From Shigella phage ESh24, in sequence record ON528734: a stretch of 64,000 nt of DNA. One strand, given 5' to 3'. The position numbers were made by a program, and so were the translations under genes. A model generated the notes under the pieces. The model searched no databases and had not been told where the DNA came from. It saw only the letters and a list, made by a program, of their open reading frames with translations. How positions within the stretch are numbered: the first letter of the stretch is position 1; every line of letters begins with the position of its first letter. This document shows positions 1-64,000 of this stretch, piece by piece.

Positions 1-1139
1 AAGTTTTGAACATCATTGTTCAATCTATTAACGGAAGTTTCAACTGTTGAAATTCTATTTAAAAGAGACCCAGGAGGAGAAGGTTGTCCACCGCTAGAAT
101 CAGTTCCAACAATTTGGTTTAGCCATGAAACATTTGCTCGTAGTCCAGATGAAGTGTTTTCACCAACAACTCCATTTAAAAACTCAATTGATGTGGTATT
201 ATCTTTAATTTGACCTTTAATACTAGAAGGAATATCATCTGAGCCAATTGATGTTTCAATGACAGTCAATCGTTGTTTAATACCTCCGCTTTTATTTAGT
301 TCATCATTTAAAGCTGAAATTTCTTGGGTATTAGTGTTAACATCTGTGATTATTGAAGTATTTCCTGGATATCCAATAGAAGTTTTGATAGATTTAATTT
401 CGGAACTAAGATTAATCTGTGATTGATCTAAATTATGCACACGTGAATATATGCTTTCACTAAATGAAGATGGTCTTTGTCCAAGTTCTTGTCTAAGATT
501 TCCGACTTCAATTGTCAGTGAACCTACATCAGATTCAATAAATTTTTCTTCCAAATCACTTAGACGTATTCCTTGGGAAGTTATAGCATCTGTATTATTA
601 ATGATACGGTGCTTCATACCCGTGCTGCTATTTCCTACAACAGGAAGACCATTAATGTCTTGCCCAGCATATTGTCCTAATTCCCTTTTAATCCATAACA
701 AATCATTTCTAATCGTTCTATAAACTGAATTTGCTTGCGAATTAAATGGACCAATGTCAGCAAGAATGCTATCGACAGTATTATTAGTTCCATTTAATAT
801 TTCGGTATGTTCACTCGTAAGCGTTTTAAGATCAGTGATATCCTTTTTATTGATACTTATTTGCGATAAAGCTTCTATATCACCAGATACATCTAAGATA
901 CCCTGAATGGTTTTAATATCTTCCTGGGATGTTTCTAATGCTGTTTTAAGAATTCCTATATTTTCGTCAAGAACCTCAACATTTTTAAACACGGAAACAG
1001 TTGGTCTATTCATTGACCCATCGTTTCCATACTTAGTACTAGCTCCTAATATTTCTTCACCATTTTTAATCCATGAAATACGTTCCTGACCTTCGCCAGG
1101 AACGCTATCAACAAAAGGTAACTCTTTTAATTCAATCAT
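1..1139 (-). CDS. wac: fibritin (whisker/neck protein), N-terminal ~379 aa; 3' end lies beyond the window
   Basis: Minus-strand ORF, ATG at 1137-1139 just downstream of gene 12, open to window edge; translation MIELKELPFVDSVPGEGQERISWIKNGEEILG... matches T4 fibritin N-terminus as I recall it. Confidence 0.85.
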   Translation of the reverse strand, partial: MIELKELPFVDSVPGEGQERISWIKNGEEILGASTKYGNDGSMNRPTVSVFKNVEVLDENIGILKTALETSQEDIKTIQGILDVSGDIEALSQISINKKDITDLKTLTSEHTEILNGTNNTVDSILADIGPFNSQANSVYRTIRNDLLWIKRELGQYAGQDINGLPVVGNSSTGMKHRIINNTDAITSQGIRLSDLEEKFIESDVGSLTIEVGNLRQELGQRPSSFSESIYSRVHNLDQSQINLSSEIKSIKTSIGYPGNTSIITDVNTNTQEISALNDELNKSGGIKQRLTVIETSIGSDDIPSSIKGQIKDNTTSIEFLNGVVGENTSSGLRANVSWLNQIVGTDSSGGQPSPPGSLLNRISTVETSVNRLNNDVQN

Positions 1140-1148
1140 TTGTAATCC

Positions 1149-2705
1149 TTAGTAATGAATTTTAATAATATAGTTTAATGATATATTCCATGGTCTAGTT
1201 TCATAACCAATTAATCCTTCACGGTTTAACGTGCCAAACGAGTCACGAGCGCCACCCATTTCAAATCCGTCGTTAGTAAAGAACAAATGGTTGTCCCAGT
1301 CGGCGCTTCTACCATTGCCTAAATATCCACTACCATTAGATGCGCCAAACGGTGCATAACCTCTGTTATTTCCATTTTCCCCCCAGGCACCAGCATGTTT
1401 ATGGTATGACATTTGTTGTGCCTGAACACCGCCAACATGCATTCCGTCACATCCTACACCAAGTCTATCCTTCCCATAACCATCTTGTCCGCGTTGATTT
1501 AAAATATGACTGCCTGTGCCAGCTCCTCTAACAAAAAGACCTCGCATATCAGGAATACCAGGATTATTCCAATCACCACCAAATCTTGTTCCAACTGTGT
1601 TTCTATAATCAGGAAATTGGGCACCTGAGATGGTTCCACCATGACACATAATCCAACCTGGAGGCGCTGAATCACCCGCAAACATCATAATAGTTCCAAC
1701 CGGAACCCTTTCGGACGCATATCTTTCAGTGGCAACAGGTTGATCGCCATTTTTCCACATTCCGCCGCGCGACCAAATTCCGTTTGCTGTAAGATGGTCT
1801 AAATTTAAAGAACCATTAATAGTTTGTCCACCACGAGTATTAATTACATCTGCGTTCCATGCTAATGCTCCAGAACTATCACCTTCAGGGGCAATACCAG
1901 CTTGCGTCGTTAATTTTACTACCCCACGCATAGAACCGGTAGCTCCTCGACCATTTAGTGTTTCACCTGTTACTGCAACATCCCCCAAATTATTATTAAT
2001 TTCTGCTTGTGTTCCTAGACGTATAACACCCTTATATTCTTGTGTTGCAACAGAATTCATAAAGGTATACGGGGAAATTGCATATCCTTCACGGAGAGTT
2101 CCTTGACGAGTTTGCGCAACAGTAGATAATTGAACTACACCTCTCACAGATTCTGATGCAGTATCTTCGGAAGGAGCTATTTGTGAAATTAATTTTATTG
2201 CAAGTTTTTGCGTTTTTAATGGAGTCATTGCCGTAGTATCATCTACTCCAGCTAAAGCTGCAGGTGTAGATGATATTTTAATAACCCCATTTGATGACTC
2301 AGACGAATATCTATTTTGGAACACATCGTCAGTATGGTATTTCAGTTTTTGCGGCGTTATTGATGAATTATTATCTGAGCCTTCTAATGTTTCTTCATTT
2401 GTTGAATAGCGCGTTAAACCATACTTAGTTTCAGTAGCATTTGGATACAATAATCTTGTTGCTAATGTAGCTGGTGTAACGATTTTAGAATTATTAGTTC
2501 CATCTAAAACCTCTTGCTCTGACGCAATCATTGCTATTCCTTTAACTTCCATAGTTGCATCAGGAATACCATTTACGCCGATATTACTTATTTTTGATAA
2601 TGCAGACTGCACTGTCGTGACAGTGTCAGGAAAATTCGATCCTACTGGATCGAATTTAACATATTTTGATTCATTTGATACGTGCTGATATGTATTGTTA
2701 CTCAT
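1149..2705 (-). CDS. 12: short tail fiber protein
   Basis: 518-aa minus ORF; Gly-rich C-terminal receptor-binding region; position between 11 and wac as in T4 (T4 gp12 is 527 aa). Confidence 0.9.
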
Positions 2706-3361
2706 GCTATTCTCTCAAAATAATAAAATACCGTAGGTTGTGTGTGACTATCTAGCGTAACAGTTTGCGCACCTAATAATTGCCAAGTTCCGTATCCAGG
2801 TTTAGAAGGAGAAATTATTTCTTGTTTGAAAGTAATTCCTTTATCAGAGTATTGTTCTAAGATATGTTCTTGGTTATCTAAATACTTAACTTGTATTTTA
2901 TTTCCTATGGTAGGATGGTCTTCAAATGAATCAATTGCAATAAATTTTGCAACCATTTCCTGCAGAGCTGTTCTAACGGCACTGGTAAATTCGATTGAAG
3001 TCATTCCATTAGTAGCTTTAACAGGAATGCCAAACATATTAACAATAACTGGGTCACCTGGTTTGGCTGAAGTATCAGTAACAGTTCCTTCAAATGACCA
3101 ATAGTCTGTTTGCTGCACGCCAGTAGGAGATACGCCACTTATATTAACTAATACAGCTCCAACCTGTTGCTCTGCCATATTTCTAACATCATTGATAGCA
3201 GATTCTACATTTGGGTCATAAAAACCTTTTGCTATTTGTGAAATTGTTACAGCGCCTACTGGCTGATTATTCATAACCGAAATATCATTTTTCTTAGTTC
3301 TAAAACCAAGAAAATCTGCTAAGCGGGAAATAACTCCCGCTTTATTATTAAGTAAACTCAT
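2702..3361 (-). CDS. 11: baseplate wedge / short tail fiber attachment protein
   Basis: Start set at [20 protein letters not shown] (219 aa, as T4 gp11); start ATG overlaps gene 10 stop (TAATG); six-frame ORF extends 6 codons upstream. Confidence 0.85.
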
Positions 3362-5166
3362 TATGCAATCCTTATCCAACGGTATACAGTAATAGACGGT
3401 TGAATATTACTAATATTAGCAGGAGGAGTATGTGAAGAGTTTGTTGTTGCATAATCTTCACGATATTTTGTATATATAGGACCAGTTTCATCTGGGTCAT
3501 ATTGGCAACCTCCAATAATAACCGATCCATTTTCGTCTTCAATTAAAACTCTTTCGTCGGTTTTAGTCGCAGGAAGATTTGCGTTTTCAAGTGTCACCGT
3601 TGTTGTTCCAACCGTTCCACCGGCAGTATGTGAAGGATTTCCGCTAGAATCTAAATCATTATTGTTTAAAGCAAAGTTTGGATCCGTAACATCATCATTC
3701 CATCCTACTAAAACTTGTCCTTTACCAAATAATTTCCATGAACCAAATCCCATATAAGTCACCGGATTATTTGGGTTTATAGCATTTTCATAAATTGAAC
3801 CAACAGGATAAATGCTGTCGAAAATAGATGATATTGAATTATACGTTCTAGTATAAGAATCAACTTTTTCAACATTTGGCCAACCGATTTTATCAAAATC
3901 TGTTAAGGCCACATCACCAGTAACTTCAGTAGATGATCCTTTACTAACATAACGGTCATCAGTCAATTCAATGATGTCATCTTTTTCTAAAAGAGTTCCT
4001 AAATCATTATTGAACCATGTTATAACGATTATATCACCTGATTCAAATTTTCTATCAAATAAAAGACTGATCGGTTTTCCATCTTCATATTCTATAGAAT
4101 AATCTGTGTTTGATTCTTTCCATTCACCGCCAAGAGATATACATCCTTCTTGCGTATCTGAATTAGCGCCTTCACATAAAAACAGAGGATATCCGGCTGT
4201 TCCAGCTTGTTGTTGTAAAATTCCATTAAAACGAACTTCAAGAGAGTTAGGATTAATAGGTTCACCAGGAATTAATCCAAAGGCAGAAAATGGAATTGAT
4301 TTCATCGTCGATAAATTAGTAACATAAATGCTTCCTTCTAAAGAAGTCTTTGATGTTAATTTTGAATCTAATACTTTTATTTGACGTCTTGTATATGAAC
4401 TTCTCCACTGCGATACACCATCCATAAATGTTTCAATTTGAACAGTGTCACCAACATTACAAGGCTGTCTTAATCTAATATTAAATCCATCAAGAGGAAT
4501 CAATTCTCCTTCATTTTCCCCAGGAGAGCCAAAGTCACTGTTTTCGCTAAATACATCACCGTAATACAATTCGTTACCACGATGTTTTACTCTGATGTTG
4601 TTGACATTATAACTAGTTCCATTAAAAACATCTAAAAAGTCTGTTTGTCCTTGAACTTCGACTAAAAATTCTTTACGAGCTACATTGCTAATGTCTGAAC
4701 TAATAATTTTGTCAATTTGTTTATTTTTGACATATTCCCAACGACCCGGAGCGCAATAAACTAGCTCTAAATCACTAAATTGAACGTTAATTTCAACCGA
4801 TGACGATGATCCTTTGATAGTATCACCAGAAGCGGCTACTAAAGTAACTGGATTAACATTCCATGTTGCAAATACATCCCTAGCTCTAATTACTTTATTA
4901 TAATCATTAACAGTTCCTTTAGGAAGTTGCAGTGTTACTCTTCCAGACGAAGTATTAATAGCGTATGATTTTCCCCATTCAGCTTTTAACGTTTGCCCAG
5001 ATGAAGCATTATAAGTTTTCCAGGCACCGGCTGAATATGGAACATTACCATCACCAAGTTCATAATAAAGCTCATCAAAGTTTTCATTTATTTTTATACC
5101 ACCTTTACGCAGGTAGTCACCGGTACCATCATCTACAACATTACCGATATTAATATTTTGTTTCAT
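3361..5166 (-). CDS. 10: baseplate wedge protein
   Basis: 601-aa minus ORF; size and synteny match T4 gp10 (602 aa). Confidence 0.9.
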
Positions 5167-6032
5167 TATTGAGCCACCCCGATTTTCTGCGTAGCGATAA
5201 CTTTAACTGCTGCTCTCATACCGACAGTTGAAGAACTTATAGTCGCCGTTACATAATTTTCTTTAATACTAAATGCAATATTAGCGATTTCGTCTTCTTC
5301 GGTTTCATTCCCAACTCGCATGACAGCATATTCAGAAGAAATGACCTCTGAATTAACAGTATCCACAAGAATATTTATTTCTGCTGTTTTAATTTTTCTT
5401 CCATCTACCGATTGGCACGTAACTAGTAATTTAGCCATATTGTATTCAGTACGATGAAATAGTGGAATATCAACTGATCCAGATGTAGAAATATTCCATG
5501 TACCTTCAGCTGGTGATTCCTTTTGTCCAAACATGCTTTCAATAGAATAATTCCAAACCGATGTAGAATTATCAGATGAAATACAGCGTAAAGTAACTTT
5601 ACTATATGGAGTAGTTACTACTAAATTACCTGAAACACCTTTAATTGAATCAATAGCCTGAATCGTTAAAGGATTAGTAACTGATATTGATCCATTAGAG
5701 TTAATGAATTCAACACAATCGCCAAGTTCTCCTCTTTCAATAATAACTTTAACACCTACAGTAGAGGTATCAATATCATGTCTAGTACCAACTTTCACCG
5801 GAGTTGCGTACTCTGTGATAGAATGCTTTTGATAATATCCAGTAGCATGGATAATTTGGCCGTCAGCACCAGTGCCATTTGCTACTGCCATTTTACGCTG
5901 ATCGCCAAACGCATTATAAATTGCATTAAAATCACTATTAATTTTATTACCACCGTCGAATAAGATATCACCAGTAGAAGCGTTACCAATTTCGCCGGTA
6001 TCAATCAATTTCTTTGGTTCTTGAATGAACAT
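5166..6032 (-). CDS. 9: baseplate wedge protein, long tail fiber socket
   Basis: 288-aa minus ORF, same length as T4 gp9; synteny. Confidence 0.9.
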   Translation of the reverse strand: MFIQEPKKLIDTGEIGNASTGDILFDGGNKINSDFNAIYNAFGDQRKMAVANGTGADGQIIHATGYYQKHSITEYATPVKVGTRHDIDTSTVGVKVIIERGELGDCVEFINSNGSISVTNPLTIQAIDSIKGVSGNLVVTTPYSKVTLRCISSDNSTSVWNYSIESMFGQKESPAEGTWNISTSGSVDIPLFHRTEYNMAKLLVTCQSVDGRKIKTAEINILVDTVNSEVISSEYAVMRVGNETEEDEIANIAFSIKENYVTATISSSTVGMRAAVKVIATQKIGVAQ

Positions 6033-6056
6033 AGCGGTTTCCTTATGAGTTTATAG

Positions 6057-6064
6057 TATTTATA
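6057..6064 (-). promoter_or_regulatory. late promoter TATAAATA for gene 9
   Basis: Plus-strand tatttata is TATAAATA on the minus strand, ~25 nt upstream of gene 9 start. Confidence 0.6.
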
Positions 6065-6073
6065 AAGAAAAAA

Positions 6074-6096
6074 GGGAGCCCATGGGCTCCCTTAAT
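6074..6096 (-). terminator. intrinsic terminator hairpin after gene 8
   Basis: gggagcc-catg-ggctccc stem-loop followed by a T-run on the minus strand. Confidence 0.6.
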
Positions 6097-7101
6097 TTAA
6101 AATGTAAACAGAATATTGATTTCTTCTGTTTGATCCATTGCCATGATAATGGGTGGCCTATTTTCCATATAAATCATTTCGCCCGAATGCCTCATTAAAT
6201 CTTCCGGATCATAGTAATCCTTTTCAGCTTTAACGTTTGGGTCATTTGGATGAACTTTAGCTTCAAGAGGATTCGTGATTATCGATATTTGTCTAAATCC
6301 TTTATTTCCTGGCAATGCAGCTTCAGGAAAATAAACTGAATCTAAATATGCTTTAAAACGGATAGTATTTGCCTTAACACGGTAAATTAATCCAAAATCG
6401 TCTTGTTGCCAAGTGAGATTATCTTCATACCCCCATCTAGTCGGGTCTTCTTTTAATTCCTCAGGCCAAGGAACTACGATATATTCATTCGTGCATCTGT
6501 TTATAGATACATCAGGCGGAATCTCAAAAAGATATTCCCATACATACCCATCTCCAGGTTCGATTGTTCCTTCAGCATCTCCTCGACCTTCAGGAGGAGT
6601 CATTGATCTAGCAGAAGGAGTCCATTTTCCACCTAACTTAAGGCATTCATCCTTATCAGTTAAAGATGCGATTGAACACATTCCGGTATCAGGAACATCT
6701 AAACAACGATATACTAACCAGCCTGCGCCTGATTCAGTAGCGTTGTAAGGAGCTGAGTTACACACTACAATATCGTTAATTCTAAATGTGTATGGATCCG
6801 GATATCTAGTATCTCCCCAATCTCTGCGAGGAATAACTGCATCAAGCATAGATGGAAGAACCTTCACGGTTCCCATCATATGAGTCCACATGTCAGTTAC
6901 ACCTAATACAGAATCGGTAGGATAAGGCGGGGCAAAGCCCGCCTCATTTTCATTTGATGACCACGGTTCTGATCTTCCAAATGTGATAAAGATAGTGTTT
7001 TTATCCGGACCACTTCCAATTGAATTATAAAAATTCAACATTTTTTCTGTTCTAAATTTTGAAGTAACTATCGCACGATAGATAACACTTGAATCATTCA
7101 T
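6097..7101 (-). CDS. 8: baseplate wedge protein
   Basis: 334-aa minus ORF, same length as T4 gp8; synteny. Confidence 0.9.
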   Translation of the reverse strand: MNDSSVIYRAIVTSKFRTEKMLNFYNSIGSGPDKNTIFITFGRSEPWSSNENEAGFAPPYPTDSVLGVTDMWTHMMGTVKVLPSMLDAVIPRRDWGDTRYPDPYTFRINDIVVCNSAPYNATESGAGWLVYRCLDVPDTGMCSIASLTDKDECLKLGGKWTPSARSMTPPEGRGDAEGTIEPGDGYVWEYLFEIPPDVSINRCTNEYIVVPWPEELKEDPTRWGYEDNLTWQQDDFGLIYRVKANTIRFKAYLDSVYFPEAALPGNKGFRQISIITNPLEAKVHPNDPNVKAEKDYYDPEDLMRHSGEMIYMENRPPIIMAMDQTEEINILFTF

Positions 7102-10100
7102 CTATTTTAACCTGTGTTGGATTTTCAGGGTCTCTTGGATTTCCTATATTATCTTTTAGACGTTTATTAACTAAATCTCTAAATTGCGCAAATGTTGTTC
7201 CAGATGCATCAAATAAAGGACTCATTAATTTACGTCGTTCAGATGGCAATTGACCTTGAAATATTGAATTATTATTTTCAGCATTATAGTCATCAGGAAG
7301 AGGATATTTTACACCAGCCATTGGGCCAGGCTCATAAATTGCTTCGCCTGTTACCGAATCATGCTCAATTTCACCAGTTGGAGTCAATTTAGCTACTCTA
7401 TCAGCATATTCAGTAGGCAATCCAGAATCCCATTTATAGTTTTTGTATTTATTAATTATAGTCTCTGTATGTTTAAGAGTTAAACCAACATTAATAAACA
7501 TTGTTAAAAGGGTAATTGCTATAAATCCAAATCCTACTGGATGAACAAAACGAATAACGTCAGATTTCCAGCGGGAAGAAGGTAAATTGGATTTAATTTT
7601 CATTACATAATATGATCTACTTCTATTAATATAGTCTATATTATTTTGAAGCAAGTCCTTTCCTTTAACCCCACGAATAATTTCGCCTTCAAAACTAGGA
7701 AGTCTTTCTGCTTTAACTTCTTGACCAGCAATTAATCGTCCCAAAAGATTATGAATAGTTACGGTCCATTGCAATTTACCATTAGAATAGCTTCTTTCTA
7801 TATAAGTAACATTACATCTTCCTGTAGCTGTATAAATCGTTTGTCCTACTAAGTCTTCAGTCAAAGAATCAGATTGAACGATTATATCATATTCAGTACC
7901 AGCCCCAGATTCAATTTCAATTTCAACCTCTTCATTATAAAGAACTTTAAAAAGAAATTTGTATGATGCTTCAATTCCTTTAGTAGAATAAAAATCATAG
8001 CTACGCGATTCGAAAAATCTTGCAACAGCATCACGTTTGTCAGCATTTAAATAAATGTTTCTTTTATATATCTCTGACCACAAATATTCCCACGCATGCT
8101 CTTCTCGTGGATATTTGTTACGAATTAAATTTCGTAAATTATTATACTGAGTTCCATATCCATCAGAAAGATACTGAATATATGCTTCGCAAAATGCCTC
8201 AAAATTCGAATCCTGTAACAAATAAGAATCAGGCATCATTGTGCCAATCAATGGTCTTAAATCAGGATCAGCTAATCCATGCTCTTCTTCCGGGGACCAA
8301 GGAGTTTCACGCTCTTGGTTTTGTAAAAATGCTTTTAAAAATATTCCAGTTGGCTTCCAAATTATTTCAACCGTGTCTCTCACCCGATAGTTAAAATCAT
8401 AGTAAGAAATTATTTCACCAGAAGACTTATAAAAAAGCATCCCAGATGCGTATTTTTTAAATCCCGTGAATTTAACATTTGGCATTACTATAGTACAATC
8501 GCCATCATCCCAGTATTCATGAACTAATCTATCTGGTGATGTTTCCGGAATATTTTCTATAACTTTAGTGTATTTTAAATCAGCATAAACTACTACAGCT
8601 CTATCAGAGTTGTTTATCCAACAGCGTGTGTTAGATTTTTTAGACCAGTTAAAGAATGGTTCTGCATAGTATTTCATCGGCTGAGGCGTAAAAGTTTCCC
8701 AATCAGATTTTTCATCTGCTATAAATGCCATCATATGATAATGCTTATCAGCTAACCATTCACGAGGAAATTCATATTTGACAGCACCAATTAACTGATA
8801 TTTTGCTGCAGTTTCAGGGTCATTAACAACATTATCACTTAAAAATTTAAAATTACTCGAAGACAGAGAAACTAATTTACCGTCAGTTGACATATTCGCA
8901 TATCCGGGTTGAATACGTCTTCTTTCTTCTTCGGTATTACCAAAAACTCTTTTCCACGTTTTTGTGTCATGATTTAAAACATATATTCCTTTATCAGCAG
9001 AATCAATTATTTTTGAAGTTCTCGGATTGGCATTTAATGTTTCAACTTCACCAATAATAAGAGCAAAAACTTTATCACCGATAGAATCCATTTTATAGCA
9101 TACTGCTTTAGGATTTCCGGTTATAGTCATTGTATCGGGCTCAAAAAGTCTTTCCGAATATGTTGGAGATAATGGATCAGAATCTATAGGTGCATTACTC
9201 GTTTTTATGTATCTAACTTTGTCTCTGGCGACAACGTAAATGTAATCATCGGTGCAAGTAATAGCTTCTGCAATGCGGTATACATTAGCTGGTAAAGTCG
9301 CATAAGTGGCAAAAATTTCTACATCAAATCCTAGATGCAATTGGTCACCAAGTTTAGCGAATGTTATATCCTGTGAACTAAATCTGACATCATCAGCTGA
9401 CCATCTAACATCAGTAGATTTACGGCCGTAGAAAATCTTGTCGTATCCTAGAACGTATGTTGTGTTTGCAGATTGGTAATATACTGTCTTAGATAAAGGA
9501 TATCCTACACGGTCATTGAAGAGCTTTACAGCTTTCCAAGTTTGTCCTTTATCATTGGATACTTTAACTACAGGTTGATAGCGCTCAAAAAGATATAGAA
9601 TTCCTTCTGATTCCATCAAATAAACACGGTTAATATCCTTACATACTTGCTGAATAGAACCTTGTATTTCATGATACTCATTTTCACCAATAATAAAATT
9701 ACTTATTGATGAAACATCAACATATGATGGGCTGAATTGGAACGATTCATTCATCAATGCAGCCATTATAGTGTCATTATTAAAATTGACATAATTAGAA
9801 TTGTTAAGAGTAAATTTTTCCTGAATGAATTTATTGGCTAATTGCATTTCAATCATGTTTTGAAATGTGTAAGCATTCGTAGCAAAAGTTTCAAACTCTT
9901 CTGTATAAACCCAATCAGATTGCTCAAAATCTTGTGCAGCTGTAGCTACTCTAATGATGTATGATGTTAGTGGATCAGCATCATCAAAAAAGAAACTATT
10001 ATTTGCTGTATATCCTAAATTAATCCAACGATATTGATCGCTCGGGAGATTTTCCCCCGAGTCTGTTTTTGTCTCAGCGATTTCTACAAAATAGTAGAAA

Positions 10101-10192
10101 TTAGCACCAACGTCATCCCAGCGTACTTGCACCTGATTTGCGGATAACTTGGAAATTCTGAGACTAGTGACTGAAGGTGCTTTTACTGTCAT
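7094..10192 (-). CDS. 7: baseplate wedge initiator protein
   Basis: 1032-aa minus ORF, same length as T4 gp7; synteny. Confidence 0.9.
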   Translation of the reverse strand: MTVKAPSVTSLRISKLSANQVQVRWDDVGANFYYFVEIAETKTDSGENLPSDQYRWINLGYTANNSFFFDDADPLTSYIIRVATAAQDFEQSDWVYTEEFETFATNAYTFQNMIEMQLANKFIQEKFTLNNSNYVNFNNDTIMAALMNESFQFSPSYVDVSSISNFIIGENEYHEIQGSIQQVCKDINRVYLMESEGILYLFERYQPVVKVSNDKGQTWKAVKLFNDRVGYPLSKTVYYQSANTTYVLGYDKIFYGRKSTDVRWSADDVRFSSQDITFAKLGDQLHLGFDVEIFATYATLPANVYRIAEAITCTDDYIYVVARDKVRYIKTSNAPIDSDPLSPTYSERLFEPDTMTITGNPKAVCYKMDSIGDKVFALIIGEVETLNANPRTSKIIDSADKGIYVLNHDTKTWKRVFGNTEEERRRIQPGYANMSTDGKLVSLSSSNFKFLSDNVVNDPETAAKYQLIGAVKYEFPREWLADKHYHMMAFIADEKSDWETFTPQPMKYYAEPFFNWSKKSNTRCWINNSDRAVVVYADLKYTKVIENIPETSPDRLVHEYWDDGDCTIVMPNVKFTGFKKYASGMLFYKSSGEIISYYDFNYRVRDTVEIIWKPTGIFLKAFLQNQERETPWSPEEEHGLADPDLRPLIGTMMPDSYLLQDSNFEAFCEAYIQYLSDGYGTQYNNLRNLIRNKYPREEHAWEYLWSEIYKRNIYLNADKRDAVARFFESRSYDFYSTKGIEASYKFLFKVLYNEEVEIEIESGAGTEYDIIVQSDSLTEDLVGQTIYTATGRCNVTYIERSYSNGKLQWTVTIHNLLGRLIAGQEVKAERLPSFEGEIIRGVKGKDLLQNNIDYINRSRSYYVMKIKSNLPSSRWKSDVIRFVHPVGFGFIAITLLTMFINVGLTLKHTETIINKYKNYKWDSGLPTEYADRVAKLTPTGEIEHDSVTGEAIYEPGPMAGVKYPLPDDYNAENNNSIFQGQLPSERRKLMSPLFDASGTTFAQFRDLVNKRLKDNIGNPRDPENPTQVKIDE

Positions 10193-12171
10193 TGTGATAT
10201 AGGCTCCAAATCGATAGTTAAGTATTGCGGACGTAAATCATTTTCAAATACAATCAGTGAACCATCACGGGTAAAGATAACATCATCGGTTGGGTCAGAA
10301 TATAATTCAATAGTCTGAACCTCAAATTTTTCAGATGTTAAATTAATTTTAGCGATATTCCAATAAATCATGTCAGCTGGATAATTTATTTCACCGATAA
10401 CATAGTATTTGTCGCGTCCATCAGAATTTGCTAATTTGTTAAAATCGTTGCCTGTATACGGCTGAATGTTTTCATTTTCTGTAACATCGCCAGAAGCAAA
10501 TGGACCAATAATAACTTTACCAATTCCTTTAGAATCTCGGTCTGTTGATACTATACGAACGTCATATAATACATCTTCTTCTAAACCAGTATCAGGATTT
10601 ACAACCTTTCGTCCAGAATTAAATGAAAACGTATTAGATTCCATAGAACGATCTTTTATTTGATTATTGTATTTAATACCTGCTTCAGGCGTTTTATAGA
10701 AGTTTTGTACTTCACGAACAATTTGAATAGTCGCTGATGAACCAATGATAGAATGATCTGCATCATCTACGTAAGTTAACATCTTAGACTTGGCAAAAGA
10801 TGAGTTAAAAATTTCTACATCTTCGATATAATAGCGATCAATTTTATCAATTATTTGACCTTCAAGCCACTGTTCGGATTCTTGCAGCTTATTTAAAGCA
10901 TATGTGACTTTTAAATTAGTCTTAATAAAAAGATAATTAGGAGAAATAATTGATGGCGTAATAGGAGCTAAATTATAGTCTTTGAGATAATTTTTAATAT
11001 CTTCACGTTGTACAGTAGTTAAATACAGACCTGATTTAGGTTTAGCAGCAATAAATGCATACCCAGGTTTAGTAGAATCAGTGAAAGTTTGAACTGCCTG
11101 AATAATAGAACCGAATCTCTCTGAAACGAATGTATCATAGTCAGTCGCAGTTACGCAGCGTTGCTGGGTTTCGCGTTTAATAGTACCCAATTCGCGAATA
11201 CGCTCAATATCTTCTGGATCGCCACCGCCATCTGCCCCAACAAAATCTGGGTCATCATTTGGATTTTCGTTAATATTGATGACAGTTATATTTGTTAATG
11301 TATCTGCGTATGAAAATCCGACTGCACCATTCGCATCTGCACCGTTAGTACTGATATACTCAATAACAATCGTAGAGTTCTGAGTAGGTTTAAGACCTCC
11401 AATATAATTAGCAGTCAATGCTCCTTCTGCCGCATTAACGGAAATCTCACCTTCACCAAAATAAAATTCAGTATTTCCATCAATAGTTTCACGCATGTAG
11501 TAAATTGTTGATGTAGAACCAGCATGAACCATTGACTTTCTTGTCCAGTTAATCCATTCTGCTCCATCAACGTATAGTTTAACTTGGTTTCTATCTATGT
11601 TTTTGTCATAAATGATAATAGGTGTTAATTTATCATAAATGATTTCAGTTCTTACTATACGTCCTTGAGCTAATTTTAATCGTGGAAAATATTGGTTATT
11701 TTTATCACGAATAGCAATAACATCTTCGGTAGATACAAAGTTATATGGATTAACAGAAGTATCTTTTGCATATGCTAAAAAGCGAGTACCGCGAGGAATA
11801 GTAATGTAATTCCTATTCAATGCGTCGGTGCATGTTAACATAATTTCAGTTTGAGCAGCTGATTTTGAAGTAGGTAAATATCCGTTATCTTGCGCAGCTT
11901 GAACAACTGAACTTCGTAAGTTAGCAGTACGCATAAAGCTTTCATACACAGCAGCATTACCAAACTGCTGAATGTACAGCGTATTATAAGCTAAAAGGTC
12001 GCACAGAACGTTTAATCTTGATCCTTCAAAATCATAATCCAAAAATTCATTTTGGCCATTAAGCCATTCAATGAGGTTTTGTTTTATTTCAGCAAATGTA
12101 CCCCCGACGAATATCTCGGGAATAGCATTTGCTGTTCTTGTTAATTGATAATTTACAGGGGTATTTGCCAT
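10189..12171 (-). CDS. 6: baseplate wedge protein
   Basis: 660-aa minus ORF, same length as T4 gp6; synteny. Confidence 0.9.
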   Translation of the reverse strand: MANTPVNYQLTRTANAIPEIFVGGTFAEIKQNLIEWLNGQNEFLDYDFEGSRLNVLCDLLAYNTLYIQQFGNAAVYESFMRTANLRSSVVQAAQDNGYLPTSKSAAQTEIMLTCTDALNRNYITIPRGTRFLAYAKDTSVNPYNFVSTEDVIAIRDKNNQYFPRLKLAQGRIVRTEIIYDKLTPIIIYDKNIDRNQVKLYVDGAEWINWTRKSMVHAGSTSTIYYMRETIDGNTEFYFGEGEISVNAAEGALTANYIGGLKPTQNSTIVIEYISTNGADANGAVGFSYADTLTNITVININENPNDDPDFVGADGGGDPEDIERIRELGTIKRETQQRCVTATDYDTFVSERFGSIIQAVQTFTDSTKPGYAFIAAKPKSGLYLTTVQREDIKNYLKDYNLAPITPSIISPNYLFIKTNLKVTYALNKLQESEQWLEGQIIDKIDRYYIEDVEIFNSSFAKSKMLTYVDDADHSIIGSSATIQIVREVQNFYKTPEAGIKYNNQIKDRSMESNTFSFNSGRKVVNPDTGLEEDVLYDVRIVSTDRDSKGIGKVIIGPFASGDVTENENIQPYTGNDFNKLANSDGRDKYYVIGEINYPADMIYWNIAKINLTSEKFEVQTIELYSDPTDDVIFTRDGSLIVFENDLRPQYLTIDLEPISQ

Positions 12172-12179
12172 TTTAAATC

Positions 12180-12473
12180 CTATTTAATGAATACTTTAGA
12201 TGATGCCTGAGCCACAGTATCACCGCATGATATTGGATCAGCCATTTGAACAGCTTTCTTTCCTGTGACATATACCTTAGAAGTTCTAGGTTGTGTCACT
12301 CCGCCATGTGTTTCATATGGCTTTTTAATTTCTGTATGTTCTGTAATTGGATCGCCTGCTATTAGAACAGCAATTCCTCCAGTGAATACTTTACTTTGTG
12401 TGGCATTCACAGCTGTTGGAGGCCAAGCTTCATGGCCAGCAGTAACACACTTATCATAACTTAATCCTGACAT
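12180..12473 (-). CDS. 5.4: PAAR-repeat spike tip protein
   Basis: 97-aa ORF with Gly/Thr-rich PAAR-like sequence (…[10 protein letters not shown]…GDPITEH…); same size and position as T4 gp5.4. Confidence 0.8.
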
Positions 12474-13031
12474 TTATTGCCTCTCATACACGTAGCTTCT
12501 TAATTTATTAGCCCAACGACTCCAATTTCCAACTATAGTTTTTGTGTAATTTTTAACGAGAGTTTTTCTTATTGGAGCAGGAGGATCCGTTGGTTCAGTA
12601 GTATCAGAAGATGACCTAGAATTACTGCCAGAACCTCCAGATTCACTTTGTTCTTGGTAGTCATATATTAATGTTACTTCGTAAGTGAATGTCTTCTGGA
12701 GATTTTGAGGAGCTTTCCATAAATATAACTGAGTATTAGAATCAGTTGGAAGGTCTTCCCATGAAGCAGCAGTTTTAAATTCATCATCTAAACGATATTT
12801 CAATGCGTCATTTCCAAATCCAAATACAGATTCATACGTTCCATATAAACGATTTTCTTCTACTAAAACCCCAGGAGTTTCTTCGTAACTAGTTATATTT
12901 ATAGATACTAACGTTTCACCTGTTTCTAATTGAGCGGTAAAGGTGACGTCGATAGAAGAACCTTCCATGGATTCTCCTAAATCAGCGCTCATTGGAAGTA
13001 TATTAGCCAATGTCAATCCTCGATCCATCAA
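12474..13031 (-). CDS. hypothetical protein between gene 5 and 5.4 (5.1-like position)
   Basis: 185-aa minus ORF; the annotated start overlaps the gene 5 stop by 29 nt, so the true start may be internal (e.g. ATG at 12992). Confidence 0.55.
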   Translation of the reverse strand: MMDRGLTLANILPMSADLGESMEGSSIDVTFTAQLETGETLVSINITSYEETPGVLVEENRLYGTYESVFGFGNDALKYRLDDEFKTAASWEDLPTDSNTQLYLWKAPQNLQKTFTYEVTLIYDYQEQSESGGSGSNSRSSSDTTEPTDPPAPIRKTLVKNYTKTIVGNWSRWANKLRSYVYERQ

Positions 13032-14730
13032 TTGTGTATTGACCAGATGAAATAGAACTCATAGATGCCATTTTTTCTGTCCAATCACCACCAACGTCCC
13101 AATCAACTGTCCCAGCAACTTTCCAAGAAAGATTTCCATTTACTGTATTAGTTTGATTTCCTTCAACTAAAGTAGTAGCATCTCCTTTAACTGTAATGTC
13201 AGCATTACCTTCAACTACAATAGTAACATTACCTTTAACTAGAATAGTTCCATTACCTTCAACCGTCTTAGTTTCATCGCCACGGACAAATATTGTGTTG
13301 CTTCCATCTATTTGGTGAAGACGATTATCCATATTGTAATAAATTTCTGATCCACCGACGTTAGTCTTTTTATCACCGGCTACCAAAAAATTACCATCAG
13401 CGTTGGTTATATCATACAAATTATCAACAGTTTTTCTTGTTCTTCTTCCTGACGGTGATACTTCTTCATAAGTTCCAGTTGGATGAACTAATCTATATCG
13501 TTCTTGCCCAGGGGTATCATCAAATTCCTGAATATGACCGCTTTCAGTTTCCATTGTGTGCACATAAGGATATTCGCCTTTATATGAAGAAACAGGTTCT
13601 TTGAATAAAATTCTCGAATCATTCGGAATAGGAGGATCGGCCGGGTCAGAAGACTTTACTACAGTAGCAGCCATTGCTGACAAAGACCTAGCTGGCGTTT
13701 TAACTTCAATACCGTATGATTCCAAATTCCCTGTAAGAATAATCATGGTAACACGGGATGCACGGCCTTTTGTTTGTTGATACCACAATGAATCACGACC
13801 GGCTTTATATGCTTTTTCCCAATCTCCGGCTAACATAGCAGTTAACATTGTGTTAAATTTAGCTACGCCACCAACGCCCATTTGGAATGCCATATTTTCT
13901 AACGCCATTTGACGAGAACGATTAACTGCTTGCCAAACTGGGCCAACTTTAGAATGTGATTTAATGTCACGTTGCATATCAGCCAAATCGCGTTCAAATA
14001 AAGTTACCGCTTCTTCCATTGTAATAGAACCTGGATTTCCGGTAATTTCACGACCAATTTGTTTTGATAAAACTTTATTAATTTGGGTCATATCACGAAC
14101 TGGCTGCTTCATGATAAGATGACCAATACCAATTGTCGGATATCCTTCGGTATCCCAATAAACTTTTAGTCTTAATCCTTCATCACGGCGAAGCATTTCA
14201 GCCATTGACATATTTGGATTATCATCAGTTGGAATCTCTGATAGCGGTCTATCATCAGGATTTATCGCAGTGTCTAGATTGCTATCTTGGATAATATTAG
14301 AAGACGAATCATATCCTACTTCTCCGCCTTGGTTTAATACGTTAGTATCATTTCCTAGACGTCTAGGATACTGTCCAGTTGGGTCAGAAAATCCTTCAAG
14401 TCTATTAGGTTTTTCGCGAACTATTCCGCCATAAGTGCCAAGGACAATTCCGTTAGTTTTCCATTTGTCTAAAAAATGACCATATACTCTAGTTCCTTCT
14501 ACTGGCCCTGTAACAGAACCTCCAATTCCAGACATTGCTGCAGAAGTTATCGGTTGAATAACTGACATCCATGGCAATTTATCGGTTGGAATACCCATTA
14601 CATCGCCTTGTGCTCTTTGGGGTGGATGCAGACCAACCACACGAACACGAACACGACCTAATTTTAATGGGTCCATTCTATCTTCAACAACACCAACAAA
14701 CCAATTAAGGTTATTACTTATCATTTCCAT
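13003..14730 (-). CDS. 5: baseplate hub / cell-puncturing protein with lysozyme domain
   Basis: 575 aa as T4 gp5; N-terminus MEMISNNLNWFVGVVED; internal lysozyme motif LKVYWDTEGYPTIGIGHL; C-terminal VEGN-type beta-helix repeats. Confidence 0.95.
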   Translation of the reverse strand: MEMISNNLNWFVGVVEDRMDPLKLGRVRVRVVGLHPPQRAQGDVMGIPTDKLPWMSVIQPITSAAMSGIGGSVTGPVEGTRVYGHFLDKWKTNGIVLGTYGGIVREKPNRLEGFSDPTGQYPRRLGNDTNVLNQGGEVGYDSSSNIIQDSNLDTAINPDDRPLSEIPTDDNPNMSMAEMLRRDEGLRLKVYWDTEGYPTIGIGHLIMKQPVRDMTQINKVLSKQIGREITGNPGSITMEEAVTLFERDLADMQRDIKSHSKVGPVWQAVNRSRQMALENMAFQMGVGGVAKFNTMLTAMLAGDWEKAYKAGRDSLWYQQTKGRASRVTMIILTGNLESYGIEVKTPARSLSAMAATVVKSSDPADPPIPNDSRILFKEPVSSYKGEYPYVHTMETESGHIQEFDDTPGQERYRLVHPTGTYEEVSPSGRRTRKTVDNLYDITNADGNFLVAGDKKTNVGGSEIYYNMDNRLHQIDGSNTIFVRGDETKTVEGNGTILVKGNVTIVVEGNADITVKGDATTLVEGNQTNTVNGNLSWKVAGTVDWDVGGDWTEKMASMSSISSGQYTIDGSRIDIG

Positions 14731-15304
14731 AAGATTTCTCCATTATACGTATAAGGTCGTTCATAAATGAATTGATGTCTGATTTTGCTATTATTTTTAT
14801 TTGACGAAGTTTTTCATTTTCAAGAACAGCAGCTTCATACGTATCGACCGCAGCAAGTGCTCCTTCGTATTGAGGATATTTTCTAGCTTTATCGCCTTTA
14901 TCATACCAAACATATGGATTATCATCGTATGATATTAAATTATAAAATTTTTCACCGTTCTCATTCACGTGATATACTATTTGGTCTCCACCTACATTTT
15001 TGTATTTTTGTATAGATGCTTGATAAGCAGCTTCTTGCGAAGTAATCCATCCATAATACGGGTCATAATTATCATTACACATCAATAAAACCCAATACAA
15101 CTGTGGATTTCCATATATAGCATTTGCTAATTCTTCCGGGCGTGGTGAACCTTTAATATAATAAGTACGTAAGCGGTATCCCGCAAGAGCGCGTTTAAAA
15201 TAGTCTTTATAGTTTCTAAAAATATCTGTCATAGGAATAGTCGGCGCGTTTTTATTCACCGTTTTGGCCGCATATTCAATCGGATCAAAAAATGTAAAGA
15301 GCAT
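14714..15304 (-). CDS. 53: baseplate wedge protein
   Basis: 196 aa, same length as T4 gp53; synteny. Confidence 0.85.
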   Translation of the reverse strand: MLFTFFDPIEYAAKTVNKNAPTIPMTDIFRNYKDYFKRALAGYRLRTYYIKGSPRPEELANAIYGNPQLYWVLLMCNDNYDPYYGWITSQEAAYQASIQKYKNVGGDQIVYHVNENGEKFYNLISYDDNPYVWYDKGDKARKYPQYEGALAAVDTYEAAVLENEKLRQIKIIAKSDINSFMNDLIRIMEKSYGNDK

Positions 15305-15317
15305 GGGCCCTCCTGTT

Positions 15318-15325
15318 TATAAATA
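15318..15325 (+). promoter_or_regulatory. late promoter TATAAATA for gene 4
   Basis: Exact TATAAATA 27 nt upstream of gene 4 ATG. Confidence 0.6.
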
Positions 15326-15332
15326 TATTATC

Positions 15333-15340
15333 TATTTATA
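15333..15340 (-). promoter_or_regulatory. late promoter TATAAATA for gene 53 (divergent)
   Basis: tatttata on plus strand is TATAAATA on minus strand, upstream of gene 53 start at 15304. Confidence 0.6.
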
Positions 15341-15351
15341 AGGAGAATCCA

Positions 15352-15804
15352 ATGGCATATTCTGGAAAATGGGTTCCTAAAAATATATCAAAGTATAGAG
15401 GTGACCCTAAAAAAATTACGTATAGATCAAATTGGGAAAAATTCTTTTTTGAATGGTTAGATAAAAATCCAGAAATTATTGCATGGGGTAGTGAAACAGC
15501 AGTAATTCCTTATTTTTGTAATGCAGAAGGGAAAAAACGTAGATACTTCATGGATATTTGGATGAAAGATTCTTCTAGACAAGAATTTTTTATTGAAATA
15601 AAACCTAAAAAAGAAACACAACCGCCAGTTAAACCAGCACATCTAACAACTGCAGCGAAGAAAAGATTTATGAATGAAATTTATACATATTCCGTTAATA
15701 CCGACAAATGGAAAGCAGCGCAAGCTTTAGCTGAAAAGCGTGGAATAAAATTTAGAATTCTAACAGAAGATGGATTACGAGCTCTTGGCTTTAAGGGGGC
15801 ATAA
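15352..15804 (+). CDS. 4: head completion protein
   Basis: 150 aa, [19 protein letters not shown]…; size and synteny match T4 gp4. Confidence 0.9.
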
Positions 15805-16628
15805 TGGCTATTTTTCAAATAATTAATGAAAGCACTCCCCAAGTTCCAAAGGTTAAGCAATCATTAAACGAAAAGAAATGGATTCAGATAGGTCTTGAAT
15901 ATAAAAAGGCCAAAGCAAAAGGAATGACAGGAAAGCAATTTGCTGAAGAAAGAGGAATCAAATACTCTACGTTTACTTCGGCAATGTCAAAATATGCTTC
16001 GGGAATTAAAACGGCTGAAAAGATTCAAAAGCTTGAATCAAAACCAATGAATAAGCTCAATAAGCAAGAAAGACAACTGCTTATGATAAATTCATTCAGG
16101 CAAACATTGCGTGATAAAATTCGTAATGAAGGTGCAGCAATTAATAATAAAACCAGAAAGTGGTTTGCTGAAACTATTAAGCAAGTAAAAGGACATAAAG
16201 TTGTTCGCCCGCAGCCGGGACGAATATATGCTTTTGCTTATGATGCTAAACACAAGGAAACTCTTCCTTACTGGGATAAATTTCCTTTGATAATTTACCT
16301 TGGTTTAGGTAAGCATAACTTAATGTACGGATTGAACTTGCACTATATTCCACCTAAAGCTCGTCAGCAATTTCTAGAAGAGCTTTTAAAGCAATATTCA
16401 AATACACCTACTATTACTAATAAAACGAAATTAAAAATTGATTGGAGTCAAGTGAAAGGATTTAGGGGTGCAGATCAAATGATTAAGGCATATATACCCG
16501 GTAATATTATGGGTAGCCTTGTTGAAATCGCCCCGAAAGACTGGGCGAACGTTGTGTTGATGCCACTTCAGCAGTTCGTTTCAAAAGGAAAACGTTTCTC
16601 TGCAAACAAAGTCTGGTCAAATATCTAA
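15804..16628 (+). CDS. 2: DNA end protector protein
   Basis: 274 aa, same length as T4 gp2; synteny. Confidence 0.9.
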
Positions 16629-16734
16629 TTCTATTATCTTCCATTCTTTTCTATTGTTTGTTCTAATTGGAATTGAATGGAAGGGACTTAGACCCATTAT
16701 ACCACTAACAGTTATAAAGCATTATGAGGAATAT

Positions 16735-17265
16735 ATGTCGCAAGCTCTGCAACAAATTTTTAACCAAGCAAATACAACTAACTTTGTAGTATCAATACCA
16801 CATAGTAATACTACATCTGCTTTTACTTTAAATGCTCAGTCAGTTCCTATTCCAGGAATTAGAATACCTGTTACTGATACCGTGACTGGGCCGTTTGGAC
16901 TAGGTCGAGCACAACGACCGGGTGCTACATTTGAGTATGATCCACTCATCGTGAGATTTATAGTTGATGAAGAACTTAAGTCATGGATAGGAATGTATGA
17001 ATGGATGCTAGGAACTAGCAACTATCTTACAGGTGAAAATACTGCCCAAAAAACAGGTCCTGAGTACATTACGCTTTACATCTTAGATAATAGCAAAACT
17101 GAAATCGTGATGTCAATAAATTTTTATAAGCCTTGGGTTTCTGACCTATCTGAAGTAGAATTTAGCTATACGGAAGATTCAGACCCGGCTTTAGTATGTA
17201 CTGCAACGATTCCTTACACCTATTTTCAAGTAGAAAAAGATGGAAAAATTATAGCAGAAGTTTAA
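16735..17265 (+). CDS. 3: tail completion / sheath stabiliser protein
   Basis: Start set at ATG 16735 (MSQALQQIF…, RBS tgagga) giving 176 aa as T4 gp3; the six-frame ORF extends upstream. Confidence 0.85.
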   Translation: MSQALQQIFNQANTTNFVVSIPHSNTTSAFTLNAQSVPIPGIRIPVTDTVTGPFGLGRAQRPGATFEYDPLIVRFIVDEELKSWIGMYEWMLGTSNYLTGENTAQKTGPEYITLYILDNSKTEIVMSINFYKPWVSDLSEVEFSYTEDSDPALVCTATIPYTYFQVEKDGKIIAEV

Positions 17266-17314
17266 TGCTTCAGTTTTGTGTGTTATAATCTTAATTAAAT
17301 TTGAGGAGAAACAC

Positions 17315-18039
17315 ATGAAACTAATCTTTTTAAGCGGTGTAAAGCGTAGTGGAAAAGATACTACTGCTGATTTTATCATGAGCAATTATTCTGCAGTTAA
17401 ATACCAACTTGCTGGTCCTATTAAGGATGCATTGGCTTATGCATGGGGAGTATTTGCAGCAAACACTGACTATCCTTGCTTAACTCGTAAAGAGTTTGAA
17501 GGAATTGACTATGATCGTGAGACTAATTTAAATCTGACTAAATTAGAAGTAATCACGATTATGGAACAAGCATTTTGCTATCTTAATGGTAAAAGTCCGA
17601 TTAAAGGCGTGTTTGTTTTTGATGACGAAGGACAAGAATCAGTTAATTCCGTAGCATTTAACAAAATTATTGACGTTATAAATAATATTGAAGATCAATG
17701 GTCAGTCCGTCGTCTGATGCAAGCCCTAGGTACGGATTTGATTGTTAATAACTTCGACCGCATGTACTGGGTAAAATTATTTGCTTTAGATTATCTTGAT
17801 AAATTTAACTCAGGTTATGATTATTATATCGTTCCTGATACTCGTCAAGATCATGAAATGGATGCGGCTAGGGCGATGGGTGCTACAGTAATTCATGTAG
17901 TTCGTCCTGGTCAAAAATCCAATGATACACATATTACAGAAGCTGGATTGCCAATTCGTGATGGCGATTTAGTAATTACAAACGATGGTTCTCTTGAAGA
18001 ACTTTTTTCTAAAATTAAAAATACACTAAAGGTACTATA

Positions 18040-18040
<1 letters not shown>
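17315..18040 (+). CDS. 1: deoxynucleoside monophosphate kinase
   Basis: 241 aa from ATG 17315 (RBS gaggaga); P-loop-like MKLIFLSGVKRSGKDT; same length as T4 gp1. Confidence 0.9.
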
Positions 18041-18737
<697 letters not shown>

Positions 18738-18749
18738 TTTCACAAAGTT

Positions 18750-18779
18750 GTTTACATACTGATGAGGTAGTGATACTAT
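18750..18779 (+). promoter_or_regulatory. early-type promoter (GTTTACA -35, TGATACTAT -10) inside a 10-bp inverted repeat
   Basis: gtttaca at 18750-18756; -10-like element in the loop of hairpin 18760-18789. Confidence 0.5.
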
Positions 18780-18809
18780 TACCTCATCAAAATTAATTAG
18801 GAAAATAAA

Positions 18810-19067
18810 ATGAAAACTTTCAAAGAGTTTGCTATAAAAACTACTATTACTGAATCTTCCCACGGTATGGAAGTAAAACTTGGAATGGCTTTAGCTGAAG
18901 CTGAGCGTCTTTTCTCTCGTATTAAAGAACTTGCTGCTGCAGTCGATCCTTCGTCTTTTAAAGGAGACCAAACGAAAGTTAAAGCACTTTTAGCATTATG
19001 CTCCGATGCGGGAGAAATCGCTAAAAATGGTTCTAAGATGAAGAAACGATTAGAAGATTTAAAATAA
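18810..19067 (+). CDS. internal-protein-like small protein at the ipI locus (capsid-targeting-like N-terminus)
   Basis: 85 aa, MKTFKEFAIK… resembles the MKTYQEFIAE capsid-targeting sequence; LAE cleavage-like motif; sits where T4 has ipI. Confidence 0.6.
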   Translation: MKTFKEFAIKTTITESSHGMEVKLGMALAEAERLFSRIKELAAAVDPSSFKGDQTKVKALLALCSDAGEIAKNGSKMKKRLEDLK

Positions 19068-19079
19068 TTTCACAAAGTT

Positions 19080-19110
19080 ATTTACATAGGGTTTTAGTTG
19101 TGATACTATT
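19080..19110 (+). promoter_or_regulatory. early-type promoter inside a 7-bp inverted repeat
   Basis: tttaca…tgtgatactatt flanked by atagggt/accctat (19086-19117); near-identical to the 18750 promoter. Confidence 0.45.
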
Positions 19111-19138
19111 ACCCTATCAACTACTGAGGAGAATAAAA

Positions 19139-19324
19139 ATGAAACGTTGTGAATTAATTCGAAATGTTGCTATTGCAATTTCTGCTTCCGCTTTTAGTTT
19201 TTCAATGTTTGTTGGATTTATATGCGGATTATTGACTACAGCAGAAAATGTTTTTTCACTTGTAGTAGCATTTTTAATTGGTTTAATCGCTATTGTTATG
19301 GATAAAATTTCTAAAGGTGAATAA
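19139..19324 (+). CDS. small membrane protein (2 predicted TM helices)
   Basis: ATG 19139 with RBS gaggagaataaaa; 61 aa, hydrophobic AIAISASAFSFSMFVGFICGLL…. Confidence 0.5.
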   Translation: MKRCELIRNVAIAISASAFSFSMFVGFICGLLTTAENVFSLVVAFLIGLIAIVMDKISKGE

Positions 19325-19729
19325 ATGAATATTAACGAATATTATGTTTATGCTGGAGATTATGCAAATCCTTCTCATTTTGAAGGTAATTTAATACCTG
19401 ATAGAGTTTTTAATACTCCTTTTGAAGCGTGGAGTTGGGTTGAAAGTAAAAATGGATTTTCTTATCGTTATGTTGAAGTAACTGATTGGAAAGGAACTAA
19501 ATATCCTAAAGAGCATTATTATGTAGACCCATCTAAAGTAAATTTTCTTTTGTTCGCAGGCGATAATTACTATCCTTGCGGTGGATATGATGATTTGATT
19601 GCGTATGCTGAAACAGAAGATGAATTACGCCAAATTATTGAAGACAATAAATCAAAACGATTTGGCGATAGTTTTGACTGGTGGCAAATCGTAAATGCCC
19701 ATACACATACTATTGTTGATAAAGGTTAA
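19325..19729 (+). CDS. hypothetical protein
   Basis: 134-aa ORF, start overlaps upstream stop; aromatic-rich. Confidence 0.6.
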   Translation: MNINEYYVYAGDYANPSHFEGNLIPDRVFNTPFEAWSWVESKNGFSYRYVEVTDWKGTKYPKEHYYVDPSKVNFLLFAGDNYYPCGGYDDLIAYAETEDELRQIIEDNKSKRFGDSFDWWQIVNAHTHTIVDKG

Positions 19730-19731
19730 TA

Positions 19732-20019
19732 ATGATTCTTTATGCGAAAGTATCATCCATTGAAAATGGATATAAATATGATCAAGAAGCAGCTAAAGCC
19801 TTGATTGATGATTATGGCATTTTAACATGTTTTGAAGTTGAAAAGGTTTACATTGATCGTTCATCTTCGCAAGTTAAATTAGTAAATGAAGACCGTAAAT
19901 TTAATACAGTAAATTTTGATTTCTTTATTGAAACAGAAAAAGGTCCTCTTGAATATGATATTTTCAAGAATCCTTTGGGTCTTGAATGCATCGTAAGTAT
20001 GTATCATCATAAATGGTAA
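19732..20019 (+). CDS. hypothetical protein
   Basis: 95-aa ORF immediately following the previous gene. Confidence 0.55.
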   Translation: MILYAKVSSIENGYKYDQEAAKALIDDYGILTCFEVEKVYIDRSSSQVKLVNEDRKFNTVNFDFFIETEKGPLEYDIFKNPLGLECIVSMYHHKW

Positions 20020-20116
20020 ATATGCTTTAAGAATTATTTGTTATTATTAACTCATACCGCACTGATTAATACCCTCTATCATCAAGGGTTCTTGTTTGAG
20101 AGCCTTTGTTAATAAT

Positions 20117-20189
20117 TGGGAATTAGCCAAGTTGGTAAGGCATAGCACTTTGACTGCTAGATGCAAAGGTTCGAGTCCTTTATTCCCAG
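20117..20189 (+). tRNA. tRNA-Gln (anticodon TTG)
   Basis: Cloverleaf: acceptor tgggaat/attccca, anticodon loop ctTTGac, T-arm ggttcgagtcc; no encoded CCA. Confidence 0.85.
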
Positions 20190-20190
20190 C

Positions 20191-20277
20191 GCGAGAATGG
20201 TCAAATTGGTAAAGGCACAGCACTTAAAATGCTGCGGAATGATTTCCTTGTGGGTTCGAGTCCCACTTCTCGCACCA
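20191..20277 (+). tRNA. tRNA-Leu (anticodon TAA), type II
   Basis: Acceptor gcgagaa/ttctcgc, anticodon loop ctTAAaa, long variable arm, 3' CCA encoded. Confidence 0.85.
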
Positions 20278-20282
20278 AATTT

Positions 20283-20356
<74 letters not shown>

Positions 20357-20402
20357 ATTTATGACTCGTCGTGAGACGCTCAGTTCTTTATTAGGGACTG
20401 AT

Positions 20403-21011
20403 ATGCATTTTTATCTTTATAAAATAACAAATAAAATTAATAATAAAATTTATATTGGTGTGCATTCTACCGAAAATTTAGATGATGGATATATGGGTTC
20501 TGGTAAATTATTAAAAAGAGCCCAAGATAAATATGGTATAGAAAATTTTTCTAAAGAAATATTAGAGTATTTTGACGATAAAGAATCTATGCTTGAAGCC
20601 GAGAAAAATATTGTCACAGAAGAGTTTTTAAATAGACCAGATGTGTATAATTTAAAACTTGGAGGTGAAGGTGGATGGGATCATATAAATAATTATCCTA
20701 TGACAGATCAGCAACGCGAATTAATTTCATTGGGTGTTAAAAAGGCACATTCTAATGGAAAATTAAAAGGATGGTCTTCAAATGGATTAATGAAGAATGG
20801 CTTTGCTGGTAAAACTCATTCTCAAGAAGCTAAACGTAAAATAGCAAAAGCAAACGAAGCAAAAGTTTCTGTGGATGAAAGAAAAAGAAGAATAGAAATT
20901 TCTAAATTATATGATTTTTCTAAACGTGGCGAATTGTCTAAATATGCTAAGCATATTGGCGTAAGTCATACTCAAGCAAAAAGAATTCTAAATCAAATTA
21001 ACAATATATAA
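20403..21011 (+). CDS. segB: GIY-YIG homing endonuclease in the tRNA cluster
   Basis: GIY-YIG motif FYLYKITNKINNKIYIGVHSTENLDDGYMGSGKLLKRA; start ATG 20403 (RBS aggga), alternative ATG 20361. Confidence 0.8.
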   Translation: MHFYLYKITNKINNKIYIGVHSTENLDDGYMGSGKLLKRAQDKYGIENFSKEILEYFDDKESMLEAEKNIVTEEFLNRPDVYNLKLGGEGGWDHINNYPMTDQQRELISLGVKKAHSNGKLKGWSSNGLMKNGFAGKTHSQEAKRKIAKANEAKVSVDERKRRIEISKLYDFSKRGELSKYAKHIGVSHTQAKRILNQINNI

Positions 21012-21017
21012 ATATTT

Positions 21018-21107
21018 GGAGGCGTGGCAGAGTGGTTTAATGCACCGGTCTTGAAAATCGGCAGTCGCTCCGGCGACTCATAGGTTCAAATCCTATCGCC
21101 TCCGCCA
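21018..21107 (+). tRNA. tRNA-Ser (anticodon TGA), type II
   Basis: Acceptor ggaggcg/cgcctcc, anticodon loop cTTGAaa, long variable arm, CCA encoded. Confidence 0.85.
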
Positions 21108-21112
21108 GTTTT

Positions 21113-21188
21113 GCTGATTTAGCTTAGTAGGTAGAGCAACTCACTTGTAATGAGAAGGTCGGCGGTTCGATTCCGTCAATCAGCACCA
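21113..21188 (+). tRNA. tRNA-Thr (anticodon TGT)
   Basis: Acceptor gctgatt/aatcagc, anticodon loop cTTGTaa, T-arm ggttcgattcc, CCA encoded. Confidence 0.85.
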
Positions 21189-21189
21189 A

Positions 21190-21264
21190 GGCCCTGTAGC
21201 TGGAAGGTTCAAGCAAGCGACTCATAATCGCCAGATGGTGGTTCAATTCCACCCAGGGCCACCA
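21190..21264 (+). tRNA. tRNA with anticodon CAT (Ile2 or Met; Ile by position in T4)
   Basis: Acceptor ggccctg/cagggcc, anticodon loop ctCATaa, T-arm ggttcaattcc, CCA encoded. Confidence 0.8.
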
Positions 21265-21276
21265 AATTATGAATTA

Positions 21277-21363
21277 GGGGAGTTATCCCGTAGAGGTAGC
21301 GGTGTGGACTGTAAATCCATTGTCATTGCGACTCGGGTGGTTCGACTCCATCACTCCCCACCA
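21277..21363 (+). tRNA. tRNA-Tyr (anticodon GTA), type II
   Basis: Acceptor ggggagt/actcccc, anticodon stem-loop gtgga-ctGTAaa-tccat, long variable arm, T-arm ggtgg-ttcgact-ccatc, CCA encoded. Confidence 0.75.
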
Positions 21364-21367
21364 ATTT

Positions 21368-21442
21368 GGATGTGTAGCTCAATGGCAGAGCGATCGCCTG
21401 TTAAGCGATTGGTTATAGGTTCGAATCCTATCACGTCCGCCA
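21368..21442 (+). tRNA. tRNA-Asn (anticodon GTT)
   Basis: Acceptor ggatgtg/cacgtcc, anticodon stem-loop atcgc-ctGTTaa-gcgat, T-arm ggttcgaatcc, CCA encoded. Confidence 0.8.
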
Positions 21443-21446
21443 AATA

Positions 21447-21522
21447 CGAGGCATAGCTCAGAAGGAAGAGCAAGGACCTTCTAAGTCCTAGGTCGTAGGT
21501 TCGATCCCTACTGCCTCGACCA
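21447..21522 (+). tRNA. tRNA-Arg (anticodon TCT)
   Basis: Acceptor cgaggca/tgcctcg, anticodon stem-loop aggac-cTTCTaa-gtcct, T-arm ggttcgatccc, CCA encoded. Confidence 0.85.
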
Positions 21523-21538
21523 ATTAAGTGAGGAAAAT

Positions 21539-21889
21539 ATGAAAGGTAATGTTTATTTAGTAGTTCACGATTTAACATTTTATTTTAATCACAATGACAC
21601 TGTTATTTCTGAACGTGTAATTAATTTGCTTTATCAACACGCGGATTATGTTTATGTCGAAAACGAATATGGTCATTGGCAATTTCTCAAAAATCGTTCA
21701 TTTGGCTTAGATGGTTACGAATACTTTGAACGTAAAGACCTTTTAGATAAAATTCCGTTATCTACGCAATATCAAAATCACGAGTCTTTATATAAATGCC
21801 GTCCAATTCGAAATGCTGAATCTGCGTATGAAGCAATTGATTTATGGCGTAAACGTCGTGAACAGATTGATGCTTTAAAAGAATATTAA
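21539..21889 (+). CDS. hypothetical protein
   Basis: 116-aa ORF with strong RBS (gtgaggaaaat ATG) immediately after tRNA-Arg. Confidence 0.65.
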   Translation: MKGNVYLVVHDLTFYFNHNDTVISERVINLLYQHADYVYVENEYGHWQFLKNRSFGLDGYEYFERKDLLDKIPLSTQYQNHESLYKCRPIRNAESAYEAIDLWRKRREQIDALKEY

Positions 21890-21894
21890 GAAAC

Positions 21895-22230
21895 CGGGTC
21901 GCTACCGGTAAGTCGTCGGACTGATGTTCCCTGGGTAAGGAATCGTGTTAATAAATCTTTATGATTTGTTGATGCCCTCTTACATCACAGCAGAAACGGC
22001 GCACCGAATTATCGATTCGAGGAAATATCTTTGCCGTAAGCCGAGTAGCGTTTTTGACGGAACGTTCGGATATGGTCGAGATATGGCCTTTTAAAAAAAT
22101 ATTGAGTAGCGTCAACTGCTTAATAACCGGGTTCGAATCCCGGCGTTTCGTACAAACACTTGCCTTAGCAGGTGGAACCCCGACAAGGTTGCCGCAAGGC
22201 TTAGCCCCGACCGAAAGGTTGGGGCTTTTT
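21895..22230 (+). ncRNA. candidate stable structured RNA(s), possibly the counterpart of T4 species 1/2 (rnaC/rnaD) RNAs
   Basis: Visibly more GC-rich than flanks; tRNA-like T-arm aaccgggttcgaatcccgg; ends in terminator gccccgacc-gaaa-ggttggggc + TTTTT (22204-22230); no convincing ORF. Confidence 0.4.
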
Positions 22231-22305
22231 AGTTTGAATCACTCAGAGAATGCTGTTACGGATAATAAATAATTAATAACCAATAAATTATTTCAAGGAT
22301 TTTAA

Positions 22306-22869
22306 ATGAAAACCTATGCCGAATTTTTAACCGAAGCAGCAAAATTACCATCTGAAGCAGATCTTACTAAAGTATTCTTCCACTTGGACCCAAAAGACCG
22401 GGGCGATTTTCTTAAGTGGAAAGCTAAAGCTATTGAAATGTATAACATCGATAATAGTTCTTTTACGATGAGTCAAGAAAATAAATTCAATAAAGCATTT
22501 TTCAAAATTTCTAAGAAACTTGCATCAGGCGCTCAGGTTCCTAAATCTGCCTTAGCTACTCCTGAACGTGCGCCTGTTAAAATTTCTAAGAATATGTTCG
22601 ATACTAAAAAATACGTTAATGCTTTGAATAAAGCTCTTGATGCATTGGATGATGCAAAGAAGGCAGCACACGATCTTCAAGACGTATACACCGATTTTGA
22701 TCGTAAAACTAAAGGTTCTATTTCAAATAGCGAACGCAATAGTGTAAGTGTTTATTCTGATAGCCTTGATGTTCTTGGCGATGCGTATACTGAAATTAAA
22801 AATCGTATTAACACCGCATCTAAGCTAAAAGCTGCCGCAGAAGCTATAATAACTAAACTAAGCAAATAA
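22306..22869 (+). CDS. internal-protein-like protein with capsid-targeting sequence (MKTYAEFLTE-A)
   Basis: 187 aa; first 10 residues match the CTS pattern shared with the 27137 and 27827 products; RBS aagga. Confidence 0.7.
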   Translation: MKTYAEFLTEAAKLPSEADLTKVFFHLDPKDRGDFLKWKAKAIEMYNIDNSSFTMSQENKFNKAFFKISKKLASGAQVPKSALATPERAPVKISKNMFDTKKYVNALNKALDALDDAKKAAHDLQDVYTDFDRKTKGSISNSERNSVSVYSDSLDVLGDAYTEIKNRINTASKLKAAAEAIITKLSK

Positions 22870-23035
22870 TTTTAAATCCCTATCTAAATGATAGGGCTTT
22901 TTGGTATCTAGGCCTTTCCAGGCCTCTCTAGGCATCATTTAGTTTCTACCCTTTATAATATATTATCCTATCCTTTGATTTCCCCTCCCTGCCCTAGAAT
23001 TCCCCAAAACTTTTTAAAAAATTTTTCACAAAACT

Positions 23036-23066
23036 GTTTACATCCTTGTCCTTCCATGGTACTATA
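23036..23066 (+). promoter_or_regulatory. early-type promoter (GTTTACA … TGGTACTAT) with conserved leader
   Basis: Same promoter/leader block (tggtactatacaactatcaact) recurs at 38667, 40106 and 34652. Confidence 0.5.
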
Positions 23067-23108
23067 CAACTATCAACTACTGATACAGAAAACAACTTGG
23101 AGAATAAA

Positions 23109-23372
23109 ATGGATAATTACGGTGAACTGTTCAACTTCTTTATGAAATGTGTTTCAGAAGATTTTGGTCGTACAGTGAATGATATTAAAGTTATCGGTCC
23201 TGACCATCCGATGTTTGAAACCTACGCAGTAATGGGTAATGAAGATGGTCAGTGGTATACTGTAAAAGTTGTGATTAACATGTTCACTGCTGAAGGTTAT
23301 GTTAAACTGTCTTCTAAAGTTTACCATGATAACGATGAAATCGCAGAAGAATATTTCAATAATATGAAATAA
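23109..23372 (+). CDS. hypothetical protein
   Basis: 87 aa from ATG 23109 (RBS ggagaataaa); the upstream in-frame extension covers the promoter and is rejected. Confidence 0.6.
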   Translation: MDNYGELFNFFMKCVSEDFGRTVNDIKVIGPDHPMFETYAVMGNEDGQWYTVKVVINMFTAEGYVKLSSKVYHDNDEIAEEYFNNMK

Positions 23373-23441
23373 TTGTGTACAAACACCAAGGACGGTGTTA
23401 TTATAGACTTATCAAAACAAATACAGAAAACGGAGAAATAA

Positions 23442-23618
23442 ATGACTACATTAATTATTTGGTTTGACGAAAATGAAGAAACATACTGCGTGAACATTGG
23501 AGAAAGCCCAATGCCAGAATTTGAATCTTCGGATAAAAACTCGGTTGTATCTTGGGCTGAAGGTTATAAAGCAGCAAAAGGCGATGTTGAAATAGTTTAC
23601 AAACTATCCGGAGTATAA
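23442..23618 (+). CDS. small hypothetical protein
   Basis: 58 aa, MTTLIIWFDENEETYCVNIGESPMPEF…; RBS cggagaaataa. Confidence 0.45.
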   Translation: MTTLIIWFDENEETYCVNIGESPMPEFESSDKNSVVSWAEGYKAAKGDVEIVYKLSGV

Positions 23619-23661
23619 TACTCTCGTGGATTTTAAATCTTAATTAACCTAAGGAAATACT

Positions 23662-24255
23662 ATGAACACACTGAAGAAAATTGTTGAGTTTATTCGCACT
23701 AAACTTGGTTCTGCTATGGCTAAAAATCTATCTGTTGAAGAGCAGTATACTGCTGCGGCAGCAAAATTGCTTGATAAAATTAAAGATCTAAAAACTGCTT
23801 CTGTTAAATCTATTAATGAAGAAAAGCGTATTCGTGAACTTATTGTCGAAAAGAATAAGCAGGCCGAATCAAAAGAGCGTGAAATTCGCAAGCTTCTTTC
23901 CGAAGGTCAAGATGTAACAATGCATGCTAAACTCGGTTTACTATATCGTCGAACAGCTGAGCAGTTGACTACTAAAGCTGATGGTTATGCTGAAATGCGA
24001 ATTGAAATTGCCAAGAAAGTAGTTGAGTTAGATGATGCTCGCCAAGAACTTGCAGTTAAATTGGAATATATCCGTGAAACTCGTGCAGCAAATGCCCTTG
24101 GAATTAGTACTGCTGATGATGTAGTTGAAATTGCAGCGCTGACTAAGGTTGATATTGAAGATACTCTTGCCCGAGTTGAAACCTTTAATGGCAATATTTC
24201 CGGGGTTGAAACTACCTCTGCCGATGTTCAGGAATATATTAATTCTCTGAAATAA
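23662..24255 (+). CDS. coiled-coil protein
   Basis: 197 aa, predominantly helical/heptad sequence; RBS aaggaaatact; followed by ggggcttcggcccc hairpin. Confidence 0.65.
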
Positions 24256-24261
24256 CGATAA

Positions 24262-24275
24262 GGGGCTTCGGCCCC
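24262..24275 (+). terminator. GC hairpin with UUCG tetraloop (terminator or RNA-stabilising element)
   Basis: ggggc-ttcg-gcccc; weak T-tract downstream. Confidence 0.45.
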
Positions 24276-24296
24276 TATTACTTGGAGTAAGTAGGA

Positions 24297-24905
24297 ATGA
24301 AAATGCAAAGTGATTTCAATTCAATGTTTGAAGAGTTCCAAAGACATGTTGATGTTCCAGACCAATTATTAAATGCTCTTAAACGTATGGCAGAAGGGCG
24401 TAATTATTATTGGGGTTCTTCATATGAAACTGATGAAAGTCTTTCTGGAAGATTTTCTAGAGGTAAAAAGTCTTTAATACGTCCTGGAATACTTATTAAC
24501 AGTATTGAATCAATTCATTTATTAACATGTGATTTTGACGTTGAATTTACTGATTTTGTTTCTCCTGAATGGACGGTCTGTTATTTAAACGACGATTATG
24601 ATTATCTTGGCGTTTATAGTTTAAGTGATGCATGGTTTAAACGTAATTTACAAAAGTCAAATTTATTCTATATTGATACTACTGTAAAGTTTCAGGGCAA
24701 GAAATATTTCTTTACTCTTATAGTTGATTCTGAAACGAAGCATGAAAATAAACGTATTCTTAGTAAAAAGAATATCTTAACTATTGTTGATGATCTTTTT
24801 GATAAATTCGTAGAAAATCCCAATTTTGAAAGCGATTTATTACTAGAAAAATTTGTTAAGGAATGTAGAGAATATGTCAAAGCCATCAATGTATCTTCCA
24901 AGTAA
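24297..24905 (+). CDS. hypothetical protein
   Basis: 202-aa ORF. Confidence 0.6.
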   Translation: MKMQSDFNSMFEEFQRHVDVPDQLLNALKRMAEGRNYYWGSSYETDESLSGRFSRGKKSLIRPGILINSIESIHLLTCDFDVEFTDFVSPEWTVCYLNDDYDYLGVYSLSDAWFKRNLQKSNLFYIDTTVKFQGKKYFFTLIVDSETKHENKRILSKKNILTIVDDLFDKFVENPNFESDLLLEKFVKECREYVKAINVSSK

Positions 24906-25266
24906 ACCCTTAAAGTATGAATTAAAGCGTCAGATAATTTCTACTGATGTATTAATAGGTCCTGTTATACTCATATCATTTGTAATTCTATTGATTATTG
25001 GAGGTGTTTTAGATGTTATGACTGATATTGATTCTGGCGAAATACTGGTATTAATGCTAATTCTTCCATTAATAGTTCCACTTTTATTAGTACCTGTAAA
25101 TTGGGTAGGATACTGGTATCAAGGAAGACATTATCGTAAACGCGTACGTGATTGGAAAGCACAGTGTGAAAAGATTAAAAAGGAACACCAGCTTAAACTT
25201 GCTGCGTATGAATTTAATGAAATTATGAAATTTGTTAAGGAATCACGATGCAAAAGCCAAAACTAA
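24874..25266 (+). CDS. small membrane protein, paralogue family member 1
   Basis: ~130 aa from ATG 24874; two hydrophobic helices; C-terminal tail FVKESRCKSQN; overlaps upstream gene end. Confidence 0.55.
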   Translation: MSKPSMYLPSKPLKYELKRQIISTDVLIGPVILISFVILLIIGGVLDVMTDIDSGEILVLMLILPLIVPLLLVPVNWVGYWYQGRHYRKRVRDWKAQCEKIKKEHQLKLAAYEFNEIMKFVKESRCKSQN

Positions 25267-25610
25267 ATAAAGTCAAATATTCGCTTCCTGAGTCATTTTT
25301 AATTTTTGCTGTGGCGTTGGCTGCAGCTCTTGCGGGTAGTCTTTTTGGATTGTTAATTGACTGTCTTATTTTAAACATTGACGGCACAGTAAATATAATA
25401 GAAGTTTGGAGTGAACTTCACTATACTAAAATTATTTCATTATTTTCATTCTTTGGTACCATGTTATATTTTCATTATGATAATTTTAAAATAAATTGGC
25501 AAAGAAAAAAAGATTACAAAATACAATTAAAAGAATATAATAGTTACATGTCTCATATTGAAAAAGAATCAATGGAAGAGTTTGTGAGTGATTGTAGGAA
25601 AATCAAATGA
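25248..25610 (+). CDS. small membrane protein, paralogue family member 2
   Basis: 120 aa; two TM helices; C-terminal EEFVSDCRKIK. Confidence 0.6.
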   Translation: MQKPKLNKVKYSLPESFLIFAVALAAALAGSLFGLLIDCLILNIDGTVNIIEVWSELHYTKIISLFSFFGTMLYFHYDNFKINWQRKKDYKIQLKEYNSYMSHIEKESMEEFVSDCRKIK

Positions 25611-25747
25611 TTTTAAAAACTCGCTGGTATGATTTAGATGATGGGGATGATGGCATTTCAGTTGATAGAGTTGATTGGAATGGTTGTTCCAAAGATATGA
25701 AAAATTTGTTGATTAGGGAGTTTAGAATGGGATTATCAAGCAACTAA
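25607..25747 (+). CDS. small hypothetical protein
   Basis: 46 aa; ATGA start/stop overlap with the previous gene. Confidence 0.35.
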   Translation: MILKTRWYDLDDGDDGISVDRVDWNGCSKDMKNLLIREFRMGLSSN

Positions 25748-25775
25748 GCCATCTATTATAACAGATGATAAATTC

Positions 25776-26077
25776 GTGTGTATTCATAATGGTCGCGCTA
25801 AGTTAACGAACGCTGATTGGTTCACAGATAAAATTATGATTCTGTGGTATATTATTAGTCTTCCTGTGACATCATTCGTATTTTACTTTTTTATAAAAAA
25901 TCCAATGGGCAGAATAGGAGATTGGATTCTTTTAACCATACTTGTTAATATTTTTACAGCAGCAATATTATCTGGGATATGGTACACGTTCATTGAAATG
26001 CCATGGCGGCTACGCAGACAACAAAAGATTTTTGATGAAAAGAAATATACTCAAAATTTAAATAACTTTATCACTGA

Positions 26078-26096
<19 letters not shown>
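25776..26096 (+). CDS. small membrane protein, paralogue family member 3
   Basis: 106 aa; two TM helices; C-terminal NNFITECRKLQ. Confidence 0.6.
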
Positions 26097-27065
<969 letters not shown>

Positions 27066-27069
27066 AGTT

Positions 27070-27101
27070 GTTTACTTTCTCCTAAAACTGTGATAGTATA
27101 T
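27070..27101 (+). promoter_or_regulatory. early-type promoter with -10 element in hairpin loop
   Basis: gtttac at 27070-27075; -10-like tgatagtatatt within inverted repeat aactgtga/tcacagtt (27086-27109). Confidence 0.45.
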
Positions 27102-27136
27102 TCACAGTTACTAATTAAAATATTTAAAGGAAACAC

Positions 27137-27718
27137 ATGAAAACGTATAAAGAATTTATCGCTGAAGCTTCTGTGGAAAAGGCCAAAGGCATTAATAAAG
27201 ATGAGTGGACCTACCGTTCGGGAAACGGCTTTGACCCTAAAACGGCTCCTATTGAACGGTACTTAGCTACAAAGGCTTCCGACTTTAAAGCCTTCGCTTG
27301 GGAAGGACTTCGTTGGCGTACCGATTTAAATATTGAAGTTGATGGACTTAAATTTGGCCATATTCAGGATGTTGTTGCTAGTAACTTAGACGCAGCTTTT
27401 GTTAAAGCCGACGGTGACCTTCGTCGCTGGAATTTAAAACTGTTCTCTAAACAGAAAGGCCCGGTGTTTGTGCCTAAAGCTGGTAAATGGGTTATTGATA
27501 ATAAATTAGCTAAGGCTGTCAACTACGCTGGTCTTGAATTCGCCAAGCACAAATCATCATGGAGAAGTCTTGATGCAATGGCCTTCCGTAAAGAATTCGC
27601 CGAGGTTATGACTAAAGGCGGCTTTAAGGCAGAACTAGATACCTCTAAAGGTACGTTTAAAGACGCTAATGTTCAGTACGCTTACGCCGTTGCTAATGCA
27701 GCCCGCGGTAATTCTTAA
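27137..27718 (+). CDS. ipIII: internal protein III-like (capsid-targeting sequence MKTYKEFIAE-A)
   Basis: 193 aa (T4 IPIII is 194 aa); CTS; position adjacent to e. Confidence 0.75.
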   Translation: MKTYKEFIAEASVEKAKGINKDEWTYRSGNGFDPKTAPIERYLATKASDFKAFAWEGLRWRTDLNIEVDGLKFGHIQDVVASNLDAAFVKADGDLRRWNLKLFSKQKGPVFVPKAGKWVIDNKLAKAVNYAGLEFAKHKSSWRSLDAMAFRKEFAEVMTKGGFKAELDTSKGTFKDANVQYAYAVANAARGNS

Positions 27719-27734
27719 TAAAGCCGAGTTCGAA

Positions 27735-27800
27735 CCTGGTAATTGATAAATACAGAAACGGGCAATTCATGTGTGTGAATTGCCTCAAACTTAAAGAATA
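27735..27800. repeat. intergenic direct repeat, copy 1 (core AAATACAGAAACGGGCAATTCATG), contains palindrome ggcaattca…tgaattgcc
   Basis: Second copy at 28360-28450; a partial third (aaatacagaaaacgg) at about 23421-23435. Confidence 0.6.
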
Positions 27801-27826
27801 AAACTATTTACATTTAAAGGAAACAC

Positions 27827-28300
27827 ATGAAAACATATCAAGAATTTATTACTGAAGCAGCTATTAATTCTCAAATTATTGCTGAATCTTTTACTGATCT
27901 TTTGAAATTTAAAAAAGGACAGAAAATCACTGCTGTATTGGATGATGGTACAGAAGTTGAGATGGATGTGCAAGGATATAATTATGCAGTAGATGGAAAA
28001 CTGTATAATAAATCTCATGCTAAATTTGATTCATTTGACGACTTTGTTAATACAGTTGAAGATGAAAAAACTCGTCGATCCATTGCAACTGGTGATGCTA
28101 AGGTTCTTATGGCACATGGTCATGAACGCATTCGCGCTAAACAGAATAAAATGGGTGAAGATAATTTTGCATTAGTCGGTTATCAATCTGGTAAACAAAC
28201 CTATGGTTATCAGCGTACTGCTACCATGTATAACAAAAATGGTAAAATTGCCTTTGTAAATAGTAAAGGTTCTATTCAGTACGTTAAATCATTCAAATAA
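27827..28300 (+). CDS. internal-protein-like protein with capsid-targeting sequence (MKTYQEFITE-A)
   Basis: 157 aa; canonical CTS; body unlike the 27137 product and longer than T4 IPII (100 aa). Confidence 0.7.
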   Translation: MKTYQEFITEAAINSQIIAESFTDLLKFKKGQKITAVLDDGTEVEMDVQGYNYAVDGKLYNKSHAKFDSFDDFVNTVEDEKTRRSIATGDAKVLMAHGHERIRAKQNKMGEDNFALVGYQSGKQTYGYQRTATMYNKNGKIAFVNSKGSIQYVKSFK

Positions 28301-28359
28301 GCAAATAAGAAATATGGGAACAAACTGGACCTCATGATTCTGTGAGGGATTCCCGCCAA

Positions 28360-28450
28360 CCTGTAATAAGGTCGAGCCCAAGTGCGGTAATGGGTAAATA
28401 CAGAAATGGACAATTCATGCGCCACGGAATGGCCCAAACTTAGAGAGAAT
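28360..28450. repeat. intergenic direct repeat, copy 2 (core AAATACAGAAATGGACAATTCATG)
   Basis: ~80% identical to 27735-27800; together they bracket the 27827 gene. Confidence 0.6.
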
Positions 28451-28453
28451 AAA

Positions 28454-28996
28454 ATGAGAACATTTTTAACTGGTCCTTATCTATCCCTGATGAATGCTTT
28501 TACACACCATTCTGATGCTAGAGTAGAAGAAATTTGTAAGAATGATTATCTTCCACCAATGGAAGATGTGCTCAAACAGTACTGCACACTTCGTATAGAT
28601 GGTGGACGTCAATCCGGTAAATCAATTGCTGTGACTAACTTTGCTGCTAATTGGCTGTATGATGGCGGAACAGTTATTGTTCTTTCTAATACTTCAGCTT
28701 ACGCTAAAATTTCTGCAAATAACATTAAAAAGGAATTTTCGCGTTATTCTAATGATGATATACGTTTTCGTTTATTTACTGATTCTGTCCGTAGTTTTAT
28801 CGGTAATGAAGGTCATAAATTCCGTGGGTTATCGCTTTCTCGTATCTTGTACATAATTGACGAACCTATTAAAGCTCCTGATATGGATAAGATTTACAAT
28901 ATCCATATTAAAACGGTACAACACTGTTGTCGAAGCTATAATGCTGAAACAGGTGAAACAGTTCGTCCTCAATTTTTTGTGATTGGAATGCAATGA
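28454..28996 (+). CDS. small P-loop NTPase
   Basis: 180 aa from ATG 28454 (RBS gagaataaa); Walker A GGRQSGKS, Walker B ILYIIDEP. Confidence 0.65.
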   Translation: MRTFLTGPYLSLMNAFTHHSDARVEEICKNDYLPPMEDVLKQYCTLRIDGGRQSGKSIAVTNFAANWLYDGGTVIVLSNTSAYAKISANNIKKEFSRYSNDDIRFRLFTDSVRSFIGNEGHKFRGLSLSRILYIIDEPIKAPDMDKIYNIHIKTVQHCCRSYNAETGETVRPQFFVIGMQ

Positions 28997-29322
28997 TGAC
29001 AGACACACAGCTTTTCGAATATCTTTATTTTTCGCCAAAAACTATTAAAAATAAATTGGTGAATCATTTTGAAATTTTGGCAAATAACAACATTTTGAGC
29101 GAATTTTATCCCAAGCAATACAAATTACAAAAAGGCGTATTCAAAGGATGCAGAGTTTTGTGCACGGCTCCTAATGCACGGCTAATGAATAAAATTCCAT
29201 ATTTTACCATGGAATTTATTGATGGGCCTTTTAAAGGACTAATCACGCAGAGTTTAATGGCATATGATTCTGAGCCATTTTTAATTAAAGAACAATCTTG
29301 GATAAATTTATTTTCTAATTGA
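28993..29322 (+). CDS. hypothetical protein
   Basis: 109-aa ORF overlapping the previous stop. Confidence 0.55.
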
Positions 29323-29329
29323 GGTTTAT

Positions 29330-29692
29330 ATGAAAGCATATCAAATTCTTGAAGGCACGCATAAAGGTACTATTTATTTTGAAGATGGTATTCAAGCACG
29401 AATTATTGTCTCTAAAACCTTTAAAGAGGACTCTTTTGTAGACCCAGAAATTTTCTACGGTTTGCATGCCCGTGAAATTGAAATTGAAACACAACCTACA
29501 GTTAAAATTGAAGGTGGTCAACACCTGAACGTTAACGTTCTGCGTCGTGAAACTCTGGAAGATGCAGTTAAGCATCCGGAAAAATATCCGCAGCTGACCA
29601 TCCGTGTATCCGGTTATGCAGTTCGCTTTAACTCTCTGACTCCGGAACAGCAGCGCGACGTTATCGCTCGTACCTTCACCGAGAGTTTGTAA
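29330..29692 (+). CDS. autonomous glycyl-radical cofactor (GrcA/YfiD-like)
   Basis: C-terminal [60 protein letters not shown] matches E. coli YfiD glycyl-radical domain (RVSGYAV); a T4 counterpart (Y06I) is described. Confidence 0.85.
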
Positions 29693-29913
29693 TGGCAAAG
29701 ATAATTATTGAAGGTTCTAAAGATGTGCTAAATGCTTTCGCCGAGTGGTTTAGTAATTCAGGCGAACAGCAATTTAATGAAGCATGGAACATGGGTGATA
29801 TTAATGGAATTTATCCTACGACAGAAATTTCTGTTCAGGGATATGGCATTCATGAACCTATTCGTTTAGTTGAATATGATTTATGCACTGGTGAGGAAGT
29901 CAAATATGATTGA
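29692..29913 (+). CDS. hypothetical protein
   Basis: 73-aa ORF, TAATG overlap with upstream gene. Confidence 0.5.
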   Translation: MAKIIIEGSKDVLNAFAEWFSNSGEQQFNEAWNMGDINGIYPTTEISVQGYGIHEPIRLVEYDLCTGEEVKYD

Positions 29914-30172
29914 AGATATTAAAGGTTATAAGCCACATACCGACGAAAAAATCGGTAAAGTAAATGCTATTAAAGACGCTGAAGTTCGTTTAGGACTTAT
30001 CTTTGATGCTTTATACGATGAATTTTGGGAAGCATTTGATAGCTGTGAAGATGATGAACTTGCGAAGAATTACGCCGAAAGCCTCGATCAGTTAACTATT
30101 GCTAAAACGAAACTCAAAGAAGCCAGTATGTGGGCTTGCCGTGCTGTGTTCCAACCAGAGGAAAAATACTAA
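29906..30172 (+). CDS. hypothetical acidic protein
   Basis: 88 aa from ATG 29906 (RBS gaggaag). Confidence 0.5.
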
Positions 30173-30450
30173 TGGCTCAATTAAGCGCAGGGTTTGGTTA
30201 TGAGTATTATACTGCACCTCGTCGTGTATCTGCCGCTCCTAAGAAAATTCAAAGTCTTGATGACTTCCAAGAAGTAATTCGTAATGCTTTCCAGGACTAT
30301 GCGCGTTATCTTAAAGAAGATTCACAGGACTGTCTCGAAGAAGATGAAATTGCTTACTATGCGCAGCGTCTTGAACAGCTTAAAAACTTACATGAGGTTC
30401 GTGCAGAAGTTTCAAAGTCTATGAATAAATTGATCAGATTTAAAGAATAA
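30172..30450 (+). CDS. hypothetical protein
   Basis: 92 aa from ATG 30172 (RBS ggaaaaatact). Confidence 0.55.
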
Positions 30451-30452
30451 CT

Positions 30453-30482
30453 GTTTACTTTTCCTCTTGACTGTGGTATAAT
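30453..30482 (+). promoter_or_regulatory. early promoter (GTTTAC -35, TGGTATAAT extended -10) for regB
   Basis: Well-spaced -35/-10; the -10 lies in the loop of an 11-bp inverted repeat (30463-30501) whose 3' arm contains the regB SD aagaggag. Confidence 0.6.
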
Positions 30483-30509
30483 TTTTCTATCAGTTAAGAG
30501 GAGAATAAC

Positions 30510-30971
30510 ATGACTATCAACACAGAAGTTTTTATCCGTCGAAATAAGCTCCGTCGTCACTTTGAGTCGGAGTTTCGTCAAATTAACAATGAGATTCGTG
30601 AGGCATCAAAAGCAGCAGGAGTCTCATCGTTTCATCTAAAATATTCTCAACATCTTCTTGATCGTGCAATTCAACGGGAGATTGATGAGACATATGTTTT
30701 TGAATTATTCCATAAAATAAAAGACCATGTTTTAGAAGTTAATGAATTCCTGAGTATGCCTCCGCGTCCTGACATTGACGAGGATTTTATTGATGGGGTT
30801 GAATATCGTCCTGGACGTTTAGAAATCACAGATGGAAATCTTTGGCTTGGATTTACAGTTTGTAAACCTAACGAGAAGTTCAAAGACCCGTCACTTCAAT
30901 GTAGGATGGCAATTATCAACAGTCGTCGTTTACCAGGAAAGGCTTCTAAAGCAGTAATTAAAACTCAATGA
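30510..30971 (+). CDS. regB: sequence-specific endoribonuclease RegB
   Basis: 153 aa as T4 RegB; MTINTEVFIRRNKLRRHFESEF…; synteny near tk/e. Confidence 0.75.
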   Translation: MTINTEVFIRRNKLRRHFESEFRQINNEIREASKAAGVSSFHLKYSQHLLDRAIQREIDETYVFELFHKIKDHVLEVNEFLSMPPRPDIDEDFIDGVEYRPGRLEITDGNLWLGFTVCKPNEKFKDPSLQCRMAIINSRRLPGKASKAVIKTQ

Positions 30972-30978
30972 GGTAAGC

Positions 30979-31524
30979 ATGAGAAAAGCACTACTCGCTG
31001 GTCTATTGGCCATTTCAATGATGGCACATAGCTCCGAGCATACTTTCAGTAATGTCCAACTCGATAACATGCGTTACGCGTATCAATTCGGGGAACAATT
31101 TTCTAAGGATGGAAAATATAAAACACACAAAAATATCCACAAGAGCGGATTAGGTCATATAATGGCTGCTATTTTATGGCAAGAAAGCTCTGGCGGAGTT
31201 AATTTAAAATCTAAACCAAAGCATCACGCCTACGGAATGTTCCAAAATTATTTGCCTACTATGCGAGCAAGAGTTAAGGAACTTGGTTATAATATGACCG
31301 ATGCTGAAATAAAAAGAATGTTGAATAAACGATCCAATTCAGCTTCCTGGGCGTACATTGAACTTTCTTATTGGTTAAATATACATAAGGGCGATATAAG
31401 AAAAGCAATATCCTCTTATAATTCGGGATGGAATGTTAAAGCTGGTTCTAAATATGCTTCTGAAGTCCTAGAAAAGGCTAATTACCTTAAAAATAATAAA
31501 CTTTTGGAAATAGTAAATGACTAA
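30979..31524 (+). CDS. secreted lytic transglycosylase-like (SLT domain) protein
   Basis: N-terminal signal peptide MRKALLAGLLAISMMAHS; SLT catalytic motif ILWQESSGG…AYGMFQ. Confidence 0.6.
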   Translation: MRKALLAGLLAISMMAHSSEHTFSNVQLDNMRYAYQFGEQFSKDGKYKTHKNIHKSGLGHIMAAILWQESSGGVNLKSKPKHHAYGMFQNYLPTMRARVKELGYNMTDAEIKRMLNKRSNSASWAYIELSYWLNIHKGDIRKAISSYNSGWNVKAGSKYASEVLEKANYLKNNKLLEIVND

Positions 31525-31864
31525 AATTTTGGTTTTATGTATAGGATTAATTTCATTTTCTGCTTCTGCATCAGCAGATACATCATATACTGAAATTAGA
31601 GAATATGTAAACCGCACTGCGGCAGATTATTGTGGGAAAAATAAAGCATGCCAAGCTGAATTTGCACAGAAATTAATATATGCATATAAAGATGGAGAAA
31701 GAGATAAATCAAGCAGATACAAAAACGATACATTATTAAAACGATATGCTAAAAAGTGGAATACCTTAGAATGTTCAGTTGCGGAGGAGAAAGATAAAGC
31801 CGCTTGTCATTCAATGGTTGACCGTTTGGTAGATTCTTATAATCGAGGATTGAGTACTAGATGA
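31517..31864 (+). CDS. secreted hypothetical protein (possible vs counterpart)
   Basis: 115 aa with signal peptide MTKILVLCIGLISFSASASA; four Cys. Confidence 0.55.
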   Translation: MTKILVLCIGLISFSASASADTSYTEIREYVNRTAADYCGKNKACQAEFAQKLIYAYKDGERDKSSRYKNDTLLKRYAKKWNTLECSVAEEKDKAACHSMVDRLVDSYNRGLSTR

Positions 31865-32340
31865 TTGTAAAATATATCAAGGGCGATATTGTCGCCCTAT
31901 TTCTTCAAGGTAATATTATTGCGCACGGGTGCAATTGTTTTCATACAATGGGCAGTGGTGTAGCTGGTCAATTAGCAAGAGCCTATCCCAAAATTTTAGA
32001 AATAGATAAGACCACAACTGAATATGGTTCGCGTGAAAAACTCGGTGATATGTCTATTGTTTTTAAACATAAACCTAATGGTTTTGGCATATGTTATAAC
32101 TTGTATACGCAATACGAACCAGGTCCTAATCTTGATTATGGTGCTTTAGTAAACTGTATGATAGAATTAAATCTACAGGCAGAAACCCTTTTGTTTAAAC
32201 CGATAATTTACATTCCACGCATAGGTTGTGGTATTGCTGGCGGCGATTGGGATAAAGTTTCTAAATTAATCGACATGTTTACTCCTGATATTGATTTAAT
32301 AGTGGTGGATTATGAAAGTACATTACCCGCATCCGTTTGA
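31861..32340 (+). CDS. macro-domain-like protein (ADP-ribose binding/processing fold)
   Basis: 159 aa; IKGDIV…NIIAHGCNCFHTMGSGVAGQLA resembles the TARG1/OARD1-type macro-domain motif. Confidence 0.5.
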   Translation: MIVKYIKGDIVALFLQGNIIAHGCNCFHTMGSGVAGQLARAYPKILEIDKTTTEYGSREKLGDMSIVFKHKPNGFGICYNLYTQYEPGPNLDYGALVNCMIELNLQAETLLFKPIIYIPRIGCGIAGGDWDKVSKLIDMFTPDIDLIVVDYESTLPASV

Positions 32341-32524
32341 TCCTAAAAACAAAGCAGTAATTATTCGTCAATGGGAACGCATTTGCCGTACTAAATGTCC
32401 AATTAATAGTCCACATGATGTAGATAAAGACTACATTGGAACATTCGTTGAATATACCTTTATTGATAAGAAAGGTCGTAAACAACATGTAGAAGAATAT
32501 TGCTTAAAGGTTACATGGTTATGA
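32312..32524 (+). CDS. small hypothetical protein
   Basis: 70 aa; RBS ggtgga; overlaps end of the previous gene in another frame. Confidence 0.4.
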   Translation: MKVHYPHPFDPKNKAVIIRQWERICRTKCPINSPHDVDKDYIGTFVEYTFIDKKGRKQHVEEYCLKVTWL

Positions 32525-32727
32525 GCCAAACTAATATTCTTAAAAATGCCCACTGTGAAAAGTGTAAGTGGCCGGTTGTTTTTGCTTTATGCAACGATGA
32601 AATGGCTTGTGATTTCGATTATTGGTGCTATTGTTCTAATAAAGGATGCATCAATCATAAAGGTGAAGGATTTTATTCAGGATTTTATCCTTATCCTGAT
32701 TTCGTTAAAGAAGGTAAACCAAAATGA
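32515..32727 (+). CDS. Cys-rich small protein (putative metal-binding)
   Basis: ~70 aa with 9 Cys (CEKCKW…CNDEMACDFDYWCYCSNKGC); six-frame start at 32500 is TTG, ATG at 32515/32521. Confidence 0.5.
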   Translation: MVMSQTNILKNAHCEKCKWPVVFALCNDEMACDFDYWCYCSNKGCINHKGEGFYSGFYPYPDFVKEGKPK

Positions 32728-32897
32728 ATAGTTTTGAGTTACAATACGAAGTGTTACGTGAGCTTGATAATTTAATTGAACTCGCTGTTAATAAAGGTTT
32801 TGCCATTGGAATCGGTCAAAAAGATACTGGTCATTTAACTATGGAAATATTTAAGCAAAAGCGAATTATTTTAAAACTCCTGGAAATTAATATATGA
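32724..32897 (+). CDS. small hypothetical protein
   Basis: 57 aa; ATGA overlaps on both sides. Confidence 0.4.
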   Translation: MNSFELQYEVLRELDNLIELAVNKGFAIGIGQKDTGHLTMEIFKQKRIILKLLEINI

Positions 32898-33079
32898 GTC
32901 TGAGTAAAGAACAAAAAGATAAATTGTTTGAGCTTATTCATGAACTTCTAGATGAGCATATAGAAGCAAACACCTTTTATGATGAATACGGCCCGCTATC
33001 TCCAGAACAGCAGGAAGAATTTGCTGATCGGTTTGATAAGAAAGAAAACGAATTAATAGCTTATGTGAATACGCTTTAA
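32894..33079 (+). CDS. small acidic helical protein
   Basis: 61 aa, MSLSKEQKDKLFELIHELLDEH…. Confidence 0.5.
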   Translation: MSLSKEQKDKLFELIHELLDEHIEANTFYDEYGPLSPEQQEEFADRFDKKENELIAYVNTL

Positions 33080-33088
33080 GAAGGTGAT

Positions 33089-33670
33089 ATGGCGAGTTTA
33101 ATTTTTACTTATGCAGCAATGAATGCTGGAAAATCTGCTTCTCTTTTGACTGCTGCACATAATTATAAAGAGCGTGGAATGAGTGTATTAGTTCTTAAGC
33201 CTGCTATTGATACTCGCGATTCTGTCTGTGAAGTCGTTTCTCGCATTGGAATTAAGCAGGAAGCGAATATTATTACAGATGATATGGACATTTTCGAATT
33301 CTATAAATGGGCTGAAGCACAAAAAGATATTCATTGCGTATTTGTAGATGAAGCTCAGTTTTTAAAAACTGAACAGGTGCACCAATTAAGCCGAATTGTT
33401 GATACATATAATGTTCCTGTTATGGCTTATGGATTAAGGACTGATTTCGCTGGAAAATTGTTTGAAGGTTCTAAAGAACTTTTAGCGATTGCAGATAAAC
33501 TTATTGAACTAAAGGCAGTTTGTCATTGCGGCAAAAAAGCGATTATGACAGCTCGATTAATGGAAGATGGAACACCAGTTAAAGAAGGTAATCAAATCTG
33601 TATTGGTGATGAAATTTATGTTTCTTTGTGTAGAAAACATTGGAATGAATTAACTAAAAAGCTTGGTTAG
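33089..33670 (+). CDS. tk: thymidine kinase
   Basis: 193 aa; P-loop AAMNAGKSASLL; C-terminal Zn ribbon cysteines; same length as T4 Tk. Confidence 0.93.
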   Translation: MASLIFTYAAMNAGKSASLLTAAHNYKERGMSVLVLKPAIDTRDSVCEVVSRIGIKQEANIITDDMDIFEFYKWAEAQKDIHCVFVDEAQFLKTEQVHQLSRIVDTYNVPVMAYGLRTDFAGKLFEGSKELLAIADKLIELKAVCHCGKKAIMTARLMEDGTPVKEGNQICIGDEIYVSLCRKHWNELTKKLG

Positions 33671-33712
33671 TGCAAAAGTTATAAATAGGTTTATCTAACT
33701 AAAGGGGTATAT

Positions 33713-33925
33713 ATGCTACAATTAACTGAAAAGCAACTTCGCAATCTTACTGTGCTTCAATTAGATGAAATTCGTAGGGAAGTTGGAAATATCATTTCAG
33801 CTTTGCGTCGAGAAGTATCACTCAACCAATCTCCGGCAGACTATACTAGATTGCGAAATTTTGAAAAATACCTTGATAAAGTTAAGGCCGTGCATCGGCA
33901 TAAAGTAAATACAGGACAAAAATGA
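33713..33925 (+). CDS. hypothetical protein
   Basis: 70-aa ORF, RBS aaagggg. Confidence 0.5.
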
Positions 33926-33937
33926 TAGGAGGCCTTT

Positions 33938-34231
33938 ATGGCCTTAAAAGCAACGGCACTATTTGCCATGCTAGGATTGTCATTTGTTTTATCTCCACCA
34001 ATTGAAGCGAATGTCGATCCTCATTTTGATAAATTTATGGAATCTGGTATTAGGCACGTTTATATGCTTTTTGAAAATAAAAGCGTAGAATCGTCTGAAC
34101 AATTCTATAGTTTTATGAGAACGACCTATAAAAATGACCCGTGCTCTTCTGATTTTGAATGTATAGAACGAGGCGCGGAGATGGCACAATCATACGCTAG
34201 AATTATGAACATTAAATTGGAGACTGAATGA
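33938..34231 (+). CDS. rI: lysis-inhibition regulator (antiholin) RI
   Basis: 97 aa with signal-anchor MALKATALFAMLGLSFVLS; matches T4 RI as I recall it. Confidence 0.85.
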   Translation: MALKATALFAMLGLSFVLSPPIEANVDPHFDKFMESGIRHVYMLFENKSVESSEQFYSFMRTTYKNDPCSSDFECIERGAEMAQSYARIMNIKLETE

Positions 34232-34614
34232 AATTCAGCGACTTTTCACAAAGTGGAAAACCTTCAAAGGCAGATGAATACTTAGGTTTATTAATGGCTG
34301 CACAAGCTTATTTTCATTCTGCACATTTTGAAACTAAAAGTTATGCTAGACACAAAGCATACGATTTTATTTTTTCTGAGTTACCAGATTTGATTGACAA
34401 ATTTGGTGAGCAATATTTGGGGTACTCTGGTAGAAAATACACACCTTCAATTCCAGATGCCAGTAAACTTCCTACCGACACAATTAAAATGATTGATCGC
34501 ATACTAGACCAATCTGACAGCATTTATAAAGAAATGCCTCCAGCCATCCAAAGCACGATAGATGATATTACTGGAATGTTTTACCAGAGTAAGTATCTTC
34601 TTTCCCTCGAATAA
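34228..34614 (+). CDS. hypothetical protein (rI-adjacent)
   Basis: 128-aa ORF, start overlaps rI stop; followed by a terminator. Confidence 0.6.
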
Positions 34615-34618
34615 CATT

Positions 34619-34642
34619 AGTCTCCTTCGGGAGACTTTTTTC
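34619..34642 (+). terminator. intrinsic terminator
   Basis: agtctcc-ttcg-ggagact hairpin followed by TTTTTT. Confidence 0.7.
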
Positions 34643-34651
34643 ATTTTACCG

Positions 34652-34682
34652 GTTTACTTTTCGTTTGAGCCGTGGTACTATA
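34652..34682 (+). promoter_or_regulatory. early-type promoter (GTTTAC … TGGTACTATA) with conserved leader
   Basis: Shares the tggtactatacaac block with promoters at 23036, 38667 and 40106. Confidence 0.5.
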
Positions 34683-34709
34683 CAACCATCGGATAAAGAG
34701 GAGAACATC

Positions 34710-34898
34710 ATGAAAATTGAAGCACTCAATCAAGAAGGAAATATTTACGTCATCATTAATGGTGATTTTTTCGTCGACATGGATGAAGTTACTAGTGAAG
34801 AACTTGTAGAACTTCTTAAGAAACGTTATAATATGTGTGATGAAGTTGCAACTCACATGGCGTGTGCAATATTCTCTCTTTCATATGTGGTGGAATAA
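34710..34898 (+). CDS. small hypothetical protein
   Basis: 62 aa from ATG 34710 (RBS aagaggagaac). Confidence 0.55.
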
Positions 34899-35101
34899 TG
34901 ATTAGTATAGAGCAAGCAGATAAAATCAAGGAATTAGTGGCTTCAATTCGTAAAGCAGATGAGGAACTTAGTGACTTTGCTTGGTTTTCGTCAGGCATTG
35001 CAAATAAAGGTATTGATGAACTTGAAACTAAAGTTGATAATGCTTTAGAAGCGTTAGATATGTTTCTTGATGAAATTATCGATCATAATACGAGAGTTTA
35101 A
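34898..35101 (+). CDS. small acidic helical protein (tandem family)
   Basis: 67 aa from ATG 34898. Confidence 0.5.
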   Translation: MISIEQADKIKELVASIRKADEELSDFAWFSSGIANKGIDELETKVDNALEALDMFLDEIIDHNTRV

Positions 35102-35103
35102 GT

Positions 35104-35298
35104 ATGCTAACACGCGAACAGTTTGAAAAAATCATTAAATTAGCACGTGATATTGAAATAGATTCATACCAATTAGCAGTTGAGCATTGTGAAGGATATT
35201 CATACGACGGTATAGAAACAGCTAAAAAGGATTTGGATAAATCTAAAGCTAAGTTAGTTCAATATCTTGAAATGATTAGGTGGAATAATGAAAACTGA
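35104..35298 (+). CDS. small acidic helical protein (tandem family)
   Basis: 64 aa, MLTREQFEKIIKLARDIEID…. Confidence 0.5.
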   Translation: MLTREQFEKIIKLARDIEIDSYQLAVEHCEGYSYDGIETAKKDLDKSKAKLVQYLEMIRWNNEN

Positions 35299-35461
35299 AA
35301 AGCAGATGCTTTTAATGAAACTAATTGAAGAATATGCTAACGCAGTTTCTGACTATGAATGTTCTTCTCGGGAAAGAGGTACAGCTTTCGCCAAAGAAGA
35401 AATGAAAATCATGGTTGATGCTCATACAAAGCTTCAAAATTTTATTGAAAACGTCATTTAA
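35288..35461 (+). CDS. small acidic helical protein (tandem family)
   Basis: 57 aa, MKTEKQMLLMKLIEEYANAV…. Confidence 0.45.
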   Translation: MKTEKQMLLMKLIEEYANAVSDYECSSRERGTAFAKEEMKIMVDAHTKLQNFIENVI

Positions 35462-35463
35462 TG

Positions 35464-35496
35464 GTTTACAAGTTGGCAAGGTTATGGTATAGTAAT
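35464..35496 (+). promoter_or_regulatory. early-type promoter (GTTTACA … TGGTATAGTAAT)
   Basis: -35/-10-like elements upstream of a 34-codon leader ORF (35522-35626) and gene 35626. Confidence 0.45.
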
Positions 35497-35625
35497 CTTG
35501 TCAACTGTTAAGGAGAAGAGAATGAAAGTTTTGTTTGTTGTGTATGTAATGATTCAATATAATCACCCAATGTTTACTTATAATCTGGTGAACAACATTA
35601 TTGATATTATTCAAAGGAGTATGTA

Positions 35626-35811
35626 ATGACAAGTGAGCAGGCTTTTAAATTAAGAGAATTAATTGAGACGTATAGTAAAGCTGTTCATACATCAACAATT
35701 ATTGATGAATCAGCTTTCTCCGGACATGCCAACAAGATTAAATACAAAACTCTTATGGAAGAAGCTAAAGTAAATCTTGATTCTTATATTGAAACTTTAA
35801 TTGGTGAATAA
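35626..35811 (+). CDS. small acidic helical protein (tandem family)
   Basis: 61 aa, MTSEQAFKLRELIETYSKAV…. Confidence 0.5.
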   Translation: MTSEQAFKLRELIETYSKAVHTSTIIDESAFSGHANKIKYKTLMEEAKVNLDSYIETLIGE

Positions 35812-35812
35812 C

Positions 35813-36079
35813 ATGGGCTTTCCTAAATTAGAAGTAGGTGATTTGGTCTTAACAAAATTATGGAATGATGTTCAATCAGTAGAAATCTGTCAATATCGTG
35901 GAGCAACAGGTAATTTGATGTACACGATTTATAATCCAGAAATTTTATTAGAGTGTCATTTGGAACGCTTTATAAAAGACACCGATAGTATGCCGTATAG
36001 TGTATCGATTGTACGTAAATCTGATACAAAGGAATACTCTAAAATTTTAGAACAAATCAGCGCAAATAAAAAGGATTAA
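35813..36079 (+). CDS. hypothetical protein
   Basis: 88 aa from ATG 35813; the six-frame start at 35801 is TTG. Confidence 0.5.
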   Translation: MGFPKLEVGDLVLTKLWNDVQSVEICQYRGATGNLMYTIYNPEILLECHLERFIKDTDSMPYSVSIVRKSDTKEYSKILEQISANKKD

Positions 36080-36080
36080 T

Positions 36081-36614
36081 ATGAAACGATTAGTATTAGA
36101 AGTTAGTCCACTTTTTGGTGAATTGGCTATAGAAAAAGTAAATAATATGTATCGTTTGACACAAGAAGACGATATGATGTATTTTACACCTAGTGAAATT
36201 ATTCATTTAACCCAAATTGAATATCCTTATACTGATAAAATAATAAGCATCAATGATGAGCACAAAATTCATTTTTATTCTTCATGCCCAGGATTTAATA
36301 TTAAAAGTGAGTCAATGTGTTTATCAGTTATCCATTGGGATAGTTTTATAGCCAAGATTAAATATTTTTATTATTCTAATGAAAGAAAACATAGTTTAAA
36401 ATGGCTCAAAAATTGTAATGCTATTATTACTAACGCTTGCAATCAGAATGATGAAACTCTTTTAAATGTATCAAAATGTTATGAAGAGGGAGATGTCTTA
36501 ACTATTCGTCAAATTGACGATTTTCGATCGCATATTGTCACATTTACCAAAGACGAAGCTATTGCACTAAAAGCTTATCTTGATTCTGTTATTCCAACTA
36601 TGATTTCAAAGTGA
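36081..36614 (+). CDS. hypothetical protein, paralogue A
   Basis: 177 aa; C-terminus …AIALKAYLDSVIPTMISK parallels the next gene. Confidence 0.6.
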   Translation: MKRLVLEVSPLFGELAIEKVNNMYRLTQEDDMMYFTPSEIIHLTQIEYPYTDKIISINDEHKIHFYSSCPGFNIKSESMCLSVIHWDSFIAKIKYFYYSNERKHSLKWLKNCNAIITNACNQNDETLLNVSKCYEEGDVLTIRQIDDFRSHIVTFTKDEAIALKAYLDSVIPTMISK

Positions 36615-36620
36615 GGAAAT

Positions 36621-37142
36621 ATGTTTATTTCAAGTGAAAGTGGTTTAATTCGTGCTGAATTTAAAAATGACATCTTTCTTATTCAAGGAGATGATATTAT
36701 TAAAATGAGTTATGACGAAATCAAGAAAATTTGTCATGCTCTTGAAAGTCATGGAAAAGTGAACGCTGTTATTGATATTGGCGATTTATGGGTGACACTT
36801 TATGAAGTATCCGAAGGATTTAACATTGAAGATGAAAATAACATTTTAGCTATTGATAAAAGAAGTGATTTGTTTGATGTATTAAAAGTTTATGAACAGT
36901 CAAATGGCGGAAGAAAAGCTGTATTGATTTATCAAAAACCGCATTCATGTGGAACTGCTTCAATCATTTCAAATATTGAAGATGAAACTGATACTTATAT
37001 GTGTGTTTTAAAAGCTGGTGGTGACCGTCATCCGGATTTTATTTCTATTCGTCAAAACAATGGAGAAATTTCATTATCAAAATCAGAAGCTGAAGCGATG
37101 ATTAAGTATTTAACAACCGTTACGCCTTCAATGAAAGGATAA
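36621..37142 (+). CDS. hypothetical protein, paralogue B
   Basis: 173 aa; C-terminus …AEAMIKYLTTVTPSMKG; RBS gtgaggaaat. Confidence 0.6.
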   Translation: MFISSESGLIRAEFKNDIFLIQGDDIIKMSYDEIKKICHALESHGKVNAVIDIGDLWVTLYEVSEGFNIEDENNILAIDKRSDLFDVLKVYEQSNGGRKAVLIYQKPHSCGTASIISNIEDETDTYMCVLKAGGDRHPDFISIRQNNGEISLSKSEAEAMIKYLTTVTPSMKG

Positions 37143-37144
37143 TT

Positions 37145-37606
37145 ATGATTATTAATGAAAACTCTTGGCACTATAAATTATTCAAATTGTTTAACGATGA
37201 ATGGCAACGACCTAAGACACTATGTGCATACTTTTGGTCTATTGTTATCCCTACATTTTTCGTTTCTATTTTTGGGTGTACTATACTCGTAGGGCTAACA
37301 ATTATTTGTGCAGAAAGCCTACAACGTTGGCTTATTTTCGGTAGTTTATGGACTCTTCTTCCATTAGCATTTATACTTGCGCTTTTGGTTGTTTTACTTA
37401 TTATCGGTTCATTTGTTATTCCTGCACATTTGCGTGAAAAATATAAAGATTATAAATGGAAAAAGGATTATGCTTTACACGTAGAAAATATTGATAGGGC
37501 GTATAAAGGTTTACCTCCTATTCAACCCAAGAAATCTATTATCGTCGAATTTTTAAAAGCTCGTAAAGCTAAAGTATGTCCTGTTATTGAATATAAGGCT
37601 GAATGA
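37145..37606 (+). CDS. integral membrane protein (~4 TM helices)
   Basis: 153 aa, strongly hydrophobic segments; RBS aaaggataatt. Confidence 0.6.
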   Translation: MIINENSWHYKLFKLFNDEWQRPKTLCAYFWSIVIPTFFVSIFGCTILVGLTIICAESLQRWLIFGSLWTLLPLAFILALLVVLLIIGSFVIPAHLREKYKDYKWKKDYALHVENIDRAYKGLPPIQPKKSIIVEFLKARKAKVCPVIEYKAE

Positions 37607-38616
37607 TGAAAACAGTAATGAAAAGCTATTTTGGTAGTCATCTTTATGGAACTTCTACCCCAGAATCTGATGTAGATTTTAAAGAAATTTTTGTTCCTCC
37701 TGCTCGCGATATTCTTATCGGAAATGTTAAAGAGCATATGAGCAAAAACACTAACAACACATCATCTAAAAACACTAAAGATGATATTGACCATGAACTA
37801 TACAGTCTTAAGTATTTCTTTAAATTAGCAGCAGATGGTGAAACCGTAGCATTGGATATGCTTCACACTCCACCTGAACTAGTGGTTAAATCTGATTTGC
37901 CTGATGTGTGGAAGTTTATTCAAGACAACCGTTCTCGTTTTTATACGACTAACATGAAATCCTATTTAGGATATGTTCGCAAGCAAGCTTCTAAATACGG
38001 TGTCAAGGGTTCTCGTTTGGCTGCATTACGCGATGTATTGAAAGTAGTTAATCAAATCCCTGAGCAATGGGTTGATTACCAAGAAGATGGTTCTATTAAG
38101 CAGCGTCGTACTAAAGTTGAAGATATTAAGCATCGTCTTCCAGAAAACGAATTCTGTGAATGGGTGTTCCATAATCATGAGAAAACAGGTCCACAAACGT
38201 TCTATACTGTATTGGGTCGTAAATATCAGACAACTCTTTCTCTTATTGAGCTTAAGCAGTCACTGAACAAATTAGATGCTGAATATGGTGAACGTGCTCG
38301 TAAGGCCGAAGCCAATGAAGGTATTGACTGGAAAGCACTAAGTCATGCTTGTCGTGGTGGACTTCAACTATTGGAAATTTACAAAACTGGCGACTTAGTT
38401 TATCCACTCAAAGATGCTCCTTTTATTCTCGACGTGAAGTTGGGTAAGCATCCATTTAAAACGGTTCAAGAGTTTTTGGAAGATGTGGTCGATCAAGTAG
38501 AAGCAGCATCTACTGAAGCTTCTAAGAACGGTATGCAACAAAAAGTAGACATGAGTTTCTGGGATGACTTCCTTGAGAAGGTCTATCTTGAAAACCACCG
38601 AAATTATTATAAATGA
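37603..38616 (+). CDS. nucleotidyltransferase-fold protein
   Basis: 337 aa; N-terminal NTase signature FGSHLYGTSTPESDVDF (GS…DxD); followed by a terminator. Confidence 0.6.
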   Translation: MMKTVMKSYFGSHLYGTSTPESDVDFKEIFVPPARDILIGNVKEHMSKNTNNTSSKNTKDDIDHELYSLKYFFKLAADGETVALDMLHTPPELVVKSDLPDVWKFIQDNRSRFYTTNMKSYLGYVRKQASKYGVKGSRLAALRDVLKVVNQIPEQWVDYQEDGSIKQRRTKVEDIKHRLPENEFCEWVFHNHEKTGPQTFYTVLGRKYQTTLSLIELKQSLNKLDAEYGERARKAEANEGIDWKALSHACRGGLQLLEIYKTGDLVYPLKDAPFILDVKLGKHPFKTVQEFLEDVVDQVEAASTEASKNGMQQKVDMSFWDDFLEKVYLENHRNYYK

Positions 38617-38618
38617 TA

Positions 38619-38642
38619 GGGAGCCTTCGGGCTCCCTTTTTT
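38619..38642 (+). terminator. intrinsic terminator
   Basis: gggagcc-ttcg-ggctccc hairpin followed by TTTTTT. Confidence 0.75.
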
Positions 38643-38666
38643 ATTTCAAAAATTTTTCACAAAGTT

Positions 38667-38697
38667 GTTTACAAGCATAAAGCTTTATGGTACTATA
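38667..38697 (+). promoter_or_regulatory. early-type promoter (GTTTACA … TGGTACTAT) with conserved leader
   Basis: aatttttcacaaagttgtttaca upstream block; leader tatacaactatcaact…ggagaataaaATG near-identical to that of the 23109 gene. Confidence 0.5.
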
Positions 38698-38730
38698 CAA
38701 CTATCAACTGATACGGATTTGGAGAATAAA

Positions 38731-39699
38731 ATGAAAACTGTAACTATCAATAAGGGTATCTACTTTGGCAAAGAAATCTCTGGAACTTTTGAACTCTTAG
38801 GTGAATGGTTCCCAGATAATGCTCCAGTAGATGCACAAGGAGATGGTAAAGTTTTTGTTGAAATTGACGGTAAACGTCGCGGTGTTTGGGTTTACAAATC
38901 AGACATTTCATATGATGGTGTAAAAGTTGAAGAAGTTAAAGAATCGTATGAAGATATGAAAACCCGCATTAATAAAAGATTTAATGTTATGGGAATGATG
39001 ACGAATGGTATTATTAACGGAAACATTCGTTCATTAATTATCTCTGGTGCGGCGGGTATTGGTAAAACGTATTCTTTAGATAAAGCTTTAAATAAAGCAA
39101 ATGATATTGGATACATTGAATATAAAAGCATTAACGGTAAAATCTCTGGTATCGGTCTTTATGAACAGCTTTGGAATAATCGTGAAGAGAATTCTGTCCT
39201 TTTGATTGATGATGTGGATGTTTTCTCTGATATGGACATTCTTAATCTTCTGAAAGCTGCTCTGGACACCGGAGAGACCCGTAAAGTCTGCTGGAGCACC
39301 GCATCTTCTTACTTAGAAGAAAAAGGCATTGAGCGTGAGTTTGAATTTAAAGGAACGATTGTTTTTATCACAAACGTTGACATTGACCGCGAATTAGACC
39401 GTGGTACTAAACTTGCTCCACATTTACAAGCATTAGTGTCCCGCTCAGTTTATTTGGATTTGGGTGTTCACACTAATGAAGAAATTATGGTCAGGGTTGA
39501 AGATGTTATTCTTTCAACTGACATGATGCAAAAGCGCGGTCTTTCTGATGAAGAAACTTATAAAGCATTATCATGGATGAAAGTCAATGTTAATCGTTTA
39601 CGCAATGTTTCACTGCGTACTGCACTTTATCTTGCTGACTTTATTATGACCGACAAAAATGGTTGGGAAGAAATTGCTGAGGTTACTCTTCTGAAATAA
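38731..39699 (+). CDS. AAA-type P-loop ATPase
   Basis: 322 aa from ATG 38731 (RBS ggagaataaa); Walker A GAAGIGKT, Walker B-like VLLIDDVD. Confidence 0.65.
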   Translation: MKTVTINKGIYFGKEISGTFELLGEWFPDNAPVDAQGDGKVFVEIDGKRRGVWVYKSDISYDGVKVEEVKESYEDMKTRINKRFNVMGMMTNGIINGNIRSLIISGAAGIGKTYSLDKALNKANDIGYIEYKSINGKISGIGLYEQLWNNREENSVLLIDDVDVFSDMDILNLLKAALDTGETRKVCWSTASSYLEEKGIEREFEFKGTIVFITNVDIDRELDRGTKLAPHLQALVSRSVYLDLGVHTNEEIMVRVEDVILSTDMMQKRGLSDEETYKALSWMKVNVNRLRNVSLRTALYLADFIMTDKNGWEEIAEVTLLK

Positions 39700-39797
39700 T
39701 TCATAAGAGGCCTTCTAAGATAAAAAGGCAGTTCAGAAATAGATTATATGGACTGCCATTAAAAAGATGACTAGAATTAAACTGGTAAATGGAGGTA

Positions 39798-40103
39798 ATG
39801 ATGTTATACTCAAAGGCTCGTGAAATTTACGAAACTAAAATTAAAGAAGCAGTATTTCAGTTCGCAACAACGATGCGATGGACAAATGATTGGGAATATT
39901 CAAAAAATCATAAGAAGCCCATGGTGACAAGAAAGGCTCATGTGTTAGTGTTAATAGACCGTGAGCAGATTAAAGCCCGAGAAGCCCTCCAGAATCATAA
40001 AAAGGCTGCCTTTGAATGGTTTATGGATAACACTGCTCCTGAGACTAAGAAAGCAGTGAGCGCTTGGTTCAGTGGAAAAAATTGTGAAAGAAGTTTCTTT
40101 TAG
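39798..40103 (+). CDS. hypothetical protein
   Basis: ~101 aa; RBS ggagg; start among ATGs at 39789/39798/39801. Confidence 0.55.
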   Translation: MMLYSKAREIYETKIKEAVFQFATTMRWTNDWEYSKNHKKPMVTRKAHVLVLIDREQIKAREALQNHKKAAFEWFMDNTAPETKKAVSAWFSGKNCERSFF

Positions 40104-40105
40104 TT

Positions 40106-40136
40106 GTTTACAAGACAGTTCCTCTGTGGTACTATA
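40106..40136 (+). promoter_or_regulatory. early-type promoter (GTTTACA … TGGTACTAT) with conserved leader
   Basis: Same cassette as at 23036 and 38667. Confidence 0.5.
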
Positions 40137-40163
40137 CAACTATCAACTACGGAGGAACAGAAA

Positions 40164-40691
40164 ATGAATGCTAAAGATATTTTCAACTTGGTAAACTACA
40201 ATGATGGTAAATTTAAATCTGAAGCTCAAAGCAAGTTTTTTAATGATGTCTCAATCGGTGGTGAAATCACGGTTGATGGAGGACAAGTTTATAAATCTCG
40301 TTGGAATTGGATCGTTATTATCGATGAGATTGGTATTGTAGAAATTTACAAGAATACGAATAAAAATCGTACATTACACTGGTCTCGTGATACTAACGAA
40401 CAGTACAAAAAGGATAAAGCATCTAAATTATCTCGTGTAACTCAAGAAGATATTGAGTTCATCAAAAAGGATATTTTGATGTATGATAACTTAATTGCTG
40501 AAGAGCAAGCTGTTATTGATAAATTTGACGAGATTAAAGCTTCTCGTGAAATTCCTGATTTTATGAAAGAATCAGTAAATGAACGATACACTCTCATTTC
40601 AGAGCGTATTGAAACTTACAAAAAGCAAAGAGCTGAACGCCAGAACACTCTTCGGAAATTTGAAGAACGGTTAAAGACGGTACTCGCATAA
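40164..40691 (+). CDS. hypothetical protein
   Basis: 175 aa from ATG 40164 (RBS ggaggaacag). Confidence 0.6.
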   Translation: MNAKDIFNLVNYNDGKFKSEAQSKFFNDVSIGGEITVDGGQVYKSRWNWIVIIDEIGIVEIYKNTNKNRTLHWSRDTNEQYKKDKASKLSRVTQEDIEFIKKDILMYDNLIAEEQAVIDKFDEIKASREIPDFMKESVNERYTLISERIETYKKQRAERQNTLRKFEERLKTVLA

Positions 40692-40715
40692 CCGCTTTAT
40701 ACCAAGGATGGTATA

Positions 40716-41150
40716 ATGGTTCTAAGCCCTTTAATTGAGAATATGAATATGAAACAGTTAATAATTAAAAGATTGAATTTATTGATATGTTGTTTATGTG
40801 TAATAGTTGCATATGGTTATTACGCAATTAATGATTATATGCATTATAAAGATTATGATGTTACTGTAGTTAATACCCTTACAGGAACTCAAGGAAAGGG
40901 ATCTAGTTTATCGTTTATTGCCGTATATGAACTCAAAGACGGTTATAGATTTAGTGAATATATTTCCCCAGAGATGTATTCATCAATAGAAAAAGGCGAT
41001 AATATTACTGTAAGTTTACGTCCTTTTGACGTAAAACAGACATGGTTTGATAATATTATTTGGTTCTTTGGAATGGCATTAGTTCAATCTATATGTGGTA
41101 CTTATATAGTATGTTCAATCTTATTCCGCATAATTGATAAAATTGAGTGA
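40716..41150 (+). CDS. membrane protein
   Basis: 144 aa; N-terminal TM LNLLICCLCVIVAYGYYAI and C-terminal TM segment; RBS aaggatgg. Confidence 0.6.
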   Translation: MVLSPLIENMNMKQLIIKRLNLLICCLCVIVAYGYYAINDYMHYKDYDVTVVNTLTGTQGKGSSLSFIAVYELKDGYRFSEYISPEMYSSIEKGDNITVSLRPFDVKQTWFDNIIWFFGMALVQSICGTYIVCSILFRIIDKIE

Positions 41151-41157
41151 GGAAAAT

Positions 41158-42048
41158 ATGTCAGTAGTAATTAATAATGTCAATGCAGTAATTAAATCTT
41201 TAGTTAATAAGAAAATGATGAATGAATGGACTGTACTTCGTCGTGGAGAGCCAGATAAATTTTTTCATAGATTTAACCCAACTTTGGATTTGAATGTTAT
41301 TGACAGAGATGTTCATGCAGAAATTTTAGATAAGTTTAAAGTTGATATTGGATTTGGATTAGAAAAACATTTACAGCGAACAAACGGGTCTGGAATGGGT
41401 TTATCTAATCGCATTATGAAAGCCCTTAATAAAATTGGAGCATTGTCTCGTATTAATGCAAGTGAAATTCTTCGCAATTATAATAAAGGCTATGATCTTT
41501 ATGGTCGATTAATGCCGAAATTATCATTTGACCAAATGATCGCGGATTTGTGGGAAAATCAACGACGATTATTAGCATTAGGCGCTCGATTAGCTAAAGG
41601 TCTAGATAAACAAATGATTTTTAAGACCAATAATACAGAAGACCTTAAATGCTTTAAATTTAGTACTCGTGGAGATGATTATTACATCAGAGCTCGCTCT
41701 ACTGATTATGCCAATATGGGTCATCATCTCTGTTTAGCTTTTGAAGTTTTAAAAGAAGCCGGAACATTAGAATATTCATCTGGTGCAAAATGCCCGATTG
41801 GTTCAAGTTGTATTTTAATTTATCGTCCGGATGAATCCAGTTCAACTAAATTGCCTACAAAACCTGTACCAGTTCGTAGTAATGAAAAACATTCTGAACA
41901 AATTGATTATTTTAATAAGCAAATTGAAGAGCTGAATATTTCTATTCAACAGTATGACGATGAAATTTTCAGACTATCTGGATTGAGTAGTAAAGCTAAA
42001 TCTGAGCGTGAAAAATTAATTAAAATTGTTGATTTACTTAAATCTTAA
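41158..42048 (+). CDS. hypothetical protein with C-terminal coiled coil (family member 1)
   Basis: 296 aa from ATG 41158 (RBS gaggaaaat); C-terminal heptad region. Confidence 0.65.
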   Translation: MSVVINNVNAVIKSLVNKKMMNEWTVLRRGEPDKFFHRFNPTLDLNVIDRDVHAEILDKFKVDIGFGLEKHLQRTNGSGMGLSNRIMKALNKIGALSRINASEILRNYNKGYDLYGRLMPKLSFDQMIADLWENQRRLLALGARLAKGLDKQMIFKTNNTEDLKCFKFSTRGDDYYIRARSTDYANMGHHLCLAFEVLKEAGTLEYSSGAKCPIGSSCILIYRPDESSSTKLPTKPVPVRSNEKHSEQIDYFNKQIEELNISIQQYDDEIFRLSGLSSKAKSEREKLIKIVDLLKS

Positions 42049-42056
42049 GGAACACC

Positions 42057-43079
42057 ATGAAAACTCGTTCTCAAATTGAAGATATGGTTCGTAATGCCAG
42101 CTATACTCGTGATGTTATGACATTTTTGTGCCAAAATAATTTAGACCCTGATAAAGTTAATCGTGTTATTCATCACTTTAAGTATACGAATAGCAGTGAA
42201 TGGGTGCGTAATTTTAGTAAAGCAGGGTATATTACGCAAATGACTGCTCGTGAACAGCTCACCGATTTCTGTAAAACTATTGATTATAAAAATCCTCTAT
42301 TTGTTCAAGGTGTTGGTCAAAGTAAGGTCGATTTATCATCTGGATTTTTCAATCCAAATCATTATCGTATTGAATGGAGATTTATTGCTCTATTCCGTAA
42401 ACAATTAAAGCAAATTTTGTCTACTGCTAGTCGATTAAAAGGTTCTGATATTAACTTAAAGAATCTGAAATTTGATGGTTATACTCTTCAGATGGAAGTA
42501 AGACCATTAAAAGAAAATAATAGAACTGCACGAATTAGCTTTAAACCTAATACAAAAAATTCTCTTTCAATTTGTGAATGCCTTAAATCACAGTTGACAG
42601 AAGCATTTAAGTATATGGATGTTGTTGCTGCTGTTCAATCTAAGATTTTACCTCGTTTTGAACGATTTAAGTTAGATACAACAACATATGAACTTGATAT
42701 GATTGTTTCATTTAAATACGATTTTTTGAGAAAGGACGAAGTCCCGCAAGAGAAAAAGCAGGAAGTGCAAGATACCTTAAATTCATCTAATTACTCATCA
42801 AACGATCCTAAATTTTGGATGTATAGCTCAAGCAATATAGATGCATGTAAACTTAATAAAGTGAGTTTTCTTCCTACTGAAAATTCAAATTTTAAACCTG
42901 TAGAAAAATGGCACGCTGACGCGATTGAGAAGTCTCTTAAGGCAGTAGATGATGAACTCGTTAAAGCGACCAATGAAGTGCTAGAAGCTGAAAAGGTGTT
43001 AGAACAAGCTCAGTCAAGGGTTCAAAATCTGACAAAGCAACGTTCTAAACTGAACAATGCACTAAATGCACTGAACTAG
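42057..43079 (+). CDS. hypothetical protein with C-terminal coiled coil (family member 2)
   Basis: 340 aa; N-terminus MKTR…; C-terminal coiled coil …LEAEKVLEQAQSRVQNLTKQRSKLNNALNALN. Confidence 0.65.
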   Translation: MKTRSQIEDMVRNASYTRDVMTFLCQNNLDPDKVNRVIHHFKYTNSSEWVRNFSKAGYITQMTAREQLTDFCKTIDYKNPLFVQGVGQSKVDLSSGFFNPNHYRIEWRFIALFRKQLKQILSTASRLKGSDINLKNLKFDGYTLQMEVRPLKENNRTARISFKPNTKNSLSICECLKSQLTEAFKYMDVVAAVQSKILPRFERFKLDTTTYELDMIVSFKYDFLRKDEVPQEKKQEVQDTLNSSNYSSNDPKFWMYSSSNIDACKLNKVSFLPTENSNFKPVEKWHADAIEKSLKAVDDELVKATNEVLEAEKVLEQAQSRVQNLTKQRSKLNNALNALN

Positions 43080-43108
43080 TTTACTTTGCCACAAGGATGT
43101 GGTATAAT
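43079..43108 (+). promoter_or_regulatory. early promoter (GTTTAC -35, TGGTATAAT -10)
   Basis: Near-consensus spacing and extended -10 upstream of gene 43137. Confidence 0.55.
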
Positions 43109-43136
43109 GTTCTTACTTTCTACTGAGGAGATTAAT

Positions 43137-44138
43137 ATGACTCGTAACGAATATATCAAATCATTCAATAGCGTTATTGATGATAAAGCTATACCGATGT
43201 TTGGCCAAAATAGCGTTCTTTCTATTATTAATCAATGGCTCAATAGTGTTGATGCAAGTATTGTTTCTTCTACTAAATTTATTCATGAAATTCGTAAAAT
43301 TTCTAGCCGTGTAGATAAAGATCTTATCAAGAAAACCTTTAAAGAGTCTCGTCTTCTTTCATATTTGGTTAATCGGGATATTCTTGGTAATTTTGGGAAA
43401 GAAATTAAACGAACCAAAGATGTAGTAGGATATAATTGGTTCGGTGATGTTAATTCTTATCATCTTAATAATAAAGAAGACCCTGAGAATATTTTTACTC
43501 GTCGTTGGATTAGTAATTTCAGACTTTTCAAAGGACAAATTCTAAAATCAGCTTCTAAATTATGTTATGGCGATTATCGTCAAATTCATCCTTTGGCTTC
43601 TGATATGATTATCGTAAAAGAATATGAGCTTGATGAAAATAAAGTAGCTATTTTTGTGAATTATGGATTTTTTACACCAAACGCTAACCAAAAGAATATT
43701 AATAAATTTTTCTCAATTGCTAGCACTATAACTCGTCAGTTAGAGACTGCATTACTTTGTATGGAAACAGTAGAAAATATTCATACATATCCTTTTAAGA
43801 ATATATGCGGATGGGAAGGATATAAAATTGTAATTAGTCTTCGTGAAGTGAAATGTGCTTATTCACCTACTGATAAAGAAATTTACCAACAAAAATGCGA
43901 AGAAATTGTGAATACTCCTAAAGAAGAAACTACCCTTGAGGAACTAATGGATAATCTTGATGATTCGCCTGAACCGGTAGAAATTCGTCCAGAAGTTATT
44001 GCGTTAGAAAAAGCTTATAAAGAAGTTCTAGAAATTTCTAATAAAGCACAGAAAGAATATGAGCAGGCTAAAAGGATTTGGGAAGAATCTGTTAATCGTC
44101 TTGATCGTTTGGAACAAGCTTTACAGTTAATTAAGTAA
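43137..44138 (+). CDS. hypothetical protein with C-terminal coiled coil (family member 3)
   Basis: 333 aa from ATG 43137 (RBS gaggag); C-terminal coiled coil. Confidence 0.65.
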   Translation: MTRNEYIKSFNSVIDDKAIPMFGQNSVLSIINQWLNSVDASIVSSTKFIHEIRKISSRVDKDLIKKTFKESRLLSYLVNRDILGNFGKEIKRTKDVVGYNWFGDVNSYHLNNKEDPENIFTRRWISNFRLFKGQILKSASKLCYGDYRQIHPLASDMIIVKEYELDENKVAIFVNYGFFTPNANQKNINKFFSIASTITRQLETALLCMETVENIHTYPFKNICGWEGYKIVISLREVKCAYSPTDKEIYQQKCEEIVNTPKEETTLEELMDNLDDSPEPVEIRPEVIALEKAYKEVLEISNKAQKEYEQAKRIWEESVNRLDRLEQALQLIK

Positions 44139-44190
44139 TTTAAAGCCAAGGATGGCTCGGAGTATAAACCATTAACCAAGTGAGAAGAAT

Positions 44191-45117
44191 ATGAAAACTC
44201 GTAAACATTATATTGATTATTTTGACAGTCTTATTACTAAACATCGTGATTATCAGATAGGACACAGAACAGTAGTTAATAATATTCTTCGTGATTTTTT
44301 AGACTATATTGGATGGGAAAACCATATTTGTAAAGATACACAAAATGCGTATTCACATTCTCTTGGTTCTTTGCTAGGGTGGTTCAAACGTTCCCGATTA
44401 CTATCTTCTGTGATAGCTGTTAATAATGTTAAAAAATTTATGTATCCAAGCTATATTGAGACTAATGTATCAAATGCTAATGTTGTTACATTTAATATTA
44501 TTAATGACGTGAAAAGAACTTATTTAGAAGAATGGTTTTCTAAAAATAGTAAAGAAAAATTTGCTAGTGAGTTTTCACACGAATTTAATAATAATGTGAA
44601 TATGCTTTTTAAGCATTCTCGTAGACTGTTTTGTCATGGCGATGACCGTACTATTAATGTAAATGTAAAAGATTGGGTTACGGCTAAATTCATTCCATCA
44701 TCACAGAATGGACCATTTGAATTGTCAATTATTGTTTGTGCTCCACATGAAATATATAAAAATCTTCCATATATGAAACCATGTGAAGCTAATAAACATA
44801 ATAAAACGATTCGTTCTTTGACTTATAATCTTCGTACGTTATTGTCTAAAATGGACGTAGTTGAATCCTTTGATGATAATACGAATTATGGTCTTTCACT
44901 GTTTGAAACTAAAGTTGTTATTAAGTTAAAGGACCCTAGTAAATTTAAACCTACGCCAAAATCCAATCATGAAAATGATACTATGAAAGAAGAACGCGAA
45001 TATCTCAATGCTCGTTTGATTGAAGTTGAAGCCCAAATTGCAGAACACACCAAATTGTTAAAAGCTCTTAATGCAAAAGCAAATGGTTTACGTAATGCTA
45101 TTGAGGTATTGAAATGA
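44191..45117 (+). CDS. hypothetical protein with C-terminal coiled coil (family member 4)
   Basis: 308 aa; N-terminus MKTR…; C-terminal coiled coil …[29 protein letters not shown]. Confidence 0.65.
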   Translation: MKTRKHYIDYFDSLITKHRDYQIGHRTVVNNILRDFLDYIGWENHICKDTQNAYSHSLGSLLGWFKRSRLLSSVIAVNNVKKFMYPSYIETNVSNANVVTFNIINDVKRTYLEEWFSKNSKEKFASEFSHEFNNNVNMLFKHSRRLFCHGDDRTINVNVKDWVTAKFIPSSQNGPFELSIIVCAPHEIYKNLPYMKPCEANKHNKTIRSLTYNLRTLLSKMDVVESFDDNTNYGLSLFETKVVIKLKDPSKFKPTPKSNHENDTMKEEREYLNARLIEVEAQIAEHTKLLKALNAKANGLRNAIEVLK

Positions 45118-45431
45118 AAAAGCGTCTATTAGAAGACATTGCAGCTTCAAGTAATTCTAGTCTAATTAAAATTATTATGGCTGGTGAAGAAGACGATCTG
45201 GAAATGCGTGGAAAGATTCATGGTTGTGACGATTTAGATTTTAAACCGCCAGCCTGGGACGCTATTATGGTTATGGTTGAACGTCGCGAAAGGGCTTCTA
45301 AAAACGTTCCTAATTGCCCTGAATGCGGTACTGAACAGGTGCAATTGGTCCATTGGCAGACTAGTAATCTTCGTTATAAATGTCGCCATTGTAAACACCG
45401 ATTTGACCGAGAAGAAAATGACCAAGCGTAA
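45114..45431 (+). CDS. zinc-ribbon-containing small protein
   Basis: 105 aa; CPECG…(17)…CRHCKH four-Cys ribbon at the C-terminus. Confidence 0.55.
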
Positions 45432-45660
45432 AGAATATATGGAGGCTGCTGAAAAGGCAGTCCGTGAATTAGCAATAGCTTATTATAATGAACATGGTAA
45501 ATTTCCTGATAGATACAGCGTGCTTAAATCTGCTTTAACTCGTTCATATAAAAATATGCTATCAGAAGTAAGTGATATTATATACAAACATAAAGAACAA
45601 ACAGGCCAAAGTCTTGATTACGACGAGACTTTTAAACAAGTACTAGGAATTAAGGAATAA
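45418..45660 (+). CDS. hypothetical protein
   Basis: 80 aa from ATG 45418; the upstream extension overlaps the previous gene. Confidence 0.5.
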
Positions 45661-45661
45661 T

Positions 45662-45925
45662 ATGTTTAAAGTATATGGTTATGATAGCAACATCCATAAA
45701 TGCGTGTATTGTGATAATGCAAAACGTCTTTTGACCGTGAAGAAACAGCCATTTGAATTTATCAACATTATGCCGGAAAAAGGTGTTTTTGATGATGAGA
45801 AAATTGCTGAGCTTCTGACTAAACTAGGTCGTGATACTCAAATTGGATTGACAATGCCGCAGGTATTCGCTCCAGATGGAAGTCATATTGGTGGATTTGA
45901 CCAATTGCGGGAATATTTTAAATGA
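45662..45925 (+). CDS. nrdC: thioredoxin/glutaredoxin (ribonucleotide reductase hydrogen donor)
   Basis: 87 aa; CxxC active site CVYC; same length as T4 NrdC. Confidence 0.85.
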   Translation: MFKVYGYDSNIHKCVYCDNAKRLLTVKKQPFEFINIMPEKGVFDDEKIAELLTKLGRDTQIGLTMPQVFAPDGSHIGGFDQLREYFK

Positions 45926-46137
45926 TGCTTGAAGGAACTGATTATATCCATGACTACCGCGGAAGCGCGGTATATGTAGGTGATGAAGTTGCAGTTTACT
46001 ACGGGTATGGAACTTTGATGACAGCTAAGGTTATTCAAATTAAAAATAATCGTGCTAAACTCGAAGTTTATTATTCTAATGGTGAAAAGTCTATTTCTAA
46101 ATGGAAATATGGCGATTGCATGGTTAAACTGGGGTAA
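45922..46137 (+). CDS. hypothetical protein
   Basis: 71-aa ORF, ATGA overlap with nrdC. Confidence 0.5.
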   Translation: MMLEGTDYIHDYRGSAVYVGDEVAVYYGYGTLMTAKVIQIKNNRAKLEVYYSNGEKSISKWKYGDCMVKLG

Positions 46138-46139
46138 AT

Positions 46140-46310
46140 ATGATTTACGATATTAGTGTATCAAGAACTCCGTCAATGGTTACTATTCCAGCTGAAGAAT
46201 TAGATCGTCTTCATAAAATTGAAGAACTTCTTTGGGAAATTGAATGTGACCTGCCATCAGGACTAGAATCCTGGATTGAATATGAAGAACTTAATAAGCT
46301 TCGGGATTAA
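46140..46310 (+). CDS. small hypothetical protein
   Basis: 56 aa. Confidence 0.4.
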   Translation: MIYDISVSRTPSMVTIPAEELDRLHKIEELLWEIECDLPSGLESWIEYEELNKLRD

Positions 46311-46432
46311 ACCTTGGTGGGCGGCTAGATGGGAAACTGTAGAGCCAGAGCCGGAAGAACCGGTTTACACAGATGAAGAAATAGTATATAATGAACCAAC
46401 AATAAATGACTTAATTGATATGGAGATGGGAC

Positions 46433-46879
46433 ATGATTACAGTAAATAAATGGTTTAGAATTAATCGTGCTGATAATGGTCTTTGTACATACTGGCCAGA
46501 ACTCAATGTAGGCACCGTCTTTAAAGTTCGTCAAATTGCATGTGAAGATCTTGATAGTATAGAATCTGATACTGGAATTATTGAAATTGAACTTTCTGAC
46601 GGAAAGATTATTAATATCTACGATAAGCCAATTACTTACTGGTGTTTGTGGAATAACGAATCTGTCGAAAATGGCGAAATTGAAGAAGTTGTAGAACGAA
46701 TTGATCAAGTTCTTCATAAACCCAAAGCTGAATTCCAAGGTGAACGTATTTCTTATGCTCTAGCTAAATTAGCTGGGCAAGAGAATAATGATGGTTATGA
46801 AGGTAACCTGATGCAAGCTGCGGCAGAATATATTGAATGGCTTGAAACTCAAAAATCTTTTTCTGACCGAGCGTTTTAA
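46433..46879 (+). CDS. hypothetical protein (at the position of T4 pin/49.x genes)
   Basis: 148 aa from ATG 46433 (RBS ggagatggga); the six-frame start at 46415 is TTG. Confidence 0.55.
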   Translation: MITVNKWFRINRADNGLCTYWPELNVGTVFKVRQIACEDLDSIESDTGIIEIELSDGKIINIYDKPITYWCLWNNESVENGEIEEVVERIDQVLHKPKAEFQGERISYALAKLAGQENNDGYEGNLMQAAAEYIEWLETQKSFSDRAF

Positions 46880-47055
46880 TGAAAACTGAACTGATTTATA
46901 CAGAAAAACTGAATGGCGGCAAGGTCTGGAAACTTTTTATTAAAGGAAGTCCTGTCGATCCCAATATGACTACTTGTGTAGGAACTTATTCCCGTCCTAC
47001 TAAAAAGATGATTCGACAATATAAGCGATTGCATCGTGCATTTTACAATACTTGA
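46879..47055 (+). CDS. small basic hypothetical protein
   Basis: 58 aa. Confidence 0.4.
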   Translation: MKTELIYTEKLNGGKVWKLFIKGSPVDPNMTTCVGTYSRPTKKMIRQYKRLHRAFYNT

Positions 47056-47096
47056 AAATAATAAATACCCTTATCTATTTAAGGTAAGGGTTTATT

Positions 47097-47570
47097 ATGT
47101 TATTGACTGGCAAATTATACAAAGAAGAAAAACAGAAATTTTATGATGCACAAAATGGTAAATGTTTAATTTGCCAGCGAGAACTAAATCCTGATGTTCA
47201 AGCTAATCATCTTGATCATGACCATGAATTAAATGGACCAAAAGCAGGAAAGGTACGTGGATTGCTTTGTAATCTCTGCAATGCCGCAGAAGGTCAAATG
47301 AAACATAAATTTAATCGTTCTGGCTTAAAGGGGCAAGGTGTTGATTATCTTGAATGGTTAGAAAATTTACTTACTTATTTAAAATCCGATTACACCCAAA
47401 ATAATATTCACCCTAACTTTGTTGGAGATAAATCAAAGGAATTTTCTCGTTTAGGAAAAGATGAAATGATGGCTGAGATGCTTCAAAGAGGATTTGAATA
47501 TAATGAATCTGACACTAAAACACAGTTAATAGCTTCATTTAAGAAGCAGCTTAGAAAGAGTTTAAAATGA
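47097..47570 (+). CDS. 49: endonuclease VII (Holliday junction resolvase)
   Basis: 157 aa; Zn-binding cysteines CLICQ…CNLCN and HLDHDHE motif; same length as T4 gp49. Confidence 0.85.
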   Translation: MLLTGKLYKEEKQKFYDAQNGKCLICQRELNPDVQANHLDHDHELNGPKAGKVRGLLCNLCNAAEGQMKHKFNRSGLKGQGVDYLEWLENLLTYLKSDYTQNNIHPNFVGDKSKEFSRLGKDEMMAEMLQRGFEYNESDTKTQLIASFKKQLRKSLK

Positions 47571-49384
47571 CAATTGAAAAAGAAATTGAAGGATTGATTC
47601 ATAAAACTAATAAAGACCTTTTGAACGAGAATGCTAATAAAGATTCTCGTGTTTTTCCAACTCAACGGGACCTTATGGCTGGTATTGTGTCTAAACACAT
47701 TGCCAAAAATATGGTCCCGTCTTTTATTATGAAAGCGCATGAAAGCGGAATTATTCATTTCCATGATATTGATTATTCCCCTGCTCTTCCATTTACTAAT
47801 TGTTGTTTAGTAGATTTAAAAGGAATGCTTGAAAACGGATTTAAGCTTGGTAATGCACAGATTGAAACTCCTAAATCAATTGGAGTTGCTACTGCAATTA
47901 TGGCACAAATTACTGCGCAAGTTGCTTCTCACCAATACGGCGGAACGACCTTTGCGAATGTAGATAAAGTACTTTCTCCTTATGTTAAACGCACCTATGC
48001 AAAACATATTGAGGATGCAGAAAAATGGCAAATCGCCGATGCGTTGAATTATGCTCAATCTAAAACAGAAAAAGATGTATACGATGCATTCCAAGCTTAT
48101 GAATATGAAGTAAATACTCTCTTTAGTTCAAACGGACAGACTCCTTTTGTAACAATTACATTTGGTACGGGAACTGACTGGACTGAACGAATGATTCAGA
48201 AAGCAATTCTGAAAAATCGTATTAAAGGTCTTGGTCGTGATGGGATAACTCCTATTTTCCCTAAGCTTGTTATGTTCGTCGAAGAAGGTGTTAATCTTTA
48301 TAAAGACGATCCGAACTATGATATTAAGCAACTTGCTCTAGAGTGCGCAAGTAAAAGAATGTATCCTGATATTATTTCAGCTAAGAACAATAAAGCTATC
48401 ACTGGCTCATCTATTCCTGTTTCTCCAATGGGTTGTCGTAGTTTCTTGAGCATATGGAAAGATTCGACTGGTAATGAAATTCTTGATGGACGTAATAATC
48501 TTGGCGTTGTAACACTGAATCTTCCTCGTATCGCATTAGATTCTTATATTGGAACACAGTTCAATGAACAGAAATTTACTGAATTATTCAATGAACGAAT
48601 GGATTTATGTTTTGAAGCTTTGATGCGTAGAATTAGTTCCTTAAAAGGAGTTAAAGCTACTGTTGCTCCTATTCTTTACCAAGAAGGTGCATTCGGGGTT
48701 CGTCTTAAACCTGACGACGACATAATTGAGTTATTTAAAAACGGTAGAAGTTCAGTGTCTTTAGGATACATTGGTATTCACGAATTGAATATTCTTGCCG
48801 GTCGTGATATTGGACGAGAAATTTTAACTAAAATGAATGCTCGTCTTAAACAGTGGACTGAAAGAACTGGATTTGCTTTTAGTTTATATTCGACTCCTGC
48901 TGAAAACCTTTGTTATCGCTTCTGTAAACTTGATACTGAAAAATATGGAAGTGTAAAGGATGTTACCGATAAAGGCTGGTACACTAATAGTTTCCATGTT
49001 TCAGTAGAAGAAAATATTACTCCGTTTGAAAAGATTTCTCGTGAAGCGCCATATCATTTCATTGCGACAGGTGGTCACATTTCTTATGTTGAACTTCCTG
49101 ATATGAAAAATAACTTAAAGGGTCTTGAGGCTGTCTGGGATTATGCTGTGCAGCATTTAGATTATTTTGGTGTTAACATGCCAGTAGATAAGTGTTTTAC
49201 ATGCGGAAGTACCCATGAAATGACTCCTACTGAAAGCGGATTTGTTTGTTCTATTTGTGGAGAAAGTGATCCTAAAAAGATGAACACAATAAGAAGAACA
49301 TGTGGTTATTTGGGAAATCCGAACGAGCGCGGATTTAATCTTGGCAAAAATAAAGAAATCATGCATAGGGTTAAACACCAATGA
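47567..49384 (+). CDS. nrdD: anaerobic ribonucleotide reductase large subunit (class III)
   Basis: 605 aa contiguous ORF; C-terminal Zn-ribbon CFTCGS…CSICG and glycyl-radical tail RRTCGYLGN. Confidence 0.92.
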   Translation: MTIEKEIEGLIHKTNKDLLNENANKDSRVFPTQRDLMAGIVSKHIAKNMVPSFIMKAHESGIIHFHDIDYSPALPFTNCCLVDLKGMLENGFKLGNAQIETPKSIGVATAIMAQITAQVASHQYGGTTFANVDKVLSPYVKRTYAKHIEDAEKWQIADALNYAQSKTEKDVYDAFQAYEYEVNTLFSSNGQTPFVTITFGTGTDWTERMIQKAILKNRIKGLGRDGITPIFPKLVMFVEEGVNLYKDDPNYDIKQLALECASKRMYPDIISAKNNKAITGSSIPVSPMGCRSFLSIWKDSTGNEILDGRNNLGVVTLNLPRIALDSYIGTQFNEQKFTELFNERMDLCFEALMRRISSLKGVKATVAPILYQEGAFGVRLKPDDDIIELFKNGRSSVSLGYIGIHELNILAGRDIGREILTKMNARLKQWTERTGFAFSLYSTPAENLCYRFCKLDTEKYGSVKDVTDKGWYTNSFHVSVEENITPFEKISREAPYHFIATGGHISYVELPDMKNNLKGLEAVWDYAVQHLDYFGVNMPVDKCFTCGSTHEMTPTESGFVCSICGESDPKKMNTIRRTCGYLGNPNERGFNLGKNKEIMHRVKHQ

Positions 49385-49851
49385 ATTATGACAGAATATA
49401 CCCGTGCTGCTTTGTGAATGGCCCTGGATGCAGGACTGTTCTTTTCGTTACAGGTTGTTTGCATAAATGCGAAGGGTGTTATAATAAATCAACATGGAAT
49501 GCTAGAAATGGTATTCCATTCACTGGTGAAACACTAGAGCAATTAATTGAATGTTTGAATAATGATTATATAGAAGGATTAACTATAACTGGAGGAGACC
49601 CTCTCTATCCTGATAATCGAGATGTTATTCATTGCATTGTTCAAACAGTAAAAAATCTTTATCCCAATAAAAGCATTTGGTTGTGGACAGGATATAAATT
49701 TGAAGATATTAAACAACTAGAAATGCTTAAATATGTTGATGTTATTATTGATGGGAAGTATGAGAAAAATCTTCCGACTAAAAAGCTGTGGCGAGGATCA
49801 GATAATCAGCGACTTTGGTCAAATACCGATGGGGTGTGGAAACATGATTAA
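49381..49851 (+). CDS. nrdG: anaerobic RNR activating protein (radical SAM)
   Basis: 156 aa; Cys cluster CLHKCEGC; directly follows nrdD. Confidence 0.85.
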   Translation: MNYDRIYPCCFVNGPGCRTVLFVTGCLHKCEGCYNKSTWNARNGIPFTGETLEQLIECLNNDYIEGLTITGGDPLYPDNRDVIHCIVQTVKNLYPNKSIWLWTGYKFEDIKQLEMLKYVDVIIDGKYEKNLPTKKLWRGSDNQRLWSNTDGVWKHD

Positions 49852-49953
49852 ATTGAATTATATTATGGATACTATAAATGATATGATTTTTCATTTTGGT
49901 CCACAGTATAGTTTAGTGCTTATCAATGCTTGGTTAATTAATTAAGGGTAAAT

Positions 49954-50166
49954 ATGTATAAATTTCGTAAAGGTTTAGCTGATTTTCTTACAACTGTAAC
50001 ATTCTTTCTGTTTATGGCAGTTGGAGCTATTTTCCTTATTCCTTTTATTGCTATATTTTTCGTGATTAGTTTAATTTCTCCAGAAAAGGGCTTATCTTCT
50101 AGTGAGTTTAATGAGCGTCTGGATAAAATTACTAACAAGCTGAATGCTGCTCTTAGTAAGGAATAG
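49954..50166 (+). CDS. small membrane protein
   Basis: 70 aa with hydrophobic core TVTFFLFMAVGAIFLIPFIAIFFVISLI. Confidence 0.5.
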   Translation: MYKFRKGLADFLTTVTFFLFMAVGAIFLIPFIAIFFVISLISPEKGLSSSEFNERLDKITNKLNAALSKE

Positions 50167-50168
50167 TT

Positions 50169-50477
50169 GTGAAACAAAATAAGATTGAAGTCTATGGAAT
50201 TCCAGATGAAGTAGGTCGTTGTCCTGGATGTCAATCAGTTACAAAACTTCTAAAGGAGCTCAATGCTCCTTTTACTTTCTATAAAGTTCTTACAAATAAC
50301 GGTAAGATTGAGTATGATCGTCCGCTGATTGTATCTCTTGCTAAACGCGCTGGATTCACATCTCTTAACATTCGTTATCCAGTCATTTTCATTAATGATT
50401 CTAGACAAAAGAACATTAAACACTTCAAAGAAACTCTCATTTCACTTGGATATGATAGAGATATCATAGAAGACTAA
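50169..50477 (+). CDS. nrdH: glutaredoxin-like protein
   Basis: 102 aa; CxxC motif CPGC near the N-terminus; followed by a terminator. Confidence 0.65.
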   Translation: MKQNKIEVYGIPDEVGRCPGCQSVTKLLKELNAPFTFYKVLTNNGKIEYDRPLIVSLAKRAGFTSLNIRYPVIFINDSRQKNIKHFKETLISLGYDRDIIED

Positions 50478-50480
50478 GAC

Positions 50481-50500
50481 GGGCCCTCTGGGCCTTTCTT
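50481..50500 (+). terminator. intrinsic terminator
   Basis: ggccc-tct-gggcc hairpin followed by a T-rich tract. Confidence 0.5.
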
Positions 50501-50575
50501 TCTTACATTCTGTATATTACCATTCTAAGCTATCGTTCCATTCTTATCATTCCCTAAAATAATTTTCACAAAGTT

Positions 50576-50606
50576 GTTTACAACAAGTTCAAACTGTGGT
50601 ATTATT
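50576..50606 (+). promoter_or_regulatory. early-type promoter (GTTTACA … TGGTATTAT)
   Basis: aattttcacaaagttgtttaca block as at 38651 and 18741. Confidence 0.5.
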
Positions 50607-50635
50607 AACACATGAATTGCCTTTGAGGAATTGAT

Positions 50636-50818
50636 ATGGTTGTGGTTGATAAAGAAATTAAAAAGGGACAGTATTATCTTATTAATGGTAATGCTGTTCG
50701 CGTTACTTACGTAAATGGTTATGATGTTTATTATCTTATACTTAAGTTACATAAACACATGATTTGTGACCGTGCTGTATTTAGTTCAGTTGCTAAGGAA
50801 ATTAAACTCCATGGGTAA
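50636..50818 (+). CDS. small hypothetical protein
   Basis: 60 aa; RBS gaggaattgat. Confidence 0.5.
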   Translation: MVVVDKEIKKGQYYLINGNAVRVTYVNGYDVYYLILKLHKHMICDRAVFSSVAKEIKLHG

Positions 50819-51104
50819 AACGTATCGTCGTAAAGACTTAAAAGTGCGTGATTATGACTATTTCGGAAAGCGTAAAGCTCCTGACGGTGTTAGCCACAAA
50901 GACATGGTTGAAAACATTTTCCGCTCAGATAAATGGAAACGTATGAAAGGCGTTGATTCTGAAGTCAAGAACGAAATGAATCGACAACTCCGCAAAGAAG
51001 TTCGTAAGTTGAAAAAAGATGTTTACAGTAAAGAAGAGTATGATTATAATACTTCTCATACTGAAGCCAAACGTAAAGCTAACGAATGTTATCGTTACAG
51101 TTGA
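50811..51104 (+). CDS. highly basic small protein
   Basis: 97 aa from ATG 50811; Lys/Arg-rich. Confidence 0.5.
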   Translation: MGKTYRRKDLKVRDYDYFGKRKAPDGVSHKDMVENIFRSDKWKRMKGVDSEVKNEMNRQLRKEVRKLKKDVYSKEEYDYNTSHTEAKRKANECYRYS

Positions 51105-51111
51105 GGAAAAT

Positions 51112-51243
51112 ATGAATATCAAACGCTGGCTTTTTAAGCAAGGGTTCTACACTTTAAATTCTGCTCCAAAAGGCGATACAACTAAGTGGTCAGTAAATGA
51201 CTGGATTAAATTCATTGATGAAAATGGTAATTGGAAAATTTAA
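51112..51243 (+). CDS. small hypothetical protein
   Basis: 43 aa; strong RBS gaggaaaat. Confidence 0.4.
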   Translation: MNIKRWLFKQGFYTLNSAPKGDTTKWSVNDWIKFIDENGNWKI

Positions 51244-51444
51244 ATGAATCCTGAATCTAAATTATCGCAACGAATTGCTGAAGCTCGTCGCCAGTTCTTT
51301 GAAAATATGATAGCCCAAGGTATTGATGACGAAGTTTTTCTAAACTGGTTTTGGAATCACAAATATTCAAGTTGCTCAGGAGCAATATTAATATCAGCCG
51401 CAATGATGTACGAAGGCTGGAAGGGTGCCAAACAGTTTAGCTAA
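51244..51444 (+). CDS. small hypothetical protein
   Basis: 66 aa; followed by terminator agggc-ttcg-gccct + TTTTT (51444-51462). Confidence 0.5.
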   Translation: MNPESKLSQRIAEARRQFFENMIAQGIDDEVFLNWFWNHKYSSCSGAILISAAMMYEGWKGAKQFS

Positions 51445-51496
51445 GGGCTTCGGCCCTTTTTGGATAATAAAATTTTAATGCAATTGAGGATAATGT

Positions 51497-51823
51497 ATGA
51501 CTATTCAAATTAAAAACGCCATCAATTCTTACGCATATGATAAAGTAGTTTCTTTGCTAGAAAAAGGCGATATTGTAACTCCTCAAATTTTGGATAAATG
51601 GGAAAAAGAGCTTCATCAGACGATGAAACAGAATGATCAGAAGATTGGACGCAATACTGTCCGTGAATTGTTGGTTCAATATATCTTGTCAGAATTTGAT
51701 GTTAAAGCTTTTGGTGTAGAATCTAAAGCTTATCAAAAGCATGAAATTTCCGATAAGACTATTCGTCGCATGAAAAATCAACGCAAGAAAAAATTTGCAG
51801 ACCTGAAAATTACTAAGGTATAA
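51497..51823 (+). CDS. hypothetical protein
   Basis: 108 aa; RBS tgaggataatgt. Confidence 0.55.
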   Translation: MTIQIKNAINSYAYDKVVSLLEKGDIVTPQILDKWEKELHQTMKQNDQKIGRNTVRELLVQYILSEFDVKAFGVESKAYQKHEISDKTIRRMKNQRKKKFADLKITKV

Positions 51824-51825
51824 TT

Positions 51826-52041
51826 ATGAACGAAGCTCTTATTAACGATTTACGTCTTGCCGGATATGAAGTAAATACAAACGGCAATGGTTTAACTCAA
51901 ATTGAAGGAAATGGATTCATCCTTGAGTATGAATTTAGCCAATGGTGGTTATATGCTAATTACGGCGAATTAATTAAATATGTTGACCAATTTGATTCAC
52001 TAGATGCAGCTCTTGGAGCGGCTAAGCTAATGAATGCTTGA
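51826..52041 (+). CDS. small hypothetical protein
   Basis: 71 aa. Confidence 0.5.
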   Translation: MNEALINDLRLAGYEVNTNGNGLTQIEGNGFILEYEFSQWWLYANYGELIKYVDQFDSLDAALGAAKLMNA

Positions 52042-52123
52042 AATTGATTCATCCTCTATGCTTTAAGATAGATCTTCAAATATTATGATATAATAGATCT
52101 ATGAATTGAGCTAAGAGGTGAAA

Positions 52124-52681
52124 ATGTCAGAAACTAAGCCTAAATATAATTACGTAAACAATAAAGAGCTTTTACAAGCTATTATTGATTGGAAAACAGA
52201 ATTAGCAAATAATAAAGACCCAAATAAAGTAGTTCGTCAGAATGATACTATCGGATTAGCCATTATGCTTATTGCAGAAGGCTTATCTAAACGTTTCAAC
52301 TTTTCAGGATACACCCAGTCTTGGAAACAAGAAATGATTGCAGATGGTATAGAAGCTTCTATTAAGGGGCTTCATAATTTTGATGAAACGAAATATAAAA
52401 ACCCACATGCATATATAACTCAAGCTTGTTTTAATGCATTCGTCCAGCGTATTAAAAAAGAACGTAAGGAAGTTGCAAAGAAATATAGTTACTTCGTTCA
52501 CAATGTCTATGACAGTCGTGACGACGATATGGTTGCGTTAGTAGATGAAACTTTTATTCAAGACATCTATGATAAAATGACGCATTACGAAGAATCAACC
52601 TATAGAACACCGGGGGCTGAAAAGAAAAGTGTTGTAGACGATTCTCCTAGTTTGGATTTTTTATATGAGGCTAACGATTAA
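52124..52681 (+). CDS. 55: late-transcription sigma factor
   Basis: 185 aa from ATG 52124 (RBS aagaggtgaaa), [20 protein letters not shown]…; same length as T4 gp55. Confidence 0.9.
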
Positions 52682-52883
52682 CCTCTCCGGATTCTTGGAA
52701 GAAATACCTGAAGTTGAAGCTATTCCCTATTTACTTAAAATGTATCTCAGGGAAGTTTTAGCTCTTGACATTGATATTGATCCAGAAAATCCGTATGATA
52801 CCGCTTTTAAATCTAATGGTGTAGAATTAAACTATCGGTATCATTTAACAGATGATGATTTTTATTTTATATTAGAGAAATAA
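52665..52883 (+). CDS. small hypothetical protein
   Basis: 72 aa; overlaps the end of gene 55. Confidence 0.45.
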
Positions 52884-52884
52884 T

Positions 52885-53202
52885 ATGACTGATAAACCCG
52901 AAATTAATGATGAAGTGGAAAAGCTTATTTCTTCTATTGAAGAAAAGAACCGTCTTGAAGCAGAAAGAAAAGCAAATAAGTTATTGTCTAAAAACAAACG
53001 CGAACTGAATCGTCTTTATAAGCACGCTCAGATCGCAGCTGAAAATAATAATTTTGCTCAATACGAATATGCTATCAAGAAAAGTCGGGATATTCTAAAA
53101 CAGCCATATAACGATGAACTCATCAGTATTCTTTGGAAGACTACTAGATCGCAAATTGAGGATATGATTGATGCTTACACACGTAAAATTCAAGCGTCTT
53201 AA
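52885..53202 (+). CDS. hypothetical protein
   Basis: 105 aa, helical/charged. Confidence 0.5.
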   Translation: MTDKPEINDEVEKLISSIEEKNRLEAERKANKLLSKNKRELNRLYKHAQIAAENNNFAQYEYAIKKSRDILKQPYNDELISILWKTTRSQIEDMIDAYTRKIQAS

Positions 53203-53374
53203 AATTAATGCAGGATTTACTGAATCTTTGAATGGTCATCTTTGTGTGAAAATTTCTGAAAAAGAATACCATGATAGTTCAATTAAAGAAGTTAATCCTC
53301 CTATTGTAAGAGCAGACCCTAATATGAAAGTGTGGGTTGATTCCTATCAAGTCAAAAAATGGTGGCAACTGTGA
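53171..53374 (+). CDS. small hypothetical protein
   Basis: 67 aa from ATG 53171; overlaps the previous gene. Confidence 0.4.
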   Translation: MLTHVKFKRLKINAGFTESLNGHLCVKISEKEYHDSSIKEVNPPIVRADPNMKVWVDSYQVKKWWQL

Positions 53375-53377
53375 AAG

Positions 53378-53551
53378 ATGAACGCCCAGACTTGTGAAAT
53401 AGATTATAATAAAATTCGTTCCTCTAAAGTAGAAATGATGAGACGCTTTAAAGAGTCTCATGATAAAGCTAAAGCAGAAGGAACTATAAAATATAAGCGC
53501 ATAAAATTTAAAAGTTCTAACGAGCCTCTGTATGGCGTATTATGCGGATAG
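53378..53551 (+). CDS. small basic hypothetical protein
   Basis: 57 aa; followed by hairpin ataggagc-ttcg-gctcctat. Confidence 0.4.
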   Translation: MNAQTCEIDYNKIRSSKVEMMRRFKESHDKAKAEGTIKYKRIKFKSSNEPLYGVLCG

Positions 53552-53617
53552 GAGCTTCGGCTCCTATATTGCTTTATAAATTTTTGGTAAAATAAACCAA
53601 AACAAAGAGGATATTAA

Positions 53618-54820
53618 ATGAAAGTATGTATTTTTATGGCTCGAGGTCTTGAAGGTTGTGGTGTAACAAAATTCTCACTCGAGCAACGTGATTGGTTTAT
53701 TAAAAATGGTCATGAAGTAACTTTGGTTTATGCTAAAGATAAATCATTTACTCGTAATTGTGCGCATGATTATAAGTCATTTTCAATTCCGGTTTTATTG
53801 GCAAAAGAATATGATAAAACACTTAAGCTGGTAAATGATTGTGATATTCTAATTATCAATTCAGTTCCTGCTACTTCGGTTGAAGAAGACACTATTAATA
53901 ACTATAAAAAAATTATTGATAACATTAAACCTTCTGTTCGTGTTGTAGTTTATCAGCATGACCATTCTTCTCTTTCTTTGCGCCGAAATTTGGGATTAGA
54001 AGAAACTGTTCGTCGAGCTGATGTTATTTTTAGCCATTCTGATAATGGTGATTTTAATAAAGTTCTGATGAAAGAATGGTATCCAGAAACTGTTTCTCTG
54101 TTTGATGATATTGAAGAAGCACCGACCGTATACAACTTTCAGCCTCCGATGGATATTGCTAAGGTTCGGTCAACCTACTGGAAAGATGTTTCTGAAATTA
54201 ACATGAATATTAACCGTTGGATTGGTCGTACGACTACATGGAAAGGTTTTTATCAGATGTTTGATTTTCACGAAAAACATCTTAAACCTGCAGGACTAAG
54301 TACTATTATGGAAGGTCTGGAACGTTCTCCAGCGTTCATTCCTATTAAAGAAAAAGGAATTCCATACGAGTATTATCGTCTTCATCAAGTAGACCAAATT
54401 AAAATTGCTCCTAATTTGCCAACGCAAATTCTTGACCGTTATGTAAATAGCGAAATGCTTGAACGCATGAGTAAATCCGGTTTTGGTTATCAGCTGAGTA
54501 AATTAGATAAAAAATATCTACAACGTTCTTTAGAATATACTCATCTCGAGCTTGGTGCATGTGGAACAATTCCGGTATTTTGGAAATCTACTGGCGAAAA
54601 TTTAAAATTCCGTGTTGATAATACTCCTTTGACCTCGCATGATAGCGGTATCATTTGGTTTGATGAAAATGACATGGAATCAACATTTGAACGTATTAAA
54701 GAACTGTCATCTGACCGAACTCTTTATGACCGCGAACGCGAAAAAGCTTATGAATTTTTGTATCAGCATCAAGATTCAAGCTTCTGCTTTAAAGAACAGT
54801 TTGACATTATTACAAAATAA
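53618..54820 (+). CDS. a-gt: DNA alpha-glucosyltransferase
   Basis: 400 aa, MKVCIFMARGLEGCGVTKFSLEQRDWF…; same length as T4 AGT. Confidence 0.9.
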   Translation: MKVCIFMARGLEGCGVTKFSLEQRDWFIKNGHEVTLVYAKDKSFTRNCAHDYKSFSIPVLLAKEYDKTLKLVNDCDILIINSVPATSVEEDTINNYKKIIDNIKPSVRVVVYQHDHSSLSLRRNLGLEETVRRADVIFSHSDNGDFNKVLMKEWYPETVSLFDDIEEAPTVYNFQPPMDIAKVRSTYWKDVSEINMNINRWIGRTTTWKGFYQMFDFHEKHLKPAGLSTIMEGLERSPAFIPIKEKGIPYEYYRLHQVDQIKIAPNLPTQILDRYVNSEMLERMSKSGFGYQLSKLDKKYLQRSLEYTHLELGACGTIPVFWKSTGENLKFRVDNTPLTSHDSGIIWFDENDMESTFERIKELSSDRTLYDREREKAYEFLYQHQDSSFCFKEQFDIITK

Positions 54821-54840
54821 AGGGCTTCGGCCCTTTAGCT
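54820..54840 (+). terminator. GC hairpin after a-gt
   Basis: aagggc-ttcg-gccctt stem-loop. Confidence 0.5.
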
Positions 54841-54859
54841 TTATACGGAGTTTGATATA

Positions 54860-55000
54860 ATGATATTTCTTGGATATGTGGTACTTTTTCTTGCATTTTA
54901 TCTATTCACTAGAGCATGTTGGATTGGATTCTTTAGCACACCAGATGGGTTTATTTCAATAATTTTATTTTGCATTTCAATGACGGTTCTTGATATATGA
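54860..55000 (+). CDS. small membrane protein
   Basis: 46 aa, hydrophobic; RBS acggag; ATGA overlap with gene 47. Confidence 0.4.
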   Translation: MIFLGYVVLFLAFYLFTRACWIGFFSTPDGFISIILFCISMTVLDI

Positions 55001-56016
55001 AAATTTTAAATTTAGGTGATTGGCATTTAGGCGTTAAAGCTGATGATGAGTGGATTCGCGGTATTCAAATTGATGGAATTAAGCAAGCGATAGAATATTC
55101 TAAGAAAAATGGAATTACGGTATGGATTCAATACGGTGATATTTTTGATGTGCGAAAAGCGATCACGCATAAAACTATGGAGTTTGCCCGTGAAATAGTT
55201 CAAATGCTTGATGGTGCTGGAATCACATTACATACTATTGTAGGAAATCACGATCTCCACTACAAAAATGTAATGCATCCAAATGCCTCTACTGAGCTTT
55301 TGGCTAAATATCCTAATGTTAAAGTATATGATAAGCCTACTACAGTAGATTTTGACGGATGTTTGATTGATTTAATTCCTTGGATGTGTGAAGAAAATAC
55401 TGGTGAAATTCTTGAACACATCAAAACTTCATCTGCTTCTTTTTGTGTTGGTCACTGGGAGCTGAATGGATTTTATTTTTATAAAGGAATGAAATCTCAC
55501 GGTCTTGAACCTGATTTCCTTAAGACTTATAAAGAAGTGTGGTCTGGTCACTTCCATACTATCTCTGAGGCTGCTAACGTCAGATATATTGGGACACCAT
55601 GGACACTAACTGCAGGTGACGAGAATGACCCTCGTGGGTTCTGGATGTTTGATACAGAAACAGAACGAATGGAATTTATTCCAAACAATACTACCTGGCA
55701 TCGTAGAATTCATTATCCATTTAAAGGAAAAATTGACTATAAAGATTTTACAAATCTATCAGTACGTGTTATAGTAACTGAAGTAGACAAAAATCTGACG
55801 AAGTTCGAATCTGAACTAGAAAAAGTTGTGCATTCATTACGAGTTGTGTCAAAAATTGATAACTCTGTCGAGTCAGATGAAAGTGAAGAAGTTGAAGTTC
55901 AATCTCTTCAGACGTTGATGGAAGAATACATCAATGCAATTCCAGACATCACTGATTCTGACCGTGAAGCACTTATTCAATATGCAAATCAGCTATATGT
56001 AGAGGCAACACAATGA
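54997..56016 (+). CDS. 47: recombination endonuclease subunit (Mre11-like)
   Basis: 339 aa; phosphoesterase motifs DWHLG, GDIFD, GNHD; same length as T4 gp47. Confidence 0.92.
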   Translation: MKILNLGDWHLGVKADDEWIRGIQIDGIKQAIEYSKKNGITVWIQYGDIFDVRKAITHKTMEFAREIVQMLDGAGITLHTIVGNHDLHYKNVMHPNASTELLAKYPNVKVYDKPTTVDFDGCLIDLIPWMCEENTGEILEHIKTSSASFCVGHWELNGFYFYKGMKSHGLEPDFLKTYKEVWSGHFHTISEAANVRYIGTPWTLTAGDENDPRGFWMFDTETERMEFIPNNTTWHRRIHYPFKGKIDYKDFTNLSVRVIVTEVDKNLTKFESELEKVVHSLRVVSKIDNSVESDESEEVEVQSLQTLMEEYINAIPDITDSDREALIQYANQLYVEATQ

Positions 56017-56276
56017 CTTTTGATGAATTTAAAAATGTTATGATGAGTCAGCATTTTGAATGCGAAGTAAAAGATGATATTGGTCATAAAGAAATTATTG
56101 AATATTGGTTTGAACCGCTAGAGGTTGAAGATAATTGTATTAAAAAGGTTACAGTCTGCACTGACTGGGCTGTATCTTTTAACTTCAACATTTTAGATAA
56201 TGACACACCTAAATCATTACGAGATATGGCTGTATCTTGTATTAAGGATGCATACTGTGAAGTTTTCGACATTTGA
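56013..56276 (+). CDS. hypothetical protein
   Basis: 87-aa ORF, ATGA overlap with gene 47. Confidence 0.5.
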   Translation: MTFDEFKNVMMSQHFECEVKDDIGHKEIIEYWFEPLEVEDNCIKKVTVCTDWAVSFNFNILDNDTPKSLRDMAVSCIKDAYCEVFDI

Positions 56277-56463
56277 CGTTAACGATGAATTCATAGCAAA
56301 TATTGATTATACCGAAGAAGATTCTAGATATGTTGGAATAATTTATATTACATCAAAAACAGCACAAGGTGTTGTTTGCATGGCTGAATTTGATGAATAC
56401 TTTTTAGATTATGATGATATGATAGAATGGTCTAAAAGATACATTAAAAGGAATCTTTTGTGA
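56248..56463 (+). CDS. hypothetical protein
   Basis: ~71 aa; start uncertain (ATG 56248 or GTG 56257). Confidence 0.4.
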   Translation: MHTVKFSTFDVNDEFIANIDYTEEDSRYVGIIYITSKTAQGVVCMAEFDEYFLDYDDMIEWSKRYIKRNLL

Positions 56464-58142
56464 AGAATTTTAAACTAAACCGAGTTAGGTATCAAAATAT
56501 AATGTCAGTAGGTGGAAATCCTATTGACATTCAATTAGATAAGGTTCAAAAAACTCTTATTACTGGACGAAATGGCGGTGGTAAGTCTACTATGTTAGAA
56601 GCCATCACATTTGGGCTTTTTGGCAAGCCATTTCGTGATGTAAAGAAAGGTCAATTAATAAACAGCACAAATAAGAAAGAACTTTTAGTTGAACTGTGGA
56701 TGGAATATGATGAGAAAAAGTACTATATCAAAAGAGGACAAAAACCAAACGTTTTCGAAATCACCGTTAACGGTACACGTCTTAATGAATCTGCCAGCAG
56801 TAAAGATTTCCAAGCAGAATTTGAACAGCTTATCGGAATGTCATATGCCAGTTTCAAGCAGATTGTTGTCCTTGGTACAGCAGGGTATACCCCTTTCATG
56901 GGTTTGTCGACCCCTGCACGAAGAAAGCTTGTGGAAGACCTGCTTGAGGTAGGAACATTAGCTGAAATGGATAAGCTTAATAAAGCACTAATACGTGAAT
57001 TAAATTCACAAAACCAAGTGCTTGATGTTAAAAAAGATAGTATTATCCAACAAATTAAAATATATAATGATAATGTTGAACGTCAGAAAAAATTAACGGG
57101 TGACAACCTTACTCGTCTTCAAAATATGTATGATGATTTGGCAAAAGAAGCTAGAACGCTAAAATCGGAAATAGAAGAAGCTAATGAAAGATTAGTTAAT
57201 ATTGTTTTGGATGAAGACCCGACTGATGCATTTAATAAAATCGGTCAAGAAGCATTTTTAATTAAATCAAAAATTGACTCGTATAATAAAGTCATTAACA
57301 TGTATCACGAAGGTGGATTATGTCCAACCTGCTTGTCACAATTAAGTTCCGGTGATAAAGTTGTTTCTAAAATTAAAGATAAAGTTTCTGAATGTACGCA
57401 TTCATTTGAACAGCTTTCAACACACCGTGATAATTTAAAAGTTCTTGTTGACGAATACCGAGATAATATTAAAACCCAGCAGTCGTTGGCAAATGATATT
57501 CGCAATAAAAAGCAATCTCTAATCACGACGGTAGATAAAGCTAAAAAAGTTAAAGCAGCTATAGAAAAAGCATCTTCTGAGTTTATTGACCATGCTGATG
57601 AAATAGCACTGCTTCAAGAAGAACTTGATAAAATTGTTAAGACAAAAACTAATTTAGTAATGGAAAAATACCACCGAGGAATTTTGACTGATATGCTCAA
57701 AGATTCTGGTATTAAAGGTGCTATTATTAAAAAGTACATTCCATTATTTAATAAGCAGATTAACCATTATCTTAAAATAATGGAAGCGGATTATGTGTTT
57801 ACATTAGATGAAGAATTTAATGAGACAATTAAATCCCGTGGTCGTGAAGATTTTAGTTATGCTTCATTTAGTGAAGGCGAAAAAGCGCGAATTGATATTG
57901 CTCTTTTATTTACTTGGCGTGATATTGCTTCTATTGTATCTGGTGTTAGTATTAGTACATTAATACTCGATGAAGTGTTTGATGGGTCATTTGATGCCGA
58001 AGGTATTAAAGGTGTAGCTAATATTATAAATTCAATGAAAAACACTAATGTTTTTATAATTTCGCATAAAGACCATGACCCGCAAGAATATGGTCAGCAT
58101 CTTCAAATGAAGAAAGTTGGTCGATTTACTGTAATGGTTTAA
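56460..58142 (+). CDS. 46: recombination endonuclease ATPase subunit (Rad50/SbcC-like)
   Basis: 560 aa; GTG start; Walker A GRNGGGKST, central coiled coil with CPTC zinc hook, signature SEGE and Walker B ILDEVFD. Confidence 0.92.
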   Translation: MKNFKLNRVRYQNIMSVGGNPIDIQLDKVQKTLITGRNGGGKSTMLEAITFGLFGKPFRDVKKGQLINSTNKKELLVELWMEYDEKKYYIKRGQKPNVFEITVNGTRLNESASSKDFQAEFEQLIGMSYASFKQIVVLGTAGYTPFMGLSTPARRKLVEDLLEVGTLAEMDKLNKALIRELNSQNQVLDVKKDSIIQQIKIYNDNVERQKKLTGDNLTRLQNMYDDLAKEARTLKSEIEEANERLVNIVLDEDPTDAFNKIGQEAFLIKSKIDSYNKVINMYHEGGLCPTCLSQLSSGDKVVSKIKDKVSECTHSFEQLSTHRDNLKVLVDEYRDNIKTQQSLANDIRNKKQSLITTVDKAKKVKAAIEKASSEFIDHADEIALLQEELDKIVKTKTNLVMEKYHRGILTDMLKDSGIKGAIIKKYIPLFNKQINHYLKIMEADYVFTLDEEFNETIKSRGREDFSYASFSEGEKARIDIALLFTWRDIASIVSGVSISTLILDEVFDGSFDAEGIKGVANIINSMKNTNVFIISHKDHDPQEYGQHLQMKKVGRFTVMV

Positions 58143-58197
58143 TTTATAAGAGATTATGCTTTAATTTATTAGAGTATAATCTCTGTGGAGGAAAAAC

Positions 58198-58386
58198 ATG
58201 GAATATTCAACTGGACAGCATCTATTAACTTTTCCTGAAATAAAACGATATATTCTGAGAAATAATTTTTCTAATGAAGAGCATATAGTTACTGAATCTA
58301 TGCTTAGGAATGCATTTAAAGCAGAATATACAAAAATAATGTCCAATAGAAATGAAGCTTGGACTGTTACTGATTATTATGACTAA
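58198..58386 (+). CDS. small hypothetical protein
   Basis: 62 aa; RBS ggaggaaaaac. Confidence 0.5.
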   Translation: MEYSTGQHLLTFPEIKRYILRNNFSNEEHIVTESMLRNAFKAEYTKIMSNRNEAWTVTDYYD

Positions 58387-58395
58387 AGGTGTATT

Positions 58396-58785
58396 ATGAC
58401 TAAAATTACCGTGAATTATACTGTTGATGTAAAAGATATTCAGCCAAAACACGTGCGTTCTGAATCAAATCCACAAAACCAAAATAAAATTCGTCGAGCA
58501 TGGGTTTTGTCTCTTTCTGATAACGCAATGGAAGTTATTCAGAACAAAATTAAATCTGCACCTGCTCGTCATGCGTATTATGAAGCTATCGATCGTGAAG
58601 TAAGTAATAAATGGATTGAACTAATGCGCAAACATACTACAGAATCCCTAAACGCTGGTGCTAAATTTATTATGACTTCATGCGGTGAACGTCTTGAAGA
58701 TGATTATTGCGGTAATGCAGATGAACGTCTAATTGTTGCTGCTCAAATTGTTGCGGAAACAATTGTGGCCGAGTTTAATAAATGA
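58396..58785 (+). CDS. rpbA: RNA polymerase-binding protein
   Basis: 129 aa as T4 RpbA; position between 46 and 45. Confidence 0.75.
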
Positions 58786-59670
58786 ATTTAGTATATCTTA
58801 TTAGCTTTCCAGAGCGGGAAGCTAAAAATATTTTTCCGTGTTATTATATAGGTTCAAAAATTAACGCAATTTTCGATGGAACAAATATAATTGATTCAGC
58901 TGGAAAGATTTATACTGGAAGCGTGTCATCGAGTTATAGTGATGAATATTTTGAGCTTATTAAAACCACTAAATATACCGTCAAAATTTTAGCTGAAACT
59001 ATATTAGATCCAAGAAAATTGGAAAGATTTTTTTCAATTAAAAGTTAAAGCAAAAAGCAATATAAAATATTTTAATAAAGCATACGCAGATGAAAATACT
59101 TTAATTGGCGCTAAAGGATATGGAACATATAAAAATGTTTTAACTGGAAAAATTGTAAAGCTTTCGCAATCTGAAATTACGCCCGATTATGTTGGTATTC
59201 GTAAAGGTTACAAACATAGTTCTGACGTAAAATATAAAATATCTAATTCAATGAAGAATCACTGGACCGATGAGAAAAAGCTTAAACTTTCAAATAAGAT
59301 GAAATTGAAATATCTTGATTGTAGTTATGCTAAAAAGTTTAGTGATATAATGAATTCAGAAAGTGTAAGATCAAAAATTTCTAAATCTCAAAAAGAGTTA
59401 TGGAATAATGCTGAAAGAAGACAGAGAGCTTCAATTCAAGCAACTGTTAGAAATAATTTACCGGAATTCAAATCAAAATTTAGAAAATCTAAAGCTAGAG
59501 GAACTTGGATTGAACATGAAGATGAATTAAAAACTTTATGGCATGCTTACGGAAAACCGAGTTATAATAAATTTCGTAAAATTGCAGTAGCTAATGGGTT
59601 TAACGACGAATCTTATCAGGGTGCTGTACGGTCCTGGTCTAACTATTATGTAAATAGGAAATTGAAATGA
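58782..59670 (+). pseudogene. seg-like GIY-YIG homing endonuclease, split by a frameshift
   Basis: Frame A 58782-59048 encodes a GIY-YIG-like N-terminus (VYLISF…YYIGSKI); frame B is open from 59008 to 59670 and encodes a Lys/Ser-rich tail (KISNSMKNHW…, VRSKISKSQKELW) of the kind found in homing-endonuclease DNA-binding regions; the frames overlap at 59008-59048. Confidence 0.5.
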
Positions 59671-60353
59671 AATTATCTAAAGACACACTGAATATTTTGA
59701 AAAATTTCGCTACTATTAACTCCGGTATTATGCTTAAATCTGGTCAATTTATTATGACTCGCGCAGTTAATGGTACAACTTATGCGGAAGCAAATATTTC
59801 TGACGTTATTGATTTTGATGTAGCAATTTACGATTTGAACGGTTTTCTCGGTATTCTGTCTTTAGTTAATGATGATGCAGAAATTTCCCAGTCAGAAGAT
59901 GGAAATATTAAAATTGCTGATGCCCGCTCAACAATTTTTTGGCCAGCAGCCGATCCGAGTACAGTAGTTGCTCCTAATAAACCAATTCCATTCCCGGTAG
60001 CATCTGTTGTTACTGAAATTAAAGCTGAAGACCTTCAACAGCTGTTGCGTGTATCTCGTGGTCTGCAGATTGATACAATTGCTATCACGGTAAAAGAAGG
60101 TAAAATCGTAATTAACGGTTTTAATAAAGTAGAAGATTCTGCTCTGACCCGCGTTAAATATTCTTTGACTCTTGGTGATTATGATGGTGAAAATACATTT
60201 AATTTCATTATCAATATGGCAAATATGAAAATGCAACCAGGAAATTATAAACTTCTGCTCTGGGCAAAAGGTAAACAAGGTGCTGCTAAATTTGAAGGTG
60301 AACACGCGAATTATGTAGTAGCTCTTGAAGCTGATTCTACCCACGATTTTTAA
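59667..60353 (+). CDS. 45: sliding clamp
   Basis: 228 aa, MKLSKDTLNILKNFATINSGIMLKSGQFIMTRAVNG…; matches T4 gp45. Confidence 0.95.
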   Translation: MKLSKDTLNILKNFATINSGIMLKSGQFIMTRAVNGTTYAEANISDVIDFDVAIYDLNGFLGILSLVNDDAEISQSEDGNIKIADARSTIFWPAADPSTVVAPNKPIPFPVASVVTEIKAEDLQQLLRVSRGLQIDTIAITVKEGKIVINGFNKVEDSALTRVKYSLTLGDYDGENTFNFIINMANMKMQPGNYKLLLWAKGKQGAAKFEGEHANYVVALEADSTHDF

Positions 60354-60355
60354 TA

Positions 60356-60371
60356 GAGGGCTTCGGCCCTT
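60356..60371 (+). terminator. GC hairpin between 45 and 44
   Basis: gagggc-ttcg-gccctt. Confidence 0.5.
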
Positions 60372-60404
60372 TATAATTTACACTAAAACTTGAATGAGGA
60401 AATT

Positions 60405-61364
60405 ATGATTACCGTAAATGAAAAAGAACACATTCTTGAACAGAAATATCGTCCATCTACTATCGATGAATGTATTCTTCCCGCCTTTGATAAAGAAACC
60501 TTTAAATCTATTACAAGTAAAGGTAAAATTCCACATATTATTCTTCATTCTCCTTCTCCAGGAACAGGTAAAACAACTGTAGCGAAAGCATTGTGTCATG
60601 ATGTAAATGCTGATATGATGTTTGTGAATGGATCAGATTGTAAAATTGATTTCGTTCGTGGTCCTTTGACTAATTTTGCCAGCGCCGCTTCATTTGATGG
60701 TCGTCAAAAAGTAATCGTTATTGATGAATTTGACCGCTCAGGATTAGCAGAGTCTCAGCGACATCTTCGCTCCTTTATGGAAGCTTATAGTTCAAACTGT
60801 AGTATTATTATTACTGCTAACAATATTGATGGTATTATTAAACCACTTCAGTCACGCTGTCGAGTTATTACATTCGGTCAACCGACCGATGAAGATAAAA
60901 TTGAAATGATGAAGCAGATGATTCGTCGATTGACTGAAATCTGTAAACATGAAGGTATTGCTATAGCTGATATGAAAGTTGTAGCAGCTTTGGTTAAAAA
61001 GAATTTTCCTGATTTTCGTAAAACTATTGGCGAGCTCGATAGTTATTCATCTAAAGGTGTTTTGGATGCTGGTATTTTATCACTGGTTACTAACGATCGT
61101 GGTGCTATTGATGATGTTCTTGAGTCTCTCAAAAATAAAGATGTTAAACAACTCAGAGCTTTAGCACCAAAATATGCAGCCGATTATTCGTGGTTCGTTG
61201 GTAAACTTGCCGAAGAAATCTATACACGTGTAACACCACAGAGTATTATTCGTATGTACGAAATTGTCGGCGAAAATAATCAGTATCATGGTATTGCAGC
61301 TAATATTGAATTGCATCTAGCTTATCTTTTCATTCAGTTAGCATGTGAAATGCAGTGGAAGTGA
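60405..61364 (+). CDS. 44: clamp loader large subunit
   Basis: 319 aa from ATG 60405, [27 protein letters not shown]…; Walker [11 protein letters not shown]. Confidence 0.95.
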
Positions 61365-61365
61365 T

Positions 61366-61929
61366 ATGAGCTTATTTGAAGATGATATTCAATTAAACGA
61401 GCATCAAGTTGCTTGGTATTCTAAAGATTGGACAGCTGTCCAATCCGCTGCTGATTCTTTTAAAGAAAAAGCTGAAAATGAGTTTTTTGAAATAATTGGA
61501 GCTATTAATAATAAAACTAAATGCTCTATTGCTCAAAAAGATTATTCAAAATACATGGTTGAAAATGCATTATCACAATTTCCAGAGTGCATGCCAGCTG
61601 TATATGCTATGAATTTAATTGGATCAGGCTTAAGTGATGAAGCCCATTTTAATTATCTAATGGCTGCAGTTCCTCGTGGTAAAAGATATGGTAAATGGGC
61701 AAAACTAGTTGAAGATTCCACCGAAGTATTGATTATTAAGTTACTTGCTAAACGGTATCAAGTTAATACAAATGATGCAATTAACTATAAATCAATTCTT
61801 ACTAAAAATGGAAAACTTCCTTTAGTATTAAAAGAACTAAAAGGTTTAGTCACGGATGATTTTTTGAAAGAAGTGACTAAGAACGTAAAAGAACAGAAAC
61901 AACTCAAAAAACTAGCATTGGAATGGTAA
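61366..61929 (+). CDS. 62: clamp loader small subunit
   Basis: 187 aa from ATG 61366, [22 protein letters not shown]…; same length as T4 gp62. Confidence 0.9.
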
Positions 61930-61930
61930 A

Positions 61931-62299
61931 ATGATTGAAATTACTCTTAAAAAACCTGAAGATTTTCTGAAAGTAAAAGAAACTTTGACTCGTATGGGAA
62001 TTGCTAATAATAAAGATAAAGTTCTGTATCAGTCCTGTCATATTCTTCAGAAAAAAGGACTATACTATATCGTTCATTTTAAAGAAATGCTTCGTATGGA
62101 TGGCCGTCAAGTTGAAATGACAGAAGAAGATGAAGTTCGTCGTGATTCGATTGCATGGCTGTTAGAAGATTGGGGGCTGATTGAAATCGTTCCTGGACAA
62201 AGAACTTTTATGAAAGATTTAACTAATAACTTCCGAGTTATTTCTTTTAAACAAAAACATGAATGGAAACTCGTTCCTAAATATACGATTGGTAATTAA
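61931..62299 (+). CDS. regA: translational repressor RegA
   Basis: 122 aa, MIEITLKKPEDFLKVKETLTRMGIANNKDKVLYQSCHILQKKGLYYIVHFKEM…. Confidence 0.95.
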   Translation: MIEITLKKPEDFLKVKETLTRMGIANNKDKVLYQSCHILQKKGLYYIVHFKEMLRMDGRQVEMTEEDEVRRDSIAWLLEDWGLIEIVPGQRTFMKDLTNNFRVISFKQKHEWKLVPKYTIGN

Positions 62300-62317
62300 G
62301 CAAGGGGCTTCGGCCCC
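62300..62317 (+). terminator. GC hairpin between regA and 43
   Basis: aagggg-cttcg-gccccctt-type stem-loop (aaggggcttcggcccctt). Confidence 0.5.
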
Positions 62318-62377
62318 TTATTTGGAGTATAATATATCAAGAGCCTAATAACTCGGGCTATAAACTAAGGAATATCT

Positions 62378-64000
62378 ATGAAAGAATTTTATATCTCTAT
62401 CGAAACAGTCGGAAATAACATTGTTGAACGTTATATTGATGAAAACGGAAAGGAACGTACTCGTGAAGTAGAATATCTTCCAACTATGTTTAGGCATTGT
62501 AAGGAAGAGTCAAAGTACAAAGACATCTATGGCAAAAATTGTGCTCCTCAAAAATTTCCATCAATGAAAGATGCTCGAGATTGGATGAAACGAATGGAAG
62601 ACATCGGTCTCGAAGCTCTCGGTATGAACGATTTTAAACTCGCTTATATCAGTGATACATACGGTTCAGAAATTGTTTATGACCGAAAATTTGTTCGTGT
62701 AGCTAACTGTGACATTGAGGTTACTGGCGATAAATTTCCTGACCCAATGAAAGCTGAATATGAAATTGATGCTATTACTCATTACGATTCAATTGATGAT
62801 CGTTTTTATGTTTTCGACCTTTTGAATTCAATGTATGGTTCAGTATCAAAATGGGATGCAAAGTTAGCTGCTAAGCTTGACTGTGAAGGTGGTGATGAAG
62901 TTCCTCAAGAAATTCTTGACCGAGTAATTTATATGCCATTCGATAATGAGCGTGATATGCTCATGGAATATATCAATCTCTGGGAACAGAAACGACCTGC
63001 TATTTTTACTGGTTGGAATATTGAGGGATTTGACGTTCCGTATATCATGAATCGCGTTAAAATGGTTCTCGGTGAACGTAGTATGAAACGCTTCTCTCCA
63101 ATCGGTCGAGTAAAATCTAAACTTATCCAAAATATGTACGGTAGCAAAGAAATTTATTCTATTGATGGCGTATCTGTTCTTGATTATTTAGATTTGTATA
63201 AGAAATTCGCATTTACTAATTTGCCGTCATTCTCTTTGGAATCAGTTGCTCAACATGAAACCAAAAAAGGTAAATTACCATACGATGGTCCTATTAATAA
63301 ACTTCGTGAGACTAATCATCAACGATATATCAGTTATAACATCATTGACGTAGAATCAGTTCAAGCAATTGATAAAATTCGCGGGTTTATCGATCTAGTT
63401 TTAAGTATGTCTTATTACGCTAAAATGCCTTTTTCCGGTGTAATGAGTCCTATTAAAACCTGGGATGCTATTATTTTTAACTCATTGAAAGGTGAACATA
63501 AGGTTATTCCTCAACAAGGTTCGCATGTTAAACAGAGTTTTCCGGGTGCATTTGTGTTTGAACCTAAACCAATTGCTCGTCGATATATTATGAGTTTTGA
63601 CTTGACGTCTCTGTATCCGAGCATTATTCGTCAGGTTAACATTAGTCCTGAGACTATTCGTGGTCAGTTTAAAGTTCATCCAATTCATGAATATATTGCA
63701 GGAACAGCTCCTAAACCGAGTGATGAATATTCTTGTTCTCCGAATGGATGGATGTATGATAAGCATCAAGAAGGTATCATTCCAAAGGAAATCGCTAAAG
63801 TATTTTTCCAGCGTAAAGACTGGAAAAAGAAAATGTTCGCTGAAGAAATGAATGCCGAAGCTATTAAAAAGATTATTATGAAAGGCGCAGGATCTTGTTC
63901 AACTAAACCAGAAGTTGAACGATATGTTAAGTTCAGTGATGATTTCTTAAATGAACTATCGAATTATACTGAATCTGTTCTCAATAGTTTGATTGAAGAG
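62378..64000 (+). CDS. 43: DNA polymerase (family B), N-terminal ~540 aa; 3' end beyond window
   Basis: MKEFYISIETVGNNIVERYIDENGKERTREVEYLPTMF…; exonuclease motif region FDIEV-like (ANCDIEVTG); open to window end. Confidence 0.95.
   Translation, partial: MKEFYISIETVGNNIVERYIDENGKERTREVEYLPTMFRHCKEESKYKDIYGKNCAPQKFPSMKDARDWMKRMEDIGLEALGMNDFKLAYISDTYGSEIVYDRKFVRVANCDIEVTGDKFPDPMKAEYEIDAITHYDSIDDRFYVFDLLNSMYGSVSKWDAKLAAKLDCEGGDEVPQEILDRVIYMPFDNERDMLMEYINLWEQKRPAIFTGWNIEGFDVPYIMNRVKMVLGERSMKRFSPIGRVKSKLIQNMYGSKEIYSIDGVSVLDYLDLYKKFAFTNLPSFSLESVAQHETKKGKLPYDGPINKLRETNHQRYISYNIIDVESVQAIDKIRGFIDLVLSMSYYAKMPFSGVMSPIKTWDAIIFNSLKGEHKVIPQQGSHVKQSFPGAFVFEPKPIARRYIMSFDLTSLYPSIIRQVNISPETIRGQFKVHPIHEYIAGTAPKPSDEYSCSPNGWMYDKHQEGIIPKEIAKVFFQRKDWKKKMFAEEMNAEAIKKIIMKGAGSCSTKPEVERYVKFSDDFLNELSNYTESVLNSLIEE

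What the first reader, a model, noticed from the sequence alone, without database searches (positions are those of the whole stretch)
21895..22230. GC-rich structured non-coding region ending in a strong terminator
The ~340 nt after the 116-aa ORF has much higher GC content than the surrounding coding sequence, contains a tRNA-like T-arm (ccgggttcgaatcccgg), has no credible ORF, and ends in a canonical intrinsic terminator. It is the likely counterpart of the T4 stable species 1/2 RNAs, whose function remains unknown.
Basis: partly seen in the sequence, partly recalled or inferred. Interest (0 to 1): 0.4.

Follow-up and report, generated by a model that had tools for sequence, protein, structure and literature searches.

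The report
Phage T4 stable RNAs C and D
This stretch holds this T4-like phage's copies of two small stable RNAs (T4 "species 2" and "species 1", genes rnaD and rnaC) plus their transcription terminator; the genes have been known since the 1970s, but what the RNAs do is still unknown.

Summary
Window 21886-22231 aligns almost base for base with phage T4 rnaD (species 2 RNA), rnaC (species 1 RNA) and the 3' trailer and terminator that close the T4 tRNA operon. Identity to T4 is 91%, 97% and 95% for the three parts. G+C is 48% against 31-35% in the flanking ORFs. No Rfam family matches. No ORF is conserved.

New here:
- Both RNAs have secondary structures supported by covariation.
- rnaC is a four-way junction. 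Its true 5' and 3' ends form a 7-bp acceptor-like stem that abuts a canonical tRNA T-arm with no nucleotide between them. It also has a long hairpin and a 10-bp hairpin, whose invariant loops (UUGACG and CGUCAA) are complementary to each other.
- The 97-nt "tRNA-Phe(aaa)" that ARAGORN calls inside rnaC is not a conserved fold.
- rnaD is a 5' hairpin plus a long irregular hairpin with an invariant UCCCU bulge.
- rnaD, rnaC and the trailer occur independently of each other across phage genera.

Function remains unknown. My best guess, at about 0.3, is trans-acting protein-binding RNAs, with rnaC mimicking the tRNA acceptor/T-arm. Already known; low to moderate interest.

The parts
21886..22005 (+). 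rnaD orthologue (T4 species 2 RNA), about 120 nt. It has a 5' hairpin H1 (21893-21897 with 21905-21909) and a basal stem S1 (GUCGUCG at 21912-21918 with CGGCG.AC at 21997-22004). Above these are stem S2, an invariant bulge UCCCU (21928-21932), stem S3 and a variable apical hairpin.
   Evidence: It aligns with T4 rnaD at 91% identity. Covariance model R1 scores it 139.8 bits. Seventeen homologues each fold on their own into the same architecture. On the alignment fitted to model R1, 26 pairs are 92% paired and 16 pairs show changes on both sides; 0 of 500 shuffles reach this.
22006..22011 (+). A/U-rich single-stranded spacer GAAUUA between the two RNAs; probable endonucleolytic processing site of the RNase E type (inferred).
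   Evidence: An A/U-rich spacer precedes rnaC in all homologues, whether the upstream neighbour is rnaD or a tRNA. Assigning the cut to RNase E rests on my recollection of the T4 literature and was not tested here.
22012..22152 (+). rnaC orthologue (T4 species 1 RNA), about 141 nt. P1 is a terminal acceptor-like stem (22013-22019 with 22144-22150) containing two adjacent U.U mismatches. P2 is AGG/CCU (22020-22022 with 22087-22089). A long hairpin spans 22026-22083 with apical loop UUGACG at 22054-22059. An A/U-rich linker follows at 22090-22099. P4 is a 10-bp hairpin at 22100-22125 with loop CGUCAA at 22110-22115. The T-arm is at 22127-22143.
   Evidence: It is 97% identical to T4 rnaC. Model R2 scores it 154.6 bits and finds a single copy in the window. 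The RNAalifold consensus has 46 pairs, 21 of them with compensatory changes. A pair count gives 98% paired and 0 of 500 shuffles as high.
22057..22153 (+). ARAGORN's call of 'tRNA-Phe(aaa)', 97 nt. It is a software artefact lying inside rnaC, not a separate gene.
   Evidence: The call itself is. Its acceptor stem (ACGGAACG with CGUUUCGU) is broken at one pair in 8 of 18 homologues and shows no compensatory change. The best tRNA-clan hit in Rfam reaches only 16.9 bits against a threshold of 47. The same stretch is called tRNA-Met(cat) in phage id4496 and tRNA-Lys(ttt) in phage G29, and is not called at all in CIP9 or Kosakonia phage 305.
22153..22202 (+). Conserved 3' trailer: hairpin CACUUGC-CUUA-GCAGGUG (22157-22174), then GGAACCCCGACAAGGUU.
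   Evidence: It is 95% identical to T4 and folds with z = -3.84. The same module follows rnaD directly in MX01 and CUA3, follows protein-coding genes in VR26 and EAWsc9, and is duplicated around an inserted ORF in G50 and G29.
22203..22231 (+). Intrinsic terminator of the tRNA/stable-RNA operon: AGCCCCGACC-GAAA-GGUUGGGGCU followed by UUUUU.
   Evidence: The terminator scan finds it. It is annotated as a terminator in G50 and G29. In T4, transcription of the tRNA cluster is stated to end after the species I RNA gene (PMC2330249).

Best explanation
**Identity (shown).** 21886-22231 is this Tequatrovirus's copy of the last three modules of the T4 tRNA operon. These are rnaD (species 2 RNA, about 120 nt), rnaC (species 1 RNA, about 141 nt) and a conserved trailer ending in the operon's intrinsic terminator.

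**Biogenesis (partly shown in T4, inferred here).** The modules are transcribed as the tail of the long tRNA-cluster precursor. Host RNases then cut them out like tRNAs: one cut falls in the A/U-rich spacer before rnaC, and the 3' end is trimmed back to the terminal stem. The products persist as stable RNAs.

**Structure (shown by covariation).**
- rnaC is a four-way junction. Its 5' and 3' ends form a 7-bp acceptor-like stem that joins a canonical 5-bp T-arm with no nucleotide between them. This is the same 12-bp acceptor/T 'minihelix' as in a tRNA (the coaxial stacking itself is inferred from the tRNA analogy). The D and anticodon arms are replaced by a roughly 60-nt hairpin and a 10-bp hairpin, whose invariant loops are complementary to each other.
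- rnaD is an unrelated module: a 5' hairpin plus a long irregular hairpin with an invariant UCCCU bulge.

**Mode of action (inferred; about 0.3).** Both RNAs act in trans as protein-binding RNAs rather than by coding or decoding. rnaC would present a tRNA acceptor/T-arm mimic without an anticodon and without an encoded CCA. It could therefore occupy a host or phage factor that recognises that part of tRNA, such as a processing or modification enzyme or a tRNA-directed defence nuclease or transferase. rnaD would bind its partner through the invariant bulge.
For: **Identity.**
- NC_000866 annotates rnaC at 70908-71046 and rnaD at 71053-71171, next to tRNA-Arg.
- The alignment of window, T4 and G50 is nearly invariant from GAAACCGGG through GGGGCTTTTT. 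Identities to T4 are 91%, 97% and 95%.
- Synteny holds on both sides, with Trna.2/Trna.3-like ORFs upstream and an e.8-like ORF downstream.
- 808 phage records match the region, and 679 of them cover at least 80% of it.

**Transcription and stability in T4.**
- A primary transcript of about 1.75 kb is the precursor of eight tRNAs and of species I and II RNAs, and it terminates after the species I gene (PMC2330249).
- RNAC was validated by Northern blot, and RNAC and RNAD were classed as late-accumulating RNAs (PMC9697503).

**Structure.**
- rnaC: 50 pairs are 98% paired and 21 pairs change on both sides. The terminal-stem pair A:U switches to G:C in 9 of 18 sequences. Eight of the 10 pairs in P4 covary.
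- rnaD.
- The T-loop fits the tRNA consensus.

**Trans action.**
- The modules occur independently and in different contexts. rnaC sits between tRNA-Trp and tRNA-Gly in id4496. rnaD sits directly after a tRNA in T4, W70, and the Karamvirus and Jiaodavirus phages examined (myPSH1140, KMB20, KpV477). MX01 and CUA3 have rnaD but no rnaC.
- Loops and bulges stay invariant while the neighbouring stems vary.
- A single convergent SNP in the rnaD region of the T4-like phage BW1 raised virulence on host ECOR34 from 0.17 to 0.98 (PMC12685909).
Against: - There are no expression data for this particular phage.
- No binding partner is known, and function has been unknown for about 50 years.
- rnaC fails every tRNA-clan covariance model. 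Its DNA encodes UACAA rather than CCA after the terminal stem.
- In the CIP9 group of Kanagawavirus phages the T-loop is replaced by UGCAUGC, so T-loop identity is not indispensable.
- The loop-loop complementarity shows no covariation, because both loops are invariant. Bringing the two loops together would also require a sharp bend in the long hairpin.
- The BW1 SNP was not reconstructed in a clean background, and it may act in cis.
- From memory, T4 deletions of the tRNA region are viable on laboratory hosts, so any function is conditional.
Confidence: 0.85

Rival explanations
1. The RNAs are cis-acting processing or stability elements. On this view the structured modules exist to guide RNase cleavage or to shield the tRNA precursor from 3' exonucleases. 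The 'stable RNAs' would be inert by-products of tRNA maturation.
For: The modules always sit inside or at the end of tRNA clusters, next to tRNAs and A/U-rich cleavage-type spacers. The trailer is a reusable 3'-end module. From memory, older T4 work reported that RNase III cleavage 3' of species 1 affects maturation of the cluster.
Against: In Kanagawavirus genomes rnaC and rnaD lie between tRNAs, not at the 3' end. In the window and in EAWsc9, rnaD follows an ORF rather than a tRNA. Invariant loops and bulges and the two adjacent U.U mismatches are not needed for a simple nuclease block. A strong terminator hairpin already protects the 3' end.
Confidence: 0.2
2. The RNAs are base-pairing regulatory sRNAs that target host or phage mRNAs through their conserved single-stranded segments: the UCCCU bulge, the UUGACG and CGUCAA loops, and the A/U-rich linker.
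For: Conserved unpaired motifs sit in otherwise variable RNAs. The 2022 T4 transcriptome paper refers to them as 'small regulatory RNAs'.
Against: The conserved unpaired stretches are only 5-6 nt long. No target is known. [quoted passage not shown] A blastn search against 5,426 complete E. coli genomes found no match.
Confidence: 0.15
3. 22057-22153 is a real decoding tRNA (Phe-AAA) with a long extra arm or an intron.
For: ARAGORN calls it. It has a canonical T-arm, and in T4-type sequences it can draw an 8-bp acceptor stem. Public records annotate the homologue as tRNA-Met or tRNA-Lys.
Against: Rfam's tRNA models do not reach threshold; the best tRNA-clan hit is 16.9-18.7 bits against a threshold of 47. 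The acceptor stem is broken in 8 of 18 homologues and never compensated, whereas the competing helices covary. The 'anticodon' differs between close relatives (AAA, CAT, TTT) and lies in an unpaired A/U run. In T4, rnaC is annotated as a 139-nt RNA (140 nt by my recollection of the original sequencing) that includes the 45-nt 5' part.
Confidence: 0.02
4. The region encodes small proteins: the 49-aa GTG ORF at 21945-22094 or the 72-aa TTG ORF at 22054-22272. Many GenBank records annotate 'hypothetical protein' here.
For: The ORFs exist in the window. Automated annotations place coding sequences over the homologous region in many phages.
Against: The 72-aa frame is broken in T4, G50 and most relatives by a 2-nt indel. 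The 49-aa frame is truncated in T4 and spans two modules that are separate in other genera. Substitutions are paired across helices rather than following codon periodicity. T4 has direct RNA evidence.
Confidence: 0.02
5. rnaC is a tmRNA-like or Y-RNA-like (YrlA) ribonucleoprotein RNA.
For: It has a tRNA-like acceptor/T module attached to non-tRNA helices, as tmRNA and YrlA do. From memory, its 5' GAUUCGAGG resembles the GGAUUCGAC motif near the 5' end of tmRNAs.
Against: ARAGORN finds no tmRNA. No tmRNA or Y-RNA family appears in Rfam even at E <= 10. There is no tag ORF and no pseudoknot series. The GAUUCG segment is itself the 5' strand of the covarying terminal stem.
Confidence: 0.04

Closest known systems
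Bacteriophage T4 rnaC (species 1 RNA) and rnaD (species 2 RNA), NC_000866 T4s001 and T4s002
   Same: Sequence is 97% and 91% identical. Order, strand and position at the 3' end of the tRNA cluster are the same, as are the trailer and terminator.
   Different: In T4, rnaD starts 2 nt after tRNA-Arg. In the window a 116-aa ORF (21539-21889, phrog_3355) lies between tRNA-Arg and rnaD, and its stop codon overlaps the start of rnaD. The apical hairpin of rnaD differs in sequence but keeps its pairing.
tRNA (Rfam RF00005, clan CL00001)
   Same: rnaC has a canonical T-arm (G53, UUCGAAU, C61) joined directly to a 7-bp terminal stem. It sits in a tRNA operon and is matured from the same precursor.
   Different: It has no D-arm, no anticodon arm and no encoded CCA, and its stem contains two adjacent U.U mismatches. 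It fails the covariance models (16.9 bits against thresholds of 29 and 47). It is 141 nt long.
tRNA-like domains of tmRNA and bacterial/phage YrlA (Y RNA-like) RNAs
   Same: In all of these an acceptor/T-arm mimic is fused to unrelated helices, and the RNA is thought to act by binding proteins rather than by decoding.
   Different: Neither Rfam nor ARAGORN gives a match. rnaC has no tag reading frame, no pseudoknots and no Ro-binding stem. No partner gene (smpB or rsr) is linked to it.
Phage tRNA clusters proposed as counter-defence against tRNA-targeting host nucleases (PMC10264068, seen)
   Same: Same genomic neighbourhood. This proposal supplies the logic for the decoy hypothesis.
   Different: That proposal concerns functional decoding tRNAs with altered anticodon loops. 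rnaC has no anticodon loop at all.

Membership tests
T4 rnaD (species 2 RNA) | Sequence homology to T4 rnaD over its full length | tested here: met
   91% identity. Model R1 scores 139.8 bits with full-length model coverage, positions 1-119.
T4 rnaD (species 2 RNA) | Location in the tRNA cluster, on the same strand, immediately 5' of rnaC | tested here: met
   The one difference is the 116-aa ORF inserted between tRNA-Arg and rnaD.
T4 rnaD (species 2 RNA) | Accumulates as a discrete stable RNA of about 120 nt in infected cells | not testable with these tools
   Shown for T4 only.
T4 rnaC (species 1 RNA) | Sequence homology to T4 rnaC over its full length | tested here: met
   97% identity. Model R2 scores 154.6 bits with full-length model coverage, positions 1-140.
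T4 rnaC (species 1 RNA) | Last RNA gene of the tRNA operon, followed by the operon terminator | tested here: met
   Terminator at 22203-22231. The T4 statement is in PMC2330249.
T4 rnaC (species 1 RNA) | Accumulates as a discrete stable RNA of about 140 nt in infected cells | not testable with these tools
   A Northern blot exists for T4; nothing is available for this phage.
tRNA (RF00005) | Cloverleaf with D-arm, anticodon arm and a 7-nt anticodon loop, scoring above Rfam's gathering threshold | tested here: not met
   No hit at the gathering threshold. The best hit in the tRNA clan is 16.9-18.7 bits. The ARAGORN acceptor stem is broken in 8 of 18 homologues.
tRNA (RF00005) | T-arm with the conserved T-loop, joined directly to a 7-bp acceptor stem | tested here: met
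   T-arm at 22127-22143 and P1 at 22013-22019 with 22144-22150, with no nucleotide between them. One P1 pair covaries between A:U and G:C, 9 sequences each.
tRNA (RF00005) | 3' CCA end, encoded or added, and aminoacylation | tested here: inconclusive
   The DNA encodes UACAA after the stem in all homologues. Post-transcriptional CCA addition and charging cannot be tested here.
tmRNA | tRNA-like domain plus a tag-peptide reading frame and pseudoknots | tested here: not met
   ARAGORN finds no tmRNA. No tmRNA family reached the list in Rfam at E <= 10.
YrlA / bacterial Y RNA | Match to the family model, with a Ro/Rsr-binding terminal stem | tested here: not met
   No Rfam match at E <= 10. Presence of an Rsr partner was not examined.
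Intrinsic (Rho-independent) terminator | G+C-rich hairpin directly followed by a U-tract, at the end of a transcription unit | tested here: met
   A 10-bp stem with 7 G-C pairs, a GAAA loop and T5. Conserved in relatives, with variation in the 5' strand of the stem.

The most novel reading that the evidence does not exclude
rnaC and rnaD are RNA counter-defence or host-takeover effectors. rnaC would be an anticodon-less mimic of the tRNA acceptor/T-arm, held in shape by a loop-loop kissing contact, that titrates a host tRNA-directed factor such as a defence nuclease or transferase, or a processing enzyme. rnaD would be an independent protein-binding module whose tuning decides success on particular E. 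coli strains, as the convergent BW1 SNP on ECOR34 hints. That would make them the first functionally assigned trans-acting RNAs of T4 and would explain why they travel with phage tRNA clusters.
Probability: 0.15. Interest if true: 0.75.

Novelty: already known. Interest (0 to 1): 0.3.

Why it matters
As a finding it is ordinary. It correctly re-identifies two RNA genes of T4-type phages that were sequenced in the 1970s and are annotated in the T4 reference genome. It matters for two smaller reasons.

**Annotation.**
- Most public T4-like genomes leave this locus blank.
- Others mis-annotate it as 'hypothetical protein', tRNA-Met, tRNA-Lys or worse.
- Rfam has no family for either RNA, so automated pipelines keep getting it wrong.

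**The open question of function.** What these RNAs do is a 50-year-old open question. The comparative structures derived here give concrete, mutable targets for experiments:
- the terminal stem with two adjacent U.U mismatches, adjoining the T-arm;
- the complementary invariant loops;
- the UCCCU bulge;
- the fact that the modules are inherited independently.

Tried and rejected
- **Rfam.** At the gathering threshold it finds only the nine real tRNAs. In E-value mode it gives only sub-threshold noise over the region.
- **ARAGORN's 97-nt tRNA-Phe(aaa).** Rejected by pair counts on 18 homologues.
- **Pairing of the rnaC 5' end with the T-loop** (GAUUCGA with UCGAAUC). I considered this and dropped it, because the CIP9 group changes the T-loop without any compensating change.
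- **A two-piece, tmRNA-like pairing of the rnaD 3' end (GAAACG) with the rnaC 3' strand.** It works only in T4-type sequences, not in Kanagawavirus, so I rejected it.
- **Wider homologue searches for rnaC.**
  - An rnaC end-pattern scan of IMG/VR returned 27 matches: 17 real (Tevenvirinae-like contigs) and 10 that look like chance matches.
  - A loop-anchored rnaC pattern added only one new real locus.
  - A metagenome scan found nothing.
- **Wider homologue searches for rnaD.**
  - A loose rnaD pattern in IMG/VR gave 120 or more matches, and none of the 78 new loci tested with model R1 was confirmed.
  - A stricter rnaD pattern across 185,579 bacterial and archaeal genomes gave 79 matches, nearly all in G+C-rich taxa. 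Model R1 gave only one marginal hit among them, at 16.5 bits.
- **E. coli.** blastn of the whole region against 5,426 complete E. coli genomes found no match.
- **Literature.** Searches for a newly assigned function found none. The original 1970s-80s papers on sequencing and on RNase E/III processing are not in the library, so those details rest on memory.
- **The BW1 SNP.** I could not place it exactly, because no accession or sequence context is given. From the published coordinates it falls about 41 nt from the rnaD 3' end, in the apical hairpin (inference).

Full report
**1. What is there**

The window is a T4-like (Tequatrovirus) genome segment. ARAGORN and Rfam find a tRNA cluster on the + strand at 20117-21522: Gln, Leu, Gly, then Ser, Thr, Met, Tyr, Asn, Arg. 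After tRNA-Arg comes a 116-aa ORF at 21539-21889, and then the flagged stretch.

The flagged stretch is 47.9% G+C. The ORFs on either side are 31.3% and 35.5%, and the window as a whole is 34.8%. It contains CCGGG-TTCGAAT-CCCGG at 22127-22143. It ends in a hairpin with a 10-bp stem, 7 G-C pairs and a GAAA loop, followed by T5, at 22203-22231. Its parts fold better than shuffled controls, with z-scores of -4.75, -2.16 and -3.84.

**2. Identity**

A blastn search of the phage collection finds 805-808 records. Of these, 679 cover at least 80% of the query at about 90-99% identity, and almost all are Tequatrovirus and related Tevenvirinae.

The T4 reference genome annotates two misc_RNAs next to tRNA-Arg: rnaD ('small, stable RNA; species 2 RNA') and rnaC ('species 1 RNA'). 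The window aligns with that T4 interval almost base for base, from GAAACCGGG to the terminator's U-tract. Identity is 91% for rnaD, 97% for rnaC and 95% for the trailer.

Flanking synteny is kept, with Trna.3/Trna.2-like ORFs upstream and an e.8-like ORF downstream.

In window coordinates the parts are:

| Part | Coordinates |
|---|---|
| rnaD | 21886-22005 |
| A/U spacer | 22006-22011 |
| rnaC | 22012-22152 |
| Trailer | 22153-22202 |
| Terminator | 22203-22231 |

**3. What is known**

- PMC2330249 states that T4 tRNA-cluster transcription runs through the whole cluster and terminates after the species I RNA gene. The primary transcript of about 1.75 kb is the precursor of eight tRNAs and of species I and II RNAs.
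- PMC9697503 validated RNAC by Northern blot, classed both RNAs as late-accumulating, and calls their functions unknown.
[quoted passage not shown] Virulence rose from 0.17 to 0.98.
- My recollections that RNase E cuts between species 2 and species 1, and that RNase III cuts 3' of species 1, could not be checked in the library.

**4. Not coding and not a tRNA**

- The window's 72-aa ORF is frame-broken in T4, G50 and most relatives by a 2-nt difference in an A-run. The 49-aa ORF is truncated in T4 and spans two modules that are separate in other genera.
- ARAGORN calls 22057-22153 a 97-nt tRNA-Phe(aaa).
- Rfam's tRNA models do not reach threshold. The best hit in the tRNA clan is tRNA-Sec at 16.9 bits against a threshold of 47. 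The figure is 18.7 bits for the id4496 homologue.
- The same stretch is annotated tRNA-Met(cat) in id4496 and tRNA-Lys(ttt) in G29. It is not called at all in CIP9 or Kosakonia phage 305.

**5. Structure of rnaC**

I aligned eighteen distinct homologues. They come from Tequatrovirus, Dhakavirus (MN04), Kanagawavirus (CIP9, id4496, Kosakonia phage 305), Karamvirus (myPSH1140) and IMG/VR contigs. RNAalifold gives 46 pairs, 21 of them with compensatory changes.

The consensus is a four-way junction with these arms:
- **P1**, formed by the true 5' and 3' ends (CGAUUCG with CGUUUCG). It has two invariant, adjacent U.U mismatches. One pair is A:U in nine sequences and G:C in the other nine.
- **P2** (AGG/CCU), leading into a hairpin of about 60 nt. 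Across its helices 11 pairs change on both sides.
- **An A/U-rich linker.**
- **P4**, a 10-bp hairpin in which 8 pairs covary.
- **A canonical T-arm**, which abuts P1 with no nucleotide between them.

Counted on the alignment, 98% of cells are paired, and none of 500 shuffles or any slid register comes close.

ARAGORN's acceptor stem (ACGGAACG with CGUUUCGU) is broken in 8 of 18 sequences at one pair and never compensated. Its 5' strand instead belongs to the covarying apical helix of the long hairpin.

The apical loop UUGACG and the P4 loop CGUCAA are invariant in all 26 copies and are exact complements of each other. That makes them a candidate kissing contact. It cannot be tested by covariation, and it would require the long arm to bend.

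The CIP9 group carries UGCAUGC in place of the T-loop.

All homologues continue with UACAA after P1, so CCA is not encoded.

**6. Structure of rnaD**

Seventeen homologues each fold on their own into the same architecture:
- a 5' hairpin;
- a basal stem (GUCGUCG with CGGCG.AC);
- a second stem;
- an invariant UCCCU bulge;
- a third stem;
- a variable apical domain, long in T4-type sequences and short in the Karamvirus-type sequences and in W70.

A covariance model built from T4-type sequences recovers the Karamvirus-, Kanagawavirus- and Jiaodavirus-type copies at 14-23 bits. On that alignment 26 pairs are 92% paired and 16 change on both sides, with 0 of 500 shuffles as high. That alignment is fitted to the model, so the counts lean towards the structure.

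**7. Distribution**

The three modules are inherited independently.

| Phage or group | rnaD | rnaC |
|---|---|---|
| MX01, CUA3 (Dhakavirus) | present, followed directly by the trailer | absent |
| Kanagawavirus | present, between other tRNAs | present, between other tRNAs (between tRNA-Trp and tRNA-Gly in id4496) |
| KMB20 (Karamvirus), KpV477 (Jiaodavirus) | divergent copy directly after a tRNA | not detected in the fetched 2.5 kb |
| myPSH1140 (Karamvirus) | divergent copy directly after a tRNA | present about 1 kb downstream |
| W70, A73 (Vequintavirinae, 137-142 kb) | short copy right after tRNA-Met | not detected in the fetched W70 locus |
| VR26, EAWsc9 (Gaprivervirus) | EAWsc9 has rnaD; VR26 keeps only a remnant of its 3' end | absent |

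- In the Gaprivervirus phages the trailer follows protein-coding genes.
- Neither RNA was found outside these phages. The metagenome scan gave 0 hits.
- All other IMG/VR and bacterial-genome pattern matches failed inspection or the covariance-model check.
- There is no match in 5,426 complete E. coli genomes.
- Each RNA occurs exactly once in the window.

**8. How it probably works**

*Shown.* Identity with T4 rnaD and rnaC; conserved, covarying structures; an operon-end terminator.

*Shown in T4 and inferred here.* Co-transcription with the tRNAs, and accumulation as stable RNAs.

*Inferred.* The RNAs are excised at A/U-rich spacers and trimmed back to the terminal stems.

For function I commit, at about 0.3, to trans-acting protein-binding RNAs. 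rnaC presents the 12-bp acceptor/T-arm minihelix that RNase P, the CCA-adding enzyme, TrmA/TruB and several tRNA-directed toxins recognise. It lacks an anticodon and a CCA end, so it could occupy such a factor without entering translation. rnaD would bind its partner through its invariant bulge.

Four things favour trans action over a purely cis role (about 0.2):
- the modules are independent of each other;
- loops and bulges are invariant while adjacent stems vary;
- the position relative to tRNAs and ORFs differs between phages;
- the BW1 SNP has a host-specific effect.

Base-pairing regulation (about 0.15) is less likely, because the conserved unpaired segments are only 5-6 nt long. A specifically anti-defence role is the most novel reading left open (about 0.15).

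**9. Verdict**

The finding is real and correctly interpreted, and it is already known. The added value lies in the structures, in showing that the 'tRNA' calls at this locus are artefacts, and in the modular distribution. Interest is 0.3.

Noticed in passing
window 20361-21011 (+): A 216-aa GIY-YIG/NUMOD3 homing-endonuclease ORF (SegB-like; phrog_314 at E = 1.6e-55) sits between tRNA-Gly and tRNA-Ser, where phage G50 has tRNA-Pro. Compared with G50, the window lacks tRNA-Pro and tRNA-His.
   Followed up: partly
window 21539-21889 (+): A 116-aa ORF of unknown function (phrog_3355, no Pfam hit) is inserted between tRNA-Arg and rnaD. It is absent from T4, where rnaD starts 2 nt after tRNA-Arg. 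Its TAA stop overlaps the first bases of rnaD, so the 5' end of rnaD cannot be produced here by maturation of an adjacent upstream tRNA.
   Followed up: partly
window 21277-21363 (+): tRNA-Tyr(gta) only just passes Rfam's tRNA threshold, at 30.2 bits against 29, whereas the other eight tRNAs score 59-74 bits.
   Followed up: no
window 22043-22051 and 22104-22112: A 9-nt direct repeat, GAGTAGCGT, occurs inside rnaC. One copy leads into the apical helix of the long hairpin and the other into the P4 loop. It may be a trace of an internal duplication.
   Followed up: no
window 22175-22226; trailers in L001, L003, L012, L015, L017, L025, L034, L047, L048: The trailer contains a partial direct repeat of the terminator (CCCCGAC..AAGGUU twice). 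Across phages the 5' strand of the terminator stem varies (CCCCGACC, CCCCUUCC, CCCCAGCC, CCCCUCCC, GCCCUUCC), sometimes creating U.U mismatches. The 3' strand GGUUGGG and the upstream CCCCGAC stay constant, so an alternative long-range pairing is possible.
   Followed up: partly
L002 (G50) 2823-3402; L246 (G29) 612-1190: In many Tequatroviruses a 474-nt ORF is inserted after the trailer and is flanked by two copies of the terminator module. This suggests the module acts as a recombination or insertion site.
   Followed up: no
L003 (phage MX01) 1436-1497: A short, degenerate rnaD-like copy (GCCGUCG...GACUGAU...CGGCGCAAC) lies between tRNA-Arg and the full rnaD.
   Followed up: no
L008 (phage W70, Vequintavirinae) 1493-1592: A 100-nt rnaD homologue lies directly after tRNA-Met in a phage family unrelated to T4. 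It has T4-like basal stems and a Karamvirus-like apical part, and model R1 scores it 94.7 bits. This points to horizontal transfer of the RNA module.
   Followed up: partly
L005, L011, L028, L033 (CIP9-type Kanagawavirus) rnaC, e.g. L005 1509-1648: The T-loop UUCGAAU is replaced by UGCAUGC while the stem and the rest of rnaC are kept. The change is seen in four independent contigs.
   Followed up: partly
Public records: PQ824230 (id4496), MK327940 (G29), and hits H1, H22, H23: The rnaC/rnaD locus is widely mis-annotated. Labels include tRNA-Met, tRNA-Lys(ttt), 'hypothetical protein', 'recombinational endonuclease subunit D13' and 'Early E3 16 kDa glycoprotein'. Among the records listed, only T4, T4T and RB27 carry rnaC/rnaD features.
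   Followed up: partly
L048 (phage EAWsc9) about 925-1000: Two tandem copies of a G+C-rich hairpin (CGGACGGUGCGUCCGG, then CGGAUGGUGCAUCCGG) follow rnaD, ahead of the next ORF.
   Followed up: no
L037, L038 (Karamvirus) about 1280-1420; L039 (Jiaodavirus) about 1280-1420: Downstream of the divergent rnaD there is a hairpin (CCGAAAGU-UUA-CUUUCGG) and a further roughly 120 nt of apparently non-coding sequence conserved between the two Karamvirus phages myPSH1140 and KMB20. It may be another small RNA.
   Followed up: no

What the first reader, a model, noticed from the sequence alone, without database searches (positions are those of the whole stretch)
23036..23108. Recurring promoter-leader cassette as potential recombination hot spot
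The block (ttttcacaaa)gttgtttaca…(n)…tggtactatacaac(t/c)atc… recurs at 23036, 34652, 38667 and 40106, with two copies extending through the leader to ggagaataaaATG. The upstream half (tttcacaaagtt(g/a)tttaca) also occurs at 18741, 19071 and 50566. Such repeated ~40-70 bp early-promoter modules can drive co-regulation and can also act as homology patches for gene shuffling between phages.
Basis: seen in the sequence. Interest (0 to 1): 0.45.

Follow-up and report, generated by a model that had tools for sequence, protein, structure and literature searches.

The report
Phage T4 early promoter cassettes
The repeated block is the well-known strong early promoter of a T4-like phage, with its ribosome-binding / RegB-cleavage leader, and its use as a short homology patch for gene shuffling is already published (the "PeSL" cassettes), so the finding is real and correctly read but ordinary.

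Summary
The window is the reverse complement of a Tequatrovirus (T4-like) genome, roughly T4 coordinates 93 to 28 kb. The block at 23036-23108 is the early promoter and 5' leader of gene e.8. It is one of 11 such cassettes (plus one weak one), all on the + strand between 18.7 and 50.6 kb. Each lies at the position of an equivalent site in T4 (ipI, trna.4, e.8, ipIII, regB, mobD.5, mobD.2, nrdC.10, nrdC.8, nrdC.4, 55.6).

Anatomy: A/T-rich upstream block, -35 GTTTAC, 17-nt spacer, TGn, -10 TAnnAT, short leader, GGAG Shine-Dalgarno, ATG. The shared "GGAGAATAAAA" exactly matches the published strong RegB/S1 cleavage consensus.

Comparison with seven relatives shows real exchanges inside cassettes:
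- a T6 deletion fusing the ipIII and regB promoters within TGTTTACTTT;
- three different inserts at the nrdC.10 cassette;
- variable numbers of promoter-plus-gene units at the ipI locus;
- a converted e.8 promoter in fPS-65.

Indel endpoints are enriched in cassettes relative to random positions (p=0.001). They are not significantly enriched relative to other gene boundaries (p=0.1-0.3).

All of this is already described (T4 early promoters; PeSL cassettes, Arbiol 2010, Comeau 2014; Repoila 1994). Verdict: observation confirmed, interpretation supported, already known, low interest.

The parts
23006..23111 (+). e.8 early promoter-leader cassette (the finding). A/T-rich upstream block with TTTTTCACAAAACT at 23009-23035; -35 TTTACA 23037-23042 (G at 23036); 17-nt spacer; TGG 23057-23059; -10 TACTAT 23060-23065; leader 23066-23108; GGAGAATAAAA (SD / RegB-S1 consensus) 23099-23109; ATG 23109-23111. 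Predicted transcription start about 23071-23073 (inferred, not mapped).
   Evidence: Lies at the position of T4 70695, upstream of e.8. The downstream ORF is 98.9% identical to T4 e.8. No hairpin predicted (z +0.95).
18722..18812 (+). Early promoter cassette of the ipI-locus gene (here an 85-aa ORF matching the one T6 annotates as Ip5, 18810-19067). -35 at 18751, ATG 18810. A 10-13 bp hairpin encloses the -10.
   Evidence: (T4 73938)
19052..19141 (+). Early promoter cassette of trna.4. -35 at 19081, GGAGAATAAAA 19128-19138, ATG 19139. Its upstream part (19052-19080) resembles the 18751 copy more than its T4 counterpart does. Insertion point of Ip6 and other IP genes in T6, QOTSP, fPS-65 and UFV-AREG1.
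23376..23404 (+). Weak promoter-like site (TGTACA-17-TATTAT, TG present). It sits exactly at the left breakpoint (23372) where T4 e.7 is replaced by a 58-aa ORF.
27041..27139 (+). ipIII promoter cassette. -35 at 27071, ATG 27137, hairpin around the -10. Left end of the 3.4-kb T6 deletion (27083).
30424..30512 (+). regB promoter cassette. -35 at 30454, ATG 30510. The spacer pairs with the SD region. Right end of the T6 deletion (30452).
34619..34712 (+). Terminator hairpin (34619-34636, then a T run) plus the mobD.5 promoter cassette. -35 at 34653, ATG 34710.
35435..35524 (+). mobD.2 promoter cassette. -35 at 35465, ATG 35522. A 13-15 bp hairpin encloses the -10.
38618..38733 (+). Terminator hairpin GGGAGCC-TTCG-GGCTCCC plus the nrdC.10 promoter cassette. 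-35 at 38668, GGAGAATAAAA 38721-38731, ATG 38731. Three different inserts sit here among 7 relatives.
40077..40166 (+). nrdC.8 promoter cassette. -35 at 40107, ATG 40164. The spacer pairs with the SD region.
43050..43139 (+). nrdC.4 promoter cassette. -35 at 43080, ATG 43137.
50547..50638 (+). 55.6 promoter cassette. -35 at 50577, ATG 50636.

Best explanation
The block is a T4-type early promoter with its 5' leader, here the one that drives gene e.8. Host sigma-70 RNA polymerase recognises four elements: the A/T-rich upstream block (UP-like), -35 GTTTAC, TGn and the -10 TAnnAT. This gives immediate strong transcription of the + strand early genes. The short leader ends in a GGAG Shine-Dalgarno. 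In three copies (19128, 23099, 38721) that sequence is the full 11-nt RegB/S1 recognition sequence, so the same module also sets the early shut-off of its mRNA by RegB cleavage.

The copies look alike mainly because three functional blocks are under common selection: UP/-35, TGn/-10 plus the initial transcribed sequence, and the SD/RegB site. These same 10-40 nt blocks also serve as short homology patches. The T4 recombination machinery occasionally crosses over in them, which deletes, inserts or swaps promoter-plus-gene units and converts one cassette by another.

Shown here: sequence anatomy, correspondence to T4 sites, strand and position bias, hybrid and duplicated cassettes at indel junctions in relatives.
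Inferred: promoter activity, start site, RegB cleavage, and the recombination mechanism (homologous crossover versus replication slippage or mini-circles).
For: Identity of the window: 95-98% identical to Tequatrovirus genomes and collinear with T4 on the reverse strand.

Promoter evidence:
- All 11 cassettes lie at the positions of equivalent T4 sites upstream of ipI, trna.4, e.8, ipIII, regB, mobD.5, mobD.2, nrdC.10, nrdC.8, nrdC.4 and 55.6.
- All are on the + strand, with none on the - strand and none in shuffles.
- The information profile peaks at -35, TGn/-10 and the upstream TTTCACAAAGTT.
- Published descriptions match: 'uber UP/-35/TGn/-10' T4 early promoters (PMC2988021); TTTACW-N17-TAYWAT PeSL consensus for T4/PST (PMC4122927).
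- The fPS-65 record annotates the same sites as predicted early promoters.

RegB evidence: GGAG lies in the SD of 8 of 11 cassettes. The only three exact matches in the window to the published strong RegB consensus GGAGRAYARAA (PMC3014915) are the three cassette leaders, against 0.39 expected.

Recombination evidence:
- The T6 e|regB junction is a clean hybrid. It has the ipIII-promoter upstream half and the regB-promoter downstream half, joined in the shared TGTTTACTTT.
- A 583-bp modB_2 insert in UFV-AREG1 is flanked by two cassettes with a 39-nt alignment overlap. A 275-bp insert in QOTSP and 493/515-bp inserts in fPS-65 and SP21535 sit at the same cassette, 38668.
- The ipI locus holds 1 to 4 IP genes, each with its own cassette.
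- The fPS-65 e.8 promoter carries the spacer and upstream block of the T4 27079 (imm.1-side) cassette. The same cassette precedes Ip6 in QOTSP and nrdC.10 in fPS-65/SP21535.
- Endpoint clusters fall in cassette spans 8 of 54 times, against 4% of bases (p=0.0013).
Against: - No transcription data were examined, so promoter use, start site and RegB cleavage are inferred from sequence and from the T4 literature.
- Against other gene boundaries the enrichment of indel endpoints is not significant (p=0.28 and p=0.11). Only 7 relatives were used, events are not independent, and ORF calling was crude.
- Most indels in the region are not at cassettes. They involve homing-endonuclease genes (mobB/C/D, I-TevII, seg genes), the tRNA cluster, IP leader repeats and terminator hairpins.
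- No synteny breakpoint lies inside the 23036 copy itself in the 7 relatives.
- Exact homology between copies is at most 24 nt, which is short for efficient homologous recombination.
Confidence: 0.88

Rival explanations
1. Pure functional convergence. The copies resemble each other only because each is selected for the same RNA polymerase, ribosome and RegB contacts. They play no special role in recombination, and indels end near them only because whole-gene indels must end between genes.
For: The conserved blocks coincide with known functional elements. Enrichment of endpoints over other gene junctions is not significant. Most indels lie elsewhere.
Against: Several junctions lie inside the cassettes at base-pair resolution with 10-39 nt of shared sequence: the T6 hybrid promoter and the duplicated cassettes flanking inserts. 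Non-functional parts move together as blocks between unrelated loci: spacer sequence, and leader between the -10 and the SD. Examples are the fPS-65 e.8 promoter against T4 27079, and Ip6 against the nrdC.10 promoter.
Confidence: 0.1
2. The elements are MotA-dependent middle promoters or late promoters, not early ones.
For: Several of the genes (ipIII, IP genes, regB region) are also expressed later in T4 (from memory of the T4 literature). About half of middle promoters also carry TGn (PMC2988021).
Against: All copies have a -35 GTTTAC(A/T) at 17-nt spacing plus an upstream A/T block. That is the early-promoter signature. It is not the MotA box centred at -30 that the review describes for middle promoters (the MotA-box sequence was not scanned for here). 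None has the TATAAATA late motif at the -10 position.
Confidence: 0.02
3. A dedicated mobile element. The cassettes are moved by a specific recombinase or DNA-binding protein that recognises the stem-loop, rather than by general homology-dependent recombination.
For: Stem-loops occur in 8 of 11 cassettes. Arbiol et al. raise this speculation and report mini-circles in RB49/phi1.
Against: Stem sequences and positions differ from cassette to cassette. The finding's own copy has none. Crossover points fall in the conserved promoter blocks, not in the stems. No recombinase is known.
Confidence: 0.05

Closest known systems
Bacteriophage T4 early promoters (Pe), as reviewed by Hinton 2010 (PMC2988021)
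   Same: UP-like A/T block, -35, TGn and -10 in one element. Extra conserved positions beyond the sigma-70 hexamers. Located before prereplicative genes. Every copy here lies at the position of a T4 site.
   Different: Nothing of substance. The window is a different Tequatrovirus isolate (about 92-97% identical to T4 in the aligned stretches), with a few base differences in spacers.
PeSL (promoter-early stem-loop) regulatory cassettes of T4-like phages: Arbiol et al. 2010 (PMC2839356); Comeau, Arbiol & Krisch 2014 (PMC4122927, T4/PST pair)
   Same: Composite of A/T-rich region, early promoter, stem-loop (upstream of, or overlapping, the -10), SD and start codon. Concentrated in the plastic early regions. 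Found next to insertions, deletions and replacements. Consensus TTTACW-N17-TAYWAT.
   Different: The copy at 23036 has no stem-loop. Mini-circle formation was not tested. In this sample, enrichment over other gene boundaries is not statistically significant.
Modular shuffling at the T-even internal-protein (IP) loci: Repoila et al. 1994, as cited in PMC2839356 and PMC4122927 (paper itself not held)
   Same: The ipI locus (18751/19081) and ipIII locus (27071) carry variable numbers and kinds of IP genes. Each has its own promoter cassette and a conserved MKT(Y/F)xEF leader.
   Different: The finding's own copy drives e.8, which is not an IP gene.
Strong RegB/S1 cleavage sites, GG*AGRAYARAA: Durand et al. 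2006, as reviewed in PMC3014915
   Same: GGAGAATAAAA in the translation-initiation region of early genes. It occurs at exactly the three cassette leaders.
   Different: Cleavage was not tested. 5 of the 8 GGAG-bearing cassettes deviate from the 11-nt consensus.

Membership tests
T4-type early promoter | -35 hexamer (G)TTTAC(A/T) and -10 TAnnnT separated by 17 +/- 1 nt | tested here: met
   All 11 copies have 17-nt spacing.
T4-type early promoter | Extended -10 TGn | tested here: met
   TG is present 1 nt upstream of the -10 in all 11 copies.
T4-type early promoter | A/T-rich UP-like region upstream of -35 | tested here: met
   The AAAAT(A/T)TTTCACAAAGTT block occurs in 6 copies, and the others are A/T-rich. 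Binding of alpha-CTD was not tested.
T4-type early promoter | Lies upstream of, and co-oriented with, a prereplicative gene, at the position of a T4 promoter | tested here: met
   The sites are annotated as predicted early promoters in fPS-65.
T4-type early promoter | Transcription by unmodified sigma-70 holoenzyme immediately after infection | not testable with these tools
   Needs RNA 5'-end mapping or in vitro transcription.
PeSL cassette | Early promoter combined with a stem-loop (upstream of, between, or overlapping the boxes) | tested here: inconclusive
   Stem-loops occur in 8 of 11 copies: upstream terminators at 34619 and 38618, and hairpins enclosing the -10 at 18751, 19081, 27071, 30454, 35465 and 40107. 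The finding's copy at 23037, and 50577, have none.
PeSL cassette | SD and start codon at the 3' end of the motif | tested here: met
PeSL cassette | Association with indels and replacements between close relatives | tested here: inconclusive
   Clear junctions lie inside cassettes at 19081, 23376, 27071, 30454 and 38668. Enrichment over random positions has p=0.0013, but over other gene junctions p=0.28 and p=0.11.
PeSL cassette | Formation of excised mini-circles between neighbouring cassettes | not testable with these tools
   Needs outward-facing PCR on phage DNA.
Strong RegB/S1 site | 11-nt motif GGAGRAYARAA in an early intergenic translation-initiation region | tested here: met
   Exact at 19128, 23099 and 38721, and nowhere else in the window. 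Consensus taken from PMC3014915.
Strong RegB/S1 site | Cleavage between G and A in vivo, stimulated by ribosomal protein S1 | not testable with these tools
   Needs primer extension in regB+ and regB- infections.

The most novel reading that the evidence does not exclude
In about a third of cassette versions, a hairpin pairs the promoter spacer with the first 10-25 transcribed nucleotides, often including the SD. This hairpin may act at the RNA level as an 'origin filter'. Read-through transcripts from upstream promoters would contain both arms and have the SD (and RegB site) occluded. Transcripts started at the cassette's own promoter would lack the left arm and be open. Each promoter-plus-gene unit would then be expressed autonomously wherever recombination drops it.

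Support: own-partner stems of 7 bp or more occur in 22 of 65 versions, against 4.9% with swapped partners. The mobD.2 hairpin keeps pairing through one A-T to G-C double change and through G.T (G.U) wobbles, which would be mismatches in DNA.

The published PeSL papers treat these stem-loops as terminators or attenuators. The analogous SD-occlusion logic is known in T4 only for genes e, soc, 49 and I-TevI (PMC3014915).
Probability: 0.25. Interest if true: 0.35.

Novelty: already known. Interest (0 to 1): 0.15.

Why it matters
It matters little as a discovery. T4 early promoters are textbook elements, and their role as linkers for modular shuffling has been published for the T4/PST pair itself.

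The check is still useful as annotation. It places 11 early transcription units and three likely strong RegB sites in this genome. It also gives base-pair-resolution examples of cassette-mediated exchange: the T6 ipIII/regB promoter fusion, three different inserts at the nrdC.10 promoter, and a converted e.8 promoter in fPS-65. Finally, it shows that with a proper gene-boundary control the 'hot spot' claim is weaker than the anecdotes suggest.

Tried and rejected
- Chance repeat: rejected.
- Known structured RNA in or near the leader: an Rfam scan of 18000-24000 found only 9 tRNAs.
- Middle or late promoter: rejected on anatomy.
- Full-length PWM (-30..+45): it found only its own training sites and missed weaker T4 promoters (e.7, e.6, ipII, denV). 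I therefore used a core matrix (-4..+31) at threshold 12.
- First junction test with loose windows gave p=0.013. With equal-size windows and 7 relatives it fell to p=0.28 (p=0.11 for intergenic spacers of 40 nt or more). I report the stricter result.
- IMG/VR scan for the 21-mer TGGTACTATACAACTATCAAC: only 21 loci from a handful of contigs, not used further.
- Miller et al. 2003 and Repoila et al. 1994 are not held in the library. They are cited only through papers that are held, or from memory.
- Searches were partly wasted. I wrongly thought some loci were not available to scripts, when in fact one file holds several loci.

Full report
**Observation**

The sequence at 23006-23111 reads as follows:
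- an A/T-rich tract with TTTTTCACAAAACT;
- GTTTACA at 23036-23042;
- a 17-nt spacer;
- TGG at 23057-23059;
- TACTAT at 23060-23065;
- a 43-nt leader;
- GGAGAATAAAA at 23099-23109;
- ATG at 23109.

The 14-mer TGGTACTATACAAC occurs exactly four times, at 23057, 34673, 38688 and 40127, all on the + strand. The upstream half, TTTCACAAAGTT(G/A)TTTACA, occurs at 18738, 19068, 38655 and 50564, and with two mismatches at 23024. That is 5 matches against 0.27 expected, and no shuffle reached 5.

The repeat finder groups the copies into families of 69-78 nt at 60-84% identity.

**Where the window comes from**

The region is 92-98% identical to hundreds of Tequatrovirus genomes. A BLAST map against T4 (AF158101) shows the window is the reverse complement of roughly T4 93 kb to 28 kb. 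Local replacements occur at the ipI locus, the tRNA cluster, e.7, ipII/denV, tk.1-2, mobD and 49.2-3. The window lacks segC, I-TevII, mobC and mobB.

**What the copies are**

A simple pattern, and then a position-weight matrix, find 11 strong copies. The -35 elements start at 18751, 19081, 23037, 27071, 30454, 34653, 35465, 38668, 40107, 43080 and 50577. There is one weak copy at 23376. All are on the + strand, and there are none on the - strand or in shuffled sequence.

Each copy lies at the position of an equivalent element in T4. Each sits 57-72 nt upstream of the ATG of its gene:

| Window -35 | Gene |
|---|---|
| 18751 | ipI locus |
| 19081 | trna.4 |
| 23037 | e.8 |
| 27071 | ipIII |
| 30454 | regB |
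| 34653 | mobD.5 |
| 35465 | mobD.2 |
| 38668 | nrdC.10 |
| 40107 | nrdC.8 |
| 43080 | nrdC.4 |
| 50577 | 55.6 |

The ORF after the finding's copy is 98.9% identical to T4 e.8. Information content peaks at the upstream TTTCACAAAGTT, the -35, TGn/-10 and, more weakly, the first transcribed bases ACAACTATCAAC.

This matches the published descriptions:
- T4 early promoters are 'uber UP/-35/TGn/-10' promoters with extra regions of consensus (Hinton 2010, PMC2988021).
- The consensus for the T4/PST pair is TTTACW-N17-TAYWAT (Comeau et al. 2014, PMC4122927).
- The public fPS-65 record annotates the same sites as 'predicted early promoter'.

**The leader**

GGAG lies in the Shine-Dalgarno of 8 of 11 cassettes. 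The review of T4 post-transcriptional control gives GG*AGRAYARAA as the consensus of strong intergenic RegB/S1 cleavage sites (PMC3014915). The window has exactly three perfect matches, against 0.39 expected. They are the three leaders at 19128, 23099 and 38721.

This is an inference from sequence; cleavage was not tested.

**Stem-loops**

Folding -80..+50 of each cassette shows hairpins in 8 of 11.
- 34653 and 38668 have G+C-rich terminator hairpins just upstream.
- 18751, 19081, 27071, 30454, 35465 and 40107 have hairpins that enclose the -10. In 30454 and 40107 the spacer pairs with the SD.
- The finding's own copy has none (z +0.95).

I compared 65 distinct cassette versions from the window and seven relatives. 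A perfect stem of 7 bp or more between spacer and downstream arm occurs in 22 of them. With partners swapped between cassettes the rate is 4.9%. This composite of promoter, stem-loop, SD and ATG is what Arbiol et al. (PMC2839356) named PeSL.

**Test of the recombination reading**

I aligned the window against seven genomes: T4, T6 (L029), Shfl2 (L030), QOTSP (L031), UFV-AREG1 (L032), SP21535 (L033) and fPS-65 (L034). I then listed every break in collinearity of 40 nt or more. Several breaks lie inside cassettes at base-pair resolution.

1. T6 lacks window 27083-30452 (ipIII to vs.3). Its e|regB intergenic region is a clean hybrid. It has the ipIII-promoter upstream half and the regB-promoter spacer, -10 and leader, joined within the shared TGTTTACTTT.
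2. At cassette 38668 (the nrdC.11|nrdC.10 junction) there are three different insert contents.
   - UFV-AREG1 has a 583-bp insert (modB_2) flanked by two cassettes, with a 39-nt alignment overlap.
   - QOTSP has a 275-bp insert.
   - fPS-65 and SP21535 have 493/515-bp inserts with two small ORFs.
3. At cassette 19081, T6, QOTSP and fPS-65 carry an extra IP gene (annotated Ip6 in T6) with its own cassette, with a 24-nt overlap. UFV-AREG1 has four IP genes, each with a cassette.
4. In the window itself, the upstream part of the 19081 cassette looks like the 18751 copy rather than its T4 counterpart.
5. Cassettes are mosaic.
   - The fPS-65 e.8 promoter carries the spacer AGACTGTTCTTCCATGG and the upstream block of the T4 cassette at 27079 (imm.1 side, outside the window).
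   - One and the same cassette, leader included, precedes Ip6 in QOTSP and nrdC.10 in fPS-65/SP21535.

So the finding's own cassette has taken part in exchange in at least one relative, even though no synteny break falls inside it in these seven genomes. The nearest breaks are about 160-185 nt upstream and 335 nt downstream, the latter at the weak 23376 site.

**Statistics**

| Comparison | Cassette | Other | p |
|---|---|---|---|
| Endpoint clusters in cassette spans vs 4.0% of bases | 8 of 54 | - | 0.0013 |
| Equal-size windows upstream of gene starts | 5/10 | 24/69 | 0.28 |
| Intergenic spacers of 40 nt or more | 8/11 | 7/17 | 0.11 |

An earlier test with looser windows gave p=0.013. I regard the stricter result as the fair one.

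Most indels involve homing-endonuclease genes, the tRNA cluster, IP leader repeats or terminator hairpins. Some of these also show overlap homology, for example 40 nt at terminator 22203-22226 in fPS-65. Exact homology between cassette copies is at most 24 nt. Arbiol et al. cite Singer et al. 1982 for T4 recombination needing only patches under 50 bp.

**Conclusion**

The element is a T4 early promoter-leader cassette. Its repetition reflects common selection on three functional blocks. Those blocks are demonstrably used as short homology patches in the evolution of this phage group. Both points are already in the literature: Hinton 2010, Arbiol 2010, Comeau 2014, and Repoila 1994 as cited by the latter two.

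What is not shown here:
- promoter activity;
- the start site;
- RegB cleavage;
- the recombination mechanism;
- any excess of events over other gene boundaries.

Novelty: already known. Interest: low.

Noticed in passing
window 22306-22869 (within the 22233-22878 block that T4 lacks): A 187-aa ORF begins MKTYAEFLTEA, the conserved internal-protein (capsid-targeting) leader. It sits between the small-RNA region of the tRNA cluster and the e.8 promoter, which is outside the two classical IP loci. Relatives carry different ORFs at this spot (Shfl2 567 nt, UFV-AREG1 474 nt, fPS-65 two ORFs).
   Followed up: partly
window 27827-28300 and 23442-23618: T4 ipII plus denV are replaced by a 157-aa IP-type ORF (MKTYQEFITEA; the corresponding Shfl2 ORF is annotated Ip4). 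T4 e.7 is replaced by a 58-aa ORF. tblastn finds no denV anywhere in the 64-kb window.
   Followed up: partly
window 35471-35510; also T4 and UFV-AREG1 copies (L032:24613): The hairpin enclosing the -10 of the mobD.2 promoter keeps pairing across phages. It does so through one A-T to G-C double change and through G.T positions that pair only as G.U in RNA. This hints at an RNA-level role in read-through transcripts.
   Followed up: partly
window 30460-30510 and 40113-40160: In the regB and nrdC.8 cassettes the promoter spacer is complementary to the leader, including the GGAG Shine-Dalgarno. Transcripts coming from upstream would have the SD/RegB site paired, while promoter-proximal transcripts would not.
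   Followed up: no
window 24257, 51439, 54816, 60352, 62299 (22-nt family); 22203-22226: A dispersed family of GGGCTTCGGCCC-type terminator hairpins. One terminator (22203-22226) flanks a 519-bp insert in fPS-65 with a 40-nt overlap, so terminators also serve as homology patches.
   Followed up: partly
window 13132-13275, - strand gene: Five 24-nt (8-codon) tandem repeats. By the T4 map they fall in the 3' part of gene 5 (baseplate hub / tail lysozyme), presumably its C-terminal beta-helix repeats (the identification is an inference).
   Followed up: no
window 22900-23010: An unusually pyrimidine-rich, C-rich stretch (AGGCCTTTCCAGGCCTCTCTAGGC ... TTTCCCCTCCCTGCCCTAGAATTCCCC) lies just upstream of the e.8 promoter. 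It is conserved in T4 and relatives and has no Rfam match.
   Followed up: no
window 58779-59656 and 35637-36083: Insertions of 877 bp (by the T4 map between rpbA and gene 45) and 446 bp (by the T4 map between mobD.2 and mobD.1) relative to T4. A seg-like ORF lies inside the tRNA cluster (about 20361-21011, 83% identical to part of SegB). Nine tRNA genes lie at 20117-21519.
   Followed up: no

What the first reader, a model, noticed from the sequence alone, without database searches (positions are those of the whole stretch)
27735..28450. CTS-tagged 157-aa gene bracketed by ~65-90 bp direct repeats (cassette-like module)
The gene at 27827-28300 encodes a protein starting MKTYQEFITE-A whose body differs from the adjacent IPIII-like protein and is longer than T4 IPII (100 aa). 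It is flanked on both sides by intergenic repeats sharing the core GATAAATACAGAAA(C/T)GG(G/A)CAATTCATG (27735-27800 and 28360-28450), and the upstream copy contains a perfect palindrome ggcaattca/tgaattgcc. Direct repeats bracketing a variable gene are the signature of cassette exchange by homologous recombination, as described for the hyperplastic ipI locus of T-even phages.
Basis: seen in the sequence. Interest (0 to 1): 0.72.

Follow-up and report, generated by a model that had tools for sequence, protein, structure and literature searches.

The report
Ip4 gene between module-junction repeats
The flagged gene is the already-annotated T-even phage internal protein Ip4, sitting in a known gene-shuffling hot spot. 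The two "repeats" around it are an intact copy and a decayed partial copy of a strongly conserved, apparently undescribed structured non-coding element that marks the boundary to the next gene block.

Summary
An ~88-nt direct repeat (A 27716-27803, B 28364-28454, ~77% identical) brackets a 157-aa gene with a capsid-targeting leader. Copy A holds a strong hairpin.

The gene is Ip4 (Pfam DUF7412; about 310 phage records), in the mosaic e-to-vs.8 internal-protein locus of Tequatrovirus phages. Between the same flanks, relatives carry ip4, ipII, ipII plus denV, denV plus ip4, or nothing, so the cassette idea holds in general.

The junctions I could map are not in A or B:
- The 47-nt ribosome-site-plus-leader repeat (NiC89 is an exact recombinant there).
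- The 5' edge of block B.
- 4-7-nt microhomologies.

No A-by-B recombinant was found.

Copy B is more than a repeat. It is part of an element with covarying stems (P0, P1, P3) around invariant loops. It is more conserved than the adjacent vs.8 coding sequence and occurs in many Straboviridae genera, in Vequintavirus and in a 45-kb phage. It is absent from Rfam 15, E. coli genomes and 100,000 bacterial genomes.

Copy A is a truncated, diverged copy that my covariance model does not detect. The function of the element is unknown. The cassette part is ordinary; the conserved element is the interesting by-product.

The parts
27070..27112 (+). PeSL-type early promoter plus stem-loop (GTTTAC...TAGTAT with an inverted repeat) upstream of ipIII
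   Evidence: Read in the sequence. Annotated as a T4 early promoter/terminator in SA21RB. The same 43 nt recur after ipII in W143 and JE01.
27122..27168 (+). Internal-protein leader repeat, copy 1: ribosome-binding site plus capsid-targeting sequence of ipIII
   Evidence: the repeat finder family D2, 91% identical to 27812-27858.
27137..27718 (+). ipIII (193 aa internal virion protein)
   Evidence: PHROG 5341, E = 1.6e-117. Collinear with T4 ipIII.
27716..27803 (+). Repeat copy A: a truncated, diverged copy of the vs.8-leader element, fused to the ipIII stop codons
   Evidence: Not detected by covariance model R1 at E <= 10. Present at >=80% identity in about 57 phage records.
27760..27785 (+). 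Hairpin in copy A (9 Watson-Crick pairs plus G-U, loop TGTGTG)
   Evidence: -14 kcal/mol, z = -4.96. The stem is kept in relatives through a G:C to A:T double change. It scores as terminator-like only on the minus strand.
27812..27858 (+). Internal-protein leader repeat, copy 2: ribosome-binding site plus capsid-targeting sequence of ip4; left swap junction
   Evidence: Homology to ipII-carrying relatives stops at 27858. The NiC89 crossover lies within this repeat.
27827..28300 (+). ip4, a 157-aa internal virion protein with N-terminal capsid-targeting sequence MKTYQEFITE|A
   Evidence: Pfam DUF7412, E = 5.7e-96; PHROG 3155, E = 6e-102. Annotated Ip4/ipIV in RB14, Shfl2 and PST. The gene body is in 310 phage records.
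28314..28399 (+). Conserved structured element, 5' domain. P0 28316-20/28350-54; P1 28330-34/28343-47; P3 28355-58/28391-94; P2 28359-62/28369-72 with loop GUAAUA; invariant strand 28373-28390
   Evidence: Covariance model R1 hit of 107.9 bits, the only one in the window. Covariation. Right swap junction at 28311/12.
28364..28454 (+).
   Evidence: Conserved upstream of vs.8 in every Tequatrovirus relative examined.
28417..28435 (+). Second conserved block of the element, ATGYGCCANGGAAYGGCCC
   Evidence: Near-invariant across T4-like genera in alignment A1. Mutated in copy A to form the 3' arm of the hairpin.
28454..28996 (+). vs.8 (180 aa, P-loop protein); true start most likely ATG 28454
   Evidence: PHROG 1488, E = 1.4e-79. 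Protein conservation starts at MRTFLTGPYL / MK(Y/F)LTPIYL in all genera. The upstream frames differ between phages.

Best explanation
**What the pieces are.**
- The 157-aa gene is ip4. It is one of the interchangeable capsid-packaged, injected internal proteins of T-even phages. By analogy with IPI, IPII and IPIII it is probably an anti-defence factor.
- It lies in the mosaic interval between the lysozyme gene e and vs.8.
- Copy B is the 3' two-thirds of a conserved structured non-coding element. In T4-like phages this element marks the boundary between the internal-protein/denV block and the vs.8 operon. Its structure is P0 enclosing hairpin P1, followed by a three-way junction: closing stem P3, and hairpins P2 and P2b with invariant loops.
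- Copy A is a truncated, diverged duplicate of that element joined to the ipIII stop codons. It has lost the invariant core. A few substitutions in the former second conserved block (GGAATGGCC to TGAATTGCC) created a perfect hairpin.

**How the locus changes.**
- Shown: genes in this interval are gained, lost and swapped by phage recombination at short shared junction sequences. These are the 47-nt ribosome-site-plus-leader repeat, PeSL promoter/stem-loops, the edge of the element, and 4-7-nt microhomologies.
- Inferred: such an event placed an ip4-plus-element unit downstream of an ipIII-plus-element unit, which produced the A...B direct repeat.

**What the non-coding parts do.**
- Inferred: the intact element acts as RNA on the + strand. 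Most likely it is a cis-acting processing, stability or regulatory structure at the operon boundary.
- The hairpin in A is at most an mRNA-end or attenuator structure.
For: **Gene identity.**
- Family assignment.
- Roles of IPII and IPIII: bioRxiv 10.1101/2023.04.06.535777 and 10.1101/2022.04.14.488369.

**Mosaic architectures.**

**Junction mapping.**

**Structure of the element.**
- All 5 P0 pairs covary: GGGAA/UUCCC, GGGAG/CUCCC, AAAGG/CCUUU, AAAGC/GCUUU, GAGGG/CCCUC.
- The innermost P3 pair shows AU, UG, UA, CG and GC.
- 91% of cells are paired against 79% in shuffles. 10 of 17 pairs have compensatory changes, reached by 0 of 500 shuffles.
- RNAalifold recovers P0, P2 and P3 and adds a further hairpin, P2b; it does not predict P1.
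- P1 shows a compensatory CCUCA/UGAGG to CCUUA/UAAGG change in MG36 and a paired deletion in Cronus.

**Strand.** G-U pairs favour the + strand.

**Selection.**
- The junction domain is 74-100% identical between phages whose vs.8 is about 60% identical.
- A 1-nt indel in RB69 and Cronus, plus shifting frames, exclude coding.

**Copy A.**
- It is not detected by the model.
- Its invariant-core part is 68% identical to B. Its 3' part is more than 90% identical to B in G4498.

**Independent case.** K65_evo3 has two element copies bracketing ipII.
Against: - The direction of events (insertion or deletion) and the exact origin of A's 5' part are not resolved. It aligns both with the core of B and with the 5' end of the long-form element of IMG26.
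- Much of the covariation reflects a few clade-level switches.
- Alignment A4 was fitted to the model.
- No transcript data were available, so RNA versus single-stranded or double-stranded DNA function is inferred only.
- In phage Ivi the element lies between an intrinsic terminator and a promoter, which sits awkwardly with an RNA role.
- G2133 lacks the 5' half of the element and is a viable phage, so the element is dispensable in culture.
- The function of Ip4 is untested, and its predicted structure was unusable (pLDDT 50.7).
Confidence: 0.7

Rival explanations
1. One reading: A and B are themselves the recombination substrates. Homologous exchange or excision between the two direct repeats moves the gene between them, as proposed for PeSL-flanked ORFs and the ipI locus.
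For: - Different genes lie between A and B in relatives: ip4, ipII, ipII plus denV.
- K65_evo3 has two element copies flanking ipII.
- In dhaeg the element is 100% identical to the window's while its vs.8 is only 60% identical, so a mosaic boundary lies at or near the element.
- PeSL mini-circles are a precedent (PMC2839356).
Against: - The mapped swap junctions lie outside the A/B homology, at 27858 and 28311/12.
- No single-piece match to a synthetic A/B junction appeared among the 40 best-ranked of the 813 matching records.
- A and B share only 77% identity, with a longest exact run of 12 nt.
- A is present in only about 57 records.
- The documented deletions use the leader repeat or microhomologies.
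Confidence: 0.2
2. A and B are repeated expression signals, each serving the gene downstream of it. Either a late-promoter variant (GATAAATA / GGTAAATA) or a hairpin terminator or processing site is duplicated because each cassette carries its own control region.
For: - GATAAATA differs from the T4 late-promoter consensus TATAAATA at one position.
- The hairpin in A is stable and is kept by a compensatory change.
- The region corresponds in position to an early-type -35 (TTTACA) in other genera, matching the PST/T4 PeSL consensus TTTACW (PMC4122927).
Against: - B has GGTAAATA, two mismatches from the consensus. A canonical TATAAATA sits upstream of e instead.
- No sigma-70-type promoter was scored in A or B.
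- The hairpin has no T-run on the + strand and is absent from B.
- SA21RB and PST lack copy A before ip4.
Confidence: 0.1
3. Block B is protein-coding. It is either an N-terminal extension of Vs.8, as annotated in T4 (219 aa), or a 33-aa upstream ORF, as annotated in G4498. The repeat would then reflect coding conservation.
For: - T4 NP_049732 starts inside the element.
- G4498 gp124 covers it.
- An ORF 28342-28443 and an in-frame ATG at 28406 exist in the window.
Against: - The frame joined to vs.8 differs between T4, the window and IMG7.
- RB69 and Cronus have a 1-nt deletion inside the invariant core.
- The substitutions are stem-compensatory rather than synonymous.
- Vs.8 protein conservation starts at the downstream ATG.
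Confidence: 0.04

Closest known systems
Hyperplastic internal-protein loci of T-even phages (Repoila et al. 1994, EMBO J 13:4181; cited from the reference lists of PMC4122927 and PMC2839356, and not readable here)
   Same: Different ORFs carrying the same capsid-targeting leader occupy one locus in different phages, between conserved flanks. The leader sequence itself is a shared recombination target.
   Different: The locus here is e-ipIII-...-vs.8, not ipI. The right-hand flank is a conserved structured non-coding element rather than a gene.
PeSL (promoter-early stem-loop) mobile regulatory cassettes (Arbiol et al. 2010, PMC2839356; Comeau et al. 2014, PMC4122927)
   Same: Short conserved intergenic motifs containing a stem-loop bracket variable ORFs in hyperplastic regions and coincide with indel boundaries. 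A true PeSL sits at 27070-27112. In other genera the element is followed directly by a TTTACA-type -35.
   Different: Copies A and B carry no early-promoter consensus in this phage (TAAATA replaces TTTACA). The intact element is about 120 nt, multi-stem and has invariant loops. It is shared with non-T4 phages and is single-copy per genome in most of them.
Ip4 / IpIV of RB14, RB32, Shfl2 and PST (Pfam DUF7412, PHROG 3155)
   Same: Same protein family, 93-98% nucleotide identity in 310 records, same position next to vs.8.
   Different: None of substance. Only the neighbours differ: ipIII with copy A upstream is a minority arrangement.
Microhomology-mediated deletions and amplifications in T4 (Srikant et al. 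2022, bioRxiv 10.1101/2022.04.14.488369)
   Same: Loss of ipIII-region genes by recombination between short repeats. The natural variants UFV13 (CATT), G2133 (GGTAAA) and NiC89 (23-nt identity within the leader repeat) look like the same process.
   Different: Those were laboratory-evolved deletions. Here the products are fixed in natural isolates.

Membership tests
T4-type internal proteins (capsid-targeted, injected) | N-terminal capsid-targeting sequence (MKTY-EFI-E) ending in the gp21 protease motif (L/I)-x-E | tested here: met
   MKTYQEFITE|AAINS. 91% nucleotide identity to the ipIII leader. M1, K2, F7 and E10 are invariant in 13 homologues.
T4-type internal proteins (capsid-targeted, injected) | Membership of a recognised internal-protein sequence family | tested here: met
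   Pfam DUF7412, 319 bits against a cut-off of 27. PHROG 3155 'internal virion protein'.
T4-type internal proteins (capsid-targeted, injected) | Physically packaged in the head and injected with the DNA | not testable with these tools
   Needs virion proteomics.
PeSL (promoter-early stem-loop) element | Early promoter TTTACW-N17-TAYWAT overlapping or adjacent to the stem-loop | tested here: not met
   Copies A and B have (G/A)TAAATA at the position of TTTACA, and no promoter was scored there. The feature is met by the separate element at 27070-27112.
PeSL (promoter-early stem-loop) element | Stable stem-loop | tested here: met
   Copy A has a -14 kcal/mol hairpin with z = -4.96. Copy B lacks this hairpin at the corresponding position but has the conserved stems P0/P1 upstream.
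PeSL (promoter-early stem-loop) element | Flanks ORFs that differ between close relatives | tested here: met
PeSL (promoter-early stem-loop) element | Recombination between copies yields deletions or mini-circles | tested here: not met
   No A x B junction appeared among the 40 best-ranked of 813 matching records. Mini-circles themselves cannot be tested here.
T4 late promoter | TATAAATA | tested here: not met
   A has GATAAATA (GGTAAATA in G4498 and VEc74). B has GGTAAATA.
Intrinsic (Rho-independent) terminator | G+C-rich hairpin followed by a T-run on the transcribed strand | tested here: not met
   The + strand tail is TCAAACTTAAAG. Only the minus strand scores, with tail CGTTTCTGTA, and there are no minus-strand genes nearby.
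Any Rfam 15 RNA family | Covariance-model match | tested here: not met
   No match at E <= 1 over the element in the window, in pangalan or in Ivi.
Structured cis-acting RNA (generic) | Stems supported by compensatory changes, and loops more conserved than the neighbouring coding sequence | tested here: met
Structured cis-acting RNA (generic) | Transcribed and folded in vivo, with a phenotype on mutation | not testable with these tools
   Needs RNA-seq, structure probing and genetics.

The most novel reading that the evidence does not exclude
The intact element (window 28316-28435) would be a previously undescribed class of structured RNA. It is shared by virulent phages of at least three lineages: many Straboviridae genera, Vequintavirus, and the 45-kb phage Ivi. 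It has an invariant three-way-junction core. It could be a ligand- or protein-binding regulatory RNA, a processing signal or ribozyme, or a host-factor decoy. It would also serve as a conserved recombination linker at which internal-protein (anti-defence) cassettes are exchanged.
Probability: 0.35. Interest if true: 0.75.

Novelty: new variant of a known kind. Interest (0 to 1): 0.5.

Why it matters
Internal proteins are injected with the phage DNA and act as first-line anti-defence factors. IPI and IPII inhibit GmrSD-type restriction, and IPIII is needed on ECOR17. How phages reshuffle these proteins therefore bears on host range and on phage-therapy design.

The locus gives natural, sequence-resolved examples of three recombination routes: the leader repeat, PeSLs and microhomologies.

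The non-coding element at the block boundary is separately interesting:
- It is more conserved than the adjacent gene.
- It spans unrelated phage groups.
- It is currently mis-annotated as coding in T4 itself.

If it is a functional RNA, it adds a widespread, testable phage RNA motif in the best-studied phage.

Tried and rejected
- **Rfam scans** of the window region and of the pangalan and Ivi loci found nothing at the element.
- **Host origin.** There was no match in 5,426 E. coli genomes or in 100,044 bacterial and archaeal genomes.
- **rRNA mimicry.** The motif order GUAAUA loop, GGUCGAG, GCGG(U)AA recalls 23S rRNA 1093-1130. Local alignment to 16S, 23S and 5S scored no better than shuffles (25 against 25.0 +/- 2.8). 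Rejected as unsupported.
- **Small-ORF or Vs.8-extension reading.** Rejected because of frame shifts and an indel.
- **Late-promoter reading.** The consensus is not met.
- **Plus-strand terminator reading.** There is no T-run.
- **A consistent pseudoknot** between the second conserved block and the loops. It was seen only in Ivi, by eye.
- **Ip4 structure.** The AlphaFold2 model was poor (pLDDT 50.7), so no fold search was run. The PDB sequence search gave only weak, irrelevant hits.
- **Neighbouring genes of the element** in pangalan and Ivi all belong to PHROGs of unknown function.
- **Literature searches** for the core sequence and for T4 transcript maps of this spacer found nothing relevant.
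- **Repoila 1994** could not be read.

Full report
**Observation.** The window is a Tequatrovirus (T4-like) genome segment. The local gene order on the + strand is:
- nudE (26078-26533)
- e, lysozyme (26571-27065)
- ipIII (27137-27718)
- the flagged 157-aa ORF (27827-28300)
- vs.8, vs.7 and vs.6/GrcA

The direct repeat is real.
- The repeat finder pairs 27716-27771 with 28364-28419 (77%) and 27781-27797 with 28430-28446.
- A gapped local alignment scores 64, against 17 +/- 2.3 for shuffles.
- The 25-nt core occurs twice in 64 kb, with none expected.
- Copy A contains a hairpin of 9 Watson-Crick pairs plus one G-U (-14 kcal/mol, z = -4.96). The matching part of copy B does not fold this way.
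- A second repeat, 91% identical over 47 nt, covers the ribosome-binding site and capsid-targeting leader of ipIII and of the flagged gene.

**The gene.** It is Ip4.
- It is a full-length match to Pfam DUF7412 (E = 5.7e-96) and PHROG 3155 'internal virion protein'.
- It is annotated Ip4/ipIV in RB14, Shfl2 and PST.
- Its body is present at 90-99% identity in 310 of the roughly 900 phage records that match this locus.
- The protein family is small, with 14 clusters, all T4-like.
- AlphaFold2 gave an unusable model (pLDDT 50.7), and there is no solved relative.
- By analogy it is an injected anti-defence protein. IPII inhibits fused GmrSD (bioRxiv 10.1101/2023.04.06.535777). IPIII is needed on ECOR17 (bioRxiv 10.1101/2022.04.14.488369).

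**The locus is a mosaic.** The architectures read from annotated relatives are:

| Phage | Order between e and vs.8 |
|---|---|
| Window, ECML-134, Shfl2 | e - ipIII - A - ip4 - B - vs.8 |
| SA21RB, PST | e - ipIII - (12-nt spacer, no A) - ip4 - B |
| G4498, ECO07P2, VEc74 | extra internal-protein genes, then ipIII - A - ip4 - B |
| wV7 | e - denV - ip4 - B |
| NiC89 | e - ip4 - B |
| T4 | e - ipIII - PeSL - ipII - PeSL - denV - B |
| JE01 | e - ipIII - A - ipII - PeSL - denV - B |
| W143 | ipIII - A - ipII - PeSL - denV remnant - B |
| G2133 | ipIII - ipII - PeSL - 3' half of B only |
| UFV13, Lutter | ipIII - short remnant of the ip4 3' end - B |

**Where the junctions are.**
- Against ipII-carrying phages, homology ends at 27858 (the end of the leader) and resumes at 28311/12, just after the ip4 stop. 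Both points lie outside the A/B homology.
- NiC89 has the ipIII-type upstream leader and the ip4 body. Its crossover lies inside the 23-nt identical stretch of the leader repeat, and the ~690-nt difference equals the repeat spacing.
- UFV13 joins ...TATTTACATT to CAAATAA... of the ip4 3' end, through CATT microhomology.
- G2133 joins the denV start GAGGTAAAATG to TGGGTAAATAC inside B, through GGTAAA.
- A synthetic ipIII-A/B-vs.8 junction query matched 813 records. None of the 40 best-ranked was a single-piece match.
- Copy A at 80% identity or more is in about 57 records. B-like sequence is in more than 1000.
- The demonstrated substrates are therefore the leader repeat, the PeSLs and microhomologies. 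The A/B pair is not among them.

**Copy B is part of a conserved element.**
- A 156-nt query of the ip4-vs.8 spacer matched 1118 phage records. These include genera far from T4, and the central ~45 nt also matched Vequintavirus phages and the 45-kb phage Ivi at 86-95%.
- The 30-nt core CTGTAAYAAGGTCGAGCNMAA(N)TGCGGTAA was found in 14 IMG/VR contigs and 15 metagenome contigs.
- It was not found in E. coli genomes or in 100,044 bacterial and archaeal genomes.
- It matches no Rfam 15 family.
- In most non-Tequatrovirus T4-like phages examined the order is ipIII (or another internal-protein gene or denV) - element - vs.8. This is probably the ancestral arrangement.

**Structure of the element.**
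- A 5-bp stem P0 begins within a few nucleotides of the upstream stop codon. It encloses hairpin P1.
- P0 is followed directly by stem P3, which closes a junction with two parts. One is the invariant hairpin P2 (ACCU-GUAAUA-AGGU). The other is the invariant strand CGAGCCCAAGUGCGGUAA, which RNAalifold folds as a second hairpin.
- All five P0 pairs show two-sided changes, across five distinct helix sequences.
- The innermost P3 pair occurs as AU, UG, UA, CG and GC.
- Virsaitis27 swaps CC/GG for GG/CC in P3.
- In P1, MG36 has CCUUA/UAAGG in place of CCUCA/UGAGG, and Cronus has a paired deletion.
- Overall, 91% of cells pair against 79% in shuffles. 10 of 17 pairs carry compensatory changes, reached by 0 of 500 shuffles. 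Sliding the partners by one column drops pairing to 55-63%.
- G-U pairs favour the + strand.
- The junction domain is 74-100% identical between the window and phages whose vs.8 is only about 60% identical. In dhaeg the figures are 100% against 60%.
- A 1-nt deletion in the core of RB69 and Cronus, together with shifting reading frames, rules out coding. The N-terminal 39 residues of the T4 Vs.8 annotation and the 33-aa ORF of G4498 are therefore probably annotation artefacts.

**Copy A.**
- The covariance model built from the element finds one hit in the window, 28314-28399 at 107.9 bits. It does not find copy A even at E <= 10.
- A begins at the ipIII stop codons TAATAA, which align with the GUAAUAAGG of P2.
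- Its counterpart of the invariant core is only 68% identical to B. Its 3' part is more than 90% identical to the Tequatrovirus-specific 3' part of B (G4498 copy A against B).
- A's 5' 22 nt also resemble the 5' end of the long-form element (IMG26: TAATAAAGCCGAACACGACCT). A is therefore either a 5'-truncated copy or an internally deleted one. I could not decide between these.
- The hairpin arose by changing the second conserved block, GGAATGGCC, to TGAATTGCC.
- Among relatives the stem is kept through a G:C to A:T double change.
- The hairpin has no T-run on the + strand. The terminator scan picks it up only on the minus strand, where there are no genes.

The motif (G/A)TAAATACAG aligns with GGTTTACATAG in other genera, which is an early-promoter-type -35 (TTTACW, PMC4122927). 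In pangalan and Ivi the element is likewise followed by a TTGACA promoter. In Tequatrovirus this -35 has decayed. In Ivi the element lies between an intrinsic terminator and that promoter. This is hard to fit to a simple 5'-UTR role and keeps a DNA-level function possible.

**An independent two-copy case.** In K65_evo3, a long-form element and a short-form element bracket an ipII homologue plus a PeSL. Together with dhaeg, this shows that the element is a mosaic boundary at which internal-protein units are joined.

**Verdict.**
It is wrong on the role of the two repeats and on the novelty of the gene.
- The gene and the shuffling are known biology (Repoila 1994; Arbiol 2010; Comeau 2014).
- The unexpected result is the conserved, covarying, apparently unannotated element. 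Its function remains unknown.
- My best guess is a cis-acting RNA at the operon boundary. The guess rests on stem covariation and on G-U pairs that favour the + strand; no transcript data were available.

Noticed in passing
window 28314-28435; T4 NC_000866 64808-64912 (L004 2331-2441, minus strand): The T4 reference annotation of Vs.8 (219 aa) and G4498 gp124 (33 aa) both read the conserved non-coding element as protein. Frames and indels across phages indicate that the real vs.8 start is the downstream ATG (window 28454).
   Followed up: yes
L057 (Klebsiella phage K65_evo3, PQ569696.1) 2489-2555 and 2992-3077: Two copies of the element, one long-form and one short-form with a mutated core (GTGTGGCAA), bracket an ipII homologue plus a PeSL. 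An Ip4 homologue lies upstream.
   Followed up: partly
L019 (pangalan) 1970-2048; L034; L049; L020 (Ivi) 1468-1541; L048: The same element occurs in Vequintavirus phages, upstream of a TTGACA-N17-TAAAAT promoter and near the tRNA cluster. It also occurs in the unclassified 45-kb phage Ivi, between an intrinsic terminator and a TTGACA promoter. All neighbouring genes are of unknown function.
   Followed up: partly
L049 (MG065682.1): The record named 'Campylobacter phage A112b' (UNVERIFIED) is classified as, and looks like, a Vequintavirus. The 18 'Campylobacter' hits probably do not extend the host range of the element.
   Followed up: no
window 20117-22153: A cluster of 10 predicted tRNA genes: Gln, Leu, Gly, Ser, Thr, Met(CAT), Tyr, Asn, Arg, and an odd 97-nt 'tRNA-Phe' with anticodon AAA at 22057-22153. 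From memory this differs from the T4 set, and the last call looks doubtful.
   Followed up: no
L005 (W143) 3525-3600; L015 (G2133) 2085-2100: W143 keeps only a remnant of denV, with the start fused to the 3' end. G2133 lost denV and the 5' half of the element through a GGTAAA microhomology. These are natural examples of the short-homology deletions seen in laboratory T4 evolution.
   Followed up: yes
window 26528-26556: TATAAATA (followed by a partial second copy, TATAAAT) lies just upstream of gene e. It was annotated as a late promoter in SA21RB. It is probably the late promoter that also serves ipIII and ip4.
   Followed up: no
L006 (JE01) 2585-2615: The 3' end of denV in JE01 (likewise L009, L040, L045) differs from T4. 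It carries an internal-protein-leader-like string (AATATTTACATTTAAATAA) just before the element, which suggests a past recombination with an internal-protein cassette inside denV.
   Followed up: no

Follow-up and report, generated by a model that had tools for sequence, protein, structure and literature searches.

Shigella phage ESh24 carries vs.8 and vs.7 in T4 order without denV at its internal-protein locus, behind a leader that may contain a structured RNA

In the T4-like Shigella phage ESh24, the interval between the last internal-protein (IP) gene and vs.6 very probably consists of a leader, vs.8 and vs.7 in their normal T4 order, with denV being an optional passenger of the IP locus that nothing has replaced. 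The 64-kb stretch of ESh24 DNA that we analyzed (hereafter the window) belongs to a T4-like (Tequatrovirus) genome, with early transcription running along its + strand. The interval finding itself is already known, as a previously sequenced variant of a well-known polymorphic region. Only the leader might be new.

Gene order and the absence of denV

The T4 reference record gives the order e, ipIII, ipII, denV, vs.8, vs.7, vs.6, vs.5, vs.4, vs.3, regB, and the window reads e-ipIII-Ip4-vs.8-vs.7-vs.6 (Table 1). The actual difference lies upstream of vs.8, where T4 has ipII and denV and the window has Ip4. This Ip4 gene sits in the slot of T4 ipII, is annotated as Ip4 in RB51, and has a local identity of only 33% to T4 IpII. 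Gene e, annotated likewise in RB51, wV7, ECML-134 and T4, forms the left border of the variable locus; the right border, also constant, is the leader with vs.8. The next conserved gene after vs.7 is vs.6, confirming the synteny.

Table 1. Features of the ESh24 window in and around the IP locus
Feature	Positions	Strand	Remarks
nudE	26078-26533		
e (lysozyme)	26571-27065	+	96% nt identity to T4 e; left border of IP locus, constant
ipIII (internal virion protein III)	27137-27718	+	92% aa identity to T4 IpIII; phrog_5341 E = 1.6e-117
Repeat D10, copy a	27716-27806	+	degenerate partial copy of the vs.8 leader, 3' of ipIII
Repeat D4	27812-27858	+	5' flank of IP cassette; ribosome-binding site and MKTYQEFI... 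packaging-signal codons
Ip4-type internal virion protein (DUF7412)	27827-28300	+	Pfam E = 5.7e-96; phrog_3155 E = 6e-102
Stretch between Ip4 and vs.8 ORFs	28301-28453		153 nt
vs.8 leader, conserved, apparently non-coding	28316-28453	+	near-identical in T4, RB51 and ECML-134 whatever the upstream gene
Leader outer stem	28316-28320 / 28350-28354		
Leader inner hairpin	28330-28347		
Leader core	28356-28393	+	38 nt; CCA-ACCUGU-RRN-AAGGUCGAGCC-NNNNN-GCGGUAA-UGG
Core closing pairs	28358:28391, 28357:28392, 28356:28393		covarying
Leader 3' hairpin	28421-28433		
Leader ribosome-binding site	28442-28447		
vs.8, P-loop ORF	28454-28996	+	180 aa
vs.7	28993-29322	+	109 aa; 99% aa identity to T4 vs.7 (tblastn); phrog_2049 E = 3e-54
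vs.6, GrcA-like autonomous glycyl-radical cofactor	29330-29692	+	Pfam Gly_radical E = 2.2e-18; 98% aa identity to T4 vs.6

Other phages share this arrangement or vary it upstream of vs.8. A megablast search with 27800-29800 matched 885 phage records, among them RB51, which names the three genes vs.8, vs.7 and vs.6. The arrangement of the window is also found in 13 GenBank records (at least 80% coverage). Similar to the window, ECML-134, vB_EcoM_SCS4, Shfl2 and PST have this gene order without denV and are 94-96% identical in nucleotide sequence to window positions 26571-28460; the first three match at 100% coverage and 95-96% identity. RB51 and wV7 read e-denV-Ip4-vs.8, while JS10 reads e-ipIII-ORF-denV-ORF-vs.8.

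By classical genetics T2 and T6 are without the T4 v function and more UV-sensitive than T4. We did not find denV in the e region of either phage, and our literature search returned no open paper on their denV status. T2 has the order e-Ip4-leader-vs.8-vs.7 without denV (AP018813). Its vs.8 is broken into three frames (AP018813 5757-6400), as a pseudogene or through sequencing errors; in the same record vs.7 is intact, as is the leader motif, which scores 62 bits. In T6, regB comes straight after e, so that this locus has no IP genes, no denV, no leader and none of the genes from vs.8 to vs.3 (MH550421 2495-3512). The lack of vs.3 at this locus agrees with the report that T6 has no anti-Thoeris vs.3.

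No denV was found in any frame of the 64-kb window by tblastn with the T4 and RB51 DenV proteins (E <= 10, word size 2), and a sequence-only reading of this DNA had likewise seen no endonuclease V-like sequence. The only weak DenV match, at 47409-47555 with E = 3.6e-4, falls on the C-terminus of endonuclease VII, the product of gene 49 (47097-47570). Over 49 residues this end is 41% identical to DenV residues 56-101, and gene 49 is not a denV gene; a local similarity between DenV and endonuclease VII has reportedly been noted before. The absence of denV in ESh24 was seen in 64 kb, and the complete genome of ECML-134, a different phage, serves as a proxy for the whole and has no match (E <= 1). 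The window covers part of the ESh24 genome and the locus is mosaic, so that denV might have moved to a place outside the window. We consider this very improbable, as the complete ECML-134 genome has the same locus order and no denV, and as the T4-like records that we inspected place denV between e and vs.8. On the evidence of the window, ESh24 is one of the denV-less T-evens. It would have no phage-encoded pyrimidine-dimer glycosylase, and greater UV sensitivity than that of T4 would be expected.

The sequence-only reading correctly gave denV as the T4 gene beyond ipII on the side away from e. It also described the two ORFs as we find them, the P-loop ORF with its Walker A (GGRQSGKS) and Walker B (ILYIIDEP) motifs and the 109-aa ORF that follows it. 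The two ORFs overlap in an ATGA. Its placing of both ORFs in T4's denV interval was mistaken. The T4 record reads ipII-denV-vs.8-vs.7-vs.6, thus having the same P-loop ORF at essentially this position, and since vs.8 and vs.7 lie directly downstream of denV in T4 they are not denV replacements. A homology search with the P-loop protein identified it as the T4 vs.8 orthologue (phrog_1488). That a foreign module of P-loop NTPase and 109-aa ORF took the place of denV, as the missing denV and the position of both ORFs after the last IP gene might suggest, is scarcely credible when T4 vs.8 and vs.7 directly follow denV, are 87% (180-aa core) and 99% identical to the ESh24 proteins, and coexist with denV in RB51, wV7 and JS10.

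Repeats and exchange of internal-protein cassettes

The sequence-only reading had bounded its proposed module replacement by a repeat near 28360-28450. This repeat, D10, is real: 28364-28419 pairs with 27716-27771 at 77% identity over 56 nt, and the identity is about 68% over about 90 nt. What stands of the proposal is that the window differs from T4 by a cassette and that the repeat marks a boundary; the P-loop and 109-aa ORFs are not the incoming module. D10 flanks the Ip4 cassette and not vs.8 and vs.7. Further copies of the second repeat, D4, lie at 27122-27168 and 22291-22337, and the ipIII and Ip4 copies are 91% identical. The N-terminal packaging signal of IP genes has been described (PMC12373910). 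The sequences that bracket Ip4 also bracket ipIII, as would be expected of cassettes that homologous recombination can add or remove.

The vs.8 allele of the window is of the RB51/wV7 type (98-100% aa identity), and both of these phages carry denV; the vs.8 proteins of ECML-134 and T4 are 87% identical to it. The e-ipIII-Ip4 part of the window is closest to ECML-134, which is without denV. The locus is therefore mosaic, implying a recombination junction near the leader. Homologous recombination between short common flanks would account for the gain, loss and swapping of IP cassettes. One flank would be the 5' ends of the IP genes (27122-27168 and 27812-27858) and the other the leader-like 3' sequence (27716-27806 and 28364-28446). 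The two flank types together would bracket the Ip4 cassette, with denV riding along in some phages (T4, RB51, wV7). We infer this recombination history from repeats of only 68-91% identity.

Such exchange would be in keeping with what is known of the locus. The IP locus is polymorphic and its products are injected anti-restriction proteins, with Ip2 and Ip3 inhibiting GmrSD-type restriction enzymes (PMC12373910). Between PST and T4, five IP sequences differ and variable regions have been shuffled via short conserved motifs (PMC4122927). Like the PeSL cassettes of T4-type phages (PMC2839356, PMC4122927), the ESh24 repeat is a short conserved intergenic flank of variable genes, for which a role as an exchange site has been proposed. 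Unlike PeSL, which combines an early promoter with a stem-loop terminator, it lacks both a promoter consensus and a U-tract terminator, and its origin is the vs.8 leader. The repeat is not a canonical PeSL, since nothing resembling a promoter or a + strand terminator was found in 27716-27806 or 28316-28453.

The vs.8-vs.7 gene pair

The vs.8 ORF codes for 180 aa, and an upstream ATG at 28406 would extend it to 196 aa. Identity to T4 vs.8 (NP_049732) is 87% over the 180-aa core and 82% over 196 aa including the 16 upstream codons. The protein belongs to PHROG 1488 (phrog_1488, E = 1.4e-79 over residues 3-180), and its gene lies between the IP/denV locus and vs.7-vs.6 as in the T4 Vs.8 family. 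In T4, vs.8 is annotated as 219 aa, whereas the conserved ORF in the window and in RB51 is 180 aa. Homologues from all genera start at M(K/R)TFLT; they form 27 clusters with a lowest identity of 40%. Invariant among them are DGGRQSGK, R113, R124-G125, R130 and E137-P138, and of 16 sequences, 14 have D at position 136 and the other two have E. The ESh24 protein thus has a Walker A (DGGRQSGKS) and a Walker B with the catalytic Glu (ILYIIDEP), as found in the terminase large subunit.

An AlphaFold2 model of vs.8 (pLDDT 80, pTM 0.81) is a single alpha/beta domain, and Foldseek matched it to generic ASCE ATPases. The model may resemble the N-terminal ATPase domain of gp17, the large subunit of T4's terminase (PDB 2o0h), at 9% identity, but SF2-helicase RecA1 domains score equally well. 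In contrast to gp17, vs.8 is only 180 aa long and has no nuclease domain; the protein ends at residue 180 and a C-terminal RNase H-like nuclease domain is absent. Its terminase profile matches were weak (phrog_2, E = 5.7e-5) or below the cut-off (Terminase_6N, PF03237, 13.1 bits against 22). PDB sequence searches with the single sequence and with a 17-sequence profile gave nothing significant and did not reach gp17, and just the Walker A region aligned with gp17 by BLASTP (E = 0.26). PADLOC and NCBIfam had no match for vs.8 or vs.7. From the model, vs.8 is predicted to be a stand-alone ASCE/RecA-like ATPase domain of terminase-motor-like character, with a predicted ATPase chemistry. A recent preprint independently describes vs.8 as ATPase-like and uncharacterised, with homology to the ATPase domain found in T4 terminase, and as toxic together with the EcAvs2 sensor (bioRxiv 10.64898/2026.04.30.721860).

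The vs.7 ATG overlaps the vs.8 stop codon (ATGA). T4 has the same overlap, the same order and vs.6 downstream. The vs.7 protein of the window is a full-length orthologue of T4 vs.7 (NP_049731, PHROG 2049). Homologues of vs.7 are listed under PF26834 among precomputed hits, and the Pfam copy that we searched gave no match. In most T4-like loci with enough DNA, vs.7 follows vs.8 directly or within about 40 nt; the gap is 130-240 nt in a few, and vs.7 was undetected in three. The order vs.8 then vs.7 is kept in nearly all T4-like loci, at identities down to 34-38%. Only three full-length homologues of vs.7 were usable, and its AlphaFold2 model was too poor to give a fold (pLDDT 45). With their PHROG matches and homologues down to 34-40% identity, vs.8 and vs.7 are real genes and not chance ORFs. 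We treat vs.8 and the translationally coupled vs.7 as a conserved early two-gene module.

The neighbouring vs.4 is presumably Acb2. The vs.3 gene encodes the anti-Thoeris sponge TadIV-1 (PMC13243611). We favour a counter-defence role for vs.8-vs.7 because of the anti-defence reports on vs.3 and vs.4 and the toxicity of vs.8 with Avs2. Judged from this context, an accessory or counter-defence role is the most likely one.

The vs.8 leader as a candidate RNA motif

In an alignment, we set the T4 junction between denV and vs.8 against the Ip4-to-vs.8 junctions of ECML-134, RB51 and the window. Homology of all three phages with the window starts at 28316 (GGGAACAA...), right after the stop codon of the upstream gene, and extends into vs.8. 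Within the leader the core follows the DNA pattern ACCTGT-NNN-AAGGTCGAGCC-NNNNN-GCGGTAA, in which GGUCGAGCC is invariant. Among 45 distinct sequences, 93% of cells were paired in the tested structure. The closing pair 28358:28391 is AU in 28, UA in 7, UG in 6, CG in 3 and GC in 1, with no mismatches. None of 500 shuffles reached the covariation score of these 45 mutually related sequences, and pairing fell to about 40% when the partner column was shifted by one. RNAalifold of 18 T4-like leaders gave the same core and a 3' hairpin, GCC-ANGGAAN-GGC.

Upstream of the core, RNAfold of the 5' domains gave an outer stem and an inner hairpin in each lineage with differing sequences. For example, GGGAA/UUCCC in the window compares with GGGAG/CUCCC in locus L024, and GAAUG/CAUUC in L011 with GAGUG/CACUC in L013. 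Many leader pairs are G-U, and the structure is therefore specific to the gene-sense strand. As the core itself is invariant, covariation supports only the closing helix and the 5' domain. A covariance model of the motif (R1) scored 73 bits (E = 3e-20) at the core with no other match in the window, and found a single copy in the whole ECML-134 genome. Copy a of D10 is too decayed for the model to recognise. The single-sequence fold of 28296-28460 was no more stable than shuffles (z = +0.69).

To the 3' side of the core, the T4-like-specific part (28405-28433) contains conserved GGA motifs at 28407-28409 and 28426-28428, separated by about 20 nt, one in AUGGA and the other in the loop of the GCC-ACGGAAU-GGC hairpin. 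We take these two motifs to resemble CsrA-type binding sites, which would make CsrA a candidate partner of the leader.

The core recurs in unrelated phages, including Vequintavirus magaca, the 44.9-kb coliphage Ivi and the 70-kb Klebsiella phage Pylas (L013), which we take to be N4-like. The motif is found in rV5-like phages and relatives of Pylas too. Many IMG/VR and metagenome contigs also carry the core, marine and soil phage contigs among them. Of the metagenome matches to a loose pattern, about half proved to be coding sequence from unrelated genes, and we discarded these. In T4-like phages the motif is always directly 5' of vs.8-vs.7. In non-T4 phages it is on the same strand as tRNA clusters and 36-1200 nt away from them (about 19 of the 26 loci scanned); the DNA covered at the remaining loci had no tRNA. 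Some Karamvirus-like contigs have a second, diverged core copy (…CCTGTAATAAGGCCAG…) about 90 nt downstream of the first. Such copies lie at about 5109-5140 in L034 (minus strand) and about 9120-9154 in L022.

A search of 5,426 complete E. coli genomes did not turn up the core. In 185,579 species genomes there were 53 half-pattern matches, all without the 3' half, compared with an estimated 70 or so expected by chance. No Rfam 15 family matched the leader, the scans returning only tRNAs and noise; they were run in E-value mode on the window region and seven diverse loci and at the gathering threshold on the whole window. No relevant paper turned up when the literature was searched with the core sequence. 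In the tRNA region of the window, ARAGORN called a 97-nt 'tRNA-Phe (aaa)' at 22057-22153, after the tRNA cluster at 20117-21522. The Rfam tRNA model gives no support to this call, and 22057-22153 may be the counterpart of a small stable RNA from the tRNA region of T4.

Read from these comparisons, the leader is most likely transcribed and folded into a structured RNA. A more specific proposal, which we make tentatively and hold to fall a little short of probable, is that it contains an undescribed, phage-restricted structured RNA with a near-invariant 38-nt core, covarying closing pairs and a lineage-variable two-tier hairpin domain. The motif could represent a new class of small phage RNA, such as a leader that binds a ligand or a protein, a stable RNA transcribed together with tRNAs and then processed, or a small ribozyme.

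Alternatively, the leader may work as DNA and not as RNA, being a recombination or regulatory cassette of the PeSL kind or a protein-binding site. We think this unlikely. The many G-U pairs would be A-C on the opposite strand, the core always shares its strand with the adjacent genes and tRNAs, and the shape of the 5' hairpin is kept with unrelated sequences across phage families. The leader does lie at the edge of the variable region and has a degenerate copy flanking the Ip4 cassette, and PeSL elements have a known part in shuffling of this kind (PMC4122927), but it contains no early-promoter consensus.

Less likely still is that 28316-28453 is protein-coding, either as an N-terminal extension of vs.8 in the 219-aa T4 style or as a small upstream ORF. 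The first 35 residues of the 219-aa T4 vs.8 correspond to window positions 28342-28446, in a frame different from that of the vs.8 core. Positions 4797-4913 of T4 (NC_000866) correspond to 28342-28453 with a T4-specific 8-nt insertion (CTTATAGA) that brings the upstream ATG in frame. The frame does continue into vs.8 in T4 and in locus L036, but the T4 fusion is due to this insertion; a TAG at 28441-28443 closes the frame, which is out of register with vs.8, in the window, RB51 and ECML-134. In many T4-like phages an ATG or GTG precedes the core by 15-18 nt, and they share a translation, (Q/L)PVIRSSPSAV. However, several T4-like lineages (L020, L061, L012 and L019) and most other phages lack a start codon or have a stop just upstream. 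Variation is limited to two loops with no third-codon pattern, the closing pairs covary, and the shared M(K/R)TFLT start of vs.8 homologues also speaks against an extension. We rejected both the upstream-ORF reading, as the ORF is not conserved, and a minus-strand-ORF reading. The T4 annotation of vs.8 as 219 aa probably hides a non-coding element.

For the original finding little is at stake beyond the correction of a misread synteny. The higher UV sensitivity predicted for ESh24 would be relevant where such phages are used or inactivated in practice. The IP locus from e to vs.8 is probably a cassette-exchange site carrying injected anti-restriction proteins. Beside it, the leader is a compact, very strongly conserved motif that unrelated lytic phages have in common and that is associated with tRNA clusters. 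Should it prove to be a functional RNA, it would represent new and easily testable phage RNA biology next to a protein implicated in Avs2 sensing.
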